The position numbers were made by a program, and so were the translations under genes. Source: Cyanophora paradoxa CCMP329 (taxonomy: Eukaryota > Plantae > Glaucophyta). From it: a DNA stretch of 64,000 bases. The stretch is taken from positions 62,001 through 126,000 of the forward strand of contig QPMI01000436.1 of the NCBI GenBank assembly GCA_004431415.1. Direction: 5' to 3'. Shown one piece after another: positions 1 to 64,000 of the stretch. Positions within the stretch are counted from its first letter, which is position 1, and the number at the start of each line of letters is the position of its first letter. The notes below the pieces were generated by a model. The model was not told the DNA's origin. It saw nothing but the letters and a program-made list of their open reading frames with translations, and made no database searches.

Positions 1-3000
1 AGATGCGTCGTCGCGGCCAGCGGTTCACGGAGGAGGACGTCATCGACTTCCTGAAGCGCATCACCATCATCCTGCTTCAGCTGCACTACCACGCCGAGAT
101 GCTTCACCGCGACATCAAACCGGAGAACATCATGGTCCTGGAGGGGCGAGGGGGCCGTCGGGAATATTTCCTCATTGACTTCGGCGTTGCATCCACGCCC
201 GAGCCGAATCGTTTGACGATGGCCGGGACAAAAGTGTACGCTCCCGACGAGCAGGTGTGAAGTATTCAGTCTATGTTCACGAGTGCTTATCATCATTGTT
301 AATTTTTTGATTTTTTATCTGCTGCGTATTCGTAGGCGAATGATGGCAAACCCGTCGACGCGAGCGACATCTTCAGCCTTGGCCTCACGGCAGTCGAGAT
401 GTTCTTGGGCGTGCTCCCAAACCGTGCTGACATGCACCACGCTCTCGACTCGCAAGAAGCCGTACCAACGTCGAGACTGCCCAAGCGTGTGCTGCGCCTC
501 AGGACGGGGCTCAGCCACAAGCTTCGCAGAATCCTGCACACGATGCTCATGCAGTCGCACCGACAGCGCTATCAGACGGCATTCGAACTCTGGCGGGATC
601 TGATGTTGACTTTTCCTGACGACAATCCGCTGGACGAAGGTGCTACGCTATATTTTTCGCTGCGTTTAAAGTCACTCGCAAGCTTAAGCGAGTGTGTGCT
701 GATTTGGGTTACCATGCAGACAAATGGGGCGACGCGGAGGAAGCCGTCAAGCGCTCCATCCACGTCGTCCGCAAGTACATAAGCCTGCTGGACAACCTCG
801 ACGAACAGCCCCCGCCCCGCTTCACGTACCCGGATGCAGACGAAGACGAGCTGGAGCCGACGGGCGACGGAAAGGAGCTGGATGCAGAGCCGACGACCGC
901 GGGCGACAGGCGGCCTGCAGGCCTTCCCGACTGGCCCGGCACAAATCTCCTCCCTCGTTCGCGGGATTCTACAAACTCCCTCGAGGCCGAGCTCATTTTA
1001 CCTGACGGCCCCGAACTCTGGGATCCTCAGGCCCTCGTGCACGTCGTCCGACTAGCCATCTACGAGGAAGTCAACAGCGCTGGCGCCAGCGTCGAGCTGC
1101 GAAAGCAGGTGAGGCATTCAAATAGGTTTCATGCGCAATTTCGTCATTGCAGTTGCCCCGCAGGTGCTGCGGACATCGCTGCGCGTCGGATCGGTGAAGA
1201 CGGGCTCCACCAAGATCCTTCTCAATCTGGACCTCGACTCGGCTACAGAGGAGGGGCCGATTCTTCAACGCATCAAATGTGCAATTCAGAGACTCGGCGT
1301 TCTGGAGTGGAAGGTGAAGAAGAAGCGAGCGGATGCTTGGGCAGGCTTTCTTCATGAGAAGCTGAACCAAAACGGAAAGTGTACGCATCACGTTGAAATC
1401 TCTTCCACATCCCGCTCAATTTCGAATTAACCGAGCAAGCACTGCAGCGATCAAGAAAAAGCTGCTCTCGTGGCTTGGCTGGGGAGATTCACACTGGATG
1501 CCCAAGGAAGCAGCGAAGAAGAACAGAGAGCTCCTTCACGCTGTCAAGTCAAAACGTGCACATGCTGCTTATTCTGGCAGTCATGATCGTTTTAAATCTT
1601 TTCCGCAGAGAAAGACGAACAGCACGCCCAGCCGAACAGCAGGGCAATCTACTTGTACGCCTCGCAGGCCAACTTCAAGGACATGGGCAGCTTTGATCAG
1701 CCAGATCGAGATGAGGGCATCGACAAGGCCTGCAGTGAGATCTCCTCTCTTCTCGGCTCTGACAGCGGCGTGGCGGATTCGGACTTCGTTCACTTCTCGG
1801 AGATCATCTCCCTGGACAACGCGACCACGGCTTGGGGCTCCGGATCCGCCGCTGGCGCTGCCAGTTCAGCGAGGCCTGTCGTCGGCCCCGCCCTTGCCAT
1901 CGCGATCGTCAAGGCGCTCGGCGGCTGGCAGGGCACCATCGCTGACTCGCTCGGGAATCAAGTGGCCGAGCTCGTCGAGAGCATCGGCGAAATCCTTCAA
2001 CAGCAGGTGCCTATTCAATTCAGATTCTCAATTCCACTGGAAATGTTCCACTGGAAATGACACAGGCCGGGTCGATCAGATCAGGGAAGATGGGCAAGTT
2101 CCGGCCACTGTTTTCGAATGTGTGAAGGAAGTTTTAGTGGCGGATTCATCTTCCAGTCACGACTGGCGGCGACGCGTCCAGTGGCACAACTTGTCGCAGT
2201 CAGGAGCTCAGCGGCTTCGTCTGAGCAGTGGGGAGTCTGCAGCCAACTGCTTCGCTGTGGAGATCGGCGACCTCGACCAACTAATTTCTTCAGATTTCTC
2301 TCGAAACAATGCCGTCCGCGGTGCTTTGGATTCGTTCATTGAAAATTGTTGTCCAATTCTAATCTTCAAATACGGAAAGATGTCCTGTCGAAAGCCAAGG
2401 AAGCACGCGTGACGCTCTGGATCCTCGGTTTGCCTCTAGAGGGCACGGTCAACCTTGTTCTCCGTGTCAGCCACCCCGACGATAAGGCGGCCATTCGACG
2501 ATGCATCCAGGACAAGACGGGTGCATAGCAACAATTTTGTTTCGACGCTCAAGGCCAACAGTTGACACAACGGCTTGCAGATCTGCAGGAGGAAGAAATC
2601 CAGCCCGGAAATGAAGAGGGCGGCGAAGCAGGCGCAGCGGACGCTCGCCCGTATTTGGTTGTTGCAGAATTCAGCAATGAGAAATTCTCCTTCAACTACA
2701 TGGCGAGTCTCTGTTCATATTATCGACTCTGCTGTTTTCTTATCTCGCGATCGCCTGCTGCAGTTGTCAGACGTTGTGTACGATTGGAACAAACTTGTGG
2801 AAGTCGAGGCGTTGGATCGCGATATGAAAGTGAACATCGTCAAAATCAAGGTAGCTGCGCCCAATCTGGTAGAAAGACCTGCAGCTACAATTTTAACTGC
2901 TTATTCAGGGAACCCGAAAGAGCGACAAGAGCGTTGTTCTACTGTACTCGAGCGAGGCTGACAAGAAGGCCATTCTGGATCCACCAAGAAGTCTCATTGA

Positions 3001-6000
3001 GCTGGATGCCGAAGACCGAAATGGAGAGTTCGTTGTTACGCTCCACGTCGACGGCACCCTCAAGCTGCCCGAAGCAGTCTCCGCGATCAAAGCTGCCGAG
3101 ATCCCGCCTGCCTTCTCGGTCTTCCCATCTCAGCGTCAAGTGGCCCGCACCATCCTCGAGCGCGCGACGTACATCCTCACGGGCACGACGGACGTGCATG
3201 AGCTCTCGAAGAAGTTCCGCGACTTCCATTTCATCGTCCTGGTGCGCCGCGGTCGCGAGGCATCGAAATCGCTTCTAAATTTGAAGTCACTAACATTAAC
3301 ATTAACATTAACTTCGCTTTCCTAGTCGCCAATATAACATTATCCTCGCTTTTCTCAGTCTGAAGTCACCCCCCAGATGCCCCGGTACACGTCGCTGCAG
3401 AATCAGACGCGGAACCGCATGGTGCAGGCGGGGCTCGTAAGCGCCGAAGACGCCGAGAATCAAGTTTTTATGTTTATGGACAGTCAGGCCTGCAAATCCG
3501 CTTACGCAGCATTCAAGAAGCGCGGTTTGCAACTTCGATCGTTTCGTTTTCGCACTTCGAATGCTGACATCTCGTTTTTCGCAGCGATTGAAGAGCCCGA
3601 CACGCTTTGCGTCCTTGTGGCAGACGAGTGCCATTGGGGTCTGCTCGTTCTCTACCTCTTTTCCCGTGCATGCCTTGAGCTGAGCGCTTGTTTCAGGAGT
3701 TGGTCGCGGATCTGCACATGACAGCTTCGTCAACGATTCCAACGTGGACAGCGAATACCCAGACGCAAGGTCATCGCTTTCAAAGCCCAATTGTACACAA
3801 TTTGGCATGATGCTCTCCTTGTATGCAGATTGACTGATTGCGAGAACGTGCTCGTGCTGCTCGTGAGTGCAACACCGGGCAACGTCCTCACCAAGAAGAG
3901 TCGCATCCCTGAGAAGTACCGATTGAAAGAGGAGACCATCGCGCGAGTCCTGCAGAACGAAGCGGACAGCGGTGTGACCGAGACTTTGGAAGCTAAAACC
4001 GTTGTCGAGGTGGTGAAGCACGCCAAGGATGGCGTGCATGTCCGCCGTGACGGGGATTCATCCAACTCTACGCTGCTTCTTGAATTCGCAGCCCTCAAGG
4101 ATGTTCCCGAGGTCCACGTTGTCAAATGGGACCAAGTAATGCAAGAGGTGATCATGCATACGGCCAAGATCGGAATTATCCAAAGCCTTATGATATCTGC
4201 AGATGAACGAGGTTGAGGCTGCAGCGTCACGTACCAGCGGCGATCCAATACCATCGGTGGTATCCAACGAGGCAGCGGCAGTCCGATACAATCGCGTCAC
4301 AGAATTTGTCGAGAGCGTGGCAACGGCGAGCCCCGAGCGACGTGACATCCAGGACGACCCATTCTTCATTGCCCTCCTTACCAAGTACCACCGAACACTT
4401 GGTCACAAGTGCCAGTCAAAAGCAGAGCGCAAGAAGTATTGCGACACGGACATTCTTGCTGCAGACTACGCTTTCTCATCTCTTTTCCGTCGCCACTTCA
4501 TCAACTGCGCTCCTAGGCCTGCACCTCGGCCTGCCTCCGCCGAATTCGACGCAGCCGCCTCCGCTCTCTATAAACGTGAACACACATTGCTATATTTCTA
4601 GAAGTCCCGCGAGTCCTGGGTCTGGAAGAGTACTCATTGAAGCTACAGATTTCTGGGAGATCTTTAAGGGCGACACCAGCTTGGAACTTGTTGGAAACGT
4701 CTATCTTAGCTTCATCAGCAAGGAGGGTGCGTGGTATAGCGCTTGCTCTGATATAGCGCTTGCTTTCTTCTTGCATGCTCTGACTGAATTGTCCACGAAT
4801 GCAGCGCTCAAGCTTTCTCTCGCGGGAGCGAAAGAGAATCAAGCCGAAACGTTAACAAGCAACGAAGCTTCTGTCGATGAATTCAGCGTGTCCCTCCTGA
4901 AGCCGTATCTTGACAAGAAGCTGCGGGTGTTTCAGTCGCCGTCGAAGGTCAAAGGCTGCCGCCTGGTGCCCGAACAGCCCTTTTTGTACACACAGACGGA
5001 CTGGAGTGAGTTGTTGTTGTCTGCCACCCGCGCCACGACGCTTGAGCTCGAGCTGATATGACGCCTCATCAGTTCTTGAAGATCTTCTCAACGTCCAAAA
5101 TAACGTCGGACGTATGAAGGTGCTTTCAGTGTTGTGCCCTATATCTAGATCTTCTCAAAGTACGTTTTGAATGTTTTCCATCGCCTAATTTTCATTACAA
5201 GATGGTTCGGGCCGACGACAACAAGACTGCAATGAGGTTCAAGGATGTTCTCATGGCGACGCGCCGCATCTGCCGTTGGACATCGGCCTTCGAGATCATC
5301 GCAGATTTCGGCAACGCTGAGCTGGAGGATGCCATCACGGCGCCATTCCAGCGGCGCTACATAAAGCGGCGCGGGGCTGCAGCGGGCGAGAGCCGGCTCA
5401 CCTACGAGGACCTTGAGTCCATGCCATGCATCCTCATCCTGTGTGAAAAGGGCCGGTGAGTGCGAACGCTGTTGCTTCGGGTCATCTTTTTGAATTTCAC
5501 ACATTTGCTCACGTACGTGTGCTGCAGGATGGGCGACACGTTCCCTCGCTCGTTCAACACGATGGATCTGCGCTGCCGTCACGGCGAGAACACTGGCGCG
5601 TGCGTCACCAATGTCTCTGCGTAGTAGCAGACACGCATACGTACCAAGCAATCGTGCAGGATGACAAGCTTTATCCAAGAAATTGGGCGCATGTGCCGAT
5701 ATGCGCCAGGCAACTCTCCTCTTCGGCCCTACGCCGTCGTCGGCAAGAAACTCTTCAAGCAGATTCAGGTGGCCATCGAGCGCCACGACAAGCAGCGGGC
5801 GCGAGACCCGAACGCACCGAAGCACGTGATCGACTACCTTCGGCTAAAGGAGTTCGACAGCTAGTACGCAAACTACTTGACCTCATTCCAGGCCGTCCTC
5901 GCCTTACGTTGCCCTCGCAGCGCCAAGGGGTCTGCCCGCACGTATTCCAGGACGCTGAACCCGCGCACCGACCTGGAACCTCTGAAGAGCTACGACGTCG

Positions 6001-9000
6001 CCATGCAGAAGCACCACACCCGCCGGCTCCTCCTTGAGGCCGAGCCGCAGGTTGGCAATTACTCAATATATTATATTATTTATCTGGTTACTGAGGGTTC
6101 ACTCCAGATTGGCAAGACGGGCACCTACAGCTACTTCTTGCTCCTTGTACGCGAGTTTGTGACGCGGCCTCTCATCCAGCCTCCCGTGCCGCTCTCTGGC
6201 CAAGCTACGGCCAGCTACAAGCAGCCGGTCTGACCGCCTCGATTATGAGCTCCATGCTTTTTTTCCTGAACGGCCTTCACAGCCTCAAGACTGGAAACGT
6301 GCCGACGTGTTTGCCCACCGTGCAAGGCTGCTGCAGAACAGCACCACGCTTGGTGCCTACGTGAAGGAGATCGTGGAGGAGCTCGGACCACGGGAGATTC
6401 TCCCGGCTGGCGCCTTTGAATCTTTGAAAGCTCTCTATGTGCGTCCCATGTTTTCATATTGTTGGATTCCGATGAATCCAACTTCAGGATGCTTGCGCAT
6501 CGGATGCGTCAACGGGGACTGTGGTGAGGGGAGGGCGCTGTCTCAACGTGGAGAAGCTGAGGGAACTCCTCGATTTTGACAAGAGGCTCAACCTTGCTTC
6601 CATTGATCTCTCTGACATGAAGGTGCATTACTCTACATTTAGATGAAAGTCTTTTACAAAGTTTCACGATCACACTTTGCAGGCCGCGGAGAAAACGTTG
6701 CGTGAGCCTGTGGAGCTGGCCAAGCGCGATGCAGCTTCATCGAAGCAGCGACCTCCCTGCTTGCTCACAGCTGTGGCGGTGGAAATTGCACCTGGGGCTA
6801 AAGCCACTTCAAAGCCCAACAGCACGCGCTACGTGCTTGCACCAGAGCTTCTGAAGCGCATCGGAGTGCCTGACGACTGCATCGGCCAAGTTACGATCAG
6901 CATCCCGTCGAATTCTGTCGGCGGTCCAAGCTTAAGTTTGAAACTCAACTCGAGCGGCCAAGTAACTCGCATTGGACCCGCTTCAGAATCTGTGAGTGGT
7001 GGCAGCGGCGGCAGCGACGGGGGCGGCGGCGGTAGTGGAGGCAGCGGCGGTGGCGACGGTGATGGCAGCGGAGACAGCGGCGGCGGCGGCGGCGGCGGCC
7101 ACCGCCGCTTCGCTTTCGTTGTCTGTGGAGACAATCCTGTCGAGGCGCGCCTTGGCGTCGCTGGTGATCATGACATTCCCGCCAACCTGGTGAGGCTTGC
7201 AGTTTTATCGACGTGAAAAGTCGAATTGATTGCGAGCTCCTTTCACAGCTGGCCGTCGTGTGTAAGCCACACTTCGAAGCGTATGCAAGCATCTGGGGCG
7301 GCCGTGTCGCGATTCTGAGCATTCCGGAGAGACTGAAGCTTCCAGACTGGAAATCAGAAGCAAGGGCTCCGAGCGGTCCCGTTGGATTTGCTCGCCTCTT
7401 TGTGCTGGTGAATTGTTAACGTTGTTCTATCGGCAAGCTTCTTTCAACTAACACCACCGGGCTGCAGCTGTTCTCGTGTGAATTGAAGCTGGATTTCATC
7501 TGGCTTTTCGACGACTCGGTTGCGGGCTGCCGCGAGAAGGTGCTGGTTTTCCTTACTCTTGCCATGTCCACGCTGCCACGCGCTCACATGAGATGCAGCC
7601 GCTGGGCGAGGCGATGCGAGACGTCGAGAAGCGCGTGGTCGCCGCGGGCTCGTCTGGCCCTGCCGTGGCCGGATTCAGCCATGAGGCGCCAAGTGCTTTC
7701 CGCGCCTCCGAGGATCACGACTTTTCGATCACCCCATACGTCTATGGGGCATTCTTCTTGAACGTGGATCTCTTGAATGAAAAGCGTTGGCTGTATCCCG
7801 CTAAGAGGTGTTTCAAATTCGAACTCTTCTTTGTTGGAACTTTCTGACCATGCAGCGTCGCCGCAGGCACTGGAGCGAGGTTGACTTCCACTTCCGATGC
7901 CAAGCGCAAGGCTCCTCTTCTCTGCTCGTGTGGCGCTTCGAGTCTCTCCATATCGTCATCGCGCTTCGCGAGCGCGTGTCGCTCTTCTCCCAGCCGACGA
8001 TGTGCCGCTGGACCCCAGGCGCCGGCTGCGTGTTGACGTCCGGTGGGCCCGGGGCCGAGCCTCCGGATCATTCGCAGCTTGACATCCTGATTCCGTGGCT
8101 TTCCGACCGGGTGCCCATTCGCCGCTGTCGCATTGCTTTGAGCGCTGCTAGACTCCACGCTTCGGACAGGTCGGGAGCGGGCTTTTGCTTGGCTGCCAGT
8201 ACAACGACCGCGAAGTTCAGGCTTCGGAGTTTGTCAAGAGTTTCGCTGCCGCTGCTGGAAGTAAGGGGATGGTACGCTTCCGTTTGCTCTTCCTGTTTCC
8301 TCGAGCCTAACTTGTGCATCGGCATGCAGGAGCTCAAGTGGAAATCCCACAACGAGGTGGAGGTGGAGGACGTCAGGCGAATTTCAACAGGAACAAGCTG
8401 CACGGGCGTCGTTTTCTTCCCGAACCCGATCTCGTGGTTCTCTGTCACAAGCGGGGTCCCCATTTGGATGTGGTGCGGCAAGTAGCTATAGAGCAAACAC
8501 TAGCGATGACTGCAGGCGATTTGCAAGCCGCTTCGTCCTGTACTTATCCACATCTGTTTCCAATCGGGCGCAGGGATGCCGTGAAATCCCCAACACTCAT
8601 TGTGGTGGTCAGTCATCATTGGTTTTGCTTTCTTTGTGCTGCTGGCTTAGAGAACATTCAGGTCCCACGTAACGCGTGGATGGGAGAGACGGTCAGGCAA
8701 GAGGTGATCGAGAATGAAGCCGAAAGCGTTGCCGGACGCATCGCCGGCTTCCGGCTCGCGGGCATCTGGTCCTCTGTGCCGGCAGACGGCTCGGGCGCCG
8801 CAGCACCGTCGTCATCATTGTCGGATCCGGCACGGGCTGTGTGGATTGCGCTCGAATTCACGACCCGAGCCGCGTCTCCGCCGCCGCCACCGCCGCCTCC
8901 TCCCCCTCCACCGCCGCCGCCTCCTCCCCCCCCACCGCCGGCACCACCACTCCCTCCAAAACGCGGAGCGAATCGCACACCGTGCGCGATGGCTGTAACT

Positions 9001-10319
9001 GGCAAGGCTCTTCAAAATCCACTTACAATCAACGTGCAGGACTGGTCAAGTGGATTCGACGCAGCCAGCTGCAGCAAGTGGAGAGGCTGGCAAGGCAGGC
9101 TCAGGCTCAAGCCGCAAACGATCGGCCGCGGCCTCCGGGGCCGAGGGAACACCGGACTCTTCTACGAAGAGGACGAGGAAACAGGAGTACCCAGAGAGTG
9201 CGAAGAAGAAAGACCGGGAAACGGCTGGGGAGGATTTCGATGCGGAAGCCCAGGTTCAGGTTGGTTTCGAGAAGTTTGTTGAGCAGCACAAGACGAAACT
9301 CTCGGAAGCGGATCGGCAAGGTACGAGCTTTTATTGAGCTTTTGTTACGTCTCTGCTACGTCAGCCCCTCAGCCCCGGCCCATTCCCCAGGCAAGGATGA
9401 CAAGGTGATTCTCGACGAGGCTCGACAAGCCTGGGAATCTTTGGATGGCGAAACGCGTTTTGAAGTGCGCTGTGTTTTCGCACGTGAAACTAGCAAAATT
9501 GATGCATTCCCAGCACGTCATGAGCGTCGTTGAAACGTTACAACGTCATTTGCATGGGCATAAGAATTGGAACATGGACAGATATTTCGTAGAAGAGAAG
9601 AAGAAAGTTGAACCAAACGTTCCTATTTGTGAGTCTCCAACGCAACGTTAACGACTGTCTTAATTCGCATTGATTTCCATCGGCTCGCAGCTGAATTGAA
9701 AGCTCGTTGGGTGGCACTTCCAGAGGAAGAGAAGCAGGCATTGGCATCTCTTCTTCTCCTTCTTCTAGAAACGATTTCGTGGCTGCGGCCGATATCCTGC
9801 GTTTCCAGGGCTTACCCGCAGCGTGCGCAGAAGTACAAGGATTCGAGAAGAGAGGACGGGAATCGCCTCAAAGCTCGCCAGAGACTCGTCCGGGATGTAA
9901 GTGGCCGCCACTCGCCGGTTCCCATCTTCCCATCGTACGCGTGTATATACTAGGCCCTGCAGGCGCTCGGACTGCCGAAGACAGTGCCAAGCAAGAAGGC
10001 AGAAGCAGCCTCCGGCGGTGGCGAGCCTGAGGAAGCTGGCAGCGCCAAGAAGCTCAAGCAGGGGCGGAAGGCTGCAGGCGCGAAGAAGCAGAAAACGACC
10101 GGGTCCGGAGAGGCAGAGTCCGTGGTTGCAAAGGTATATATTCCCCAAGCCCTCAGCTTAAGCTTGTCACTTTTGATTCGACACACGCTGATAAGATGGC
10201 ATGATTTGGTGCAGAAGTCAGAAGGCTCGGAGAAGGCCGCGAGCAAGGCGGCGGATGAGGAGGGAGATGACGACATCAGCCGCGAGGGCGACGACAAAGA
10301 CAGCGAAAATGACGATTAA
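1..10319 (+). CDS. GREB1: Multi-exon protein kinase - GREB1-like fusion (kinase + circularly permuted SF2 helicase + TAGT glycosyltransferase + GREB1 C-terminal domain + HMG-box-like tail); 5' end lies outside the window
   Basis: Hand-splicing gives one phase-compatible frame from the kinase (HRDIKPEN, DFG, GTKVYAPDEQ|ANDG..SDIFSLG; introns 255-335, ~640-719, ~1109-1163 etc.) to the helicase. GREB1-like motifs follow: FPSQRQVARTILE..FHFIVLV, LCVLVADECHWG, LLVSATP, ILILCEKGRMGDTFP, FIQEIGR, RRLLLEAEPQ|IGKTGTY, IWLFDDS, AFFLNVDL, SEVDFHFRC. Stop TAA at 10317-10319. The similarity to GREB1 is recalled from family knowledge, not from a search. Confidence 0.85.
3..620 (+). other. Ser/Thr protein kinase domain, C-lobe (subdomains VIa-XI)
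   Basis: HRDIKPENIMV, LIDFG, MAGTKVYAPDEQ, SDIFSLGLTAVEMFLG, RQRYQTA. Confidence 0.9.
3110..6170 (+). other. Circularly permuted SF2 helicase/ATPase (GREB1 type)
   Basis: Motif order: II DECH (~3623), III SAT (~3866), V-like EKGRMGDTFP (~5445-5545), VI QEIGR (~5675), then Walker A AEPQIGKT (~6040-6120). Confidence 0.85.
7100..7960 (+). other. TET-associated glycosyltransferase (TAGT, GT-A fold) domain
   Basis: AVVCKPHFEAYASIW, VGFARLFV, IWLFDDS (acidic motif at 7510-7515), PLGEAMRDVE, VYGAFFLNVDL, WSEVDFHFRCQAQG. These are colinear with the GREB1/JGT TAGT motifs as recalled. Confidence 0.8.
9250..9870 (+). other. Two degenerate HMG-box-like segments followed by a Lys/acidic tail
   Basis: GFEKFVEQHKTKL..ILDEARQAWESLDGETRFE and LKARWVALPEEEK|AYPQRAQKYK resemble the HMG-box W-x-x-L-x-x-E-E-K-x-x-Y helix. 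Confidence 0.45.
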
Positions 10320-11448
10320 GACCGTTTCCAGAATGTCTATTTGCAATTTGTATTGATATTTCAGCGATTGATCATGATCATGAAGTGTTATAATTGAATT
10401 ATGCACAGGCGGAACTGATCATGATATCGATGTTAACGTTTATTTTACTCGAGGGCAATTTATGGCGATGGCATCGCTTGATGCAATGAACATGCTGTCC
10501 GTTGTCCCGTTGTCCTTGCTTTTCCGTTGCCCCGAGCCACAACATGTACGATCGCGACTTGTAGCCTCCAGCCATATATATAGCCGGGTACGATCATGAA
10601 TAGAGCTACTAGCAATTTGATTTCTGAGTAAACAGTGAGAGCGATTCTAGATTCCAGTGAACTTTGGAACAGAAGTACCAGATTTCGCATGCGCACTCAG
10701 TGACTCTGATATACATCGATAATCCGCTTCAAGGCTTGTCAGCCACTTTCTGATCAAGATCATGATATCGATCAGTCGCCCCACTCCCACGCGCGCATGC
10801 CATTACGTATGTGCCTTGCGGGACCTGCACTGCGGCAGCTGTAGGCTATCCATGCTAGTTATATAGGCACCTGCAGCTGCCCGCCGAGGGCACACTAGCT
10901 AGTGGGCGCCAGGCCATATATATATCTATATATAGCTAGCTGCGGCCCAGTGGGTGTTCATGCAACCGATCATGATCATGCATGTGGCCATGGGTCTATA
11001 GCTATAGCTATAGCTACGTCAACCCCGCCCACACACCCCTCCCCCGGCCCCCTCCCCCTCCTCCTCCCTCCCGCCCCCCCCCCTCCCCCTCCTCCCCCTC
11101 CGCCCCCGCCCCCCCTTCCCCCCCCCCCCCCCTGCCCCGCCCCCTCCCCTTCCCAAGGGTCGAAGGGCCCCGCCGCCCCGTATCCGGGGCCATCGCGCGC
11201 GCTCGGGCTCGGCCGCGGGACGTCGACAGCGCAGCTGCAGCCGCATGCCTATGCATGCGTAGATGAGGTCGACATCGACGCAGAACGTTCGCTCCCTTCA
11301 CACCGCCGCTACCGTTTCCGTACAGGGACACAGATTACCACAAACATGAATTCGAATAGGAAATTAAAGGAGACTGACGTCGACCCTGTGAAAGCAGCCG
11401 GTGCGGTCGAAGCCGCGCCAAGCAGCCTATCGCTATTTATAGCTAGCG

Positions 11449-12218
11449 CTACTTGAAAAGTCGGCGGCGTGTGCCCGGGCACAGCAGCAGCGAGTCGAAG
11501 GGCCCGGCTGCCGCGCCGCCCGCGCGGCAGCCGTACAGGGAGGCGCCGACGTCGCCCCCCGCGAGCTTCGCGACGAAGAGGAACTGGGGGAAGTCGGAGG
11601 GGAAGCGCCGCGCCTCCGGGTCGTCCAGCGTCATCGAGACGAACCGCTCCCACGTCGATCCGGAAGCTGACGCGGAGGACTGCGCCTGCGCCTGCGCCGC
11701 GCTGGTGCCCGCGCGGGGCGCCTGCTCGCGCGGGAGTGCGGGCGCGCGGAGCGGAGTCAGCAGCGGACGGGCGGCGGCGGAAGCTGATTCGGAGTCGGGA
11801 GAGCGGGGGGACTCGCCTCCGGTGCGGGCGGGACGGCGGCGGGGTCGACGAGGGCGACGAGGCCCGAGTCGTTGTTGAAGCTGCCGATGTACTGGAACTC
11901 CCGCAGCGGCCGCCGCTCGCCGAAGAGGAGCGCGTACTCCGGCTCCTCGTCGTCGTTCTGGTCCGCCGGCTGGTCCGGCAGCGGCTCCTCGGCCGGCTCG
12001 GACGCGCCCGCCGCGTCGAAGCAGCGCCGGGAGACGAGGACGCGCGCCATGAGCTGCTCCGGCGCGGGGCCCTTCAGCACCTGCGACAGCGCCGACGCAT
12101 CTGCGGCGGAGTTTGCCGGTGCGGAGGGCGGCGGGGCGAGCGTCGCGGGCCAGGGCGGCGGACCGATGGCGTACGCGGGGTCGGCCGCGATGAGCTCCCG
12201 CGGCGCGCTCTCCGACAT
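11449..12218 (-). CDS. Hypothetical protein (probably 2 exons)
   Basis: MSESAPRELIAADPAYAIG...FQYIGSFNNDSGLVALVD then ..TWERFVSMTLDD..FLFVAKLAGGDVGASLYG..RRRLFK*; GC3-rich coding bias. Confidence 0.65.
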
Positions 12219-12488
12219 CGCGACGGTGAAGTGCCGCAGGGAGCAGCGCCGCGCCGGCGCCTCCCGACGGAGCGCGGTGCCGGACGACGGGCGGCCGACC
12301 GCGCTCCGGCTCTGAGCAGTCCGGAGCGGTGAGGCTGTTCTGTGCACCAAGGGGATGAGCGGGCGCCGGCCGAGGATGCCGATGCTCGCCGCGAACATCC
12401 AGCCCGCGTTTTTGTTTCGCTGGCGGGGTATAGGGCTCAAATCTTAGAAGCAGCCTAGCTCGGTCACCGTGGGCCCCCCGCACCCAGC

Positions 12489-13934
12489 ATGGAGACGGCG
12501 GACTACACAAGAGCTAGAGAGGAGGACGAGGAGTCGGAAGACCTGAAACCGAAGCGCCCACCGCTGCCTGTCATAGAAGCCCCGCGCCAGCATAGCGCCC
12601 CCGTAGAGGAGCCTCCGGTTCCATTCATCACCCGTGATCCCAAGGACGAGGATCTGTACGAGGCAGCCGTCCGGGACGAGACCGATCTGTACGCTGCTTG
12701 GGCCCAGAAGTCGGTGGGCTACATCTTCAGGGGGGCGCTGTTCAGCAACCAGCACCTTCTTATCTCCTGCTTCACCGGCTACACCGATGACGTGTACCGG
12801 AGGTGCCTGCCGCCCTTGCCCTGGCGTCCTATCCAGCGCTGAGACCGCCCGGCCAGGTCCCACAGGTTCATCGTGCAGTTCTTCTCGCTAACTCTGGGCT
12901 TCTACCTCTGCTCCCTCGTGCGCCCCGGCCCGCGCGTTGCCCAGCCTCTCTCCTTTCCTTATCTAGCGGGCGGGCAGATCGCGCGCGAGAGCACCGACGT
13001 CTTCGTGGTCGCCGGGCTCTACTCCGGGACCATCACGGCGCTGGTGGAGGGTTTCCTCGGCTACGCCTTCAAGCACTTCTTCCTCACGGGTCCGGGCGGT
13101 CTTCTCGCTCGTTCCCTTCCTGCGCCGCGAACGAACGCGCATGCGCAGACTACGACCTGCTGGATCTACTGGACGAGGTCCACCCGATGGCGCAGCCGCG
13201 CTCCGCACACACGAAGCTGCGGGAGAGGCTGCGGCGTGGCTTCGTCTGGGGCTTCTGCGGCTTCCTCATCGTCGCCTCGGCCTTCATGCTGTGGGCCATC
13301 GTGCTCTTCTGCGATCGCTCGAACAAGGACCAAACGAACTACTAGTGCGCCCCGCCCCCGCATGGCCGCGGCAGGCCGGATGGATCCGCCCGGCGCCCGG
13401 CGGCGGCAGCCGCTAAATCGCGCCCGCCTCCCTCGCAGCTGGTTCTTCGCGGGTGTTCTTGGCGTCGTCCTCGACAACTTCATCTGGCAGCCGCTGAAGG
13501 TGCCCAGAGCTCCGCTGCCCGCGCCCGCTCCGCCTTCTCACGCCGCGCGGCAGATCTGGTGGGAGTCAGCCGCGTACAGGCGGGAGCTGAACGCCCTCGT
13601 CGCGTACGCGCGCTCGCTGGAGAAGCCGCGGCGCGAGAAGCCGGCGGAGGCCCCGCGCGTACGCAAGCCCAAGCCTGCGCCGCAGCCGGCGCCGGCCCCG
13701 ACGGTGCCGGCGGCGGCCGTCGAGGCGGTCGGCCTGGCCCCGCTCACGGCCGTCGAGCTGGGCTCCGTGGGGCACGTTTCTGTACCCCCCGAGACTGCCA
13801 CGCCGGGCTTCATGGTCGCTGCGCCCGTCGGGGCCGGCGCGGCGAGCGAGCGGAGCCCGTCGGCGGACCCGCGGCCCCAGACGGCCGACGGGCACCACGG
13901 AGACGACTACAACCCCAGCGCCGTTCTCATCTGA
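12489..13934 (+). CDS. Multi-pass membrane protein resembling the post-PLAT transmembrane region of polycystin-1 (PKD1)-like proteins
   Basis: About 6 exons with GT..AG introns; NQHLLISCF..YRRSHRFIVQFFSLTLGFYLCSL, further hydrophobic helices, WFFAGVLGVVLDNFIWQPLK. Confidence 0.6.
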
Positions 13935-14492
13935 GCGCGCTCGCTCCCCCCTCCCTGTACAGCCGCCGGCGCCGGCGCGCCCCCGCCCGCCCGCCCGCCG
14001 CCCCTCCGCTGCTTCCCCTGCGCCCCCTTCTTCTTTGTTCTTCTGGCACCCCTCCCGCCCCTTTCCCGCCCGCTGCCTGGAGCGTCGCCCTCGTCGCGTG
14101 CCGGGCAGCGCGGCCCCCCATCATCGCTCCCTTCGTCTCCTTGCCTCCCCCCGCTGCCCCCGTGGGGCGCTGTTTATTATTGCCAGATGTGCGTATGCGA
14201 TGCATTTTTCAAGCCGTTTACTTTACTCGAGATAGCGTAATAAGTAGCCAGTGCAGCTGCAGGCGAATAATATGAAAGTATATTGAGCGAACGTTTTGCA
14301 ATTACTCTCCTGGACAGACAAAGCGGAACTCGGAATGGACGAGCGGAGGGAAGGGCAGAGGGTCCGGGAGGAGCTTTCAAGGGCGGCGATATTGATCGAG
14401 CGGAGCACGGGGCAGGAGGTGGAAGGGAGGGCGGGACCGGGGACGGGGGCGGCGGCGGCGGAAGGGACGAGGGGGGTACGCGTACGCGTGAC

Positions 14493-17400
14493 TCACGCGA
14501 CGGAGGAGGCGACGAACTCGGAGACGGAGCGGTCGGGGGAGCGGACGGCGAGCTTGAGGTTGACGCTCTGGGTCGCGTCCACCGCGATCTGGGCCTGCGC
14601 CAGAACCTGTATCCCCCCGACGAAGAGGCCGGAGAGCAGCAGAGTGTGCGTGCGCGCGTTGGGCGGCAGCTGATCCGTCCCCTCGCACGCCTGCATCCCA
14701 AGGAAGTCCTGGATCGCCTTCACGGCGTCTGCGGGGCGGGCGGGCGGGCGGTCGGACGAGAAACGGCGTACCCCGGGGGAACCAAAGAGAGGGTACCCGG
14801 GCAGGACTTCATGGAGGAGAGCGTGTACGTCTCGATGACCTCGCCCGCGGCGCCGGCCTTCTCCCACGCGTCGCGGAAGTTACCGGTCCAGACTTTCTGG
14901 ATGTAGTCGCCGGTGTTGAGCTCCGCCTCCTCCAGCTGGTACTCGTCGGGGTAGCCCGTCGGGTCGGCGTTGCCCGTGATGGGGTCCACGTCGTGCACCG
15001 CGAACTTGAGCGTGCAGGCGATGGCGCCCGTGGGGAAGGCGTCGGCGGCGCGCCGGACGGAGACGTAGGTGAACCCGGGGTGCTGGTAGGCGAGCTTGGG
15101 GGCGGGGACGGTGGCGTCCAGTGTGAGGCCTTCGACGCCGCTGAGGTCGACCTTGACCGACGCGTTCTGCAGCAGCTGGTCGTTGAGCGTGTTCTCGACC
15201 TGGAACTGGAACACGATGTGCTCCTCGAAGACGTGCTTGATGACGGTGACGACGTACTCCAGCTCGGCCTCCGTGAGCTGCAGCGGCTTGGAGCTGCGGA
15301 AGAGCTTGCCGTACACCGCGAACTGCGGGACGGCGTTGAGGGCCTGCAGGGAGGCGTCGGCCTTCTCCTCTGCCTTGCGGTCCGCGTGCTTCGGGCTGGG
15401 CTCGGCCTCGGCCAGGCCGGCGGCGACCGCCATCGCCGAGACGGGCGGCGGCGCCGGCGCCGCGATCCCGAGCTTGTCGAGGGCCTCCGCCTCCGACAGG
15501 ATCGGGACGCGCGACATGTCGAAGCGGTCGCGGCCGACGTTCCTGCGGTAGTCCCGCAGCGCGACCTCCAGGCTGTTGATGGGCACGGGCAGCTCGTCCG
15601 CCATCAGCGCCCCGGCCGCCGGCGCCTCGCGGTTGTTGAGGACGGAGAGGTACAGAGTCGCCCGGTCCCGGACCTCGTCGTCATTGTCGTGGAGGCAGCG
15701 GCGCAGCAGGATCGAGATGGAGTTGGTGAGCGCCGGCACGCGGAACCCGAACTTGGCGAGCGCGGTCACGGCCGAGGCGCGGACGGTCGCGTTCTCGAGG
15801 ATGACGCGGTTGTAGATGTAGCGGATGAACTTGGACGGCTCCGCGCACTTCGGGCCCTCGCGCCCCAGGACGTGCAGGATCTGGGTGGAGAGCAGCGTGA
15901 ACTCGCAGTCCTCGATGAACTCGCAGAGGTGACCCAGGCCGCCCTCCTTCGCGTCCGGGATCTGGTCGATGATCGCCAGGATCGAGTCCACGATCGCCTT
16001 CTTGTACTCGAAGCCGCCCTCCTCGCGCAGGATGGTGGAGAGGAAGGTCATGAGGGTCCGGAACTTGAGGGGGAACTTGAGGCAGAGCGTGCGGATGGCC
16101 TCCACGACCACGATCTGCGGGGGGGCGGGGCGAGGGAGGCTCAGCCCAGTTACGCTTGGATCCAACGTCTAATCCAAGGCGGCGGCGATCTTAAGCTGCG
16201 CGTAGCTCTCCGAAATGCTAGATACGATACGGCGAAGCTCTCCGAAACACTAGATGCGATGCAAGCAGCCCAAGATTATTTCACCTTGAACTCGTCAGCG
16301 ATCTCGGACATGAAGTTGGAGATCTGCTTCATCAGGCGCTCGACGGAGGCCTCGGAGCCGGTCTGCGGGGGGCGGGAGGGCGGGGACGGGTCAGCGGCCA
16401 AGCAAGCAAAGCTACGCTGAGCTAAGCCGAGCGAGCGAGGCGGAGCGAGCCTTGAGGAGGGTTGTGATGGCGAGGGTGGCGATGGAGCGGTTCGAGTCCG
16501 AGATGAGGGTCTCCATGTCCAGGTTGCACGTCGACACCGAGAGCGCGTGCGTCTGGGAGACCTGCGCGGGCGAGGCGGGGCGGGGGTACGCGCGTCGGCG
16601 GGGTCGGGCGGCGGGGATGCGTGGGGGCGACGACGCAGGGGCGTCGTACCTTGTTCAGGGTGCGGACGGAGGCGAAGCGAAGGGCGGGCTTCGGGGAGCT
16701 GAGGAGGAGCTGGAGGACTGCGGGGCGGGAGGATCAGGCACGCGAGAGGCGGGGCGGGGCGGGGGGTACCAGTGATGGCGGGGGTGAGCTCGCGCGGGCT
16801 GACGTTGGGGAGCGAGCAGATGGCCTTGGCGGCCTCGTAGATAACCATCTCGTTCTTGTGGCGGAGGCAGCTCTCGAGAAAGTCGAGGTGCGGGCGGTCG
16901 TTCCTGCAGCGCCGGCCGGCCGCGTCGGCGAGAGGGGGCGGGCGGGCGGGCGGGGGAAAGAAGGAAAGAAGCTAAGAAGGAGGGAAGGGAGGAAGGAAAG
17001 GAGCGCACTGCCCCTGGTTCGCGTTCGTGTCGTCCTTCATGACGCGCACGACGTAGCGGATGAGCAGGCAGATGGCGAGCGGGGAGCGGATCGAGGCCTT
17101 CGTCATCGAGGCCACGAGCTTCGAGATGGCCAGGCGGTCGTGCTGCTTGATGTGGTGCAGCAGCGCGAGCGCGTGGAACTGGACCATCCCGTTCTTGCTG
17201 TTCACCGTGCACTCCTGCACCTCGTTCGCCCACCGCTTGACCTGCGGCGCGGCGGGCGCGTCGGAAAGGAAGCGAGAGGATTACCGGAGCCGCGCGCAGG
17301 CGGGCGCCGAGCCACGGACCACTTCGGAGTTGTGGCGGCTGAGGTGGATGCCGGAAACGAGCGCGGCGCTAGATACGAACGGGTTCTTGTCCACGATGGC

Positions 17401-18055
17401 CTGCTTGAGGTAGCGCTCGATCTGGGTGAGCATCGCCATGTCTCCCTGCGCCGCCCGTCAGCGGCAGCCGTCAGCCATTCGGGGGGGGCATGCGTGCCTC
17501 GAGGATCTTGCACAGCACACGGATGGCATTCGCGCGGTACACGTCAATCTTGCTGTTCATGTCCTTCGTGAGGCAGCTGGTAACGATGATGACCTCCTCG
17601 CGGGACGGGCAGAGCTCCTTGATGACAAGGTAGACCATGCGCCGAAGGTTGACCTACGCGCCGCCGGGGCTCCATCAGGGACCGCAGCCCCACAAAGTGC
17701 CTCGCCCTGGGCCGCTCGGGGCCGCCGGCACACGCACATCTTTGGACTGGAAGAGCTTCGTCACTCCGAAGAAGACCTCGGTGGCCTCGTTGCGGTTCAG
17801 CTTGTCCCCTTGCGCGAGAAGGTACAGGATCTTCGTGATGAGCACTGTGCACTTCCGGGCGTTCAGGTTCGAGTCGCTGAACATGCGCGACTCCTGCAGC
17901 AGCGCGCTCTTGTCCAGGGACGCGAAAGGGGACACCTCTGCCGGGCCACATAGTCGAGGGAACGTTAGCTCACGCCGGACGGGCGAGAAATGCCGGCAAT
18001 CGAACGAACCCCGCGTCTCATCGTCGTCCTTCTTGCCGTCCTCCCTCTTCGACAT
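14493..18055 (-). CDS. COPG: Coatomer subunit gamma (gamma-COP), multi-exon
   Basis: [129 protein letters not shown]. Confidence 0.97.
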
Positions 18056-18642
18056 TGTGCTGCTCAAGATAGATAGCCGCTGTGTACGCCAGACTACCGG
18101 GCAGGACCGCGGCCGACCAAGAACCAGCCGCGCTGAGCCGCTGCTGCCCGGGTACACGCGAGTTGCAGGGTACACTCTCTCGCAGGCGTTGCAGAAGAAG
18201 CAGCGGCTGTTTCAGCTCGCTCTAGGTGCGTCTGCGACCCAAACTCGCTGGTAACCTTTTCGCAACGTGTGCCTGACTTTGCCGGCCGCGGCCCCAACTC
18301 CGACAAGAGGTCCTGCTGCCGTCGCGTCCCGTTCGGTGAGTCCGGTGCTATCCTGGGGTCTAGTGCGGCCGTGAGCAGCGTTTTCTACCGCCAGCGGGCC
18401 CGCCGGGTCTGACCGTTGGCTCGCTCCGCAATCCCGGCGGAGCTGAAGGGCCGGCTATCTCCGGCGTTTCCCCCTTATTGCGAACGCTTTCGGCTTTGTC
18501 CGCATAAAAATAGCCCCTAGAGTGCCGCTAGACCCGTTTCGGGGCCAGCTGGCCGTTCTCGCGACGTGAGGGCTCCTTCGCCGGACCATCGGCTCACGTC
18601 CGTTTTCGCTGCGGTACAGGAAGGCCCAGGAAATAAACAGAC

Positions 18643-20969
18643 ATGGCGACCACCGTCGGCCTGCCGATCACTAATCCCTACGCGGAGGCGACTCCGTGCG
18701 TCCATTTCCCTTCAGTCGGGTCTCGCTGTTGCTAACCGCTGAACTGCGCGGCAGGTATGTGACCGCGCCTATTGCGCCTGCGCCCACCGTGTGCAAGAAC
18801 GTGGAGCGCATCGACGCCCGGCAGGTCAACGACTATGACAAGTGCGTGGGAACTGTCCCGTCCCGACCGCCGCCTCTAACCGACCTCTTCCCTTTCTTTT
18901 ATCCTTGCAGTGCCTACCCGCCGAAGGCAAGCGCGCCTCGCCAGCCGCGTTTGCCAGGCTGACCGACGGTCCGCAGTTCGTCCAAGTCCCGGATCTGTTC
19001 GGTGTCGTCAACGTCCCGGCCCCGAACGTCACCGTCGAGAGCACCCCCCGTGCGTTTTCTTTCACCGGGACTCGCTGCGGACGAAGCGCTCACGCCGACG
19101 GCAGAGCGCCCGATTGCCACCGAGCCGTCGATCATCAAGGTCATCGGCCAGGAGCCGGCCGTGAACATCCGCCCCGCCGAGCCTGTGGCCGGGACCTTCA
19201 CGCCCCCGGAGGTCCAGGTGCGGACGCTCCGCCCCGCCCCGCCGCCCGCCCGCCGCGCCCGGCCGCCCTTGACGGCCGCGCGCCGCGCAGTACGACTACA
19301 CCAACGCGCTCGTGTCGTACACCCCGGAGCCCCGCCTCCCCGTCTCCATCGCCTCCCAGAAGGCCTTCGGTCCGCCCCGCGCCCCGCCTACGCACCTGTC
19401 CGCCTCGCGCCGCCCGCCGGCCGACGCGTGCCCCGCGCAGTCAACATCCCGGCCGTGGATGCCCCGACCCCGCAGGCCCTGCCTCCCCAGACCATCGCCG
19501 TCCCGACCGACCCCCTCTTGTGAGCCCGCGTAGCGGCCCGCGGCCTGCCGGCGGCGCGCTGACTCCGCGGCGCAGCGTCAAGGTCCCCTCCCCGATCGTG
19601 AACGCCAACGATGTCCCGCCCCAGGAGCGCGTGGCGGCCGTCCAGACCGTCAAGTGCGCTGCCTGGGCAGGGGCGCCGGCCGGGCGGGGCCTGACGCGCG
19701 CGCCCGCGCAGCGTGTCGGTGCCGCAGCCGGTCGTCGAGCTGCCCCAGATCCTCACTAAGGAGGTCGTCTCGCCCATCTCCTCGGTCGACGTCACCGTGT
19801 ACGCCCCCCCTCCCCCGCGGCCCCCGCCGGGATCTCACGCGCGCCCCGCGCAGCACGCCGCCGCCCGTCAAGGCGATGATGGCGCCGCCCTCGGCGATCA
19901 ACTCGGCCGCCCCGGCGCCCGAGGTCGACGTGACCGTCTCGCCGACGGAGGTCGGATTCAGCCCGGTCCAGGAGCAGACCATGCAGGTCACCCCGCAGGC
20001 GATCATCGTCCAGCCCCTCACCCAGGAGGTCTACCTCCAGGTCAGCCCAGCGTCTCCGCCTCGCCCGCACCCCCCGCACGCCCCCGCCCCGCGGCCCCTG
20101 ACGCTCCTCCGCCGCGCAGGTCCCGCCCGGCCCGACCGTGCGCAACGTGGCGGTCGGCGACGTCAAGGTCACCGTGCCCGAGTACGCCGTCAACGTCGAC
20201 AACGCGGAGCCCGTCGCCGTGCAGCTCCAGCCCAACGTCGTCAACGTGACCGTCCCCAAGCCCAACGTCAACGTGCACCTGCCCACGGACCCCGTCTCCA
20301 TCGACATGCCCGACATCCCCGTCAACATCAACGTGCCCCAGGGTCCGCACGCGCCCGCCCGCCCGCCCCAAGCTGAGGCCGGCGCCCTGACGCGTCGGGC
20401 GCGCGCGCGCAGCCGTGGTCAACGTGTCGGTGCCGAAGGAGCCGCTCACGGTGCAGAGCCCGCAGCAGAAGGTCAACGTGCTGCTGGCCCCGACCCAGTG
20501 GCGCCTGGAGAAGCCGGTCGTCCCGCTCGAGGTCAAGCTCATCGTCGGCGACGCGCCCGGCCTCTGCAAGGAGGGCTACGCGCAGCGCGTCTACGTGCCG
20601 CCGCCGGTCGTGCAGGACGTCGAGTGCCCGCGGCCCGTCAACTTCCCGGTGCAGACGCAGCAGCCGATCCAGGGCAACTCGGTCGTCTCCTACACCGTCG
20701 GCACCCCCGCCGACGCCTTCATCTCCAAGGTCGGCGTCACGCAGCAGCTGGACGCGGCGGCGCAGTGGATGCCGCCGGCGGCGCGCGCGCTGGACGAGGC
20801 GGCGCAGTCGGTCGAGCAGGAGGAGGTCGACCTCTTCATGGCGATGGCCGAGATCGCCGGCTCGCTCCCCGTCGCGGCGGCCGCCATGGGCGAGGACCTC
20901 GACGCCTTCGCGATGGACTGCATCGCCGCCGCCGACTCGTCGGCCCTCGAGGAGGCCTTCGAGCTGTAA
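18643..20969 (+). CDS. Val/Pro-rich articulin/epiplastin-like protein with acidic C-terminal tail (~12 exons)
   Basis: Spliced product rich in VNVP/VTVP/VKVP motifs (VNVPAPNVTVE, VKVPSPIV, VSVPQPVVE, VNVTVPKPNVNV, VYVPPPVV); ATG 18643, TAA 20967-20969. Confidence 0.7.
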
Positions 20970-21571
20970 AGGCAGGCAGGCCCTTATATTGTAGACGCAG
21001 CAGCAGCAGCAGCCGCTAGGATACCACCACCACCCGCACCGCCCCGCCCTCCCGCCCGCCCGCCGCCGCCGCCGCCGCCGAAGCGCCGGCCGGCGCGACC
21101 CGGCGTTGCGACTCCCCCAATACAGACCCGTCGTGTGTTTCGCTCTATAAATCGGTATTCGCATATATTTTACTTCGCCGCCGGTGCGCTCCCGGGCGGG
21201 CGGGCGGGGCGCAACGCGGAAGCCTTGGACACTCTGAGGGTAAAAGCAAGAGTAACGGCCCAGCAGTACTCTCCCAATCTAAAGTGACGCCGCGTAGGCG
21301 TATACGTAGGCGTCGCTAGCAAGCTCGATCAACTGCGCATGGCCCGGGCCGGCCCCGGGCGCCGCCATGGCCATGTACCCGCCGCTGTCTCGCCGCGAGT
21401 CTCGCGTCTCGCGACCGGCGCGGCCTCTCTTGCCCACGCCCGGGATGGATGAGCGCTGCGTTTTGAAGCCTGCAGCTGCAGGTCCGCGAGCTCGAGGGCC
21501 GGGATTGCGAAGCGCCAGCGCGGACAAATCGCTGAAGTGAACGCGCAGACGCGGAGCGCAGCGGCGAGCGG

Positions 21572-24045
21572 ATGCATACGTCCGCAGAAGCGGTCGCGTC
21601 GTTGCTGGAATCAGCTGCGGGCGCAGCTGCAGCGCCCGCGGCGTCGCAGGGGAGCGCACGCACAGACCCAGAGCCGCCGCCGAACGCCAGCTCGCACACG
21701 TTACAGGAGATTGCGGAAGCCAGTATCGATGATTCTGCTGCAGCAGCGGAAGATCCCGAAGCCGAAGCAGCGGCACCGACATCGATCACACAGCTGCCGG
21801 ACGCCATTCTCTCGGAGATTCTCGAGCACCTGGGCCTGCAGGCCGCTGCCGCCGTGCGTGCCGTCTGCCGCCGCTGGCGCGATGCGGCCGAGGCGATCCG
21901 CTGGCGCCGGCTCGACGTCAAGCTGTCCTCGGAGCGCGCGGACCAGCTGGCGGGCCTTTTGATCGGCGCCCAAGGACTGGACTGGAGCCAGCTGGACGCT
22001 GCTGTGCGAGCGGGGGTTGCGTGGTGGCTTATGGCGGGTCGGAGCCGCGGGGAAGACAATTGCAACGCCCGCGTGGGCGGTCGCGGGCAGCGGATCCGCG
22101 TCGCGCCGGGCGCGTCGCTTCGCCTGGAGGTCACGTCCGCTACGGACGATGCATATGCTTTCAGCGAAGCTTGGCGGTCCACTCTCTTCCTCCTCACGGC
22201 GTGCTCGGCCGCGGCCGGCGCGGCGAGCGGCGCCGGCGCCGGCGGCCTGGGCGAGGTCGACGTGGACTGTTCGTGGGCCCCGAGCAGCTGCCTCACCGAC
22301 CTCCTCGACGCCCTCGCGCCGCCGGGCGCCGCCGCCTGCCCCTCGCTCCGGCGCCTCGCCCTGCGGGGCCGCGAATCCCGCGGCCGCCATCCCCAGGAAT
22401 CAATCCCCCTCGGGGTCGATCCCGACCTCCGCCCCATGACCTTCCCGAACCTCGAGAACCTCTACGTCGACGTTTATTGCTGCTCGTCACGCAGGCCCGC
22501 CGCGGAGGCCCTCGTTCGGTGCCTCCCGAACCTCAAGCGGGTGCACAGCCGGCGCCCCTGCCCACCTCTCTCGAAGCTCTAGATCATTTTGCGCCGCAGC
22601 TGGAGTTCCTGTACGGTGGTGTGCACGACGCCATCGGCGGGATCGCAGTAGCCTTCGAATTCCCCTTGCTCGAGTACCTCGGAGCGATTGGCGGGTCGCG
22701 AAGCTTCAGCGCGCCTCCTCTAATTGAGCGGCTCGCCTCCGGCCCCACCGCCCTGGCCCTTAAAGAGTGCGCCCGCGCCCGCCGCCGCCGCGCGCGGCCT
22801 CGGATCGCCCTAGCCTCTCACCGTGCGGGGTTCAGGCTTGTGCTGAACTTGATTTATATTTCGGAGCTCACCCCGAAGGCCCTGCGCGCCCTCCAACGCT
22901 TCCCTGCCCTCGAGCGTCTCAAAGGGAATTTCTTGTTCTTGGTTCGTCCCCCCCCCCCCCCCCCCCCCCCCCTCCTCTCTCAACCCCTCCTCTCTCTCTT
23001 GCGTTGCTGCCACAGGACTCCGAGGAGGGGAATGGCGAGAACGCCCTGGCGGCGCTGGGCGCCCTCCCCGCGCTCAAGAGCCTAGGGCAGCTGGCCCTCC
23101 GTGACTCGGAGGCCCTCGCCGCCCACCTGAACGGCTTTGCAGCGGCCTTCGAGCGCTCCTCCACGCTGACCGACCTCCATTTGTACATCGGTGCGTGGTT
23201 TACTCTTCTTTTGCTTGACCCGCTCTCGCATCCTAAAGCGGTTTTCGCGACAGAAGAGGCGGCGCCTCGGGAGGCGCTGCCGGCGCTCGCGCGGCTGGCC
23301 GGAGCCGCCCGCGGGCGCCTTACCCTACACGTTTCCTGGAGAGTGGGCGAGAACGCCCTGGCGGCGCTGGGCTCCTGCCCGGGGCTCACTAGCTTGGGCC
23401 GGCTGGTCCTCCGGTTCGCGAGTCCGGAGCTCGAAGGCCTTGCCGCCCACTTGAACGGCCTCGCGGCCGCGTTCGAGCGCTCCCCCACGCTGACCGACCT
23501 CCATTTGCACATCGGTGCGTGCACGTGGCAATGGTTTAACTTCTCCCGCTCGACCCGCCCTGGCATCCTGAAGCGTTAAGCGTTTTGCGCGACAGGCATG
23601 CTGCCGCCTCCGGAGGCGCTGCCGGCGCTCGCGCGGCTGGCCGGCGCGGCCCGGGGCGGCCTCTCCCTGGAATTGGACGTCCTCCTAGGCCCCCTAGCCC
23701 CCGCGCCCGGTCGGCTCGAGCCGTTCGCCGCGGCGCTGGCGGCCGCCCCGCCCCGCCGCCTCTCCCTCTTCGTGTCCGGCCCCGTCGACGAGCTGGACTG
23801 CCTCTCCGCCTTAGCCGGCTGCTCCACGGGGGACATCGACATCGAGGTCCGCAGAGATCCGCCCCCGGCCCGGCCCCGCCGCGCCTGAGCTCAACGCGGC
23901 TTGATCATGAGGGCGTGCGCAGCTCCACCTGACGTACAGGCCCGATCGCGATCGCGGGGGGGTACGCGTGCGCGACGCCGGGCGCGCGGCCGTGCTCTGC
24001 GCCCTCCCCTCGGCCCGCGTCGCGATCGTGGTGCACGAGGTCTAG
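21572..24045 (+). CDS. F-box protein with degenerate LRR-like region (copy 1); true start probably further upstream
   Basis: F-box SITQLPDAILSEILEHLGLQAAAAVRAVCRRWRDA; LRR-like FPNLENLYV, LPNLKR, FPALERLKG; last exon 23923-24045 (..RAAVLCALPSARV..HEV*). Confidence 0.85.
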
Positions 24046-24409
24046 CTATAGAACAGGCGTACGCAGCGCTAGCCCGCAGCCGCCGCCTTATAATTAATAA
24101 GCTTGAAAAGCCGCATCGGATGTTCATGAATCGCACGGCGGGGCAGCCTAGGCCTAGGCCTGGTCAGAGGGAGAAAAGGTTGGGGGGGAGGAGGGGGAGG
24201 GGGGGGGGGATGGAAGCCCGGGCCGCGGGGCCGGGCGGGGCCCGGGGGGCCCCGCCCGGCGTTTGAATAGAGCGCGTGATCCTTAATTCAGTGTAACGGC
24301 GAGCGGGGCGGGGCTCTAGATCTGTCGGAGCTCTATAGCTACTGTGGCGAACAGGCGTTCGGTGGTGGAACAGGCCTAGCTATGGGGAAGTTGAGAATGA
24401 GGCAACGGG

Positions 24410-24786
24410 TCACATCTGCGCATGCGGCGCGTGAGAAGCTTATAAGGCGCGTGAAGGGCCGAGGTTCGGCGGACGCACGAAAGCGAGCTCCGCGTCGTCG
24501 GCGGCGAGGGAGTCGGCCGCGGCGGACATGTACAGGTCGAGAGCGTCGGCCGCGGCCTCGAGCTCCGCCTCCAGCTCGGCGGCCTCTACCTGCTCGCACA
24601 CATCGTCGAAGTAATCCGCCTCGTCGTTGACGTTGTTCGCGGCCTGGCGCTGCGCGTCAGGCGCCGTACCGGCCGCGCGGGCAAGCTTGCAAGTTCGGTC
24701 ACCGGTACCTCGTCAAGCTGAGTGTCTTTGATGTCGACCGGGAAGAGGGTGAGGCGAGACGAGTAGGCCAGGTTTCTGACCGTCAT
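24410..24786 (-). CDS. Small (~84 aa) acidic protein, 3 exons; missed by the ORF track; 5' end may extend
   Basis: Exons 24786-24709, 24649-24479, 24415-24410 joined by canonical GT..CAG introns: MTVRNLAYSSRLTLFPVDIKDTQLDE|RQAANNVNDEADYFDDVCEQVEAAELEAELEAAADALDLYMSAAADSLAADDAELAF|M*. Confidence 0.65.
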
Positions 24787-25126
24787 TCTGCGCCGGCCCG
24801 GCGGCCTGGCTTAGGTTTCGGTTCGACTCTGCCTGAGTCTGCCAAAGCCTAGGGGTACGACGACGAATCGAAGGGGGGTCCAGCAGCGCGGTAGCACGCC
24901 CCCCCAACCCGCGCGAGGCGTATTTCTGGGCGGGGGCACTGTAGACAAAGCTGAACCGGTGGCTCGGCAAGCGCCGGAGCGGTCATCGGCGCCGCTGACT
25001 GGAGGCGCGATGCGTAGCTGCCCCGGCGCCGGGCAGGGCTGGATCTGCATTTCGCTGCGAGAACGGGCATCTACGGCCACATTCGATGCGCTGAGCGTGA
25101 GCGAAAGCGGCCACTGCGCCTTGGCC

Positions 25127-28100
25127 ATGGCTGCATCGGGGCCCTGCGCGAGCTCCGCATGGCGCGCCCTGGAAGCCGAGCTGTCAGGTTCGCGAGGGCT
25201 TTTCCTCTAGCTAAGCAGAAGGGCGATTTCGAAACGATGTTAGCGGCCCTGACGCCCGCGCGGCAGGCCGGCAGGACGCGGTCCTCTCAGCGACGCTCGT
25301 CAGCGAGGGCGGGGCGGCGCTCGATCTCCTCGTACCGGGGGGCGCCCGGCTGGCTTCTGCCGCGCCGGCGAGCGAGCGCCCGGCGCGAACGGCGCCCGAG
25401 CTGCAGGCGGCGCTCCAGGTGGCCGGCATCCTCTGCGGGGCGCGCCGCGAGCCGCGGGCCGCGGGCCTCCTCCTCTCCGCTTCGGCGGGCGGCCGCCGGT
25501 TCCACTGGCTCGAGGTCGACGCGCGCGGCGAAGAGCGCCGCGGGGCCCTCGCCCGCGTGGGGCGCGCCCTCGCGTGCACGCCGGCCGCGGCGGTGGATCC
25601 GGAGGCCGGCGGGCCGCTGGCCGATGCGATCCTGTCCCGTCTTCCGCGCGGGCTCCCGGTCTACGTGGACGCTTCGGGGGTCGAGGGCGGGCGCGCGGGC
25701 CCCCTGCGGGCCCTCCTGAAGGGCCTGGGGCCCGCCTCGGAAGCCGAGGTCCGCTGGGGTCCGACCGACGAGGGCGAGGACGAAGACGAGGAGGGGTACG
25801 CGCTGGGCCCGCCGGCGGGCCCCGCCGTCTTGGCGGCCACCCCGGGCCCGTGCCCGGGGGGGGCCCCCCCTGCTCCTTCCCCCTCGGACGGCGCCGGCTC
25901 GAGCCCAGCATCGCAGCCCGTTTCGATCTCGGTACCCTCCTCGGCGGCCGCATCCCCGGCCACGCCGCCGATTCGGGCGCCGCTGGGGTGCCGGGCCCCG
26001 GAGACGGTCAAATCGTACCCCGCCGCCCCCAAGGGCAAGGGGGGGGCGGAGGAGGCGGCGCTCGTGCCCCGGCTCGTCGCCACGATGCGGGAGGAGGCGG
26101 ATCGGCTCCGGAGGGACCGCGATTCGGAGGCGGGGCGGAGGCGGGCGGCTGAGGAGCGGGCGGCGGCGGCGGCGGAGGCGCTCGAGGAGGAGCGGGCGCG
26201 GCGCGAGGCGGCGGAGCGGGCGGCGCGCGAGGCCGAGGCGGCGCGCGCGGCCGAGGCCGCGAAGCTCCGGGTGCGCCGTACCCCCCCCCCCCCAAGTTCC
26301 GGATCGGGAGAAGGCTGAGGGGGTGAGGGGGTACAGGAGGCGGTGGCGGGGCTGGAGAAGGAGCTGCAGGCGGCCGTGCCCGAGATGGCGCGGGCGGCGG
26401 CGGAGCGGGACGGGGCGCGGGCGCGGGCGGACCGGGCGGACGCCGAGGCGCGGCGCCTGGCCGAGGAGAACGCGGCGCTGGCGGCGGCGCTCGCGAGGCG
26501 GGAGGGCAGGCGGGCGAGCTGGCGGAGCGGGCGGGGCGGCCGAGCGGGCGCGGGCGGAGGCGGAGGCGAGGGCGGAGCGGGCGGCGCGGCGGGCCGGCGA
26601 GGCGGAGGCGGCCCGGGGCGAGCTCGCGGCCCGGCTCGAGGCTCTCCAGCCCCTGAGTGCGTACCACCCTCCGCTCTGCCCCTAAAATAGAAGGCAGTCC
26701 GATTTACGCGAGGCAGACGCGGCGTCGGCGCGGCGGGCGGAGGCGGCGGAGGCGAGGGCGCAGTCGGCCGAGGCGCGCGCGGGGCGCTGGAGGCGGCGCT
26801 GGCGGAGGCGCGGGCGGAGGCGGCGCGGGCGCGGGCGAGGCCGGGGAGCTGCGGGGCGTCTGCGGGAGGCTGCAGGAGGCGGCGGCGGCGGCGCAGGCCG
26901 GGCGCGAGGCGGCGCGGCGGCGGCTCGGGAGGCGGCGGCGGCGCATGGGGACCGGGCGCGCGCGCGGCGCGTCTTCGGCGGGTGGCGCGCCGTGGCGCGC
27001 AGGCGCGGGGCGCTGCGGAGGGCGTGCGCGGGGCGGCTCGCGGAGCGGCGGGCCGCGTTCGCGGCGGCGGCCTTCGCGGCGTGGGCGGGGGCCTGCGCGC
27101 TGCGGCGGGCCGAGCGGGCGCGGGCGGCGCTGGAGGCGGCAGTGTCCGCCGGGGAGCAGCGGAGGGCGGAGCGGCGCCGCGCCGCCGCCGAGGCGCGGGC
27201 GGGGCGGATGGCGGCGCGGGGCTTCCTGCGCGGCGCGGCGCAGTCCTTTGCGGCGTGGCGGAGCTTCGCGGCGGGTCGACGGGCGGCGCGGGAGGCGGCG
27301 GCGAAGCTCGCGCGGCGGTGGGACGAGTTCGCGCGCGCTCGGCCCTGCGCGAGTGGCGCTGGGAGGCGGCGGAGGCTCGCGCGGCACGGGCGGCCGCCGG
27401 GCGGGCGGCGGCCGAGGCGGAGGCCGAAGGCCTGCGGGGCGCCCTGGGGCGGCTTCGGGAGGAGGAAGCGGCGGCGGCGGCGCGGGCCGAAGGGGCGACC
27501 CGCGGGGCCGCCGCGGCGCGGGCGCTCGCCCTGCTCAGCTCCCTCTGGCCCCTCCTGGCAAGACCTCATTTTTGCAATCGGCGAAGGTCTCTGACTAACT
27601 AACGCGTCTCGCAGGGACCGGTCGAGGCCACTCCGGCGAACTGCCTCCGGGAGTGGAGGCGCGCGGCGGCGGCGCAGCGGCGGCTCCGTCGGGTCGCGGC
27701 CGCGCGGCTCGCGGCTCGGGGCGGAGCGCTCCTCCGCGCGGCCTTCGGCGCGCTGGCGGCGGCGGCGCGGGAGGCGCGGCGGGCGCGGGCGGAGGAGGAG
27801 CGGCGCGGGGGAGAGGACGCGGCGGCGGGGCTCGTCCACGGGCTCTGGGCGGCGCGCGCGGAGCGGGCGCGGGAGGCGGCGCTGGCCCGGCTGGCCCTGC
27901 GGGGCCTCGCCGGCGTTAGGCGGGCCGCCTTTGCCGCGTGGCGCGGCGAGGCGCGGCGGCGTCGGGTCCTCAGGCAGCGCGCGGCGGCGCTGGCGGCGGC
28001 GAAGCGGCGGCGGGCGCTCTGTTGGGCGCTGGCGGCGTGGCGGGGCGGGTGCGAGGTCCTGAGGGCGCTGAGGCGGGCGGACCTGGAGCGGAGGGCGGCC

Positions 28101-31038
28101 GAGATCGACGCGGAGGCGGCGGAGGGGCGGCTGGCGGAGGCGGAGGACGGGCGAGCGCGGCGGGGCGGGCGGGGCGGGTGCGCGCCGGCCTCGCGGCGCT
28201 GGAGGCGGTCCTGGCCCGGCGCGACGCGGCCCGGCTCGGCGCGGCGCTGCGGGCGTGGGCCGGCGCGGCGCGGCGCGCGCGCGGGGCGCGCCGGCGGGCG
28301 GCGGCGCTGCAGGGGCGGTGGCGGGAGCGGCGGGCGCGCGAGGCGGTGCGCGAGTGGCGCGGGGAGGCGGCGCGGAGCCGCGCGGCGCGGGCCGAGGCGG
28401 CGCTCGAGGCGGAGCGGGCGGCGCGGGCGGCGGCGGAGGCGGCGGCGGCCGAGGCGCGCGAGGGCGGCGCCGCGCTTCGCGCCTGCCTGTCGGCGTCCGA
28501 GCGGGCGGCGGCGGCGGCGGCCGCGGAGGGGCGCGGGGCGGCGCGAGGGCGCGGGCGGCGGCGGCGCGGGCGATGGGCGCGCGCCTCGCGCGGCGATCCG
28601 CGGCTCGCGCCTTCGACGGGTGGCGCCGGGAGGCCCGCCGCCAGCGCGCCCTCGCGCGGTGCGAGGCCCATCTCATCTCATCCGAGGCTCCTCTTTCTTA
28701 CTAGCACGCTTGCTTATCTATCGTACTTTCTAACTTCTTACTAGTACACTTGCAGCTAACTTTATAACTATATTCTTACTAGCACGCTTGCTTATCGTAG
28801 GGCCTCCGAGGTCGTCGCGAGGCGGCGGGCGGCTTCGCTCGCCGGCGCCGCGCTCCGCGCGTGGCGCGGGCCGCGCTCGAGCTGCGCGCGGGGCGCGTGG
28901 CGGAGGCGGCGGCGGCGGCGGCGGAGCGCGCGGAGCGGGCGGAGCGGGAGGAGGCGGCCATCGCGGGGAGCGTCGCCCGGCAGGTGCCCTCCAGCGCTCT
29001 GCTTTAAGCTTAGCCTTTAGTTGACCAGTGCTTTGAGCTTAAGTTAAGCAGCTTTAGCAAACCTTTGACCCCCTCTCACCCCGCTCTTAGCTAAGACTTT
29101 GATTAAAAGCGGCGGGCGGCGCCCCCCCGCCCAGCGCTCTGCTCGCCGCCTTACATAAACCTTTCGAACCATAAACCATAGGCTCTAGATCTCCACCCTC
29201 TCTCTTATAGCTAGAAGCTTTAACGTCGACTCTAAACTTTGAGCTAACCTCCTTCACGCTTCTTAAAAGCTTCGCCTTTGATTTCAACCTTTCCTCACCC
29301 TCCTCGCCCCTGCAGGTGGAGAGCGTGGCGGAGGGCGTGCGCGGCCTCCTCGACTCAGACACGCGCTTCCGCGACGCCGCGGCCGCCCGCCTCGCCGCGC
29401 GCTCGGCCCTCCGGCAGGTGCATACATACATAGACTTCAAGGTGCTTTAGCCTTAGCCTTTGATTGACCGGTGCTTGAAGGTCAAGGCGGCCATGGCGGC
29501 GTGGCGGGGGTGGGCGGCCGGGCGCCGCCGGGCGCGGGCCCTGGCCGCCCTCGCCGCGCGGACCCTCGCCGCGCGGCGGGCGCGGGGCGCCTTCGCCGAG
29601 TGGTGCGCCTCGGCCCGGCGCCAGCGGCTCCTCCGGGTACGCTGTTACTTTTTCTTCTATTTTTCGAAATTTCAAACTTTTTTCCAGGTGGAGGAGGCGG
29701 TGGGGCGGCTGGAGGGGGTACTGTCCGAGCGCGCCGCCGCCGTGCGTCCAATCGCTTCTTTTGTGATTTTGATCTCTTTTGAGTTCGTTGGCAGAGGGAG
29801 GCGGCGGTGCGGGCGAGGGCGGCGGCGGCGCTCTGCGGGCGGGCGGCGCGGGGCGCCTGCGGGCGGCCCTCGGGGCGTGGCGCGAGGAGGCGGGGCGGGC
29901 GGCGGGGGCGCGGCGGCGGCTGCGGGCAGCCGGCGAGCGGCGGGCGCGGCGGCTCGCGGCCGCCGCTCTTCAGCGGTGGCGCGAGCGCTGCCGCGAGGCC
30001 CGAGAGGCCAGACTGGGTACCCCCCCTGCGCTCTTCCCCTCCCCCTTCCCTCCCTTCTCCTCGCCTCCCATCTAACTGCTTCTTCCCAGCGGCCGCGGCG
30101 GGGCGGCTCGCGGCCGAGCAGGTCCGTTGCCTTTTGCTGCCTGGATCCGGGTCTAGAGCTGCCTTTCTCGCCTTCTCCTTCATCTTCTCACCTAGCGGGG
30201 CCCGGCCGAGCAGGAGCTGGGGGCCGAGTCGCTGCGGCAGGCGGAGGAGGGCCGGCTCGCCGCCGAGCGGCGGGCGGCGCTGCTCGAGGAGCTCCTCGCG
30301 GAGGAGCGCGCGCAGCTCGCCGCCGCCCGCGGGCGCCTCCTCGACTCCGAGGCGAGCGCGCCCGTACCCCCGAAACTAAACCTCCCCCCCCCCCCACCCT
30401 TTCCCCCCCCCCCCAACCCCTCAAAACTCTTCTGGACCTTAAAAGCAAGGCTGCGCCTTCTTATATAACTACGTAACTATCGTCTATTTAAAACGTTAAC
30501 GCGCTTCCAATTACCGGCCGTATCCTTCTGATCAAAGCGGCCGTACCTCTTCTGGAGCCTAAAGAGCGATCTTTCGCCTTTTTATCGTTTTATGAGCTTC
30601 TAATCTCCTAATTGATACAAGCGGGCGCCTGCTCGCCTGCGTGGCGAGCGCGCCCGTACCCCCCACCCCGCTTCTCTAAATCTCCTTCTGATCGCGTGAG
30701 AGCAGAAGGAGGCGGCGGGGGCGCTGAGGCGGGAGGCGGAGCGCATGGAGCGCCTGGAGGGCGCGTTGCTGCGCCCCGAGGCCGGCGCCGGCGCTGTAGC
30801 CCGCCCTCGTTCAGTGGGACCGGGCCTCGATCGCGACCCTCGATCTGGCCATGGCGCCGGCGCCCGGTCCCGCCCTAGGCCTCTTGGACCGGGCCCGGAA
30901 TCCGACCCCCTGGGATTCGAGCTCGGGCTCGATGCGCCCGCCAGCACTAGCACCCTGAGGCTCGACCCGTTCGAGCTCCCGTTCGACTCCGACCGCGACC
31001 CCCTGCTCGCTCTGCTTGGTATACGTAGGCAGAAGTGA
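25127..31038 (+). CDS. Coiled-coil protein with many Sfi1-like (centrin-binding) Trp repeats; several frameshifts in G/C runs
   Basis: Repeated (A/L)F/L-x-x-W-R units: AAFAAWAG, QSFAAWRS, ALREWRW, AAFAAWRG, ALRAWAG, AFDGWRR, AAMAAWRG, GAFAEWCA, ALGAWRE, ALQRWRE; long Ala/Arg/Glu helix. Confidence 0.7.
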
Positions 31039-31169
31039 AAGTCACCGAGTGCTCAACTTATAATTACGCGAGCAATCTCGATGCCACATGTACACAATGA
31101 CGATGACGCGAGCAATATTAATCTCGATGCCACACAATGTCACAATGTCCCGCCCTCTAGATAGATCTG

Positions 31170-31385
31170 AGCGTGGGCCCTGACCACAGGGCCTTGATTC
31201 GACCCCGCGGGCCGGCCCTCAGGGCCTTGGGATTCGAGTTCGAGCAGAGGCTGGTTGCACTCATCAGCACCCGCCCCCTGATCATGAGCTTCGACTCCGT
31301 CAGGCTCCTGCTAGGCCTGCCACCCGATCCGGATCCCGAGTTCCCGCTGGGCCTGCCCTCGGATCGCGACCCCCTTCGCACATAG
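31170..31385 (+). repeat. Diverged local copy of the last exon of the Sfi1-like gene
   Basis: Shared blocks (GGGATTCGAG, CAGCACCC, CGCGACCCCCT) with 30813-31010. Confidence 0.45.
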
Positions 31386-31781
31386 AGAATGGAGCTAGTC
31401 CAGAATGCACAGGGATATTGCTATTGCAATCGTCAACATTACAATTGCAAGCTAGGACCATAATGCCGCGATAATGAAATTCAATCGATATCGCCAGTGG
31501 TGAGATTCGCGATCATGCCGGGGCATCTACGGCTCAGCAGCCGGCGAAATATGGAAGTAAGTGTGGCGCGATCATCATCATTTCCATCGAGCTCCGAGGC
31601 TCGGGATCAATTCGAAAATGAAACTTGACGTTGCCTCCAAGCTTGGGACGAAGCCAGCCAAGGTCCTGCTCATATGCATATGCATTATTTTTCTTTCTAA
31701 AACCTTTTTAATTGTAAAGCTTGCGAAATGAGTAATATTAATATTCTAAGCTAAAGGCCGAACGAACCAGGAAGGGGGTGA

Positions 31782-33000
31782 TCATGACCTCATCAATGGA
31801 GGAGACATCGGCGGCGATTCGGCGCGAATAGCGAGTTTGAATTGAACGTCCTCTGGGCGTGCGACTCGGGCACCTTGCCGCAGATCTAGAACTTGGAATT
31901 CGAAGCTTTTCAGAACAGACCCCGGCGCCTTGGACGGCATTCTTATCGAAATGAGGCATTGGTACATGTAAGCCGCTGAGATTAAATCGGCGATCGCCTC
32001 CTGTTCGTCCGCTGCAATTTCGTGACTCAGTGACGACCATGAATATCTATAGCTAAGTATAAATTATAATTGCTTTGAGCTAGAATTCGAAACAATTCAA
32101 CCGTGCGAACCATGCTCGGTGTAGTACACTGACACAGCCACGGAGAAACGCTTCAGCATGTGATGCGACTGGTTGCGCATAGCGCGCAGAGCTTCAGCCA
32201 ACGCTTTCAAAGTTGCCGAACAATTTTCATTTCCATGGAAAAGCTCTTTTCAGAGACAAATTCAATGTATACGTACATGCATATGTTGGGGTGAATCCTC
32301 CGATTCATCGAGGTGTCCACCAGCGCCCGAACTCCAGCGGGAGTTACATTGTTCACGGTAGCGCTTAAATACGAATTCGAATTTGGAATCTGAGCAGATC
32401 CGAGAGTCTAATGGAATTTTTATAAAATCGATATGAGGGTGCACCGTCGCGCGGCACACTCCCACAACATTTTCAAGGGACTCCAATTGCATGAGAGCCG
32501 GAATTGTTTCGTCCGTAAGCTGAATTGGGCTGTCCACGGATTAATTTGTGATTGATCAGGAGGGAAGGGCCGGGCAGCCCAATATTTAAAGCTCAAGGCA
32601 CCAGCCTTCGGAAGCAAGAACACGGAGAGAGTCCCTGACAGCCCCAGCCGCAAGCGCTTGCAGGCCCTCGCTGATGTCCGTGTCGCCTTCGGCCCGGATC
32701 TCTTCGAGATGAAGAGAAGACAAAGCGCCGAGCACGTCGCGAACGTCGAAATCCGATGCGAAAACGATGCGCGCGCTTGAGGGCTGTGCAACACTCGGCG
32801 ACGACCCGCGCCATGGCGGCGTCCAATTGGAGGTCCGGGAGCGCCAGCGACTGAAGATCAAGGAAAGGCTTCATCATTTCAAAAGCGGCTCGCAGCTTTG
32901 AAGCGTCCATTTTGTTGGATAGAAGACCGCCTGTCACTGAAATGCCCCAAAGGACGCAGGGCCGAGAAAGTTGCAAGGGGGGAAGGGGGCCCCCTTGCTT
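31782..33000 (-). pseudogene. Disrupted LRR-like gene, probably of the same expanded F-box/LRR family
   Basis: Fragments PFLDLQSLALPDLQLDAAMARVVAECCTALKR, VLGALSSLHLEEIRAE..LQALAAGAVRDSLRVL, IQLTDETIPALMQLESLENVVG in shifting frames with stops. Confidence 0.5.
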
Positions 33001-33211
33001 CCCGTTCCCTCGCTTCAGCCAAAAGTTTTCTATGAGGCCGTTTTCGAGGGCCAGCTTGCAACGAAATTGTCGGTTATTCGCGATCCGATTGGCTCGGTGA
33101 ACGGGTCAGCTCTCGACTTTCGAGCGTCGAATATATATATTCGAGGGGAAAAAGTGGTTTTCGATCGCGAGGGGAAAACTAACTTCTCTCTAACTCCGGT
33201 CTTCGAATTCC

Positions 33212-33377
33212 TTGCGCGGTTCTGCATGGAACCAGTTCTCCCTAGCTGTCTCCTCTAGATTTCGGCTTCCTCGCAGTGCGTCGCGTACGCCTTGCTCTTC
33301 GTTGCGCGGTTCTGCATGGAACCACTTCTCTCTACCTGTCAACGTCTCCTCTAGATTTCCGCTTCGTCGCACTGCGC
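33212..33377. repeat. Tandem duplication, period 90 bp, about 2 copies
   Basis: TTGCGCGGTTCTGCATGGAACCA...TCTCCTCTAGATTTC at 33212 and 33302. Confidence 0.8.
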
Positions 33378-34474
33378 AGCCTACGCCGCAGGGTACCCGT
33401 GCCGCGTGGACTAATATTCATTGCATCCAGCTTAAGCTTGCACCGCAGCGAGCACGCGCCGCTGCCTGCAGCTGAGCACGCTGCCGGCACTCGTGCTTGA
33501 GCTTGCACGGGAAAACCGGTTCCGCCGCTGCGCATGCCGCCGCCGCCAGTGCCTATAGCTAGCTGCGGCTGGGCCGCTGATCATGATCGTAGCCGAGGAC
33601 AGGCTTTCGAGACCGTGCTCTCTCGCTGCGCTCGGGACGCCGCCGAATTCGAGCCTATATTGCAGAACCGCGTGCGGAGGTGCCCGCAGCCGAGCACGCC
33701 GGACGGGCCGGGCGCTCTTGTTGCGTTTGGCACCTGGCAAGCAGACCAGTTCGCGCACTGCGCACGGCGCGCCGGTCGACGCCGCTTGCAATTGTCTGCT
33801 CATTCAGGTTGAGGCTGCTGTCAGCGTCGGCGCTCCGACGTTAACGTTCGGCGTCCCGCGTTGCACCCGCCGCGTGCGCTTGACACCCGGCCAGCTGCCT
33901 AGGAGTCCTTGACAGTGCGCTGAATCTGGCCTTTCATTCACACTTTTCTTTATTCGGTTAGATCGCAGCGTCTGCATATCAGCCCTTTTCTATTCTTTTC
34001 AATCATATATAATATCTTTACTACTTCAACCTGCCGCGCGCGCTGGGCCGGGGTCGAACTACATCTGCCCCGTGCATGTTCGTGCCACTACTACTCTTTC
34101 ATTAGATCCCGATTCCCCCCTTGCACCCCCGGCGCGCCAAACGCGGCCGGGCCCCTAGTAGAGCAGCAAGAGACCCGCAAAAGAACGCGAAATACTGCGA
34201 ATTCGGCGGATTGTAGGAGCTCAGCGGCTATAGGTAGTAACGGAAAGATCGAGGGACAAACGCTTCAACGAGTCACAGCTGCTGATGCTGCACAGCAGGT
34301 TGGTCTCTGCACCGAAAAGCCTTGAAGATCGGGCATCTCCTCATCCACACACACTTGCGCTTGCGCATTTTCATGCAGCTTCAGTTTTCCGGCATCATGA
34401 TCAATAAGCTCCGCGACGCCTTCGAAGTCCGATGGATTCGCTGATTTCACGCCGATCTGCGTCCATTCGACGCT

Positions 34475-34700
34475 CACTAGTAAAAAGGGGGTAGCAACTG
34501 ACCTATAACCGGGCCAAAACCGGGCAAAAGTCGGGCATATATATGATCGGACCTATTGTGCGGGCTAAAGCGCTTTTGATCGGACCTAAAACGAGTTTGA
34601 TCGGACCTATAGCTAGCTATAGCCCGGGGCCCTATACGATCGGACCTATAGCCTGCTATTGCCCGGCGTTGCCCGCGGCCTGGGCCCGGGCAATAAGCTG
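34475..34700 (+). mobile_element. Probable CACTA (EnSpm) element terminus with subterminal repeats
   Basis: Starts CACTAGTAAAAAGGGGG, followed by four GATCGGACCTA copies (~34545-34650); partner end not found. Confidence 0.55.
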
Positions 34701-34842
34701 AGAGCTAGCCAGAGGCTCCAGAGCCCGATCGCGAGTCATAACCATGATCAGAGATTGAATTCAGTTCAAAGGTGTACCAGCACATCTGCCACATCATGGC
34801 ATGTACATATGATATGCACCGATCGCATGAAATCCCCTAGGC

Positions 34843-37800
34843 CTAAGCGCAGCTGCAGGCGACAAAGTCGTCCGCGAGATTGATCGCGAGCTGTAGATCT
34901 GCAACAAGACCCGCCTCGAGCTCGTCGACATCGGCCTCGATCTCGAGTGTGGCCTCCTCCGCCTCGATCGCCAGCTCCTGCGCATGCCGCAGTTGCGCTA
35001 AATTGATAGAGATAGGAACGCAGCCTCGAACCTGCATAGTGCCATCAAGGTGGAGGCCTGGAGGCTTCACTCGTGTGCAGGAGGGGTATTCCATGAGCTC
35101 GCATCCATCCACTGTGCATTTTTCCTTAGTCTGCAGCGGTGGCAAACCCGCATTAGCACTTCGAGCAGGCGCGGCACTGCGCCGCGGCGTGTCCGCATGC
35201 GCACGCGTACGTATATACGCGTGCATACGCGTACGTATAAGTATGGCACGTGCACGCACCAAGGTGTAGTAGGAGAATTCATCCCGGCAACTGCACAGGC
35301 GGCATTAAACCCGTAAGATCAGAGTTTCGAATCACGCGCAATATATATATATATAAGTATACATATGTGCAGTGCGCAGACCCTGCTTTCATCATTGGTA
35401 ACATGCTGTCAGTCATGCAATCCTCCATCGATAAACACTTAAAGGTCCGCTCGGCTATTTTACTCTTGCACTCAACGTCGCTGTACTCCTCGAACTTGTA
35501 GTTCAGAAACTCGCTGCAACCTCTTGATTAGACTCGCCAAATTAAAGTCATATATCCCTCGCTTTCGGCGGGCACACCAGGGCATACAGGCGGTCCCCTT
35601 GATCGCGCCCGCGCCGCCCAGCCAGGTCGTCGGCGAGATCGAGACGCTTTTGTATGGGATGCCCTTCGTGAGCTGGATGTTCTTAAGATCCCAGCGAAGT
35701 CCGTCGCTCTCGTTTGGCGGGCGCTGGTATTCGTACTTGTCGAACGTCGTTTGGCAGCCGGCGACGATTGCCTTCGACAGCTGGTCATCGATGTTGTTGG
35801 CCTCGCCGCCGTGGATCCGGGTACTTTTGCCGGGTGCGTCTGCCCTTTCTTGTGTGTAAATTTTCACCAGAGAAATGAGTTCTTTCGCTTGACTGAGCGT
35901 CAGGTCCAGCCCGAACTTATTCAGTCCCTGCGTAAATTTTTCGTACTGCGTCCCGATTATAATTAATATTGTGATCATAGCCGAACAACGTCGTCAATTT
36001 GAGAAGAATTCAAAGCGGCGCACTACCGGCCGGAAGTAACGGTTGCGAGCCAAGTCCTCGCAGCGCTGATTACGAAACTCCGTTGACTCGAGGGGCTCGA
36101 CGAGCTCTTGCAATTCGGCGAGTAATGGGAGCGGGTACGTTGATATCGAGTGGCCGTTGTTCAGAAGAGTTGCAATCTTGGCCGCCATCTCGGACCTGGG
36201 CGTCTTGGACACATGTTGCTCCTCCAAGCAATTAAGATAGGGAAATGCCGTTACAGTGGCCACCGCCGGGCTGAGGAGCCGGAGTGCACGTTATCTCGAC
36301 GCTTACGGAATGAATATGTAGGGGAACATATAATATATATACTTATATAAAAATTTACGGAACCTCAAAAAGTCTTTACCATCTCGAGCATTCCACGGTG
36401 GTGCCTCCGTTGGCGCCGCTCTTGACGGCGTAGAAGTAAGAGTTCGGCACGTCGCAGGCGTCATCATAGGAGATCCGAGGATCGTCCTTCGCGAGGGCTC
36501 CGGGGTAGTACTTCACATCCACTACTCTCGAGTCTGAGCAGGGCGTCGACGCGTTGTCATACGTGTATAAAGCCGTCAACTCTGGACTGTGGGAACCCCA
36601 ACGCCCTCTTTGCCTCAGGCTTGATTTCGTCCGATCGCGATCATGATCAGAGGGTACACGAGCGCGCGCACCAGCGAGCGCAGGTGGCGGTCGCAGGGGC
36701 TCCTTTGCCGCTCTGCACAACAATGCTGTAGTGCGCTGCATTCGATTTGCCGCAGGCTTCAACGATCTGCGCACATAGAAATATTAGTATTGATAGTGAA
36801 TTCGAATTTCGAAGGACGATTTGCAGAGATCTAGACGCGGTCGGAAATTAAAGCGAGAAAACAGCCAACATTCTGCTGCAGTCCGTTGTCTTCAAAGACT
36901 TGGATGGACGATGCGCGGTCATTCATTCTGCGCAGTGGGGATTGGCCGCATGGCCATGGGGCAGCACAATTTTAAAACTCGAAATAGATGCGAATGAAAC
37001 CCACGCAGGCTCACACAGAATTAACCAGCGAATAGCACCGGCTGACGTTTGTGTTGTTTGCTATCATCTGAATGTCGCCCTTGGAGCCTTTATCAGCTGC
37101 GTGCATTCCCAATCATGATCAGACGTCGACATTCCGCTTCCGCTTCAGCTCGAGGCCGTACCAAACAGATGGACCCTTGTTTGCGGCTGCAATGCAAATC
37201 GATGTCGATGGTAGTCAGATTGTAAATAATTAATGGATTCATTAAAGCCGGTATATCATAGTTTATATAATGTTTTAAACTCGTGAACATGATGGATTGA
37301 CGTTGGCTTCTAATTACGTGAACGCGCGCGTGAGCGTGCAGACCTTCAGGCAGACCGACGAAACCGCATCATTCATGCCGTACTTATATCCGGAGTCCCA
37401 AGGAGTTCCGGAGTAAAAGTCAAATTTTTGAATGGTTTTCAGATTGTACTGTCCGGCCGAGCTCGAGGGCTCCAAAACCCCGGACTGTTCGCCAATAGTT
37501 GACGTCGTCCCGTCCTTCTGAAGTTCGGCTCTCGGAGGTGCACATGCGCTCTGCGCATGCGTGCGCGTGAGCTGCGTAATTCTGGACGCGTATAATTTTG
37601 AGGCGCACTTCTGAGAAAAGCTTGGCGCCATAGCCATGCACATGGCCACCGTTGTCCTTCCTGCATGGAATTCGCAAGGTCGGCCATATGTACATGCATG
37701 CATATATGTGTACATGGCCAAGAGCTGCATGCAGAGTTCACGTGTATTCACCCGTTGGACATACATGTCGATCGAGTTCCTTGGGAAGTTGATCTGGCCA

Positions 37801-38307
37801 TGGTTTGCGCGGTTAAGAATCGCGCGCGAAAAATGTGCGCATGCGGGCCGGGGCCAGGGCGGCCGCCCGCGGGGACATGTATGTATGCACCTATCGACAA
37901 GCTGCCATTCGTATATCTTCGTCAGAGCAGCCTCTCCGCTGCAATCGGCCGTGTTGAAAGTTTGAATTTCAGACAATTCGGGGCTGCGCAACCGTTGAAT
38001 TCATTATATATCATCATTGCAAATCATGGCCATATGCATGGAATGTCAAGGCCCCGGCCGATCGCGAGGATTGCACATTCTGAACGAACCAAACTGTGCA
38101 GCTCGTCTCTGTCCCGGAGGCCTTTGTTTTCGCGGAGCTGTAATGCGAAACTCCGGGCGTCAAACACACCTCCCGCACGTCATTCTCATCGGCGTAACGA
38201 GGCACAGCCAGGTCGACGACTGCCGTCCCGCTGGCCGCCGCCGAGCACGCCTCCGCTGTCGACCACCCTCTGACCGTCGACTCGATCTTCGATCCAGTTG
38301 CGCCCAT
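34843..38307 (-). CDS. Multi-exon protein: MGxxxS start, Cys-containing repeats, beta/gamma-crystallin domain, acidic C-terminal tail
   Basis: Spliced ..YKYGMNDAVSSVCLK|PQTRVHLF|ADKGSKGDIQMIANNTNVSRCYSLVNSV|MNDRASSIQVF.. (37440-36870) with phase-compatible GT..AG introns; start MGATGSK at 38307; ends ..LADDFVACSCA*. Confidence 0.7.
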
Positions 38308-38429
38308 TGCGCGCAGCGAACGACTCGGCGTCGAGTCGGCGTCGACTCGGCGATCGGATGGGCCCGGGGCGTCCTTGCTATAGCCTAGTAGCTATTAGGC
38401 CTTCCGTCAGGCTTCCGAAGCTCGCGGTT

Positions 38430-38790
38430 TGCCTAGTAACCGTTACGTATTACGTATACCGTATACGGCGTACCGTATACGGCGTATACGGTATACCGTA
38501 TACGTAGGTTAACGTAGGTTACGTATACGTACTACGGCCCCAGTCTACGGGCCAGTCTACGGCGCCCCCCGGCGTAGCTGTTCGGTAGCCTCACCGTGGC
38601 ACTACTACGTATACCTGCCGCACTAGTACTGGGTCAGGCAGACTCATCAGGCGATCACACTGGTTACTAGTCTGGTTACTACTAGGCTAGTTACTCTGGT
38701 AGAACTAGCCTAGTAGCCTAGTACTAGCTACAGCCTAGTACTAGTAGTAGCCTCTAGTAGGCTACTAGTAGCATCCGATCACCGAATCTT
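38430..38790. repeat. Low-complexity palindromic microsatellite tract
   Basis: Iterated CGTATACG / TACGTA / CTAGTAG units. Confidence 0.7.
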
Positions 38791-38867
38791 ACCGATGCCC
38801 GGCCACGCGTTCGCCGCAGCCACGGTGCCACGGTGGCCCGATATCGATATCGATACGCTACGAGATA

Positions 38868-40823
38868 CTACTAGAAAATACTGGGCCGGAAATTATAAAT
38901 TAGTGGATATCGATATCGATATCGATCGATACCGTAGAGCAGGAAAATACTGGGCCGGAAATTATAAATTAGTGGATCATAAAACATGGCCCTCCCTTAG
39001 GCGAAATACTGGAGCCCGAAATTAGTGGATCGTGAAATTTTCAGGCTTGTATCAAGTTGTATGGGGCTGTAGTTTTGGGGGGTACTGTATGAGGCGCCTT
39101 CCCATTAGGGAAATTGAGGGAATTAGTTGATCCCGAAATTAGTGGACTGAGTCAAGATTTCAGGCGAAGCCTCTTTCTCAAACCCAAAAACCGCCGACCG
39201 AAATTCCTTTTTTAACCTTTTTTTCCACTCAAGATCCCCCCTGCTAAATAATTTCCGTGTCACACTCCCTCGAGGCAGAATTATTAATTCTGCCTCGACA
39301 CAGACGCGATTGATGGACATTACACAGCTGCCCGAACCCCCACAGACCCCTCTACATCCATTTTTAGCGTCCTGGCTCCCCTAAGACGACCGCTCTCCCG
39401 TGGGCGTCGCGCGAAAATCGAATTTCCCTCTGGATCAATTCCGGTACTTAACCTCCGACACATGCAGTCCGAGTCAGAAGGTGGGACCCGGTCCCGCCCG
39501 GTCCCGCGACGAAATCGCGCCAGGGACGCCCCAGAACGATACAGAATGACGCGCGAGCGCGAGCGCATCGCGGCAGGCTCGATTTCGGGCACCCTCGACG
39601 CTCCAGTGCGAAGAGTCGGCCGAAAATTTGATCCGGCCGGTTCCGGCCGGTCCCGCGACGTGCGCAATCGATGCGTACGGGCGCGCATAGACATAGCAGG
39701 ACCTGCGCACTCCAGCGATCCGCTTTTCGGAGCCGGAACAGCGCAGGAAGGCTCCCGGTGGCAAAAATTCGATCCTGCACAGCCCCGGACATCTTTCCGC
39801 GCGCCCGCGCCGCGGCACATGCGCGGAAGAATAGCATAAGCATTTGAGATGTAGAAGAAGCCTTCCGCACGCTTTGCGTATGCGCCGGGCCGCGAGGACC
39901 CAGCCGACCCCGAAAATTCGATCCTCTACAGACCTGAAGACCTTTTCTTGCGCGCTCGCATCCTCGCGCATGCGCATCGCTACAATATTCATTTCACATT
40001 TTTTTGAAGCCTTCCACAAGCTTTGAAGACGCGGAAGAGCACGACAACCCAGCCGACGGTAAAAAATCGATTCTGAACAGACCCGGACATCTTTCCGTGC
40101 GCCAACGCCGCGGCGCATGCGCGGAACAATATGATAAGCATTTCAGATGTAGACAAAGCCTTCCGCACGCATTGCAGATGTGCCGGGCCGCGAGCCGACG
40201 CCGAAAATTCGATCCTGGACGGACCTGCACAGCTTTCCGCGCGCCCTCGCATCCTCGCGCGTGCGCATCGCTACAATAGTAATTTGAGATCTTTGTTAAG
40301 CTTTTCGCGAGCTCCGAGGACGCGACAGGGCGCGAGAATCCAGCCGACCCCGAAAATTCGATCCTGCATGGACCTGCACGTCTTTCCGCGCGCCCTCGCC
40401 TCCGCAGCCCCGCACATCAATGCTATATGCATTCGATCGCGAGATTCTGTTTAAGCGATTCGCAAGCTCTGTGCATGCGCCTGGCCGCGACAACCTCGCC
40501 CCTCCCGGGCCTCCTTCCCAACAATATTATAATTAATCTCTTCTCAATCTGCTCCACCCTAGCCTTTATTTCCTCAGTAAATTAATATTCCTCTAGCCGG
40601 CCAGCGCTAGCTGGACTGGCCGTCAGCCAGCCAGCTTCCAGCCAGCTGCAGAAAGCTGTTCGCGATCGGCCAGGCCGCTGGCCAGTCGCTGAGTGCCCTA
40701 TACATAGGCCTACTATGACAGCCGCGAGGGCGTCCGCGAGGCTTCGCCGTACTTAGTGCTCCGCAGGAGCACGGATCTTGTCGGTCCACTAATTTCGGGC
40801 TCCACAAATAGTAATTTTCAGTG
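38868..40823. mobile_element. Degenerate non-autonomous DNA element with inverted subterminal motifs and internal satellite
   Basis: GGAGCCCGAAATTAGTGGA at ~39012 (variants at 38875-38975 and ~39132) is inverted at 40785-40803; right end reads CACTGAAAATTACT on the minus strand; no clean TSD. Confidence 0.5.
39620..40420. repeat. Tandem satellite of ~141-149 bp monomers (about 5.5 units)
   Basis: AAAATTCGATCC-like anchors at ~39627, 39768, 39917, 40066, 40208, 40357. Confidence 0.85.
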
Positions 40824-41225
40824 GCGCCGGGCCGCCGGCATATTCGCCGGCGGCATTAATATTGTCGGTTGATTGCAATTTATTAATATTGCAAAAGTAC
40901 TATCATAGTCGATTCATAGAGTCATAATCCTCACAGGACCTCACTAGTTCTGATTAATATTCCTCAGTGATTGCACTCCGGGACCGATCGCGAGTCCGGG
41001 ACCCCGGGGCCCGGGTTAGTGTTTAAGTTGCGCGCACACGGCAGCACACCTCATGATCAGTCAATGGAGTCAATAGTAATCAAGTCACTCCGGGAAAGAG
41101 GTAGTGTTTTATTTGGTTTTTTGCCCGGGCCGGGAAGGAGCTAGCATGCAGTGCCTACTACCACGGACCGGGAAATTTCGGCGGGAATTCAGGGCCTGTA
41201 CAGGGCCTATATATATATATAGCTA

Positions 41226-41740
41226 CAGGCTCATCGAACCGAATAGTATCGAACCCATTCGATCGAACCCGGCGAGTTTCGAACCAATCGAACCCGGTCA
41301 CCCGATCGAATCATTCGAATGTGGGGGGTACGCCCACGAGAGGCCTGTCTTTGCAGCGAAAGAAGCCATCAAGAGTCTTCTTGGACGTGACAAAATCGCA
41401 TATTAGGCAAACAGTATCATTGCTGAACCAATTCTACTCAGTGTGACTGCATTTTCGCGCTGCGGTTTGCAGACGACACAGGTTACAAGTACCCCCCTGG
41501 AAGTATGTCGGTCACTTACGAGACGTATACAGCGCTTAAGAACGTGTCTTTTGCTATCTTTGATGTTTTATGCTTCGTTATCTCTTGCTTATGCTGTTTT
41601 GTATCGCGTTTACGCTCTGTTTCGGCCACCAAGGGTGCCTGACGTACCCCCCTACCGGGTATCGAAACCATTCGATCGAATACGCAGACCGATCGAACCG
41701 AATCGAACGAACCCGACCCTACATTCGATACTCACCCCTA
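41226..41740. mobile_element. MITE-like remnant (hAT-like) with TCGAAC subterminal repeats
   Basis: TCGAAC(C)-rich blocks at both ends, internal inverted GGGGGGTACG / CGTACCCCCC, right end ..CCCCTA; TIR/TSD not clean. Confidence 0.4.
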
Positions 41741-42563
41741 CACACATGTACAGCTCGTTTGTTTTCAAAAATTTAAAAGCTTTAATTTTTAAGTTTACCG
41801 GTCCGGTCGACCGGTAGCCTGCGCGGCGGTAGGTACCGTAGTACCGTGCGGACACGCTGGCACGGTGCGGTACGTATACGTAAACTGCGGTACCCGACTA
41901 GAGCTGTGCTCGCTGGGGGGGGCCGGGCCCAGCGGCCGCTGAAGCCCGGCGAGCGGCGCCCGTCGCTGGCCCGTCGCTGAGGTGGGGGTACCGCCAAAAC
42001 CTGTCGAAAAACTGCTGAAACCCAACCGAAAACCTATCTGTTCCGTTTAGTTTATTTCGTACAAGCTTTTAAGATGCGCGCGTACGCAAATGCAGATTTA
42101 ATGCTTAGTTCCGCGAGCCATCTGTCAATTTCTGCGAGATAGAGGCCAGCTGCAGGCTGCTTTTGGGCGAAGCGGAGCGCCTGGATGCTCGAAAACAGTC
42201 GAAATTTAGCAAGATTGATCGGCTACGCCGACCTACGTCGACCTTCAGATGAGAAAAAAGCGGGATGGAGCTTTTTTTGGCGCCTGTCAGCCATAAAAAA
42301 CGCTGAGCGAGGAGGTGTCGCTGGCGGAAAACGCCAAGCGTAGCGGCCGCTGGAACCTCGCGAGCGAAGCGACCACCGGCGACCACAGCCCTATACCCGA
42401 CACCGTGCGACACGGCGGCGCCGGCGGTTTTCAAGTTTTGACCAAATTCGAATTCCCCTCGGGTACCGGTGGCAGACTGGCAGTCACTGGCGGCATGCGC
42501 AGACGGGTGCTCGGAAACACATACCGTGTAACACTAAATCAACAGCCCGTTAATTAACAGGTT

Positions 42564-42647
42564 ATAAAATCTGGCCCTAGCTCCCTTCGGCGAAATAACA
42601 GATCGTGCAAATTTAGGCTTGTATGAGGCCGTAATTGTGGGGGGTAG
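42564..42647. repeat. Diverged direct copy of 38979-39085 (TE terminal sequence)
   Basis: ATAAAA..TGGCCCT..TCCCTT.GGCGAAATA..GATCGTG..AGGCTTGTAT..GGGGGGTA shared. Confidence 0.6.
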
Positions 42648-42779
42648 ATATAGCATGAGACGACTGAGAGCAGTGAATTATAATTAGCAGAGCTCCAAAT
42701 TAACAGACTATAGCTGTGTCAATATTTCGGTCTGTTAATTTGGGACTCTGTTATATTATCTGTTATACGAGCCTCGAGG

Positions 42780-42821
<42 letters not shown>

Positions 42822-42898
42822 CGTTCGCAACGCGCATGCGTACTCCGGTACTACGTACCGTAGTACGTATTATATTCGAATTCGACCGCGGTCATCAG

Positions 42899-43891
42899 AT
42901 TCTCTCCTCAGGGCCTCAGGATCTCGTATACGTAACTTTTTGGAAAGCGTCGTACATCGATATCGATGGGCATCTCGACGTCCACTTGCTAGTGCGTGAA
43001 AACGCTAGCATGCATATACGCGCAACAGGTGCTATCATCATTGACTCCACGCGCGCGGGCGTGCTCGCGCAGTGATCGGGGCTACTGTGATGGGAGAGTT
43101 CTTGCAACCTGGGACAATACGAAGGCCGACAAGGCCAAGGAGATAGAGTGCGCACCGCCTCCACCGGTACCCTGATCGAGCTCGAGTCTATTACGATCAA
43201 GATCAGCGCTGCAAGCGCTGCTAGGCCTACGTATACGTATACCAGGCTATTATAGTATGCCGCGCCGTGCTGATTTGAAGACGGGGTCACCGGTACCGGG
43301 TCAGATGCAAGGGCATGGGAGGCGATTCGATCGGAATATCAACCGTATATAAAGACGTTTCCGGGCCCCCCGACGTCCAATGCATATATGTGGTGCGCAG
43401 GCCTGGGCGAGCAGGAAGCGCTTAGGCAGTATATGTATCGATTGATATTTACGCTGCCGTCCGTCTCGTATACACGTACGTATACGCTGGAACACTGAAC
43501 GTTACCGTTGACTGTGCCTTTTTGAAACGCGTACGTATGCGTTTGTTTGCAATGGAACCTTTCGTGATCATGGAACTTTCCACGTTTGATCTATAGCTAA
43601 CCCCCGTCTCGCGGTACCGGTGCGCGCAGGAAGCTTGATCTGAAATGCCGCCTGGATCAAGACGCGCAAGGTCTGTGCACTGGCCATCACTCATTCGAAT
43701 ATATCATAGTGCAATGGCATGGCGTGCACTCAAGCTTGTGCACAGTAATCGATAGAGAGCTCGAGGAGGAATTGGAATCGCAGCTCGATGCATATGGCGA
43801 GGCCGACGAGCTGGAGGAAGACTTGGCCATCAACGCCGAACTCTGCAGCTTGGATGCCGAAATGGTCTGCGCGTGCAGCGCGGAAGCTTAG
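42899..43891 (+). pseudogene. 5'-truncated multi-exon gene ending in an acidic tail
   Basis: Short exons ILSSGPQDLVYVTFWKASYIDIDGHLDVHLL, DRGYCDGRVLATWDNTKADKAKEIE, KLDLKCRLDQDAQ, IDRELEEELESQLDAYGEADELEEDLAINAELCSLDAEMVCACSAEA*; no start exon between it and the TE block. Confidence 0.5.
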
Positions 43892-44274
43892 GCTTGGCGC
43901 ATGTCTCCTCGATCACGAGTTGCGAGTGCGCGCGCGTGCGCCGAAATATCAGACGTTAACGTTGCAATATTAATATACGAGTTTATTGATGAGATCTAGA
44001 CCCGCCACAGCAGGCGGCGGACCGGAAAAGGTGACGGGGCGCCCGCAGGCCTAGGACATCGCCAAGGCCGTCCGATTACCATACCATGTTTCGACTCCTC
44101 GGCCTAGACTAGTAAACATGTATTTTCGCGATTAATACGAAAACAGAAACTGAATATATATGATCATGAAACTGAAGGCAGCCGTGCGGTCTAAATCTGC
44201 ACTGCAGCCGTAGGAGGGACGAGCTCGAAGGGGACGAGCTCAAAGGGGTGAGCGGGGCCGGGCGCGGGGGTGGC

Positions 44275-44730
44275 CTAGGCCGCGGGGGACCCGCCCCCGC
44301 GCCCGAAGCGGCGGAGGACGGGGAGGAGGGCGGCGCGCGTGATGGGCTTCACGACGTGCTCGTCAAGCCCGGCGGCGAGGGACGCATCCCGGTCCGAAGG
44401 CGACCCGAACGCCGTGCACGCCACTGGCGGGACCGTCGGACGGGTGGCGTGATCATGAGCCTTGAAAGAAAGGAGCTCGAGGGCGGGAGGATTACGCACC
44501 GAAGGGGATGCGGAGCATCCCGAGCTCGTCCTCCATCTGCCGAAGGCGCTGCGCCATCGATATCGCCAGGCCGTCGCACCGCGGCTGGCGGGGAGGCCGG
44601 GGCACGGGCCCAGGAATGAGGGGTGGGGGGTGGCCATGGGGGTTGGAGACCGCGGGGGGTACGGGGCACCATGGCGATGTCGGAGATATCGATCTAGACT
44701 CTGAGAGGACGAGCTCGAGATCGAAGGCCT
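44275..44730 (-). pseudogene. Response-regulator receiver (REC) domain fragment, hybrid histidine kinase type
   Basis: AFDL(EL)VL..SDIAM | PRCDG..AQRLRQME..RIP | VACTAFGSPSDRDASLAAGLDEHVVKPITRAALLPVLRRF; frame-breaking insertion; no upstream domains. Confidence 0.7.
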
Positions 44731-45058
44731 AGGGGGCACGGGCGCCGGGCCGGGCCGGGGGTACCGGGTCCGGGGCGCAGCAACTCCAGAGCCTATATAG
44801 CTATATAGCTAGCTATAGGCCTTCGAAAAATTCTCGCCGTCTTTCGACTCCGCCGTCGCGATTTTAGCCACTTCGACCTCCGGATCCCCCCGCCCTCTGC
44901 TCGCGATCGTCTTGGGCTTAGGGTTTGCGAGGTCCTGTATTAATATTGTCCTGTGTTGCCTTTCCGCCCTGTGAGCTCGAGCCAGGTCGCAGCCAACGGC
45001 CCGCCGTGCCTCCGCCCCGCCGGCGCCCGCTCTAGCTCATGATCAGCGCTAGCGGCTC

Positions 45059-45643
45059 CACTGCGGTACGGCGTTGTATCATAGTATGGGCCCATAGTCG
45101 TGGAAGCAACTCCACGATCGCGACAGCTAGCTCTACGATCGCCATAGCCATGCATTGCATGCGCATGCTGCGCATGCTATGACGCTCGATTGCAAGCTTG
45201 TAGAGTTTTCCATAGCCATTGTTTACAGCTTGCGGATTCTCTACAGGACTTGAGTCAACAGAGGGGGATACGCCTAAAATCAAAAAAAGTTCAAACCTTT
45301 TTTTCGCCAAACGGTCAGCAAAAACTTCGGCTGGTAGGATTTCTTGAACCGCGGTAGACTTTCGGCCGCCGCCGCGCCCAGCCAATCACAGGACACTGCA
45401 ACGTTCTTCAACATTCATCGGCCGGTTCGAGCTTTGATCGGGCGTTTTCGAGCTCGTTTTGCCACGTTTGCCAAAACCTAAGTCAAAGGGGGGGTACGCG
45501 GCAAAGTCAAGTCCAAAACCTTATCGGAAAAAAACGGCGAGTGTGTAACTTTGACTTACCATTTAGCCATTGTTAAACCTCCGTTGGAGCTTTCGTCGAT
45601 CAAGCACTATGGGCCCATACAAACGCGTATACGTACCGCAGTG
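45059..45643. mobile_element. Non-autonomous CACTA-superfamily element (CACTG termini), 585 bp, 3-bp TSD CTC
   Basis: TIRs CACTGCGGTACG..GTATGGGCCCATAGT at both ends (inverted); CTC at 45056-45058 and 45644-45646. Confidence 0.9.
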
Positions 45644-45981
45644 CTCGCCGCGCAGCCGGCGCCTGGCAGTGTTCAACGGTTAGCGCGCGGCTCATGATCA
45701 AGCGCTAGCTGAATTACGGTCGAGCTCGCCAGGCTCGATATATATATATCGATCGAGCCTGTCGACGTCGCCGCGGCCCCGGGCCGGTGAGGCGGGTGAG
45801 CCTCGCGGAGCCGCGATCGACTCGGCTCGGCGCCGGCTCGGCACCCTGCAGCTGCATGCATGCGCCGCGAATTTCGATTCGCTGAGAACGCGTACCCCCC
45901 TGAGAACGTCTGGGCCCCGTCTGGCGTCGTCTGCCATCGTCTGGGTCGCCCATCCGATCCGCGCGCGTCGACGTCCGGCCG

Positions 45982-46903
45982 ATGTCCGAGGAGCAGCCGG
46001 CGCCCAAACGGCCCGGAAGGTATGCACGGCTAAGCAGCGCCCCGCAGTCAGGGCCGCAGAGCGCTCTAATCGATTCATGCGCAGCCTCGGGCGCATTAAC
46101 CTCTTCGGGCGGCATGCGCAATTCGAGCTCGGGTGAGCGCTGGCGCGCGACCAGCTTCGCATCCTCATGCGCGCCCTGGCTCGGATCGCCGCCTGACTGT
46201 CTCTCAGCGTGGGCGCGGGTCTCGGCATCGGCGGCGGCATCGATGGCCCCGGGGGCACTGGCCTGAAATGTGCGTTGTAGACAGCGTGCTTGCTTAGTGA
46301 AGGCGTTCGCTCGCTGACACCCGACCGCTCCGATCCGTAGGCGGCCATGGATCCGTTCCAAAGATGCGTCGGCTTCGGCTGCGGCGTCCGGCTCGGCGTG
46401 TGAGCATGCATGCATTGCGGGCGTCTCCTCCTTTTCCCGCGCCTCACCGCCCGCCTCGCGCTGCGCGCAGGGTCCTCGGCATTGATCTGGGCGTGGGCGT
46501 CGGCATCCCGCTCTCCTCGTGGTCGCCCGAGCAGGACCCCGACTGGCGGGCCCGGCCCCGGGCGGCGCCGCCGCGGACTCCGTCGGCGGCGTGCGCCCTG
46601 CGCGCTCCCGATGGGCCCGCCGCGCCTCCGCTCACGGCGCGGCCGCAGAAGCTGACGGGCGGCGAGCGGATCTTCACAGCAGGCGACGCGAGCTACAGGA
46701 TCGTGCGCGAGACGCAGCCGCAGCCGCAGCCGCAGCCGCACGCGCAGCCGTCGACGCGGTTCACGGCGGGCGCCGGGGACGGGCGGGACCCGCTCGCCTC
46801 CGTCCCCTCCGTCGTCGCCGCCGTCGCGAGGGCGGCGGCCGCGGGGGCGGCGAAGGTCGACGCGGACGGGCCGGTGGGCTCCGGCTCTGCGAGCCTCCAG
46901 TGA
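45982..46903 (+). CDS. Small glycine-rich (Gly-zipper, TGD5-like) protein, multi-exon
   Basis: MSEEQPAPKRPG|SLGRINLFGRHAQFELG|VGAGLGIGGGIDGPGGTGLK..CVGFGCGVRLGV|VLGIDLGVGVGIPL; one junction unresolved. Confidence 0.5.
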
Positions 46904-47119
46904 CGTCGACTCCCGTCCCCCACCCCCTGCTCCTCCGCTCTCTGATCCGCCAACCCGCCCTTCCTCCCTTCGACCCGATCCGATTCGAATCCGTGCCCCC
47001 GCTGTAAATGTTGTCCTGGCTTGCATGCACGCTCCAGTGTCGATTCGCCTGTAGTTCGAATGATAATAGGCTCTAATCGAATGCTGCTCTAGCTATATAG
47101 CTATTTATACATGCTATAG

Positions 47120-48110
47120 CTAGGAGACGAGCTGGGCGGTGCGGAGGGAGCGCGAGGCGAGGAGCGCGAAGAGTAGGCCCAAGCGGCGCACGTCGGCCTC
47201 CACGGCCGCCGTCAGGCCCTCCAGGCCCGTCGAATTCGAATTCGAATTTGAATTCGAATTTGATCCCGGGCCCTCGCGATCGCGCATCGCGGCGGCGACG
47301 AGGAGATCGCCCGCCCGCCACGCGACGAGCCGCGTGCTCCCGGGGCCCGCGCCCGCCGCCGCCGAGGGCCGCGGGCTGGGCGCCACCGCCGCGCCGCCGC
47401 CGCCGGAGGGCGGGAGCCGCCGCCGCCGCCGGCGAGGCGGGGCCAGCGGAGAGCGAGCGGGGCATCGGGCGGCCCGAAGGAAGCCGAAGAGGCCGCGGGG
47501 CTAGAGGCCCGGCCCGTCCGGCGGCCGCTGCTGCGAGGGCGGCCGCGGGGCAGGCCGGCGGGGGCGGGGGCGGGGCAGGGGCGGCTCGCCGCGGGACCCA
47601 CTGGCGAGGCGCCCCGCACGGTCAAGGAGCCGTCGCCGTGGGGCGCCGGAGGCGGCTGGGGCGCCTCGGAGGCCCCGGGGATGCTGGGGAACCGCGACCG
47701 CCCGCGCTCCGCCGTCGGGGGCGCGCGGCCGGCGCCCCCGCCTCAGGCTGCGGGACGGGCGCGGGAGCGGGTCCCGGCCCGGGGCCCGGGGAGGGCGGCC
47801 CGCCCCCGTACGCGTCGGCCCGCGAGCCAGCCACGCCGGGCGCGAGGGCGCCCCTGCGCGCAGAATCAGAGCCGAAAGAGCCGAAAGAACCACGGAGAAG
47901 CAGCGTACCGGTAGACCACGGAGAAGCAGCGCAGGCGCTGCGGCGGCCGCGGGCCCCACCCGTCGACGTCCCCTCCTCCGGAACCGGCCTCGACCGGGCC
48001 GTAGGAGGGGGCGGAGGAGAGGCGCCCGGCGGCGTGCACGAGCGTAACCAGTGCCTCCAGGCCGCGCTCGTCGGGGGCGGGCAGCGGGCCGGCCTCGGGG
48101 ACGTAGATCT
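47120..48110 (-). CDS. Hypothetical protein or 5'-truncated fragment
   Basis: IYVPEAGPLPAPDERGLEALVTLVHAAGRL.. and STRLVAWRAGDLLVAAAM..LEGLTAAVEADVRRLG; no clear start. Confidence 0.35.
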
Positions 48111-48309
48111 AGAGGAACTGGAGGGGTCCCAGCATCGCGAGGCACAGCGGTGCACGTGTACGCCGTGTTTACTTCGTTATCAGCCAGGCCTCTTCTGCTT
48201 GAGCTTCTGAAACACTGTGAAATCTGAAGCTACGTACGCCGCGCGAGAGCAATGTGCACTACGTACATCGGCAATGCGAGAGCGCCGCGCCGGGGCGCCG
48301 CCGCCGCCG

Positions 48310-50006
48310 CTACTCGCATGCGGCCGGCCCCGCCTCCGCCTCCGCCGCCCCCGCCCCCGCATCCGCCCCCGCATCCGCCTCCTCCGCCCCGTCCGCCGCC
48401 GCCTCCGCCGCCGCATTCGCCGCCGCATTCGCGCCGGCCTCCAGCGCGGGGGCCTCCGACCCCCCTCCGCCCCGCCACCGCCCTCGAGCTCTTGCCCGTG
48501 CGCCCCCCGCTGCTTCTCGTGCCGCTCGCACAGCGCCGGCGCCCCTGCGCGCCCTCCGTCAGCCGGGGTACGCTAATACGCGGGAAGGGGGTACGCTGTA
48601 ACGGCCCTCGGCGCGGACGAGCTCGACGACGAGCTCGCAGTGGGCCGTGTGGGGGAACAGGTCGACGCCGCACGCCTGTACCCCCGGGCAGATTCAGTCG
48701 GTGGGGGGTACAGGGTCGGCCGGGGGTACGCTGCGGCGCGCACGCGGGAGGGCTTGAAGGGGGTACCGGGGAAGCCCCGAGAGGGCGGTCGGCAGAAGCT
48801 GCGCGAACGAAGGCTGGCCTCAGGGATCCGATTCCGAGGCGCGGGGGGGGGGGGGGGGGGGGGGGGCAAGGCAGGGGTTTACGCGCTTGACGGAGTTGTT
48901 GACGAAGGAGGAGGGGCTACAGGAGACGTAGAGGACGCGCTCGACCTGGGGCGGGGGTACGCGTGATGCGGTTTCACGGCACATAAGCGCTGAAGGGCAA
49001 GATATCCTAAGGCATCTTTTATTAAGGCATCTAAAGCCATCTTGAGGCATCGCTAGTTAGGACGGCATCCTACGACTGCTTTCCCTTGGGAATCGCCGGC
49101 TCGGGGAGGGGACGGACCTTGGGGCAGCCGCGGAGGGCCCGGATGACGTCGTTGTGGAGCCCGCTCCGCGGCGGGTCCCTGCCCGGAGGTGAGGAGGTGG
49201 GTATGGGAGAGGCGGGGGCGGGGCGAGGCAGGGCCGGCTAGTTCTAATTTTAGTTCGAACAGGGGGGGGGGGCAGGAGGCGGGGGCGTACACGATGGCGA
49301 CGACGGGGCCGGGGGGCAGCCCCGCCACGACGCCGGGGAGGACCTGCTCGAGGGGAGCTCAAGAGGGGCTTGAGGGGAAGGAAGGAATGAGGAAGGAGGA
49401 AGGAGGGGAGACGGACCTTCTCGGCCCGTCCCGCCATGAACGAGCAGTTGTGGATGCCTGCGAAGGAAGGGTCAAGAGGATGGGGGGGGGGGAGAGGATG
49501 GGAGGGGGGTACCGTTGAGAGCAGCGTTGCTGCGGGCGTCCTCGATCGCCTCCTCCACGATGTCCACCCCGATGACGCGCTCCTGCGCTATTTTTAGATT
49601 GGGGGTACGTGGGTGGGGTGGCTCCGGGGGGATACCTCCGAGCGGGACATGACGAGGCCGATGGTGCCCGTCCCGCAGCACACGTCTGCTTCAGGCATCA
49701 AAAAGAGCGGGGGTGGGAGGGGGGGGGAAGCGGGGGGGTACGGGCCCAGGAGGGTGGTGCCCGGCCCCAGGTCGGCCCACTCGCGGAGCTTTCCGTACAG
49801 AACCTCCGCGCACTTCGTGTTCACCTGAGCGGCGAGCTCAGATCGATCCGGTTCACCTGAGGAGGGGAGAGAAAGCAGGGGTACCTGCAGCTGGAAGACG
49901 GCGGAGGGGGATATCCGGAACCTGTTTGGGGAGGGGGCGATGAGTGCGGGGGCGGGAAAGAGGCGGCGGGGGGTACGGGGGCGCGCTTGAGGTCGAACAG
50001 CTGGTC
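48310..50006 (-). pseudogene. Duplicated 3' half of TRMT2A (starts mid-exon at DQLFDLK)
   Basis: FRISPSAVFQ, VNTKCAEVLY, DVCCGTGTIG, DPPRSGLH, LYVSCSP, VDLFPHTAHCELVV; colinear with 52653-54295 including introns. Confidence 0.85.
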
Positions 50007-50038
50007 AGCCTTGAGGCGACATGTCCGGCTACCTGTTC

Positions 50039-52268
50039 TCAGGCCTCGTCGCTCTCGACCCCGACGCGGGCCGTGGGGAGGGCGCGGAGCACAGCCTCCC
50101 GCCGGGCGTCGCCCTCGCAATAGAACCTGGGCGGCAGGCGGACCCGGACCTGCGCACACGTGCACGGGCGCTCTCAAGCCTCAAGCCGCGTTGAGGTTGA
50201 GCTCATGACTATGATCAGGCGCCGGCGGGGCCGCGGCCAGGGCGGATGTATATACGGACTTCAACATCGATGTCCCCCGTAGAGCAGCCGGCAAAGGCAG
50301 AGAGGCATTCCAGCTCCTCGACTTCGTCGCCGGACACAAAGAGGGAGAGGCGTCGGGGCGGGGCGGCCGCCAGCGCCGCGGCGAACTCGGCAAGCCGGCC
50401 GGGCGCGTGGTCAAAATCAATGACCAATTCGAGGGAGAGGCGCCCGCGGGCCGCGCCGGCCAGCCGCGCGAGCGCCGGCAGCGCCTCCCGATGCGGCGGC
50501 GCCACGTCTGTCGCGCAAAACGCTTCGTGATGCCAGAGCGGGTCAAGCAAAAGAAGAACAACCCACGCAACGATGCGGAGCTCAAGGTCTGTCAGCGATG
50601 AGGAGCGCTCCAACGCGGCCGCGAGGCCGTTCAAGACGGTTACGTCCTCGGCGTCGAGTTCCAGCGCTAGTTTGCCCACGCTCTTGAGCGCGGGGAGGGA
50701 GCCCAGCGCTGCCAGGGCTTCTTCGAGCCCCTCCTCAAAGTCCTGCGGCCGAAAAACGAGACTGAGGAGGGGGGGTGAGGGGGGGGTGGGGGTGAGGGGG
50801 AGGGAGGGAGGGGGGTGGGGGCGAACCACTAACAAGAAGTACCCGTTGAGACGCTCGAGGGCAGGGAAGCGTTGGAGGGCGCGCAGGGCCTTTAGGCTGA
50901 GCTCCGGAGAGAAACGCATGTGCCGATTCAGCACAAGCCTGAGCCCCGCGCAGTGAGAGGCTAGCTATAGGGCGATCAGAGGCAGCGGCAGGGGTGATGC
51001 ACGCACTCTTTGAGGGAGGGAGCGGTGGGGCCGGAGGCGAGCCGCTCGATTAGAGAAGCCGCGCTGAAGCTTCGCGATCCCTCAATCGCTCCGCGGTACT
51101 CGAGCGAGGGGAATCCGAAGGCGGCCGCGGTCTCGCCGATGTCGTGGTGCTCACCGCCGTACAGGAACTCCAGCTGCGGCGCAGAATGATCGCAAGCCAG
51201 TCGGAGATCTAGAGCTTCCAAGAAGGTGGGGCAGCGCACCCTCTTGAGGTTCGGGAAGCACCGAATGAGGGCCTCCGCGGCGAGCCTGCTATAGCTATAG
51301 CTAGACATACGCATGTGACCGCAATAAATTTCGACCGAGAGGCTCTCGAGGTTCGGGAAGACCAAGGGGCGGAGATGGGGATCGACCACGAGCTCGAGGA
51401 GGATTGACGCGCCGCTGAGAGATTGGTGGCGGGAATCGCAGCCCCGCAGGGCGAGGCGGCGGAGCGAGGGGCGGGCGGCGGCGCCCGGCGGCACGAGGGC
51501 ATCCAGAAGGTCAGACAGGCCGCCGTCCGGGGCGCACGAGCAGTCCACGTCGATCTCGCCCAGAACGCCAGCTCCGCCACTCGCCGCGCCGGCAGCGGCC
51601 GAGCACGCCGTGAAGAGGGAGAGAGTGGACCGCCACGCTTCATTCAAACTAGTAGTATCTTCCGTAGCGGACGTGACCTCCAGGCGAAGCGACGCGCCCG
51701 GCGCGACGCGGATCCGCTGCCCGCGACCGCCCACGCGGGCGTTGTCTTCCCCGTTGCTCCGACCCGCCGCAGAACTCCACGTGACGGCCTGTCGGGCAGC
51801 GGAGTCCAGCTGGCTCCAGTCCAGGCCTTGGGCGCCGATCAAAAGGCCCGCCAGCTGGTCCGCGCGCTCCGAGAACAGCTCGACGTCGAGCCGGCGCCAG
51901 CGGATCGCCTCGGCCGCGTCGCGCCAGCGGCGGCAGACGGCACGCACAGCGGCAGCGGCCTGCAGGCCCAGGTGCTCGAGAATCTCCGAGAGAATTCGAA
52001 TGGCATCCGGCAGCTGTGTGATCGATGTCGGCGCCGCTGCTACGGCTTCGGGATCTCCCGCTGCTGCTTCAGAATCACTGGCTGTAGCAATTTCCGTTTC
52101 CGTACGCGTGCTGGCGCTCGGCGGCGGCTCTGGTTCTGTGCGTGCGCTCCCCTGCGACGCCGCGGGCGCTGCAGCTGCGCCCGCAGCTGAATCCAGCAGC
52201 AACGCGACCGCTTCCGCCGGCGTCCGCTCGCCGCTCCGCTCAGGGTACTCCCTGAGCCGCTCGTACAC
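50039..52268 (-). CDS. F-box protein with LRR-like region (copy 2, inverted paralog of 21572-24045); start probably further upstream
   Basis: Near-identical F-box and downstream exons; last exon VRVRLPPRFYCEGDARREAVLRALPTARVGVESDEA* (TGA 50041-50039). Confidence 0.85.
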
Positions 52269-52652
52269 ATCTGCGCGTTCAATTCAACGATTCGCCCGCT
52301 TTGGCGCTTCGCAACCCCTCGCGGACCTGCAGGCATCGAAATCAGGTGCTCTTCCATGTGGGAATGGGCACACGCGCGAGGCCAGCGAGTCCAACACGCT
52401 GCTGCGGCGAAAGGCTTGGCCATGGGGTACACGCGACGATCGCGATAGCTGGCCAGCGCCATGCATGCGTTCTAGATCTCTTGAAGAATGGTTGATACGA
52501 GTACTGGCACCGCGGTGCACAGTGGCACGTATAGCTGTTTTAAAAATTATCCTGTTTCTGCTTGAGCCTCTGAAACATCCGAAGCTACTAGGCTACGCGT
52601 ACGGTACGTACGCACTTCGGCAATGCGAGAGCGCTGCGCCGAGGCGCCGCCG

Positions 52653-55600
52653 CTAGTCGCATGCCGCCGGCCCCGCCTCCGCTTCCGCCGCCCCCGCCCC
52701 CGCATCCGCTCCCGCATCCGCCTCCTCCGCCCCGTCCGCCGCCGTCTCCGCCGCCGCCTCCGCCGCCGCATTCGCGCCGGCCTCCAGCGCGGGGGCCTCC
52801 GCCCCCCCCTCCGCCCCGCCAACGCCCTCGAGCTCTTGCCCGTGCGCCCCCCGCTGCTTCTCATGCCGCTCGCACAGCGCCGGCGCCCCTGCGCGCCCTC
52901 CGTCAGCCGGGGTACACTATTACGCGGGAGGGGGTACGCCGTAACGCGCCCTCGGCGCGGACGAGCTCGACGACGAGCTCGCAGTGGGCCGTGTGGGGGA
53001 ACAGGTCGACGCCGCACGCCTGTACCCCCGATACGGTCGGTCAGTCGGTGGGGTTACAGGGTCGGTAGGGGGTACGGCGCAGCACGCACGCGGGAGGGCT
53101 TGAAGGGGGTACCGGGGAAGCCCCGAGAGGGCGGCCGGCAGAAGCTGCGCGAATCAAGGCTGGCCTCAGGGATCCGATTTCGGGAGGGGGCGAGAGGGGA
53201 GGTGGGGTACGCGCTTGACGGAGTTGTTGACGAAGGAGGAGGGGCTACAGGAGACGTAGAGGACGCGCTCGACCTGGGGCGGGGGGTGCGCGTGAGGCGG
53301 TTTCACGGTACATACAGGCGCCCTCTAAAAGGAGAGGCCTGAGGCACCTTGGGGCAGCCGCGGAGGGCCCGGATGACGTCGTTGTGGAGCCCGCTCCGCG
53401 GCGGGTCCCTGCCCGGCGCGGAGGCTTGACAAGAAAAAGGGAGGGGGCAGGGCTGCGTATCACGAGCTCTACTGGGCTAGTCTAGTTCTAGTGAGGGCAG
53501 TGGCCGTGGGCTAGTTCTCATTTAAGTTCCAGGTCAGGAGGGTTGGGGCCAGGGGGCGGGGGGCGTACACGATGGCGACGACGGGGCCGGGGGGCAGCCC
53601 CGCCACGACGCCGGGCAGAACCTGCTCGAGAGAAGGTCAAGAGGGGCTTGAGGGAAGGAATGAGGAGAGGGGGGGTGTGGGGGGGGGGGGGTAGGACCTT
53701 CTCGGCGCGTCCCGCCATGAACGAGCAGTTGTGAATGCCTGCGAACGAAGGTTCAAGAGGATAGATGGGGGGGGAGATGGATGGGAGGGGGGTACCGTTG
53801 AGGGCGGCGTTGCTGCGGGCGTCCTCGACCGTCTCCTCCACGATGTCCACCCCGATGACGCGCTCCTGCGCTATATTTAGAATTGGGGGGTACGTGGGTG
53901 GGGTAGCTCCGGGGGGGTACCGCCGAGCGGGACATGACGAGGCCGATGGTGCCCGTCCCGCAGCACACGTCTGCTTCAGGCATCAAAAAGAGCGGGGGTG
54001 GGAGGGGGGGGGAAGCGGGGGGGTACGGGCCCAGGAGGGTGGTGCCCGGCCCCAGGTCGGCCCACTCGCGGAGCTTTCCGTACAGAACCTCCGCGCACTT
54101 CGTGTTCACCTGAGCGGCGAGCTCGGATCGATCCGGCTCAGCTGAGGGGAGAGAAAGAAAGCTGGGGGTACCTGGAAGAAGGCGGAGGGAGATATCCGGA
54201 ATCTGTTTGGGCCGTGGGAGAGGGCGATGAGTGCGGGGGCGGGAAAGAGGCGGCGGGGGGTACGGGGGCGCGCATGAGGTCGAAGAGTTGATCGTGGATG
54301 TGGGAAGCCCCCGTGAGCACGCGGCACTCGTTCTGTACCCCCGCCTGATCCAGAAAAAAGTCAGGGGGGAGGGGCGCCTCCGGGGGGTACCGGGGTACGC
54401 GCGTTGGACATCCCGTCGGAGACATGGACCAGGAGCGACGCGAGGCGCATACCCTCCCCCAGGTCCAGGCCCCCCATCCTCGCGGCCAGCGCCTGCGGCA
54501 AAATTGAGCGAACGAAGAAGAAAACTGATCAAGGGGGGTACCTGGATCTCCGCCTCGGCGACGTCACGCTTGCCTGCCTGGTCCCCCCCGTCCGCCAGAT
54601 TCTTCTCCGCCACGTGAATTACGGCCATCACTAAGAAGGAAACGAGAGTCAGGCAGGGCGAGAAGGGAGGGGGAGGGGTACAGGAGCGCGCGCCCTCGCC
54701 GGTGACGCCCTGCCGGACGAGGAGGCCGCGCCAGTACCCCGCGTGGGTCCGCTGGTCGTAGGGGGGTAGGGCCGAGGAGGCGAGATGCTCCTCGAGGGCC
54801 CCGGCGATGGCCTTGGCCGCCGGCGAGACGTGCCGGCAGTTCGCCACGCCCTGCCCGGCCGGCGTGAGCACAAGGAAGCGAAGGCGCGGGGTACGAGAAG
54901 GAGGAGGAGAAGAAGAACGAGGATATAGTGCCCGGCGTGAGCACAAGGGGCTGGGGTATGCAAATGCGGCACTGAAGGGAGCGCGTACGGGACGGGACGC
55001 AGGAAGAAGGAGGAGGAGGAGGAGGGTATAGTGCCCGGCGTGAGCACAAGGGAGGAGGGGAGGGTTGAAGGGAGACGCCTTCGCTACTAAGCGCGCGCAA
55101 TGTGACGCAGGAAGCCCCGCAGCGGCTACGGGACCCAACCGGGGGGTATGTGAACGTTTTTTTTCACAAAAGGGAGCGCGTACCCCGACGGAGTGGACGC
55201 CGTCGCGGAAGAGGCCGAGCATGAACCCCACCACGGGTCTGGCGAGAGGAGGGGTTAGGGGGGAGAGGGGGGGGGGGGGGGGGGGGGAGGTGGAAGTAGG
55301 GAAGGATAAGCTAGGATAGAAGGGGAGGGGAGGGGAGGGGAGGGGTGCGGGGCCCGCACTTTGAGCCGGGCGGCGAGTCGGGCGCGTAGCCGATGCTGAA
55401 CTCGCACTTGTTGCGGTACCCCTCCACCACGGGGCTGGCCTCCACGGATACCAGGGTACACGCCACCCGCCCCGACCTTTCGGCGACGGTTCGGTACGAC
55501 TCGCGGGAAAGCGTGAGAGGGGGTAGGTACGGGGGGCGCACGGGGCCATCCAGGAGGGGTACGGCTTCTTCTCTCGCGCCATCTCCCTCGCCATCGCCTT

Positions 55601-56703
55601 CGTCGTCTGGCGTACCCCTCTGGAACCGGCGACGGGTACAGGAATCAGAAACAAACGGACCTGCCGGAGGAACTCGAGCAGCTCGTGGCGCTTCTTCCTC
55701 AGCTGATCCTCGTACGGCTTCCTGTGGGGGGTACGCGCGCATCTCAGTTCAGTTCGGAGGCGAACGAAGGCCCGCCTGCGCACGTCCAGAGGGGGGTAGT
55801 GGCGTCCTCGGCGGTGCGGGGGGCATCCTTCTTCTCGCCGCCCTCGCCCTCGCCGTTGGCGCCCCTGCGCCGCTTCCCGCCGCCTCCGGCGGCACCGGTG
55901 CCCTCCCCCTCTGCGGCCCGGGATCGGCCTGCGCGGAAGGCGGGGGGTACAGGGACGAGGAAAGTACCGGCGGCGGCCCCCTCCGCGGCGCCGCCAGCGT
56001 CGGCCTCCTCACCGTCCGATCCCGACCCCCTGACGCGGGTCAGGCCGCGGCTCCGAGCAGACCGGCCGGCCCCGCGCGCGCGCACTCTTTTCGCTGCCGC
56101 TTCTTGAATCGGTCGTGCTCAAGGGGGGTAGCTTCGCCGATCTTCATCGGCTTGCCCTTGTCTGCGTGCGGGGGCCGTGGGCGGCAGGAACGCGCGGGGA
56201 GGCGGGCCGGGATCGGGACGCACGGCGGAGGGCGGATATGGGTTCCCGCGCCGCTTCCTTGTCCTCTGGCGTGTCGAAAATGACGAACGCGTACTTGTCC
56301 TGCGCGACCGGGCGGCGCAGCCGGCGTCAACTGAAAGCGGCGGCGTGCCCGCGGGCCATGTCCGGCATCGCGGCGCGAGCGCTTCGATTATAAGCGCACC
56401 ATGTTGTTCTTCTTGACGCGCTTGAACCGGATGCTGCGGGCCGCGATCAGCGCAACGCGGTCTAGCTAGCGGGCCGGTCTCACTTTGCGCCCTGAAGCTG
56501 CTTGGTCAATTGCTTCTCTGTGAGGTACTGGAACGTCCTGCGCGCGCAGGGTCAGCGTGCGCGCCCGCCCGCAGCGGGGTGACCCACTTTGCGGTGACGA
56601 AGAGCTTCAGATCGGCCGCAACCGATCCGGGCGTCTCCGCTTCGCGGGGCGTGTCAGCCTGTGCCTCCGTCTGCGGCTGTGCATCCTCGGTCGGGCCCTC
56701 CAT
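52653..56703 (-). CDS. TRMT2A: tRNA (uracil-5-)-methyltransferase homolog A, multi-exon
   Basis: N-terminal RRM-like KYAFVIF, TTPLW..PYEDQLRKK, ASPVVEGYRNKCEFSIG, VGFMLG, HAGYWRGLLVR, FRISPSAFFQVNT, LDVCCGTGTIG, DPPRSGLH, YVSC, VDLFPHTAHCE. Confidence 0.95.
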
Positions 56704-56775
56704 CGCGCTCAGCCGGCTCGACCGCTTTCTTTTTTTCTAGACGGGTATCGGTAAACAAGAGAAGGCTCAGACAAG
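56704..56775. promoter_or_regulatory. Putative very compact bidirectional promoter
   Basis: Only 72 bp between the divergent ATGs of TRMT2A and the GLTP-fold gene. Confidence 0.5.
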
Positions 56776-58148
56776 ATGGCGGCAAGGCTCAACTGCGCTG
56801 CTCTGATCGCACGCGTGCGGGCTTGCAAACCCTATAAAGTGGTGGCGACGTGCGTTCTGGTCCCGCCGGCCTTCTCCCTTCTCTGCTGCCGCCCGGGCGC
56901 TGTAGCGCGACGCAACGCATTTGCACATCTAGCGCACCACGCGGGAAGCGTTTTCTAGCCCGTCCGGCGCCTCTGGGTTTCTAGCCGTTGGCGCCGGCTG
57001 ACTTCGGTTGCCGTGCAGGGGCGAGTGGGAGGTCCCTCTCGAGCCGGTGAGTCTTCTGGATACGCTTCGCACTCGGCCGAGTCCGGCCCCGCGCTGTACT
57101 CCGACTTCCGTCCCGCCCGCGGGCCGCTTCCAGTCCGGCTCGGCCAGCGGCTTAACGCGCTCCCCCGCTCGGCAGTTCGTCCTGTTGCTGCAGGAGCTCG
57201 CGAACGCCTGCAACTCGATCGGCGAGCTGCTGAAGGGCCCCGCCAACAATGTGATGTTCAAAGCAGGACTGCTGGCGAACATCATGCGCAGGTGCCCGCC
57301 GCCGCCGCTCGCGCGCCTCTCCGCTCCCGTCTTACGCGACCGGGGCGCAGCAAGAACGCGGCGGCTATGGCCGTCGAGGTCGTGGAGGGATCGCAGCAGA
57401 GCGCCCCCGGGAACGACTGGATCTGCTCCTGCCTCCCCTTCCTCAGCGGCGCCGCGGACGCCGCCCCCTCCCCCTTCTCCTCCACCCGCAAGATCGTCAC
57501 CGTCCAGTCCATGATCCGGTACCCCCCTCCCTCCCCTCGTACCCCCTCGCCCGGCTCAGGCCCGGATACGCCCGTTCTGCAGGGACGAGATCCGCCGCCG
57601 CGTTTCCACCGAGGCCCGCTCCGGTACCCGCGCCGCCATTTTCGGCCGCTACGTCCTCGAGGTACGCCATACCCCCCTTCCCCTTCCATCCCGGTACCCC
57701 CAACGCGCCCGCAGCTCGTCGTCATCTTCGTTCGCGTCCTCATGGACGACGCCAAGTCCCTCGTGCGCTGCGCGCGCGTACCCCCGGGGGCCTGTATTCA
57801 CGTGTTCTCCCCCCCGCTTCGCAGCGCGAGGGGGCCTCGATCGCGTACCAGAGCACTCTGGGGCGGCGCGAGACGGGCGTGGTGCGCTCTCCTCGGGCTT
57901 CCTCTTCTTCTCTCCAGATCGAATCGCGACGTCGACGCGATTTGATCCGGGCGCGCCCCGCCACGCAGGTGCGCGGCGCGGTGGACATGGCGATCAACGG
58001 CCTGCCCGAGAAGGGGGACTTCTACCGCCGCAACGGCCTCACGAACGAGTCGGCGAAGGATCAGTTCCGCTCCTTCGCCGACGAGGCGGCCCCCGTCGCC
58101 CGCTCCGTCATCACCTTCTCCAAGCAGAACCGCCTCGAGGAGTACTAG
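56776..58148 (+). CDS. Glycolipid transfer protein (GLTP/ACD11) fold protein, multi-exon
   Basis: VPLEPFVLLLQELANACNSIG, TVQSMIRDE, SGTRAAIFGRYVLELVVIFV, YQSTLG, VRGAVDMAINGLPEKGDFYRR, FSKQNRLEEY*. Confidence 0.75.
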
Positions 58149-58555
58149 CGATATAGCCAGCTAGGTAGCGCGGTTATGTTAAGGTATACGTTTGTATTCG
58201 CGTATGCAATGCAGTATCACTACCCTAGTACATGCACTGTGAGGCACATGTAGAATACTTAAATCATACGGTGCGATTTCGAATTCAAGGCTTCGAAACG
58301 GAAAGAGCAATAGGCGCGACGCTCCTAGGCGCACGGACTAATTTAGTAACAGGGGCGCATAACACATAGACCGATAAATCCTGACGCGCGGGGCGCATAA
58401 AACGCATATAAGAAATGCTGGGGAAAGGGCGATCTAGAGCTACGTTTCCTAGAGCAAGCTGACTGCGGCGCGGGCACTTGGACACGGCTAACCTACAATG
58501 CTGAGTGCTGATCACCACCACCTCTTGGCGCCCTCTGGGCTCTGCTCCGGCGTGG

Positions 58556-61500
58556 CTACGCCCGTGAAGTAGTGCTCGGGGGGCGCTGCCCGGGCGCGCG
58601 GTCAGAGTCTAAAGGGGCCGGGAGAAGCTTAAGGGGCGCCGGGCGGGGCCGAACCCTCGGCGTCCACGATGACGTTCTCGTCGCGCTGCTTGTAGTGGAT
58701 CTTGACCTCGGTGGGCTGCGGGGGGTACGGCGTAAGAAGAGAGGGGAGGGGTACGGCGAAGGAAAGAGAACGCGCCGGGCGGATGCGGTTGATTCCCCAG
58801 AGGCCGAGCGTGACGCCGAAGAACTGAATGAGGCCGCAGACGAGCGCGCCGGCCCACAGCGGCCGCACCTGCCGCGGATTTGAATTAAAAAAATTTGAAT
58901 AATTTGATCCGGTTCGGCGGGCGGGCGTACCCCCCCGTCGACGGCCTTGGCGCAGAACGCAGACTTGATGGCGTCCGTCCAGAGGGTCCGCACCTGCGAA
59001 CGGAGGAAGCGCTTAGGCGGGCCGCGCTCGAGGCGATCGAATCAAAGCCGGACAAAGGCGCAGGCGATGCCGCCTTCTAGCGTCTAGGGGCCCGGCCGAG
59101 CCTAAGGAATCGGGGCTGGGCGAAGGCGAGTGCGCCGCTCGCTCGCTGCTCAGCTTTTAAGCGCTTAGCCTTAAGCCTCTGCCTCTGATGAGCCGAGCCT
59201 AACGAATCGGAGCTGGGCGGCGCGGCACCTGGGTGCAGGAGAGGCTGCCCTTGTTGCCGACCATCAGGCTCACGAAGTTGGTCACCTGGGATTGCCCAAG
59301 GTTAAGCTGTAAGCTGAAGGTTTGGCATCGAGTTAGGTGCGTTCTGGCTGTAGCTTAAGCTTAGTTTTCTCTGGCTTAAGCTTTCGGCTTTCAGTCTGTC
59401 CTTCAGTTATTAGCTTGAACTTTCGGCTTCAGCCCCGTACTCGCCTGCTGGAAGTTCTTGGCCTCGAAGGTGCGCAGCATGCCGTTGAACTGCAGGCCCG
59501 ACGCCCGCTCTGCATGCGAAGGAGGGGTCAACAACGAAGGAATAAAGGAGAAAAGGGGGGAGGGGGGGGGGGAGGGGCTGGCTCGCTCAGGGCTCAAGGC
59601 TTTGAAAACGTAGAAGGAGGAAGCAAAAGCAGGAAGGCAGGGAGGAAGGGGCCCGGGCGGGGTCGGCGGGGAGGGACGGCCCCCTTCCGGTGGGGTCCCA
59701 TTAAAGGCGTAAGGGAAGAAGGAAACCGGGGCGGGGCGCGCGGTCTGGGGGCAGGGATGCCCCCGTCCGAAAGGACCGCCAGGCGTCCGTGTGCCTTCAT
59801 GGATGTCTTAAAGGCTAAAGGCTTAAAGGCTAAGGGTCTAAAAGGGTCTAATTTATGTAAGGGTCTAATAATGGGCGGGGCGCACGGTCGGCGGGGAGGG
59901 ATGTCTAATGTCTAAAGGCTTCGGGAGGGTGGCGGGGCGCACGGTCGGCGGGGAGGGAGGTCTGGGTGCGGAAGGACCACCAGGCGTCCGTGTGCCCGTT
60001 CGTGAAGAGCACGACGGAGCCCTTCGCCGGGGCCGAGCACCTGCGCGGGGGGAGGGCGTGAGGGGGCCGAACGAGCGAGAGGGGGCGAGAGGGAGGGAGG
60101 GAGGGAGGAGGGAGGGCGACTAAGGCCTCTAAGGTCCTAACTACTAAGGCCTCTAAGGTCCTAACTTTAAACCTAAGATCCTAAGGATATCTTCGCCCAA
60201 GATCCTTAGGATATCTCTAAGATCTCAAGCCTCAGGCTCACTTGAGAGCTATGGGGGGGGGGGGGGGGGGGGGGGGGGGCGGCCCTATTGCTAGGGCAAG
60301 CTTCTAGGTCTTAAGGCCGGGGAGGGGGGGGAGGGGGGGGAGGGCGGACGCGAGCACTTCTCGATCTGTTAGGGCGAGCTGCTACGCCCAGGTCCTCCAC
60401 CCAGTCTTCTCGCGGGTTCTAGAGGGAGATATCCAACGATATCTTGGAGATCTTAAGCCCAAGACCTCTTAGGTCCGCTCACTTGAGGGCGTTCTTGGCG
60501 TCCTTGACGAGGAATCGTAAGATCTCTAAGACCCTAACTTTAAACCTAAGATCCTAAGGATATCTTCGCCCAAGATCCCAAGGAGAACTCAAAGATCTCA
60601 AGCCCGCTCACTTGAGGGCGTTCTTGGCGTCCTCCACGACGAATCACGACTAAGGCCTCTAAGATCCTAAGGAGATCCTGAGGATATCTTCGCCCAAGAT
60701 CCTTAGGATGTCTCTAAGATCTTAGGCCTCAGGCTCACTTGAGGGCGTTCTTGGCGTCCTCGACGACGAATCACGACTAAGGCCTCTAAGATCCTAAGGA
60801 GATCCTTAGGATATCTCTAAGATCTTAGGCCCAAGATCCTAAGCCCGCTCACTTGAGGGCGTTCTTGGCGTCCTCGACAACGAAGACGTCCGCGCCGTCC
60901 GAGTAGGGGTCCCCGCCCGCCGCCGCCACCGCCGGCCAGTCCACCAGCACCGGGTTGTTCGTCGCCCCCGCTGGAGATCGAATCGCGTCGGACCAGATTC
61001 TTCCGAGAGAGCAGCGGCATAGGCTTCTAGGCATATGCCTAAGGCAGAACGGCCTAGGAAGCGCGCCTAGGCCTAGGAAGCGCGACCGGGGCGCGTCGGA
61101 CCGAGTCGAAGAAGAAGACGAAGAAGAAGAAGGGCGTGGCCGGGGCCTAGACGCCAAGGGCCGCCGCGCAACTAGACCGGGGCCAGGGCCTAGGCTAGAG
61201 TTCTCCTAAGGATCTTGGAATTCAGATCCTAAAGATCTCTTTAGGATCTTAGGTTCAAGATCCGAGAGTTCTCCTCAGGATCCTAGAAGGGCCTAGGGCC
61301 TAGAAGGGCGGGGTGGGGCCAGGGCCGCACCGCACGCGGCGCCGGAGACGTCGTTGAGCTGGTTGGTGAGGGTCTGCGTCAGCTCGTCCACGCCCTTGAT
61401 GACCGACGAGAGGTCCACCGCGCCCCCGATGCGGCCCAGGACGCCGCCCGAGCCCCCAGGTAGTCCTTCAGCTCCTTCTCGAACTGGCGGAGGCCGGCGC

Positions 61501-63170
61501 CGAGGTCCGCAGAGGCCAGCTGGAAGGCCCTGACCTGGCTCGCCGCGTCCTGCAGTGAGAGATAAGAACAAGGCAGAAAGACAGACACTTAAAGTAATGC
61601 CGCTCGCCTGGTCCATGCCCAGAGACATGGAAGTGATGTTGGCAGGCTGGTTGTACGCCCCGCAGTAGGCGCCGGCGTCGTCCGGCGTCAGCTTGCCCTG
61701 CGCGTCCCCGGGCTGGAAGTACAGAGGCGCCCAGACGCCGTCCCGCTCGCAGCGCTGGGAGGGGTACGAAGAGTAAGGGGAGGGGGTACTGGATGCTTGG
61801 GGGGCACGCGATTTCGGCGGGCACCTGGACCTGCTGGAACATGTAGGTCGCCTTGATCGCGTCGCGGCCCTCGATCCATCCCGGAATCTCACAGGCCTTC
61901 GAGCAGACTTAGCGGACGGAGAAGGAGGGGGGAGGAGTGGAAGGGGGGTACCGCACCGTGGAGCCCGCCGTGTTCCCGACGGACAAAGCGGCGAATAGGA
62001 GGAACAGCCACGCGACGAAGATGGACGAGACCAGGACATACCTGGGGTACGGGTTCAAGAAGGGGAGGAGGGCGGCGGAAGGGGGGGGGTACGCGTGCGC
62101 ACGTGCGCATGATGCCGGGTCCCGGGCGGATGGCGCCCCAGATCCCGAGCGCCGCCCCGATGAGAGCGAAGACGAAGAAGAACACAGCCAGGACCGTCCT
62201 GGGGTACAGCGCTCTCGTTTAGAACTTGCGGGGGGGGGGGGGGAAGAGTCGCCGGGGCGTACAGTGCCTTCAGGACGCCGCTGACGTTGTCGTCCTTGAT
62301 GCGGCTCGGCCTCGCGTCGCTCGGGAACGCGTCCCGTACGCTCTCCGCCAGCTGTACGGCCTGCGCAGGGGGGGGGGGGAAAGCTCGTCGGCGGGACGGG
62401 GGTACGCGATGGGCTTTTTTCGGCGCACGCGGTCCCGGAGGTAGCGCAGGGCGTCGTTGTCGGCGGGGGTAGAGCGCGCGACGGGCGCGACGGCCGCGCC
62501 CGTGTCCTGGAAGGTCCTGGGGGGTACAGTTCGCTCGCTCGCTCGTAAGGGCGAGGAAGGGGGGTACGCGGGCGCACTGCATGAGGTCAAGGCCACGGTT
62601 GATCTCGTTGCGGAGGATGCCGAGGCCCGCTGCGGGGCGGTTCAAGGCAAAAGCGAGGGGCGCAGGGGGCTACGCCCTCACCGAGCCCCGCGAGGCCGCC
62701 GCCGATGAGGCCAATAGCGCTCAAGGCGAGGAAGACCCTGGGGGGGGGAGAGGGGGGGGGGGGGGGGTTGGGAGGGGCGGAAGCGGGGGCCAGCGGGGGT
62801 ACATACCTCCAGAAGATCTTCTCGCGCCTCGAGGGCTTAACTGTCTTCTTGCTCATTTTCTTGCGCCCCCCGCAGCACCCGCAGACGAAGCTGCGGCGGC
62901 GTGGGCGGCGGGCGGGGGCGAGGGAGAGCCTCGCCGCGTCTGCGCACCGGAAAAAGCACATCCCAATGACCCATAGGAGACTAATAACGAAGAATATGAT
63001 CCCGAAGATCAACGCGGCCGCCATCGCCTGCAGCCGCGCGACGCGGTGAGCTCCAGCGGCGCTCCTTCGAGGATTCAAGCCGCGCAGGCGCCGCCGCGGA
63101 CCTTGAAAGAGCCCACATCGTCCCCGTTGATCGGGCTTCCCGCCGGATTGCCGACTGGGATGGCCGACAT
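58556..63170 (-). CDS. Tweety/prominin-like five-pass membrane protein, multi-exon
   Basis: TM1 + Cys cluster (CFFR|SFVCGCCGG), TM2, helical loop, TM3-TM4, long Cys-containing loop (LSCTQ..AFC), last TM LWAGALVCGLIQFFGVTLGLWG; start MSAIPVGNPAG at 63170. Confidence 0.65.
60120..60890 (-). repeat. Intronic tandem array (~115-130 bp) containing copies of the upstream exon end and its 5' splice site
   Basis: CTCACTTGAGGGCGTTCTTGGCGTCCT at 60478, 60607, 60734 and the true site 60848, separated by CTAAGATC/GGATATC-rich spacers. Confidence 0.85.
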
Positions 63171-63428
63171 TGCTTACTCGCGCAACCGTCGCGCGTCTCC
63201 GATACGGCACGATGTCGCAGGGCCAGGGGCAGCCCGGAAGAATCACTTATTGATCTGCACGACCGTTGCCAGAGCGCGACAGCTCCGGTCCTCGTGCTGC
63301 GCCGGCAAAGAGCGCTCAGGGCGGCGGGAGCGCGGCGCCAAGGCGCGTCCGGTCGGGATTCGTGCACCTACAGACTTATCCGTTGCAAATGCAGCCTGCT
63401 CTCGACCCACCTGAAGCTCCGGGAGCGT

Positions 63429-64000
63429 GGCTTCGGGAGGGTGGCGGGGCGCACGGTCGGCGGGGAGGGAGGTCTGGGTGCGGAAGGACCACCAGGCGTC
63501 CGTGTGCCCGTTCGTGAAGAGCACGACGGAGCCCTTCGCCGGGGCCGAGCACCTGCGCGGGGGGAGGGCGTGAGGGGGCCGAACGAGCGAGAGGGGGCGA
63601 GAGGGAGGGAGGGAGGGAGGAGGGAGGGCGACTAAGGCCTCTAAGGTCCTAACTACTAAGGCCTCTAAGGTCCTAACTTTAAACCTAAGATCCTAAGGAT
63701 ATCTTCGCCCAAGATCCTTAGGATATCTCTAAGATCTCAAGCCTCAGGCTCACTTGAGAGCTATGGGGGGGGGGGGGGGGGGGGGGGGGGGGGGCGGCCC
63801 CTATTGCTAGGGCAAGCTTCTAGGTCTTAAGGCCGGGGAGGGGGGGGAGGGGGGGGAGGGCGGACGCGAGCACTTCTCGATCTGTTAGGGCGAGCTGCTA
63901 CGCCCAGGTCCTCCACCCAGTCTTCTCGCGGGTTCTAGAGGGAGATATCCAACGATATCTTGGAGATCTTAAGCCCAAGACCTCTTAGGTCCGCTCACTT
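63429..64000. repeat. Near-identical direct copy of 59917-60484 (runs off the window)
   Basis: Appears identical except for poly-G length. Confidence 0.95.

Follow-up and report, generated by a model that had tools for sequence, protein, structure and literature searches.

A protein kinase domain fused to a GREB1-type helicase and a diverged glycosyltransferase in the glaucophyte Cyanophora paradoxa

A stretch of 64,000 nucleotides from Cyanophora paradoxa CCMP329 (contig QPMI01000436.1, positions 62,001 to 126,000), referred to here as the window, begins with exons that resemble both a protein kinase and a GREB1-type protein. This locus raises the question of whether these exons form a single gene and which of the encoded enzymes may still be active. 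The original prediction held that one chain could bind or move along DNA, glycosylate it or a chromatin protein, and signal by phosphorylation. The features of the locus are given below, all on the forward (+) strand.

1-10319, +, single intron-rich gene (RNA contigs and EukProt model P0001; past 6050 the splicing is a model only)
3-639, +, C-lobe part of a Hanks-type Ser/Thr kinase, exons 3-254 and 336-639 (Pkinase profile, motifs)
720-3097, +, linker of approximately 640 aa with no detectable relatives
3098-6170, +, circularly permuted SF2 helicase/ATPase, PF20692 (cpSF2-GREB1 profile, motifs)
7001-7099, +, Gly/Ser-rich spacer (GGC repeat)
7249-7930, +, TAGT (GT-A fold) domain (family HMM, ESM Atlas, fold)
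7931-8877, +, post-TAGT region of approximately 220 aa, originally described as GREB1 C-terminal-like (no tool match)
8878-8955, +, poly-Pro linker
9263-9896, +, two candidate HMG-like helical units in five short exons (motif resemblance)
9963-10319, +, low-complexity tail, Lys-rich and then acidic

Kinase and helicase are indeed fused: in spliced contigs derived from RNA, the kinase exons continue in frame into the permuted SF2 helicase, and removal of 22 introns from 3-6050 leaves 1515 stop-free codons in a single frame. Fifteen of the 22 introns are joints that three RNA-like runs list and the DNA run lacks, and four are set by the boundaries of contig pieces. Introns 1109-1163, 1381-1447, and 1556-1608 are set by a 329-nt gap in two contigs, in agreement with P0001, an independent model of 2442 aa whose splicing is identical across 3-6050. 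One RNA contig, X2 record 3, covers the last ~33 nt of kinase exon 1 and continues through the helicase at a constant offset and without a stop. A 6.4-kb contig leads from the kinase through the helicase, and its reach through the TAGT domain to the poly-Pro repeat was judged from its size. Taken together, the RNA contigs, the stop-free frame, and P0001 support the view that kinase, helicase, and TAGT share one transcript and one polypeptide.

The RNA alignment reaches only to about 6000-6050, and the 3' part of the gene model was guided by P0001. In this model, 42 exons lie within the window and encode 2517 aa counted from position 3, with a stop codon at 10317-10319. The introns have a median length of 60 nt and are GT/GC-AG throughout. 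P0001 places approximately 144 further residues upstream of the window, and the whole protein is predicted to comprise about 2660 aa. P0001 has introns near 6923-6985 and near 8677-8803 that are less likely, because leaving them out puts the ends of all three RNA contigs, under the simplest exon model, in the poly-Pro repeat.

The assignment of the helicase to the GREB1 type is confirmed by seven exons at 3041-6053, which match the cpSF2-GREB1 profile (PF20692) in the order of the profile; the domain as a whole scores above the cut-off (311 bits, 2e-92). Walker B (DECH, 3623-3634) comes first, with motif III (SATP) near 3865 and GRMGDTF at 5451-5543; motif VI (QEIGR, 5676-5690) follows, and Walker A (PQIGKT, 6045-6119, split by an intron at 6051-6107) comes last, which is the permuted order. 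Motifs I, II, III, V, and VI are intact, and I, II, V, and VI agree with 88-92 family members. Judged by motifs, the helicase is the sole fully intact active site in the protein.

The TAGT domain follows the helicase on the same chain, as had been proposed. This position is borne out by the family HMM (5e-19), by ESM Atlas features (0.96 to phage TAGT clusters), by a GT-A-like predicted fold, and by the sizes of the RNA contigs; the Pfam TAGT score lies under its cut-off (19.6 vs 27.5). The recognizable motifs are GFARLF (7384-7401), FDDS (7507-7518), FFLNV (7752-7766), and WSEVDF (7871-7888). R...DDD...EDY/F has been described as the active-site signature of phage DNA glycosyltransferases and the base-J glucosyltransferase JGT (10.1101/2023.12.21.572611). 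The R of the donor/metal-binding motif is kept here, as in 154 of 154 relatives. The DD pair is kept as well, but as DDS, compared with DDN in 154 of 155 relatives. The third motif reads SE instead of the ED found in 134 of 135 relatives and does not take the form ED(Y/F/L). JGT and the TET-associated GT-A DNA glycosyltransferases of phages share the GT-A fold and the R and DD motifs with this domain; they are stand-alone enzymes with EDY/F and a linked dioxygenase, whereas the third motif of this domain reads SEV and the locus could be linked to no TET/JBP gene. A tblastn search of a phage collection gave no TAGT match.

The C-lobe of the kinase had been called catalytically complete. This description fits the lobe, in which HRDIKPEN (105-128), DFG (177-185), and YAPDE (237-251) are present and the two exons match Pkinase in Pfam exon by exon (3-254, 4e-11; 336-639, 8e-4). 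The alphaC helix and hinge are encoded upstream of the window, and the alphaC Glu, HRD, the Lys and Asn of the catalytic loop, DFG, and an APE-like motif are all kept. It does not extend to the N-lobe as modelled: the Gly-loop (GxGxxG) and the beta-3 Lys are absent from the N-terminus of P0001, which is the sole N-terminus available and, as a gene model, may miss an exon. Residues 1-145 of P0001 contain Lys only at 6, 8, 107, and 141, the HMM match begins at alphaC, and the beta-3 Lys column is aligned to V73. The domain is thus more likely a regulatory or docking module (a pseudokinase) than a normal kinase, although retention of the C-lobe residues suggests selection on catalysis and counts against this view.

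All named kinase matches among the best 120 are bacterial and mostly cyanobacterial, but the bacterial origin is read from this ranking, with no outgroup from eukaryotes, and human TNIK ties with bacterial Stk1/PknB in the PDB. The alphaC Glu, HRDIKPEN, DFG, GT..YAP.EQ, SD.FSLG, and RYQTA are common to this domain and to bacterial Hanks-type kinases of the Pkn2/PknB kind, especially cyanobacterial ones, and the donor was possibly cyanobacterial. Unlike those kinases, the available model lacks the Gly-loop and beta-3 Lys, and the domain carries spliceosomal introns and is fused to a eukaryotic helicase-glycosyltransferase.

The linker between kinase and helicase has no match in Pfam, NCBIfam, PDB sequences, plasmids, or the ESM Atlas. 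It contains a small alpha/beta domain at approximately 1004-1331 and a second region of similar predicted layout at about 2240-2600, and a GS/GT turn flanked by two predicted strands occurs in it twice. The TRADD-N adaptor has an RRM-like fold with a Ser at the beta2-beta3 turn. A resemblance of the linker to TRADD-N was considered and found no support: the single-sequence structure model is poor (mean pLDDT 45) and, at this low confidence, resembles KH-II/OsmC-like folds (Z<=6.9), with no TRADD-N among the matches listed.

Two of the predicted C-terminal features found no confirmation with any tool. For the supposed GREB1 C-terminal-like domain, Pfam gave no match at E<=10, either exon by exon or with P0001:2110-2270, and the region has no match to relatives and a pLDDT of ~35. 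A profile search with the TAGT and C-terminal segments recovered a single protein, of coral type, but no vertebrate GREB1. The HMG-like helices rest at the level of motif resemblance: an HMG helix-3-type motif, W..L...EK, lies at 9708 (chance alone would give ~0.1 occurrences in 11 kb), exon-by-exon searches of the short exon pieces gave no HMG box match, the second unit requires a GC-AG intron at 9738-9830, and P0001 omits most of 9263-9896. The poly-Pro linker between the two regions was found as predicted.

The TAGT and GREB1 architecture was reportedly defined by Iyer et al. in 2013. The closest counterparts of the protein are the GREB1-like cpSF2-TAGT proteins (PF20692 and PF20691) of corals, Owenia, Planoprotostelium, and Mallomonas, which have the same order of permuted SF2, spacer, and TAGT, ~33% core identity, and, as here, intact Walker A and B. 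They differ by their lack of a kinase and by DDN and ED in the TAGT domain instead of DDS and SE, and the 640-aa linker and the tail are without counterpart in them. Their accessory domains vary across the family and include ankyrin, OTU, ZZ, and WD40. A kinase was found in none of 87 full-length relatives and none of 50 related loci, in keeping with the earlier statement that the architecture has no known precedent. Since the family exchanges accessory domains freely, the kinase is best regarded as one more accessory and not as a new system. Human GREB1/GREB1L likewise have a permuted SF2 followed by a TAGT-type glycosyltransferase (PMC7968844). In human GREB1, however, the N-terminus is a Zn-binding domain and the helicase is described as inactive, whereas here a kinase is N-terminal and the helicase motifs are intact; the proposed C-terminal resemblance found no confirmation.

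We tentatively favour, at somewhat less than even confidence, a GREB1-family nucleic-acid-dependent ATPase whose kinase domain is specific to this lineage and probably regulatory and whose glycosyltransferase has diverged. The permuted SF2 core would bind nucleic acid, probably DNA or chromatin, and ATP hydrolysis would drive translocation or a conformational switch that positions the GT-A module at its target; a role on chromatin or against selfish DNA is what we infer. The TAGT domain, with R and DD for nucleotide-sugar and metal binding retained, may have a retuned specificity or a reduced activity because its acceptor-side ED motif is altered; against this, the domain might tolerate a D-to-E change in its presumed catalytic base. 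A bacterial-type Ser/Thr kinase would have been gained N-terminally in this lineage, much as relatives gained WD40, OTU, ZZ, or ankyrin. Three working enzymes are doubtful because only the helicase keeps a fully intact active site, and the protein may amount to a single enzyme whose two further domains are worn or retuned. Of the activities first proposed, the single polypeptide stands, and catalysis by both kinase and TAGT is weakened by SE for ED and by the N-terminus of P0001.

Could all three enzymes nevertheless be active? The helicase would then track DNA, the TAGT domain would add sugar to TET/JBP-oxidised bases, and the kinase would signal or autoregulate; a base-J-like mark would sit on transposons or viral inserts. 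The phage-like TAGT features, the DNA glycosylation carried out by JGT and phage GT-A relatives, the abundant repressive CpG methylation on Cyanophora repeats (PMC12344493), and HMG-like motifs with a Lys-rich tail that suit a nuclear DNA-binder all speak for this. It is unlikely on balance, given SE in place of ED, the modelled N-lobe, a locus with no TET/JBP gene tied to it, and an HMG assignment that lacks tool support; a non-exhaustive literature search turned up no glycosylated base reported from this alga. A bolder form is a long shot: with an intact upstream N-lobe and SE as a new specificity, an ATP-driven DNA-scanning glycosyltransferase, controlled by its own cyanobacteria-derived kinase, would mark TET-oxidised transposon or viral DNA, and a base-J-like mark would exist in a glaucophyte nucleus, within Archaeplastida. 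The protein might instead be a protein O-glycosyltransferase like human GREB1, which O-GlcNAcylates ER-alpha (PMC7968844), with the kinase coupling phosphorylation and glycosylation on the same substrates, as Ser/Thr acceptors would be common to both. This is rather improbable: the intact helicase, described as inactive in the human protein, indicates a nucleic-acid job, the reported in vitro activity of GREB1 is low and not donor-specific, and the kinase and TAGT motif losses count here too.

Two further readings concern the gene itself. It may be a lineage-specific chimera in a low-GC island (51-61% GC in the gene region vs ~68% in the flanks), in which the ATPase alone is maintained and kinase and TAGT are decaying passengers. 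No orthologue of the same architecture was found, several invariant TAGT residues are altered, the kinase N-lobe is possibly truncated, and many sequencing runs of the same species contain almost none of the gene's words. Still, ~2500 codons stay open over 41 introns in the gene model, runs from two studies show transcription and accurate splicing of the gene, and the catalytic residues of the kinase C-lobe are all retained. This reading, too, is rather improbable. The merging of two adjoining genes, a kinase and a GREB1-like gene, by annotation or short-read assembly is very improbable. Adjacent transcripts can be bridged in short-read contigs, UTRs often overlap in Cyanophora (PMC6704402), and two X1 contigs come together near 2230-2250, the kinase side being covered at lower depth; yet these contigs abut within an exon, 3-6050 has no stop and no intergenic room, all junctions keep the frame, and X2 record 3 spans the whole region.

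The locus bears on the role of GREB1-like proteins outside vertebrates, which may be DNA glycosylation, as in phage and kinetoplastid relatives, or protein glycosylation, as in human GREB1. Glaucophytes are not among the lineages listed for the GREB1 family (PMC7968844), to which this gene adds both that lineage and a kinase domain. It may also be an instance of an endosymbiont-type signalling domain grafted on a chromatin-type protein of the host. Two points limit its value: the fusion belongs to one lineage of a family in which accessory domains are often swapped, and the catalytic motifs are altered. A culturable alga, a published methylome, a transcribed gene, and an intact ATPase make it a usable test case.

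A viral origin is unsupported, as 2.9 million viral contigs contained no cpSF2 relative. In a tree of the helicase core, the protein groups with a Logan sequence at 88/59, a placement that is unreliable. The single match in bacterial genomes was a cpSF2-TAGT-ankyrin gene of coral-type architecture in a MAG, which is probably eukaryotic contamination.

The kinase and the GREB1-like part are fused in a single gene, which was the central claim of the original prediction; as a whole, that prediction is partly confirmed. An exon-by-exon Pfam scan placed Pkinase at 3-257 (4e-11) and 336-638, and seven exons from 3041 to 6053 matched cpSF2-GREB1 in profile order. Each of seven RNA-like runs contains a 0.48-0.63 share of the words of 1-6000, as expected of spliced transcripts. 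Within this interval, which the RNA contig comparison covers, introns are skipped by contigs of three RNA-like runs (two studies) and not by the DNA run. Twenty-two introns were placed (15 listed joints, 4 from piece boundaries and 3 fixed by a 329-nt gap, two contigs); all have GT-AG or GC-AG borders, and their removal leaves 1515 codons without a stop. The gene's GC-AG introns include:

2703-2763, forward strand, GC-AG intron, RNA-supported
9738-9830, forward strand, GC-AG intron, modelled

A spliced RNA-derived contig of 6439 nt (X2 record 3) keeps an offset of 219 at nine checkpoints and therefore begins in kinase exon 1 and spans the kinase C-lobe, linker and helicase unbroken, although short-read contigs are no strict proof of a single molecule. 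P0001, an independent EukProt gene model of 2442 aa, is spliced identically over 3-6050 and uses the same stop codon. Three long contigs continue past 5454, for 2520, 2523 and 2558 spliced bases. The simplest 3' model places all three ends within the poly-Pro repeat (8893, 8896 and 8931), so the TAGT and the region after it very probably share this transcript. After 8955 the exon structure is modelled. Almost none of the gene's words occur in ten other RNA-like runs labelled as the same species (X13-X22), whereas the seven contain about half; this may reflect condition-dependent expression, a strain difference or library type.

The predicted helicase is well supported, as P0001 scores 311 bits against the Pfam cpSF2-GREB1 profile (PF20692). 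The motif order, from Walker B (DECH) to Walker A (PQIGKT), is the permutation typical of the GREB1-like family, and motifs I, II, V and VI agree with 88-92 of the fetched relatives. The helicase of human GREB1 is reported to be inactive (PMC7968844), whereas that of Cyanophora looks active, as do those of its invertebrate and protist relatives.

The TAGT domain also stands. Its Pfam score is under the cut-off; a profile built from 23 relatives matches it at 5e-19, with three exons matched separately. In the ESM Atlas it groups with phage TAGT clusters (0.96), and its AlphaFold model matches nucleotide-diphospho-sugar transferase folds. Phage DNA glycosyltransferases and the kinetoplastid base-J glucosyltransferase have the active-site signature R...DDD...EDY/F (10.1101/2023.12.21.572611), whereas the Cyanophora domain retains R but has DDS in place of DDN, Leu at a Gln site (Gln in 151 of 154 relatives) and SE at the ED site (ED in 134 of 135). 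It is a true TAGT with an altered acceptor-side motif. The change from ED to SE weakens the case for the glycosylation that had been proposed, and activity cannot be assumed.

The kinase C-lobe was predicted to be catalytically complete. HRDIKPEN, DFG, YAPDE and the remaining C-lobe do lie within the window, and P0001, the source of the modelled N-lobe, supplies alphaC with its Glu; ahead of alphaC, however, the model is rich in Ser and Pro, lacks GxGxxG and is free of lysine between residues 9 and 106. Upstream of the window, one RNA contig extends for 314 nt and the DNA contig for 316 nt, a near-equality that hints at an intronless upstream stretch and a correct P0001. The named proteins among the best 120 kinase matches are all bacterial, mostly cyanobacterial. 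An endosymbiont origin stays a lead rather than a result, because the search pool comprised 8000 candidates of 418-1330 aa and bacterial and eukaryotic kinases tie in the PDB.

We tentatively favour a reading in which the intact ATPase would be the core, probably acting on nucleic acid as inferred from SF2 biology, and would deliver a retuned or weakened TAGT; the kinase would be an accessory peculiar to this lineage, with a role more probably regulatory than catalytic. That three active enzymes write a sugar mark on DNA seems unlikely. Protein glycosylation in the style of human GREB1 is slightly less probable still, and a partly decayed chimera we consider just as doubtful. Two genes rather than one would be very surprising, as the kinase-to-helicase stretch has neither a stop codon nor a gap to accommodate the start of another gene.

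The kinase-helicase linker (about 640 residues) matched nothing in Pfam, NCBIfam, PDB sequences, plasmids, the ESM Atlas or relatives. Modelled with low confidence from the sequence alone, it may contain two small alpha/beta domains, with a possible likeness to KH-II/OsmC-like folds (Z 6.9, rmsd 3.2 over 78 residues). The region after TAGT may loosely resemble the human GREB1 C-terminus; the predicted GREB1 C-terminal-like domain was not detected by Pfam searches, exon-wise and of P0001, or by comparison with relatives. As for the HMG-like helices, the candidate units have a helix-3 motif (about 0.1 expected by chance) and a plausible in-frame exon model, and no profile matched when these and the post-TAGT region were searched as single exons.

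The helicase is shared with 87 full-length proteins, including many coral paralogues, Owenia, Planoprotostelium, Mallomonas and sequences without a name. Most also carry TAGT, with ankyrin, OTU, ZZ or WD40 as additional domains. The kinase motif occurs in none of the 87, and the kinase profile matched none of 50 related loci, many on short contigs. The architecture had been described as unfamiliar, and on these domain comparisons kinase-cpSF2-TAGT is new within a known family. A helicase search of 2.9 million viral contigs found no viral relative. GREB1-like proteins occur in choanoflagellates, ichthyosporeans, mycetozoans, cryptomonads, haptophytes, heterokonts and Naegleria, an account that names neither glaucophytes nor kinase fusions (PMC7968844). 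In one relative (P0093, 3027 aa), WD40 propellers precede cpSF2-TAGT, where the Cyanophora protein has its kinase.

Stony corals (P0008-P0086, loci L001-L015) have many divergent cpSF2-TAGT(-ankyrin/OTU) paralogues, several per contig and often single ORFs of 2100-2400 aa; this lineage-specific expansion of the GREB1-like genes recalls those of immune genes. In Planoprotostelium fungivorum (P0005, PRP75493.1, 2887 aa), the whole cpSF2-TAGT unit is tandemly duplicated. One assembly (JAESGV01 contigs; L005, L006, L008, L011, L016) holds five cpSF2 paralogues, with a best segment up to 48% identical to the Cyanophora helicase and no TAGT match in the available flanks.

The window DNA is eukaryotic, with short spliceosomal introns (mean GC 48% in this gene), and GC is 50-61% over 1-11000 versus about 68% in the flanks. 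GC and intron style agree with Cyanophora paradoxa, for which 67.6% GC and numerous short introns are published (PMC6704402). Two low-GC blocks (about 48-61%) lie at 1-11000 and 31000-44000 in a contig otherwise of about 68% GC. Diverged tandem arrays are also present:

33208-33387, diverged tandem array, period 96 bp
39764-40403, diverged tandem array, period 149 bp
60467-60884, diverged tandem array, period 127 bp
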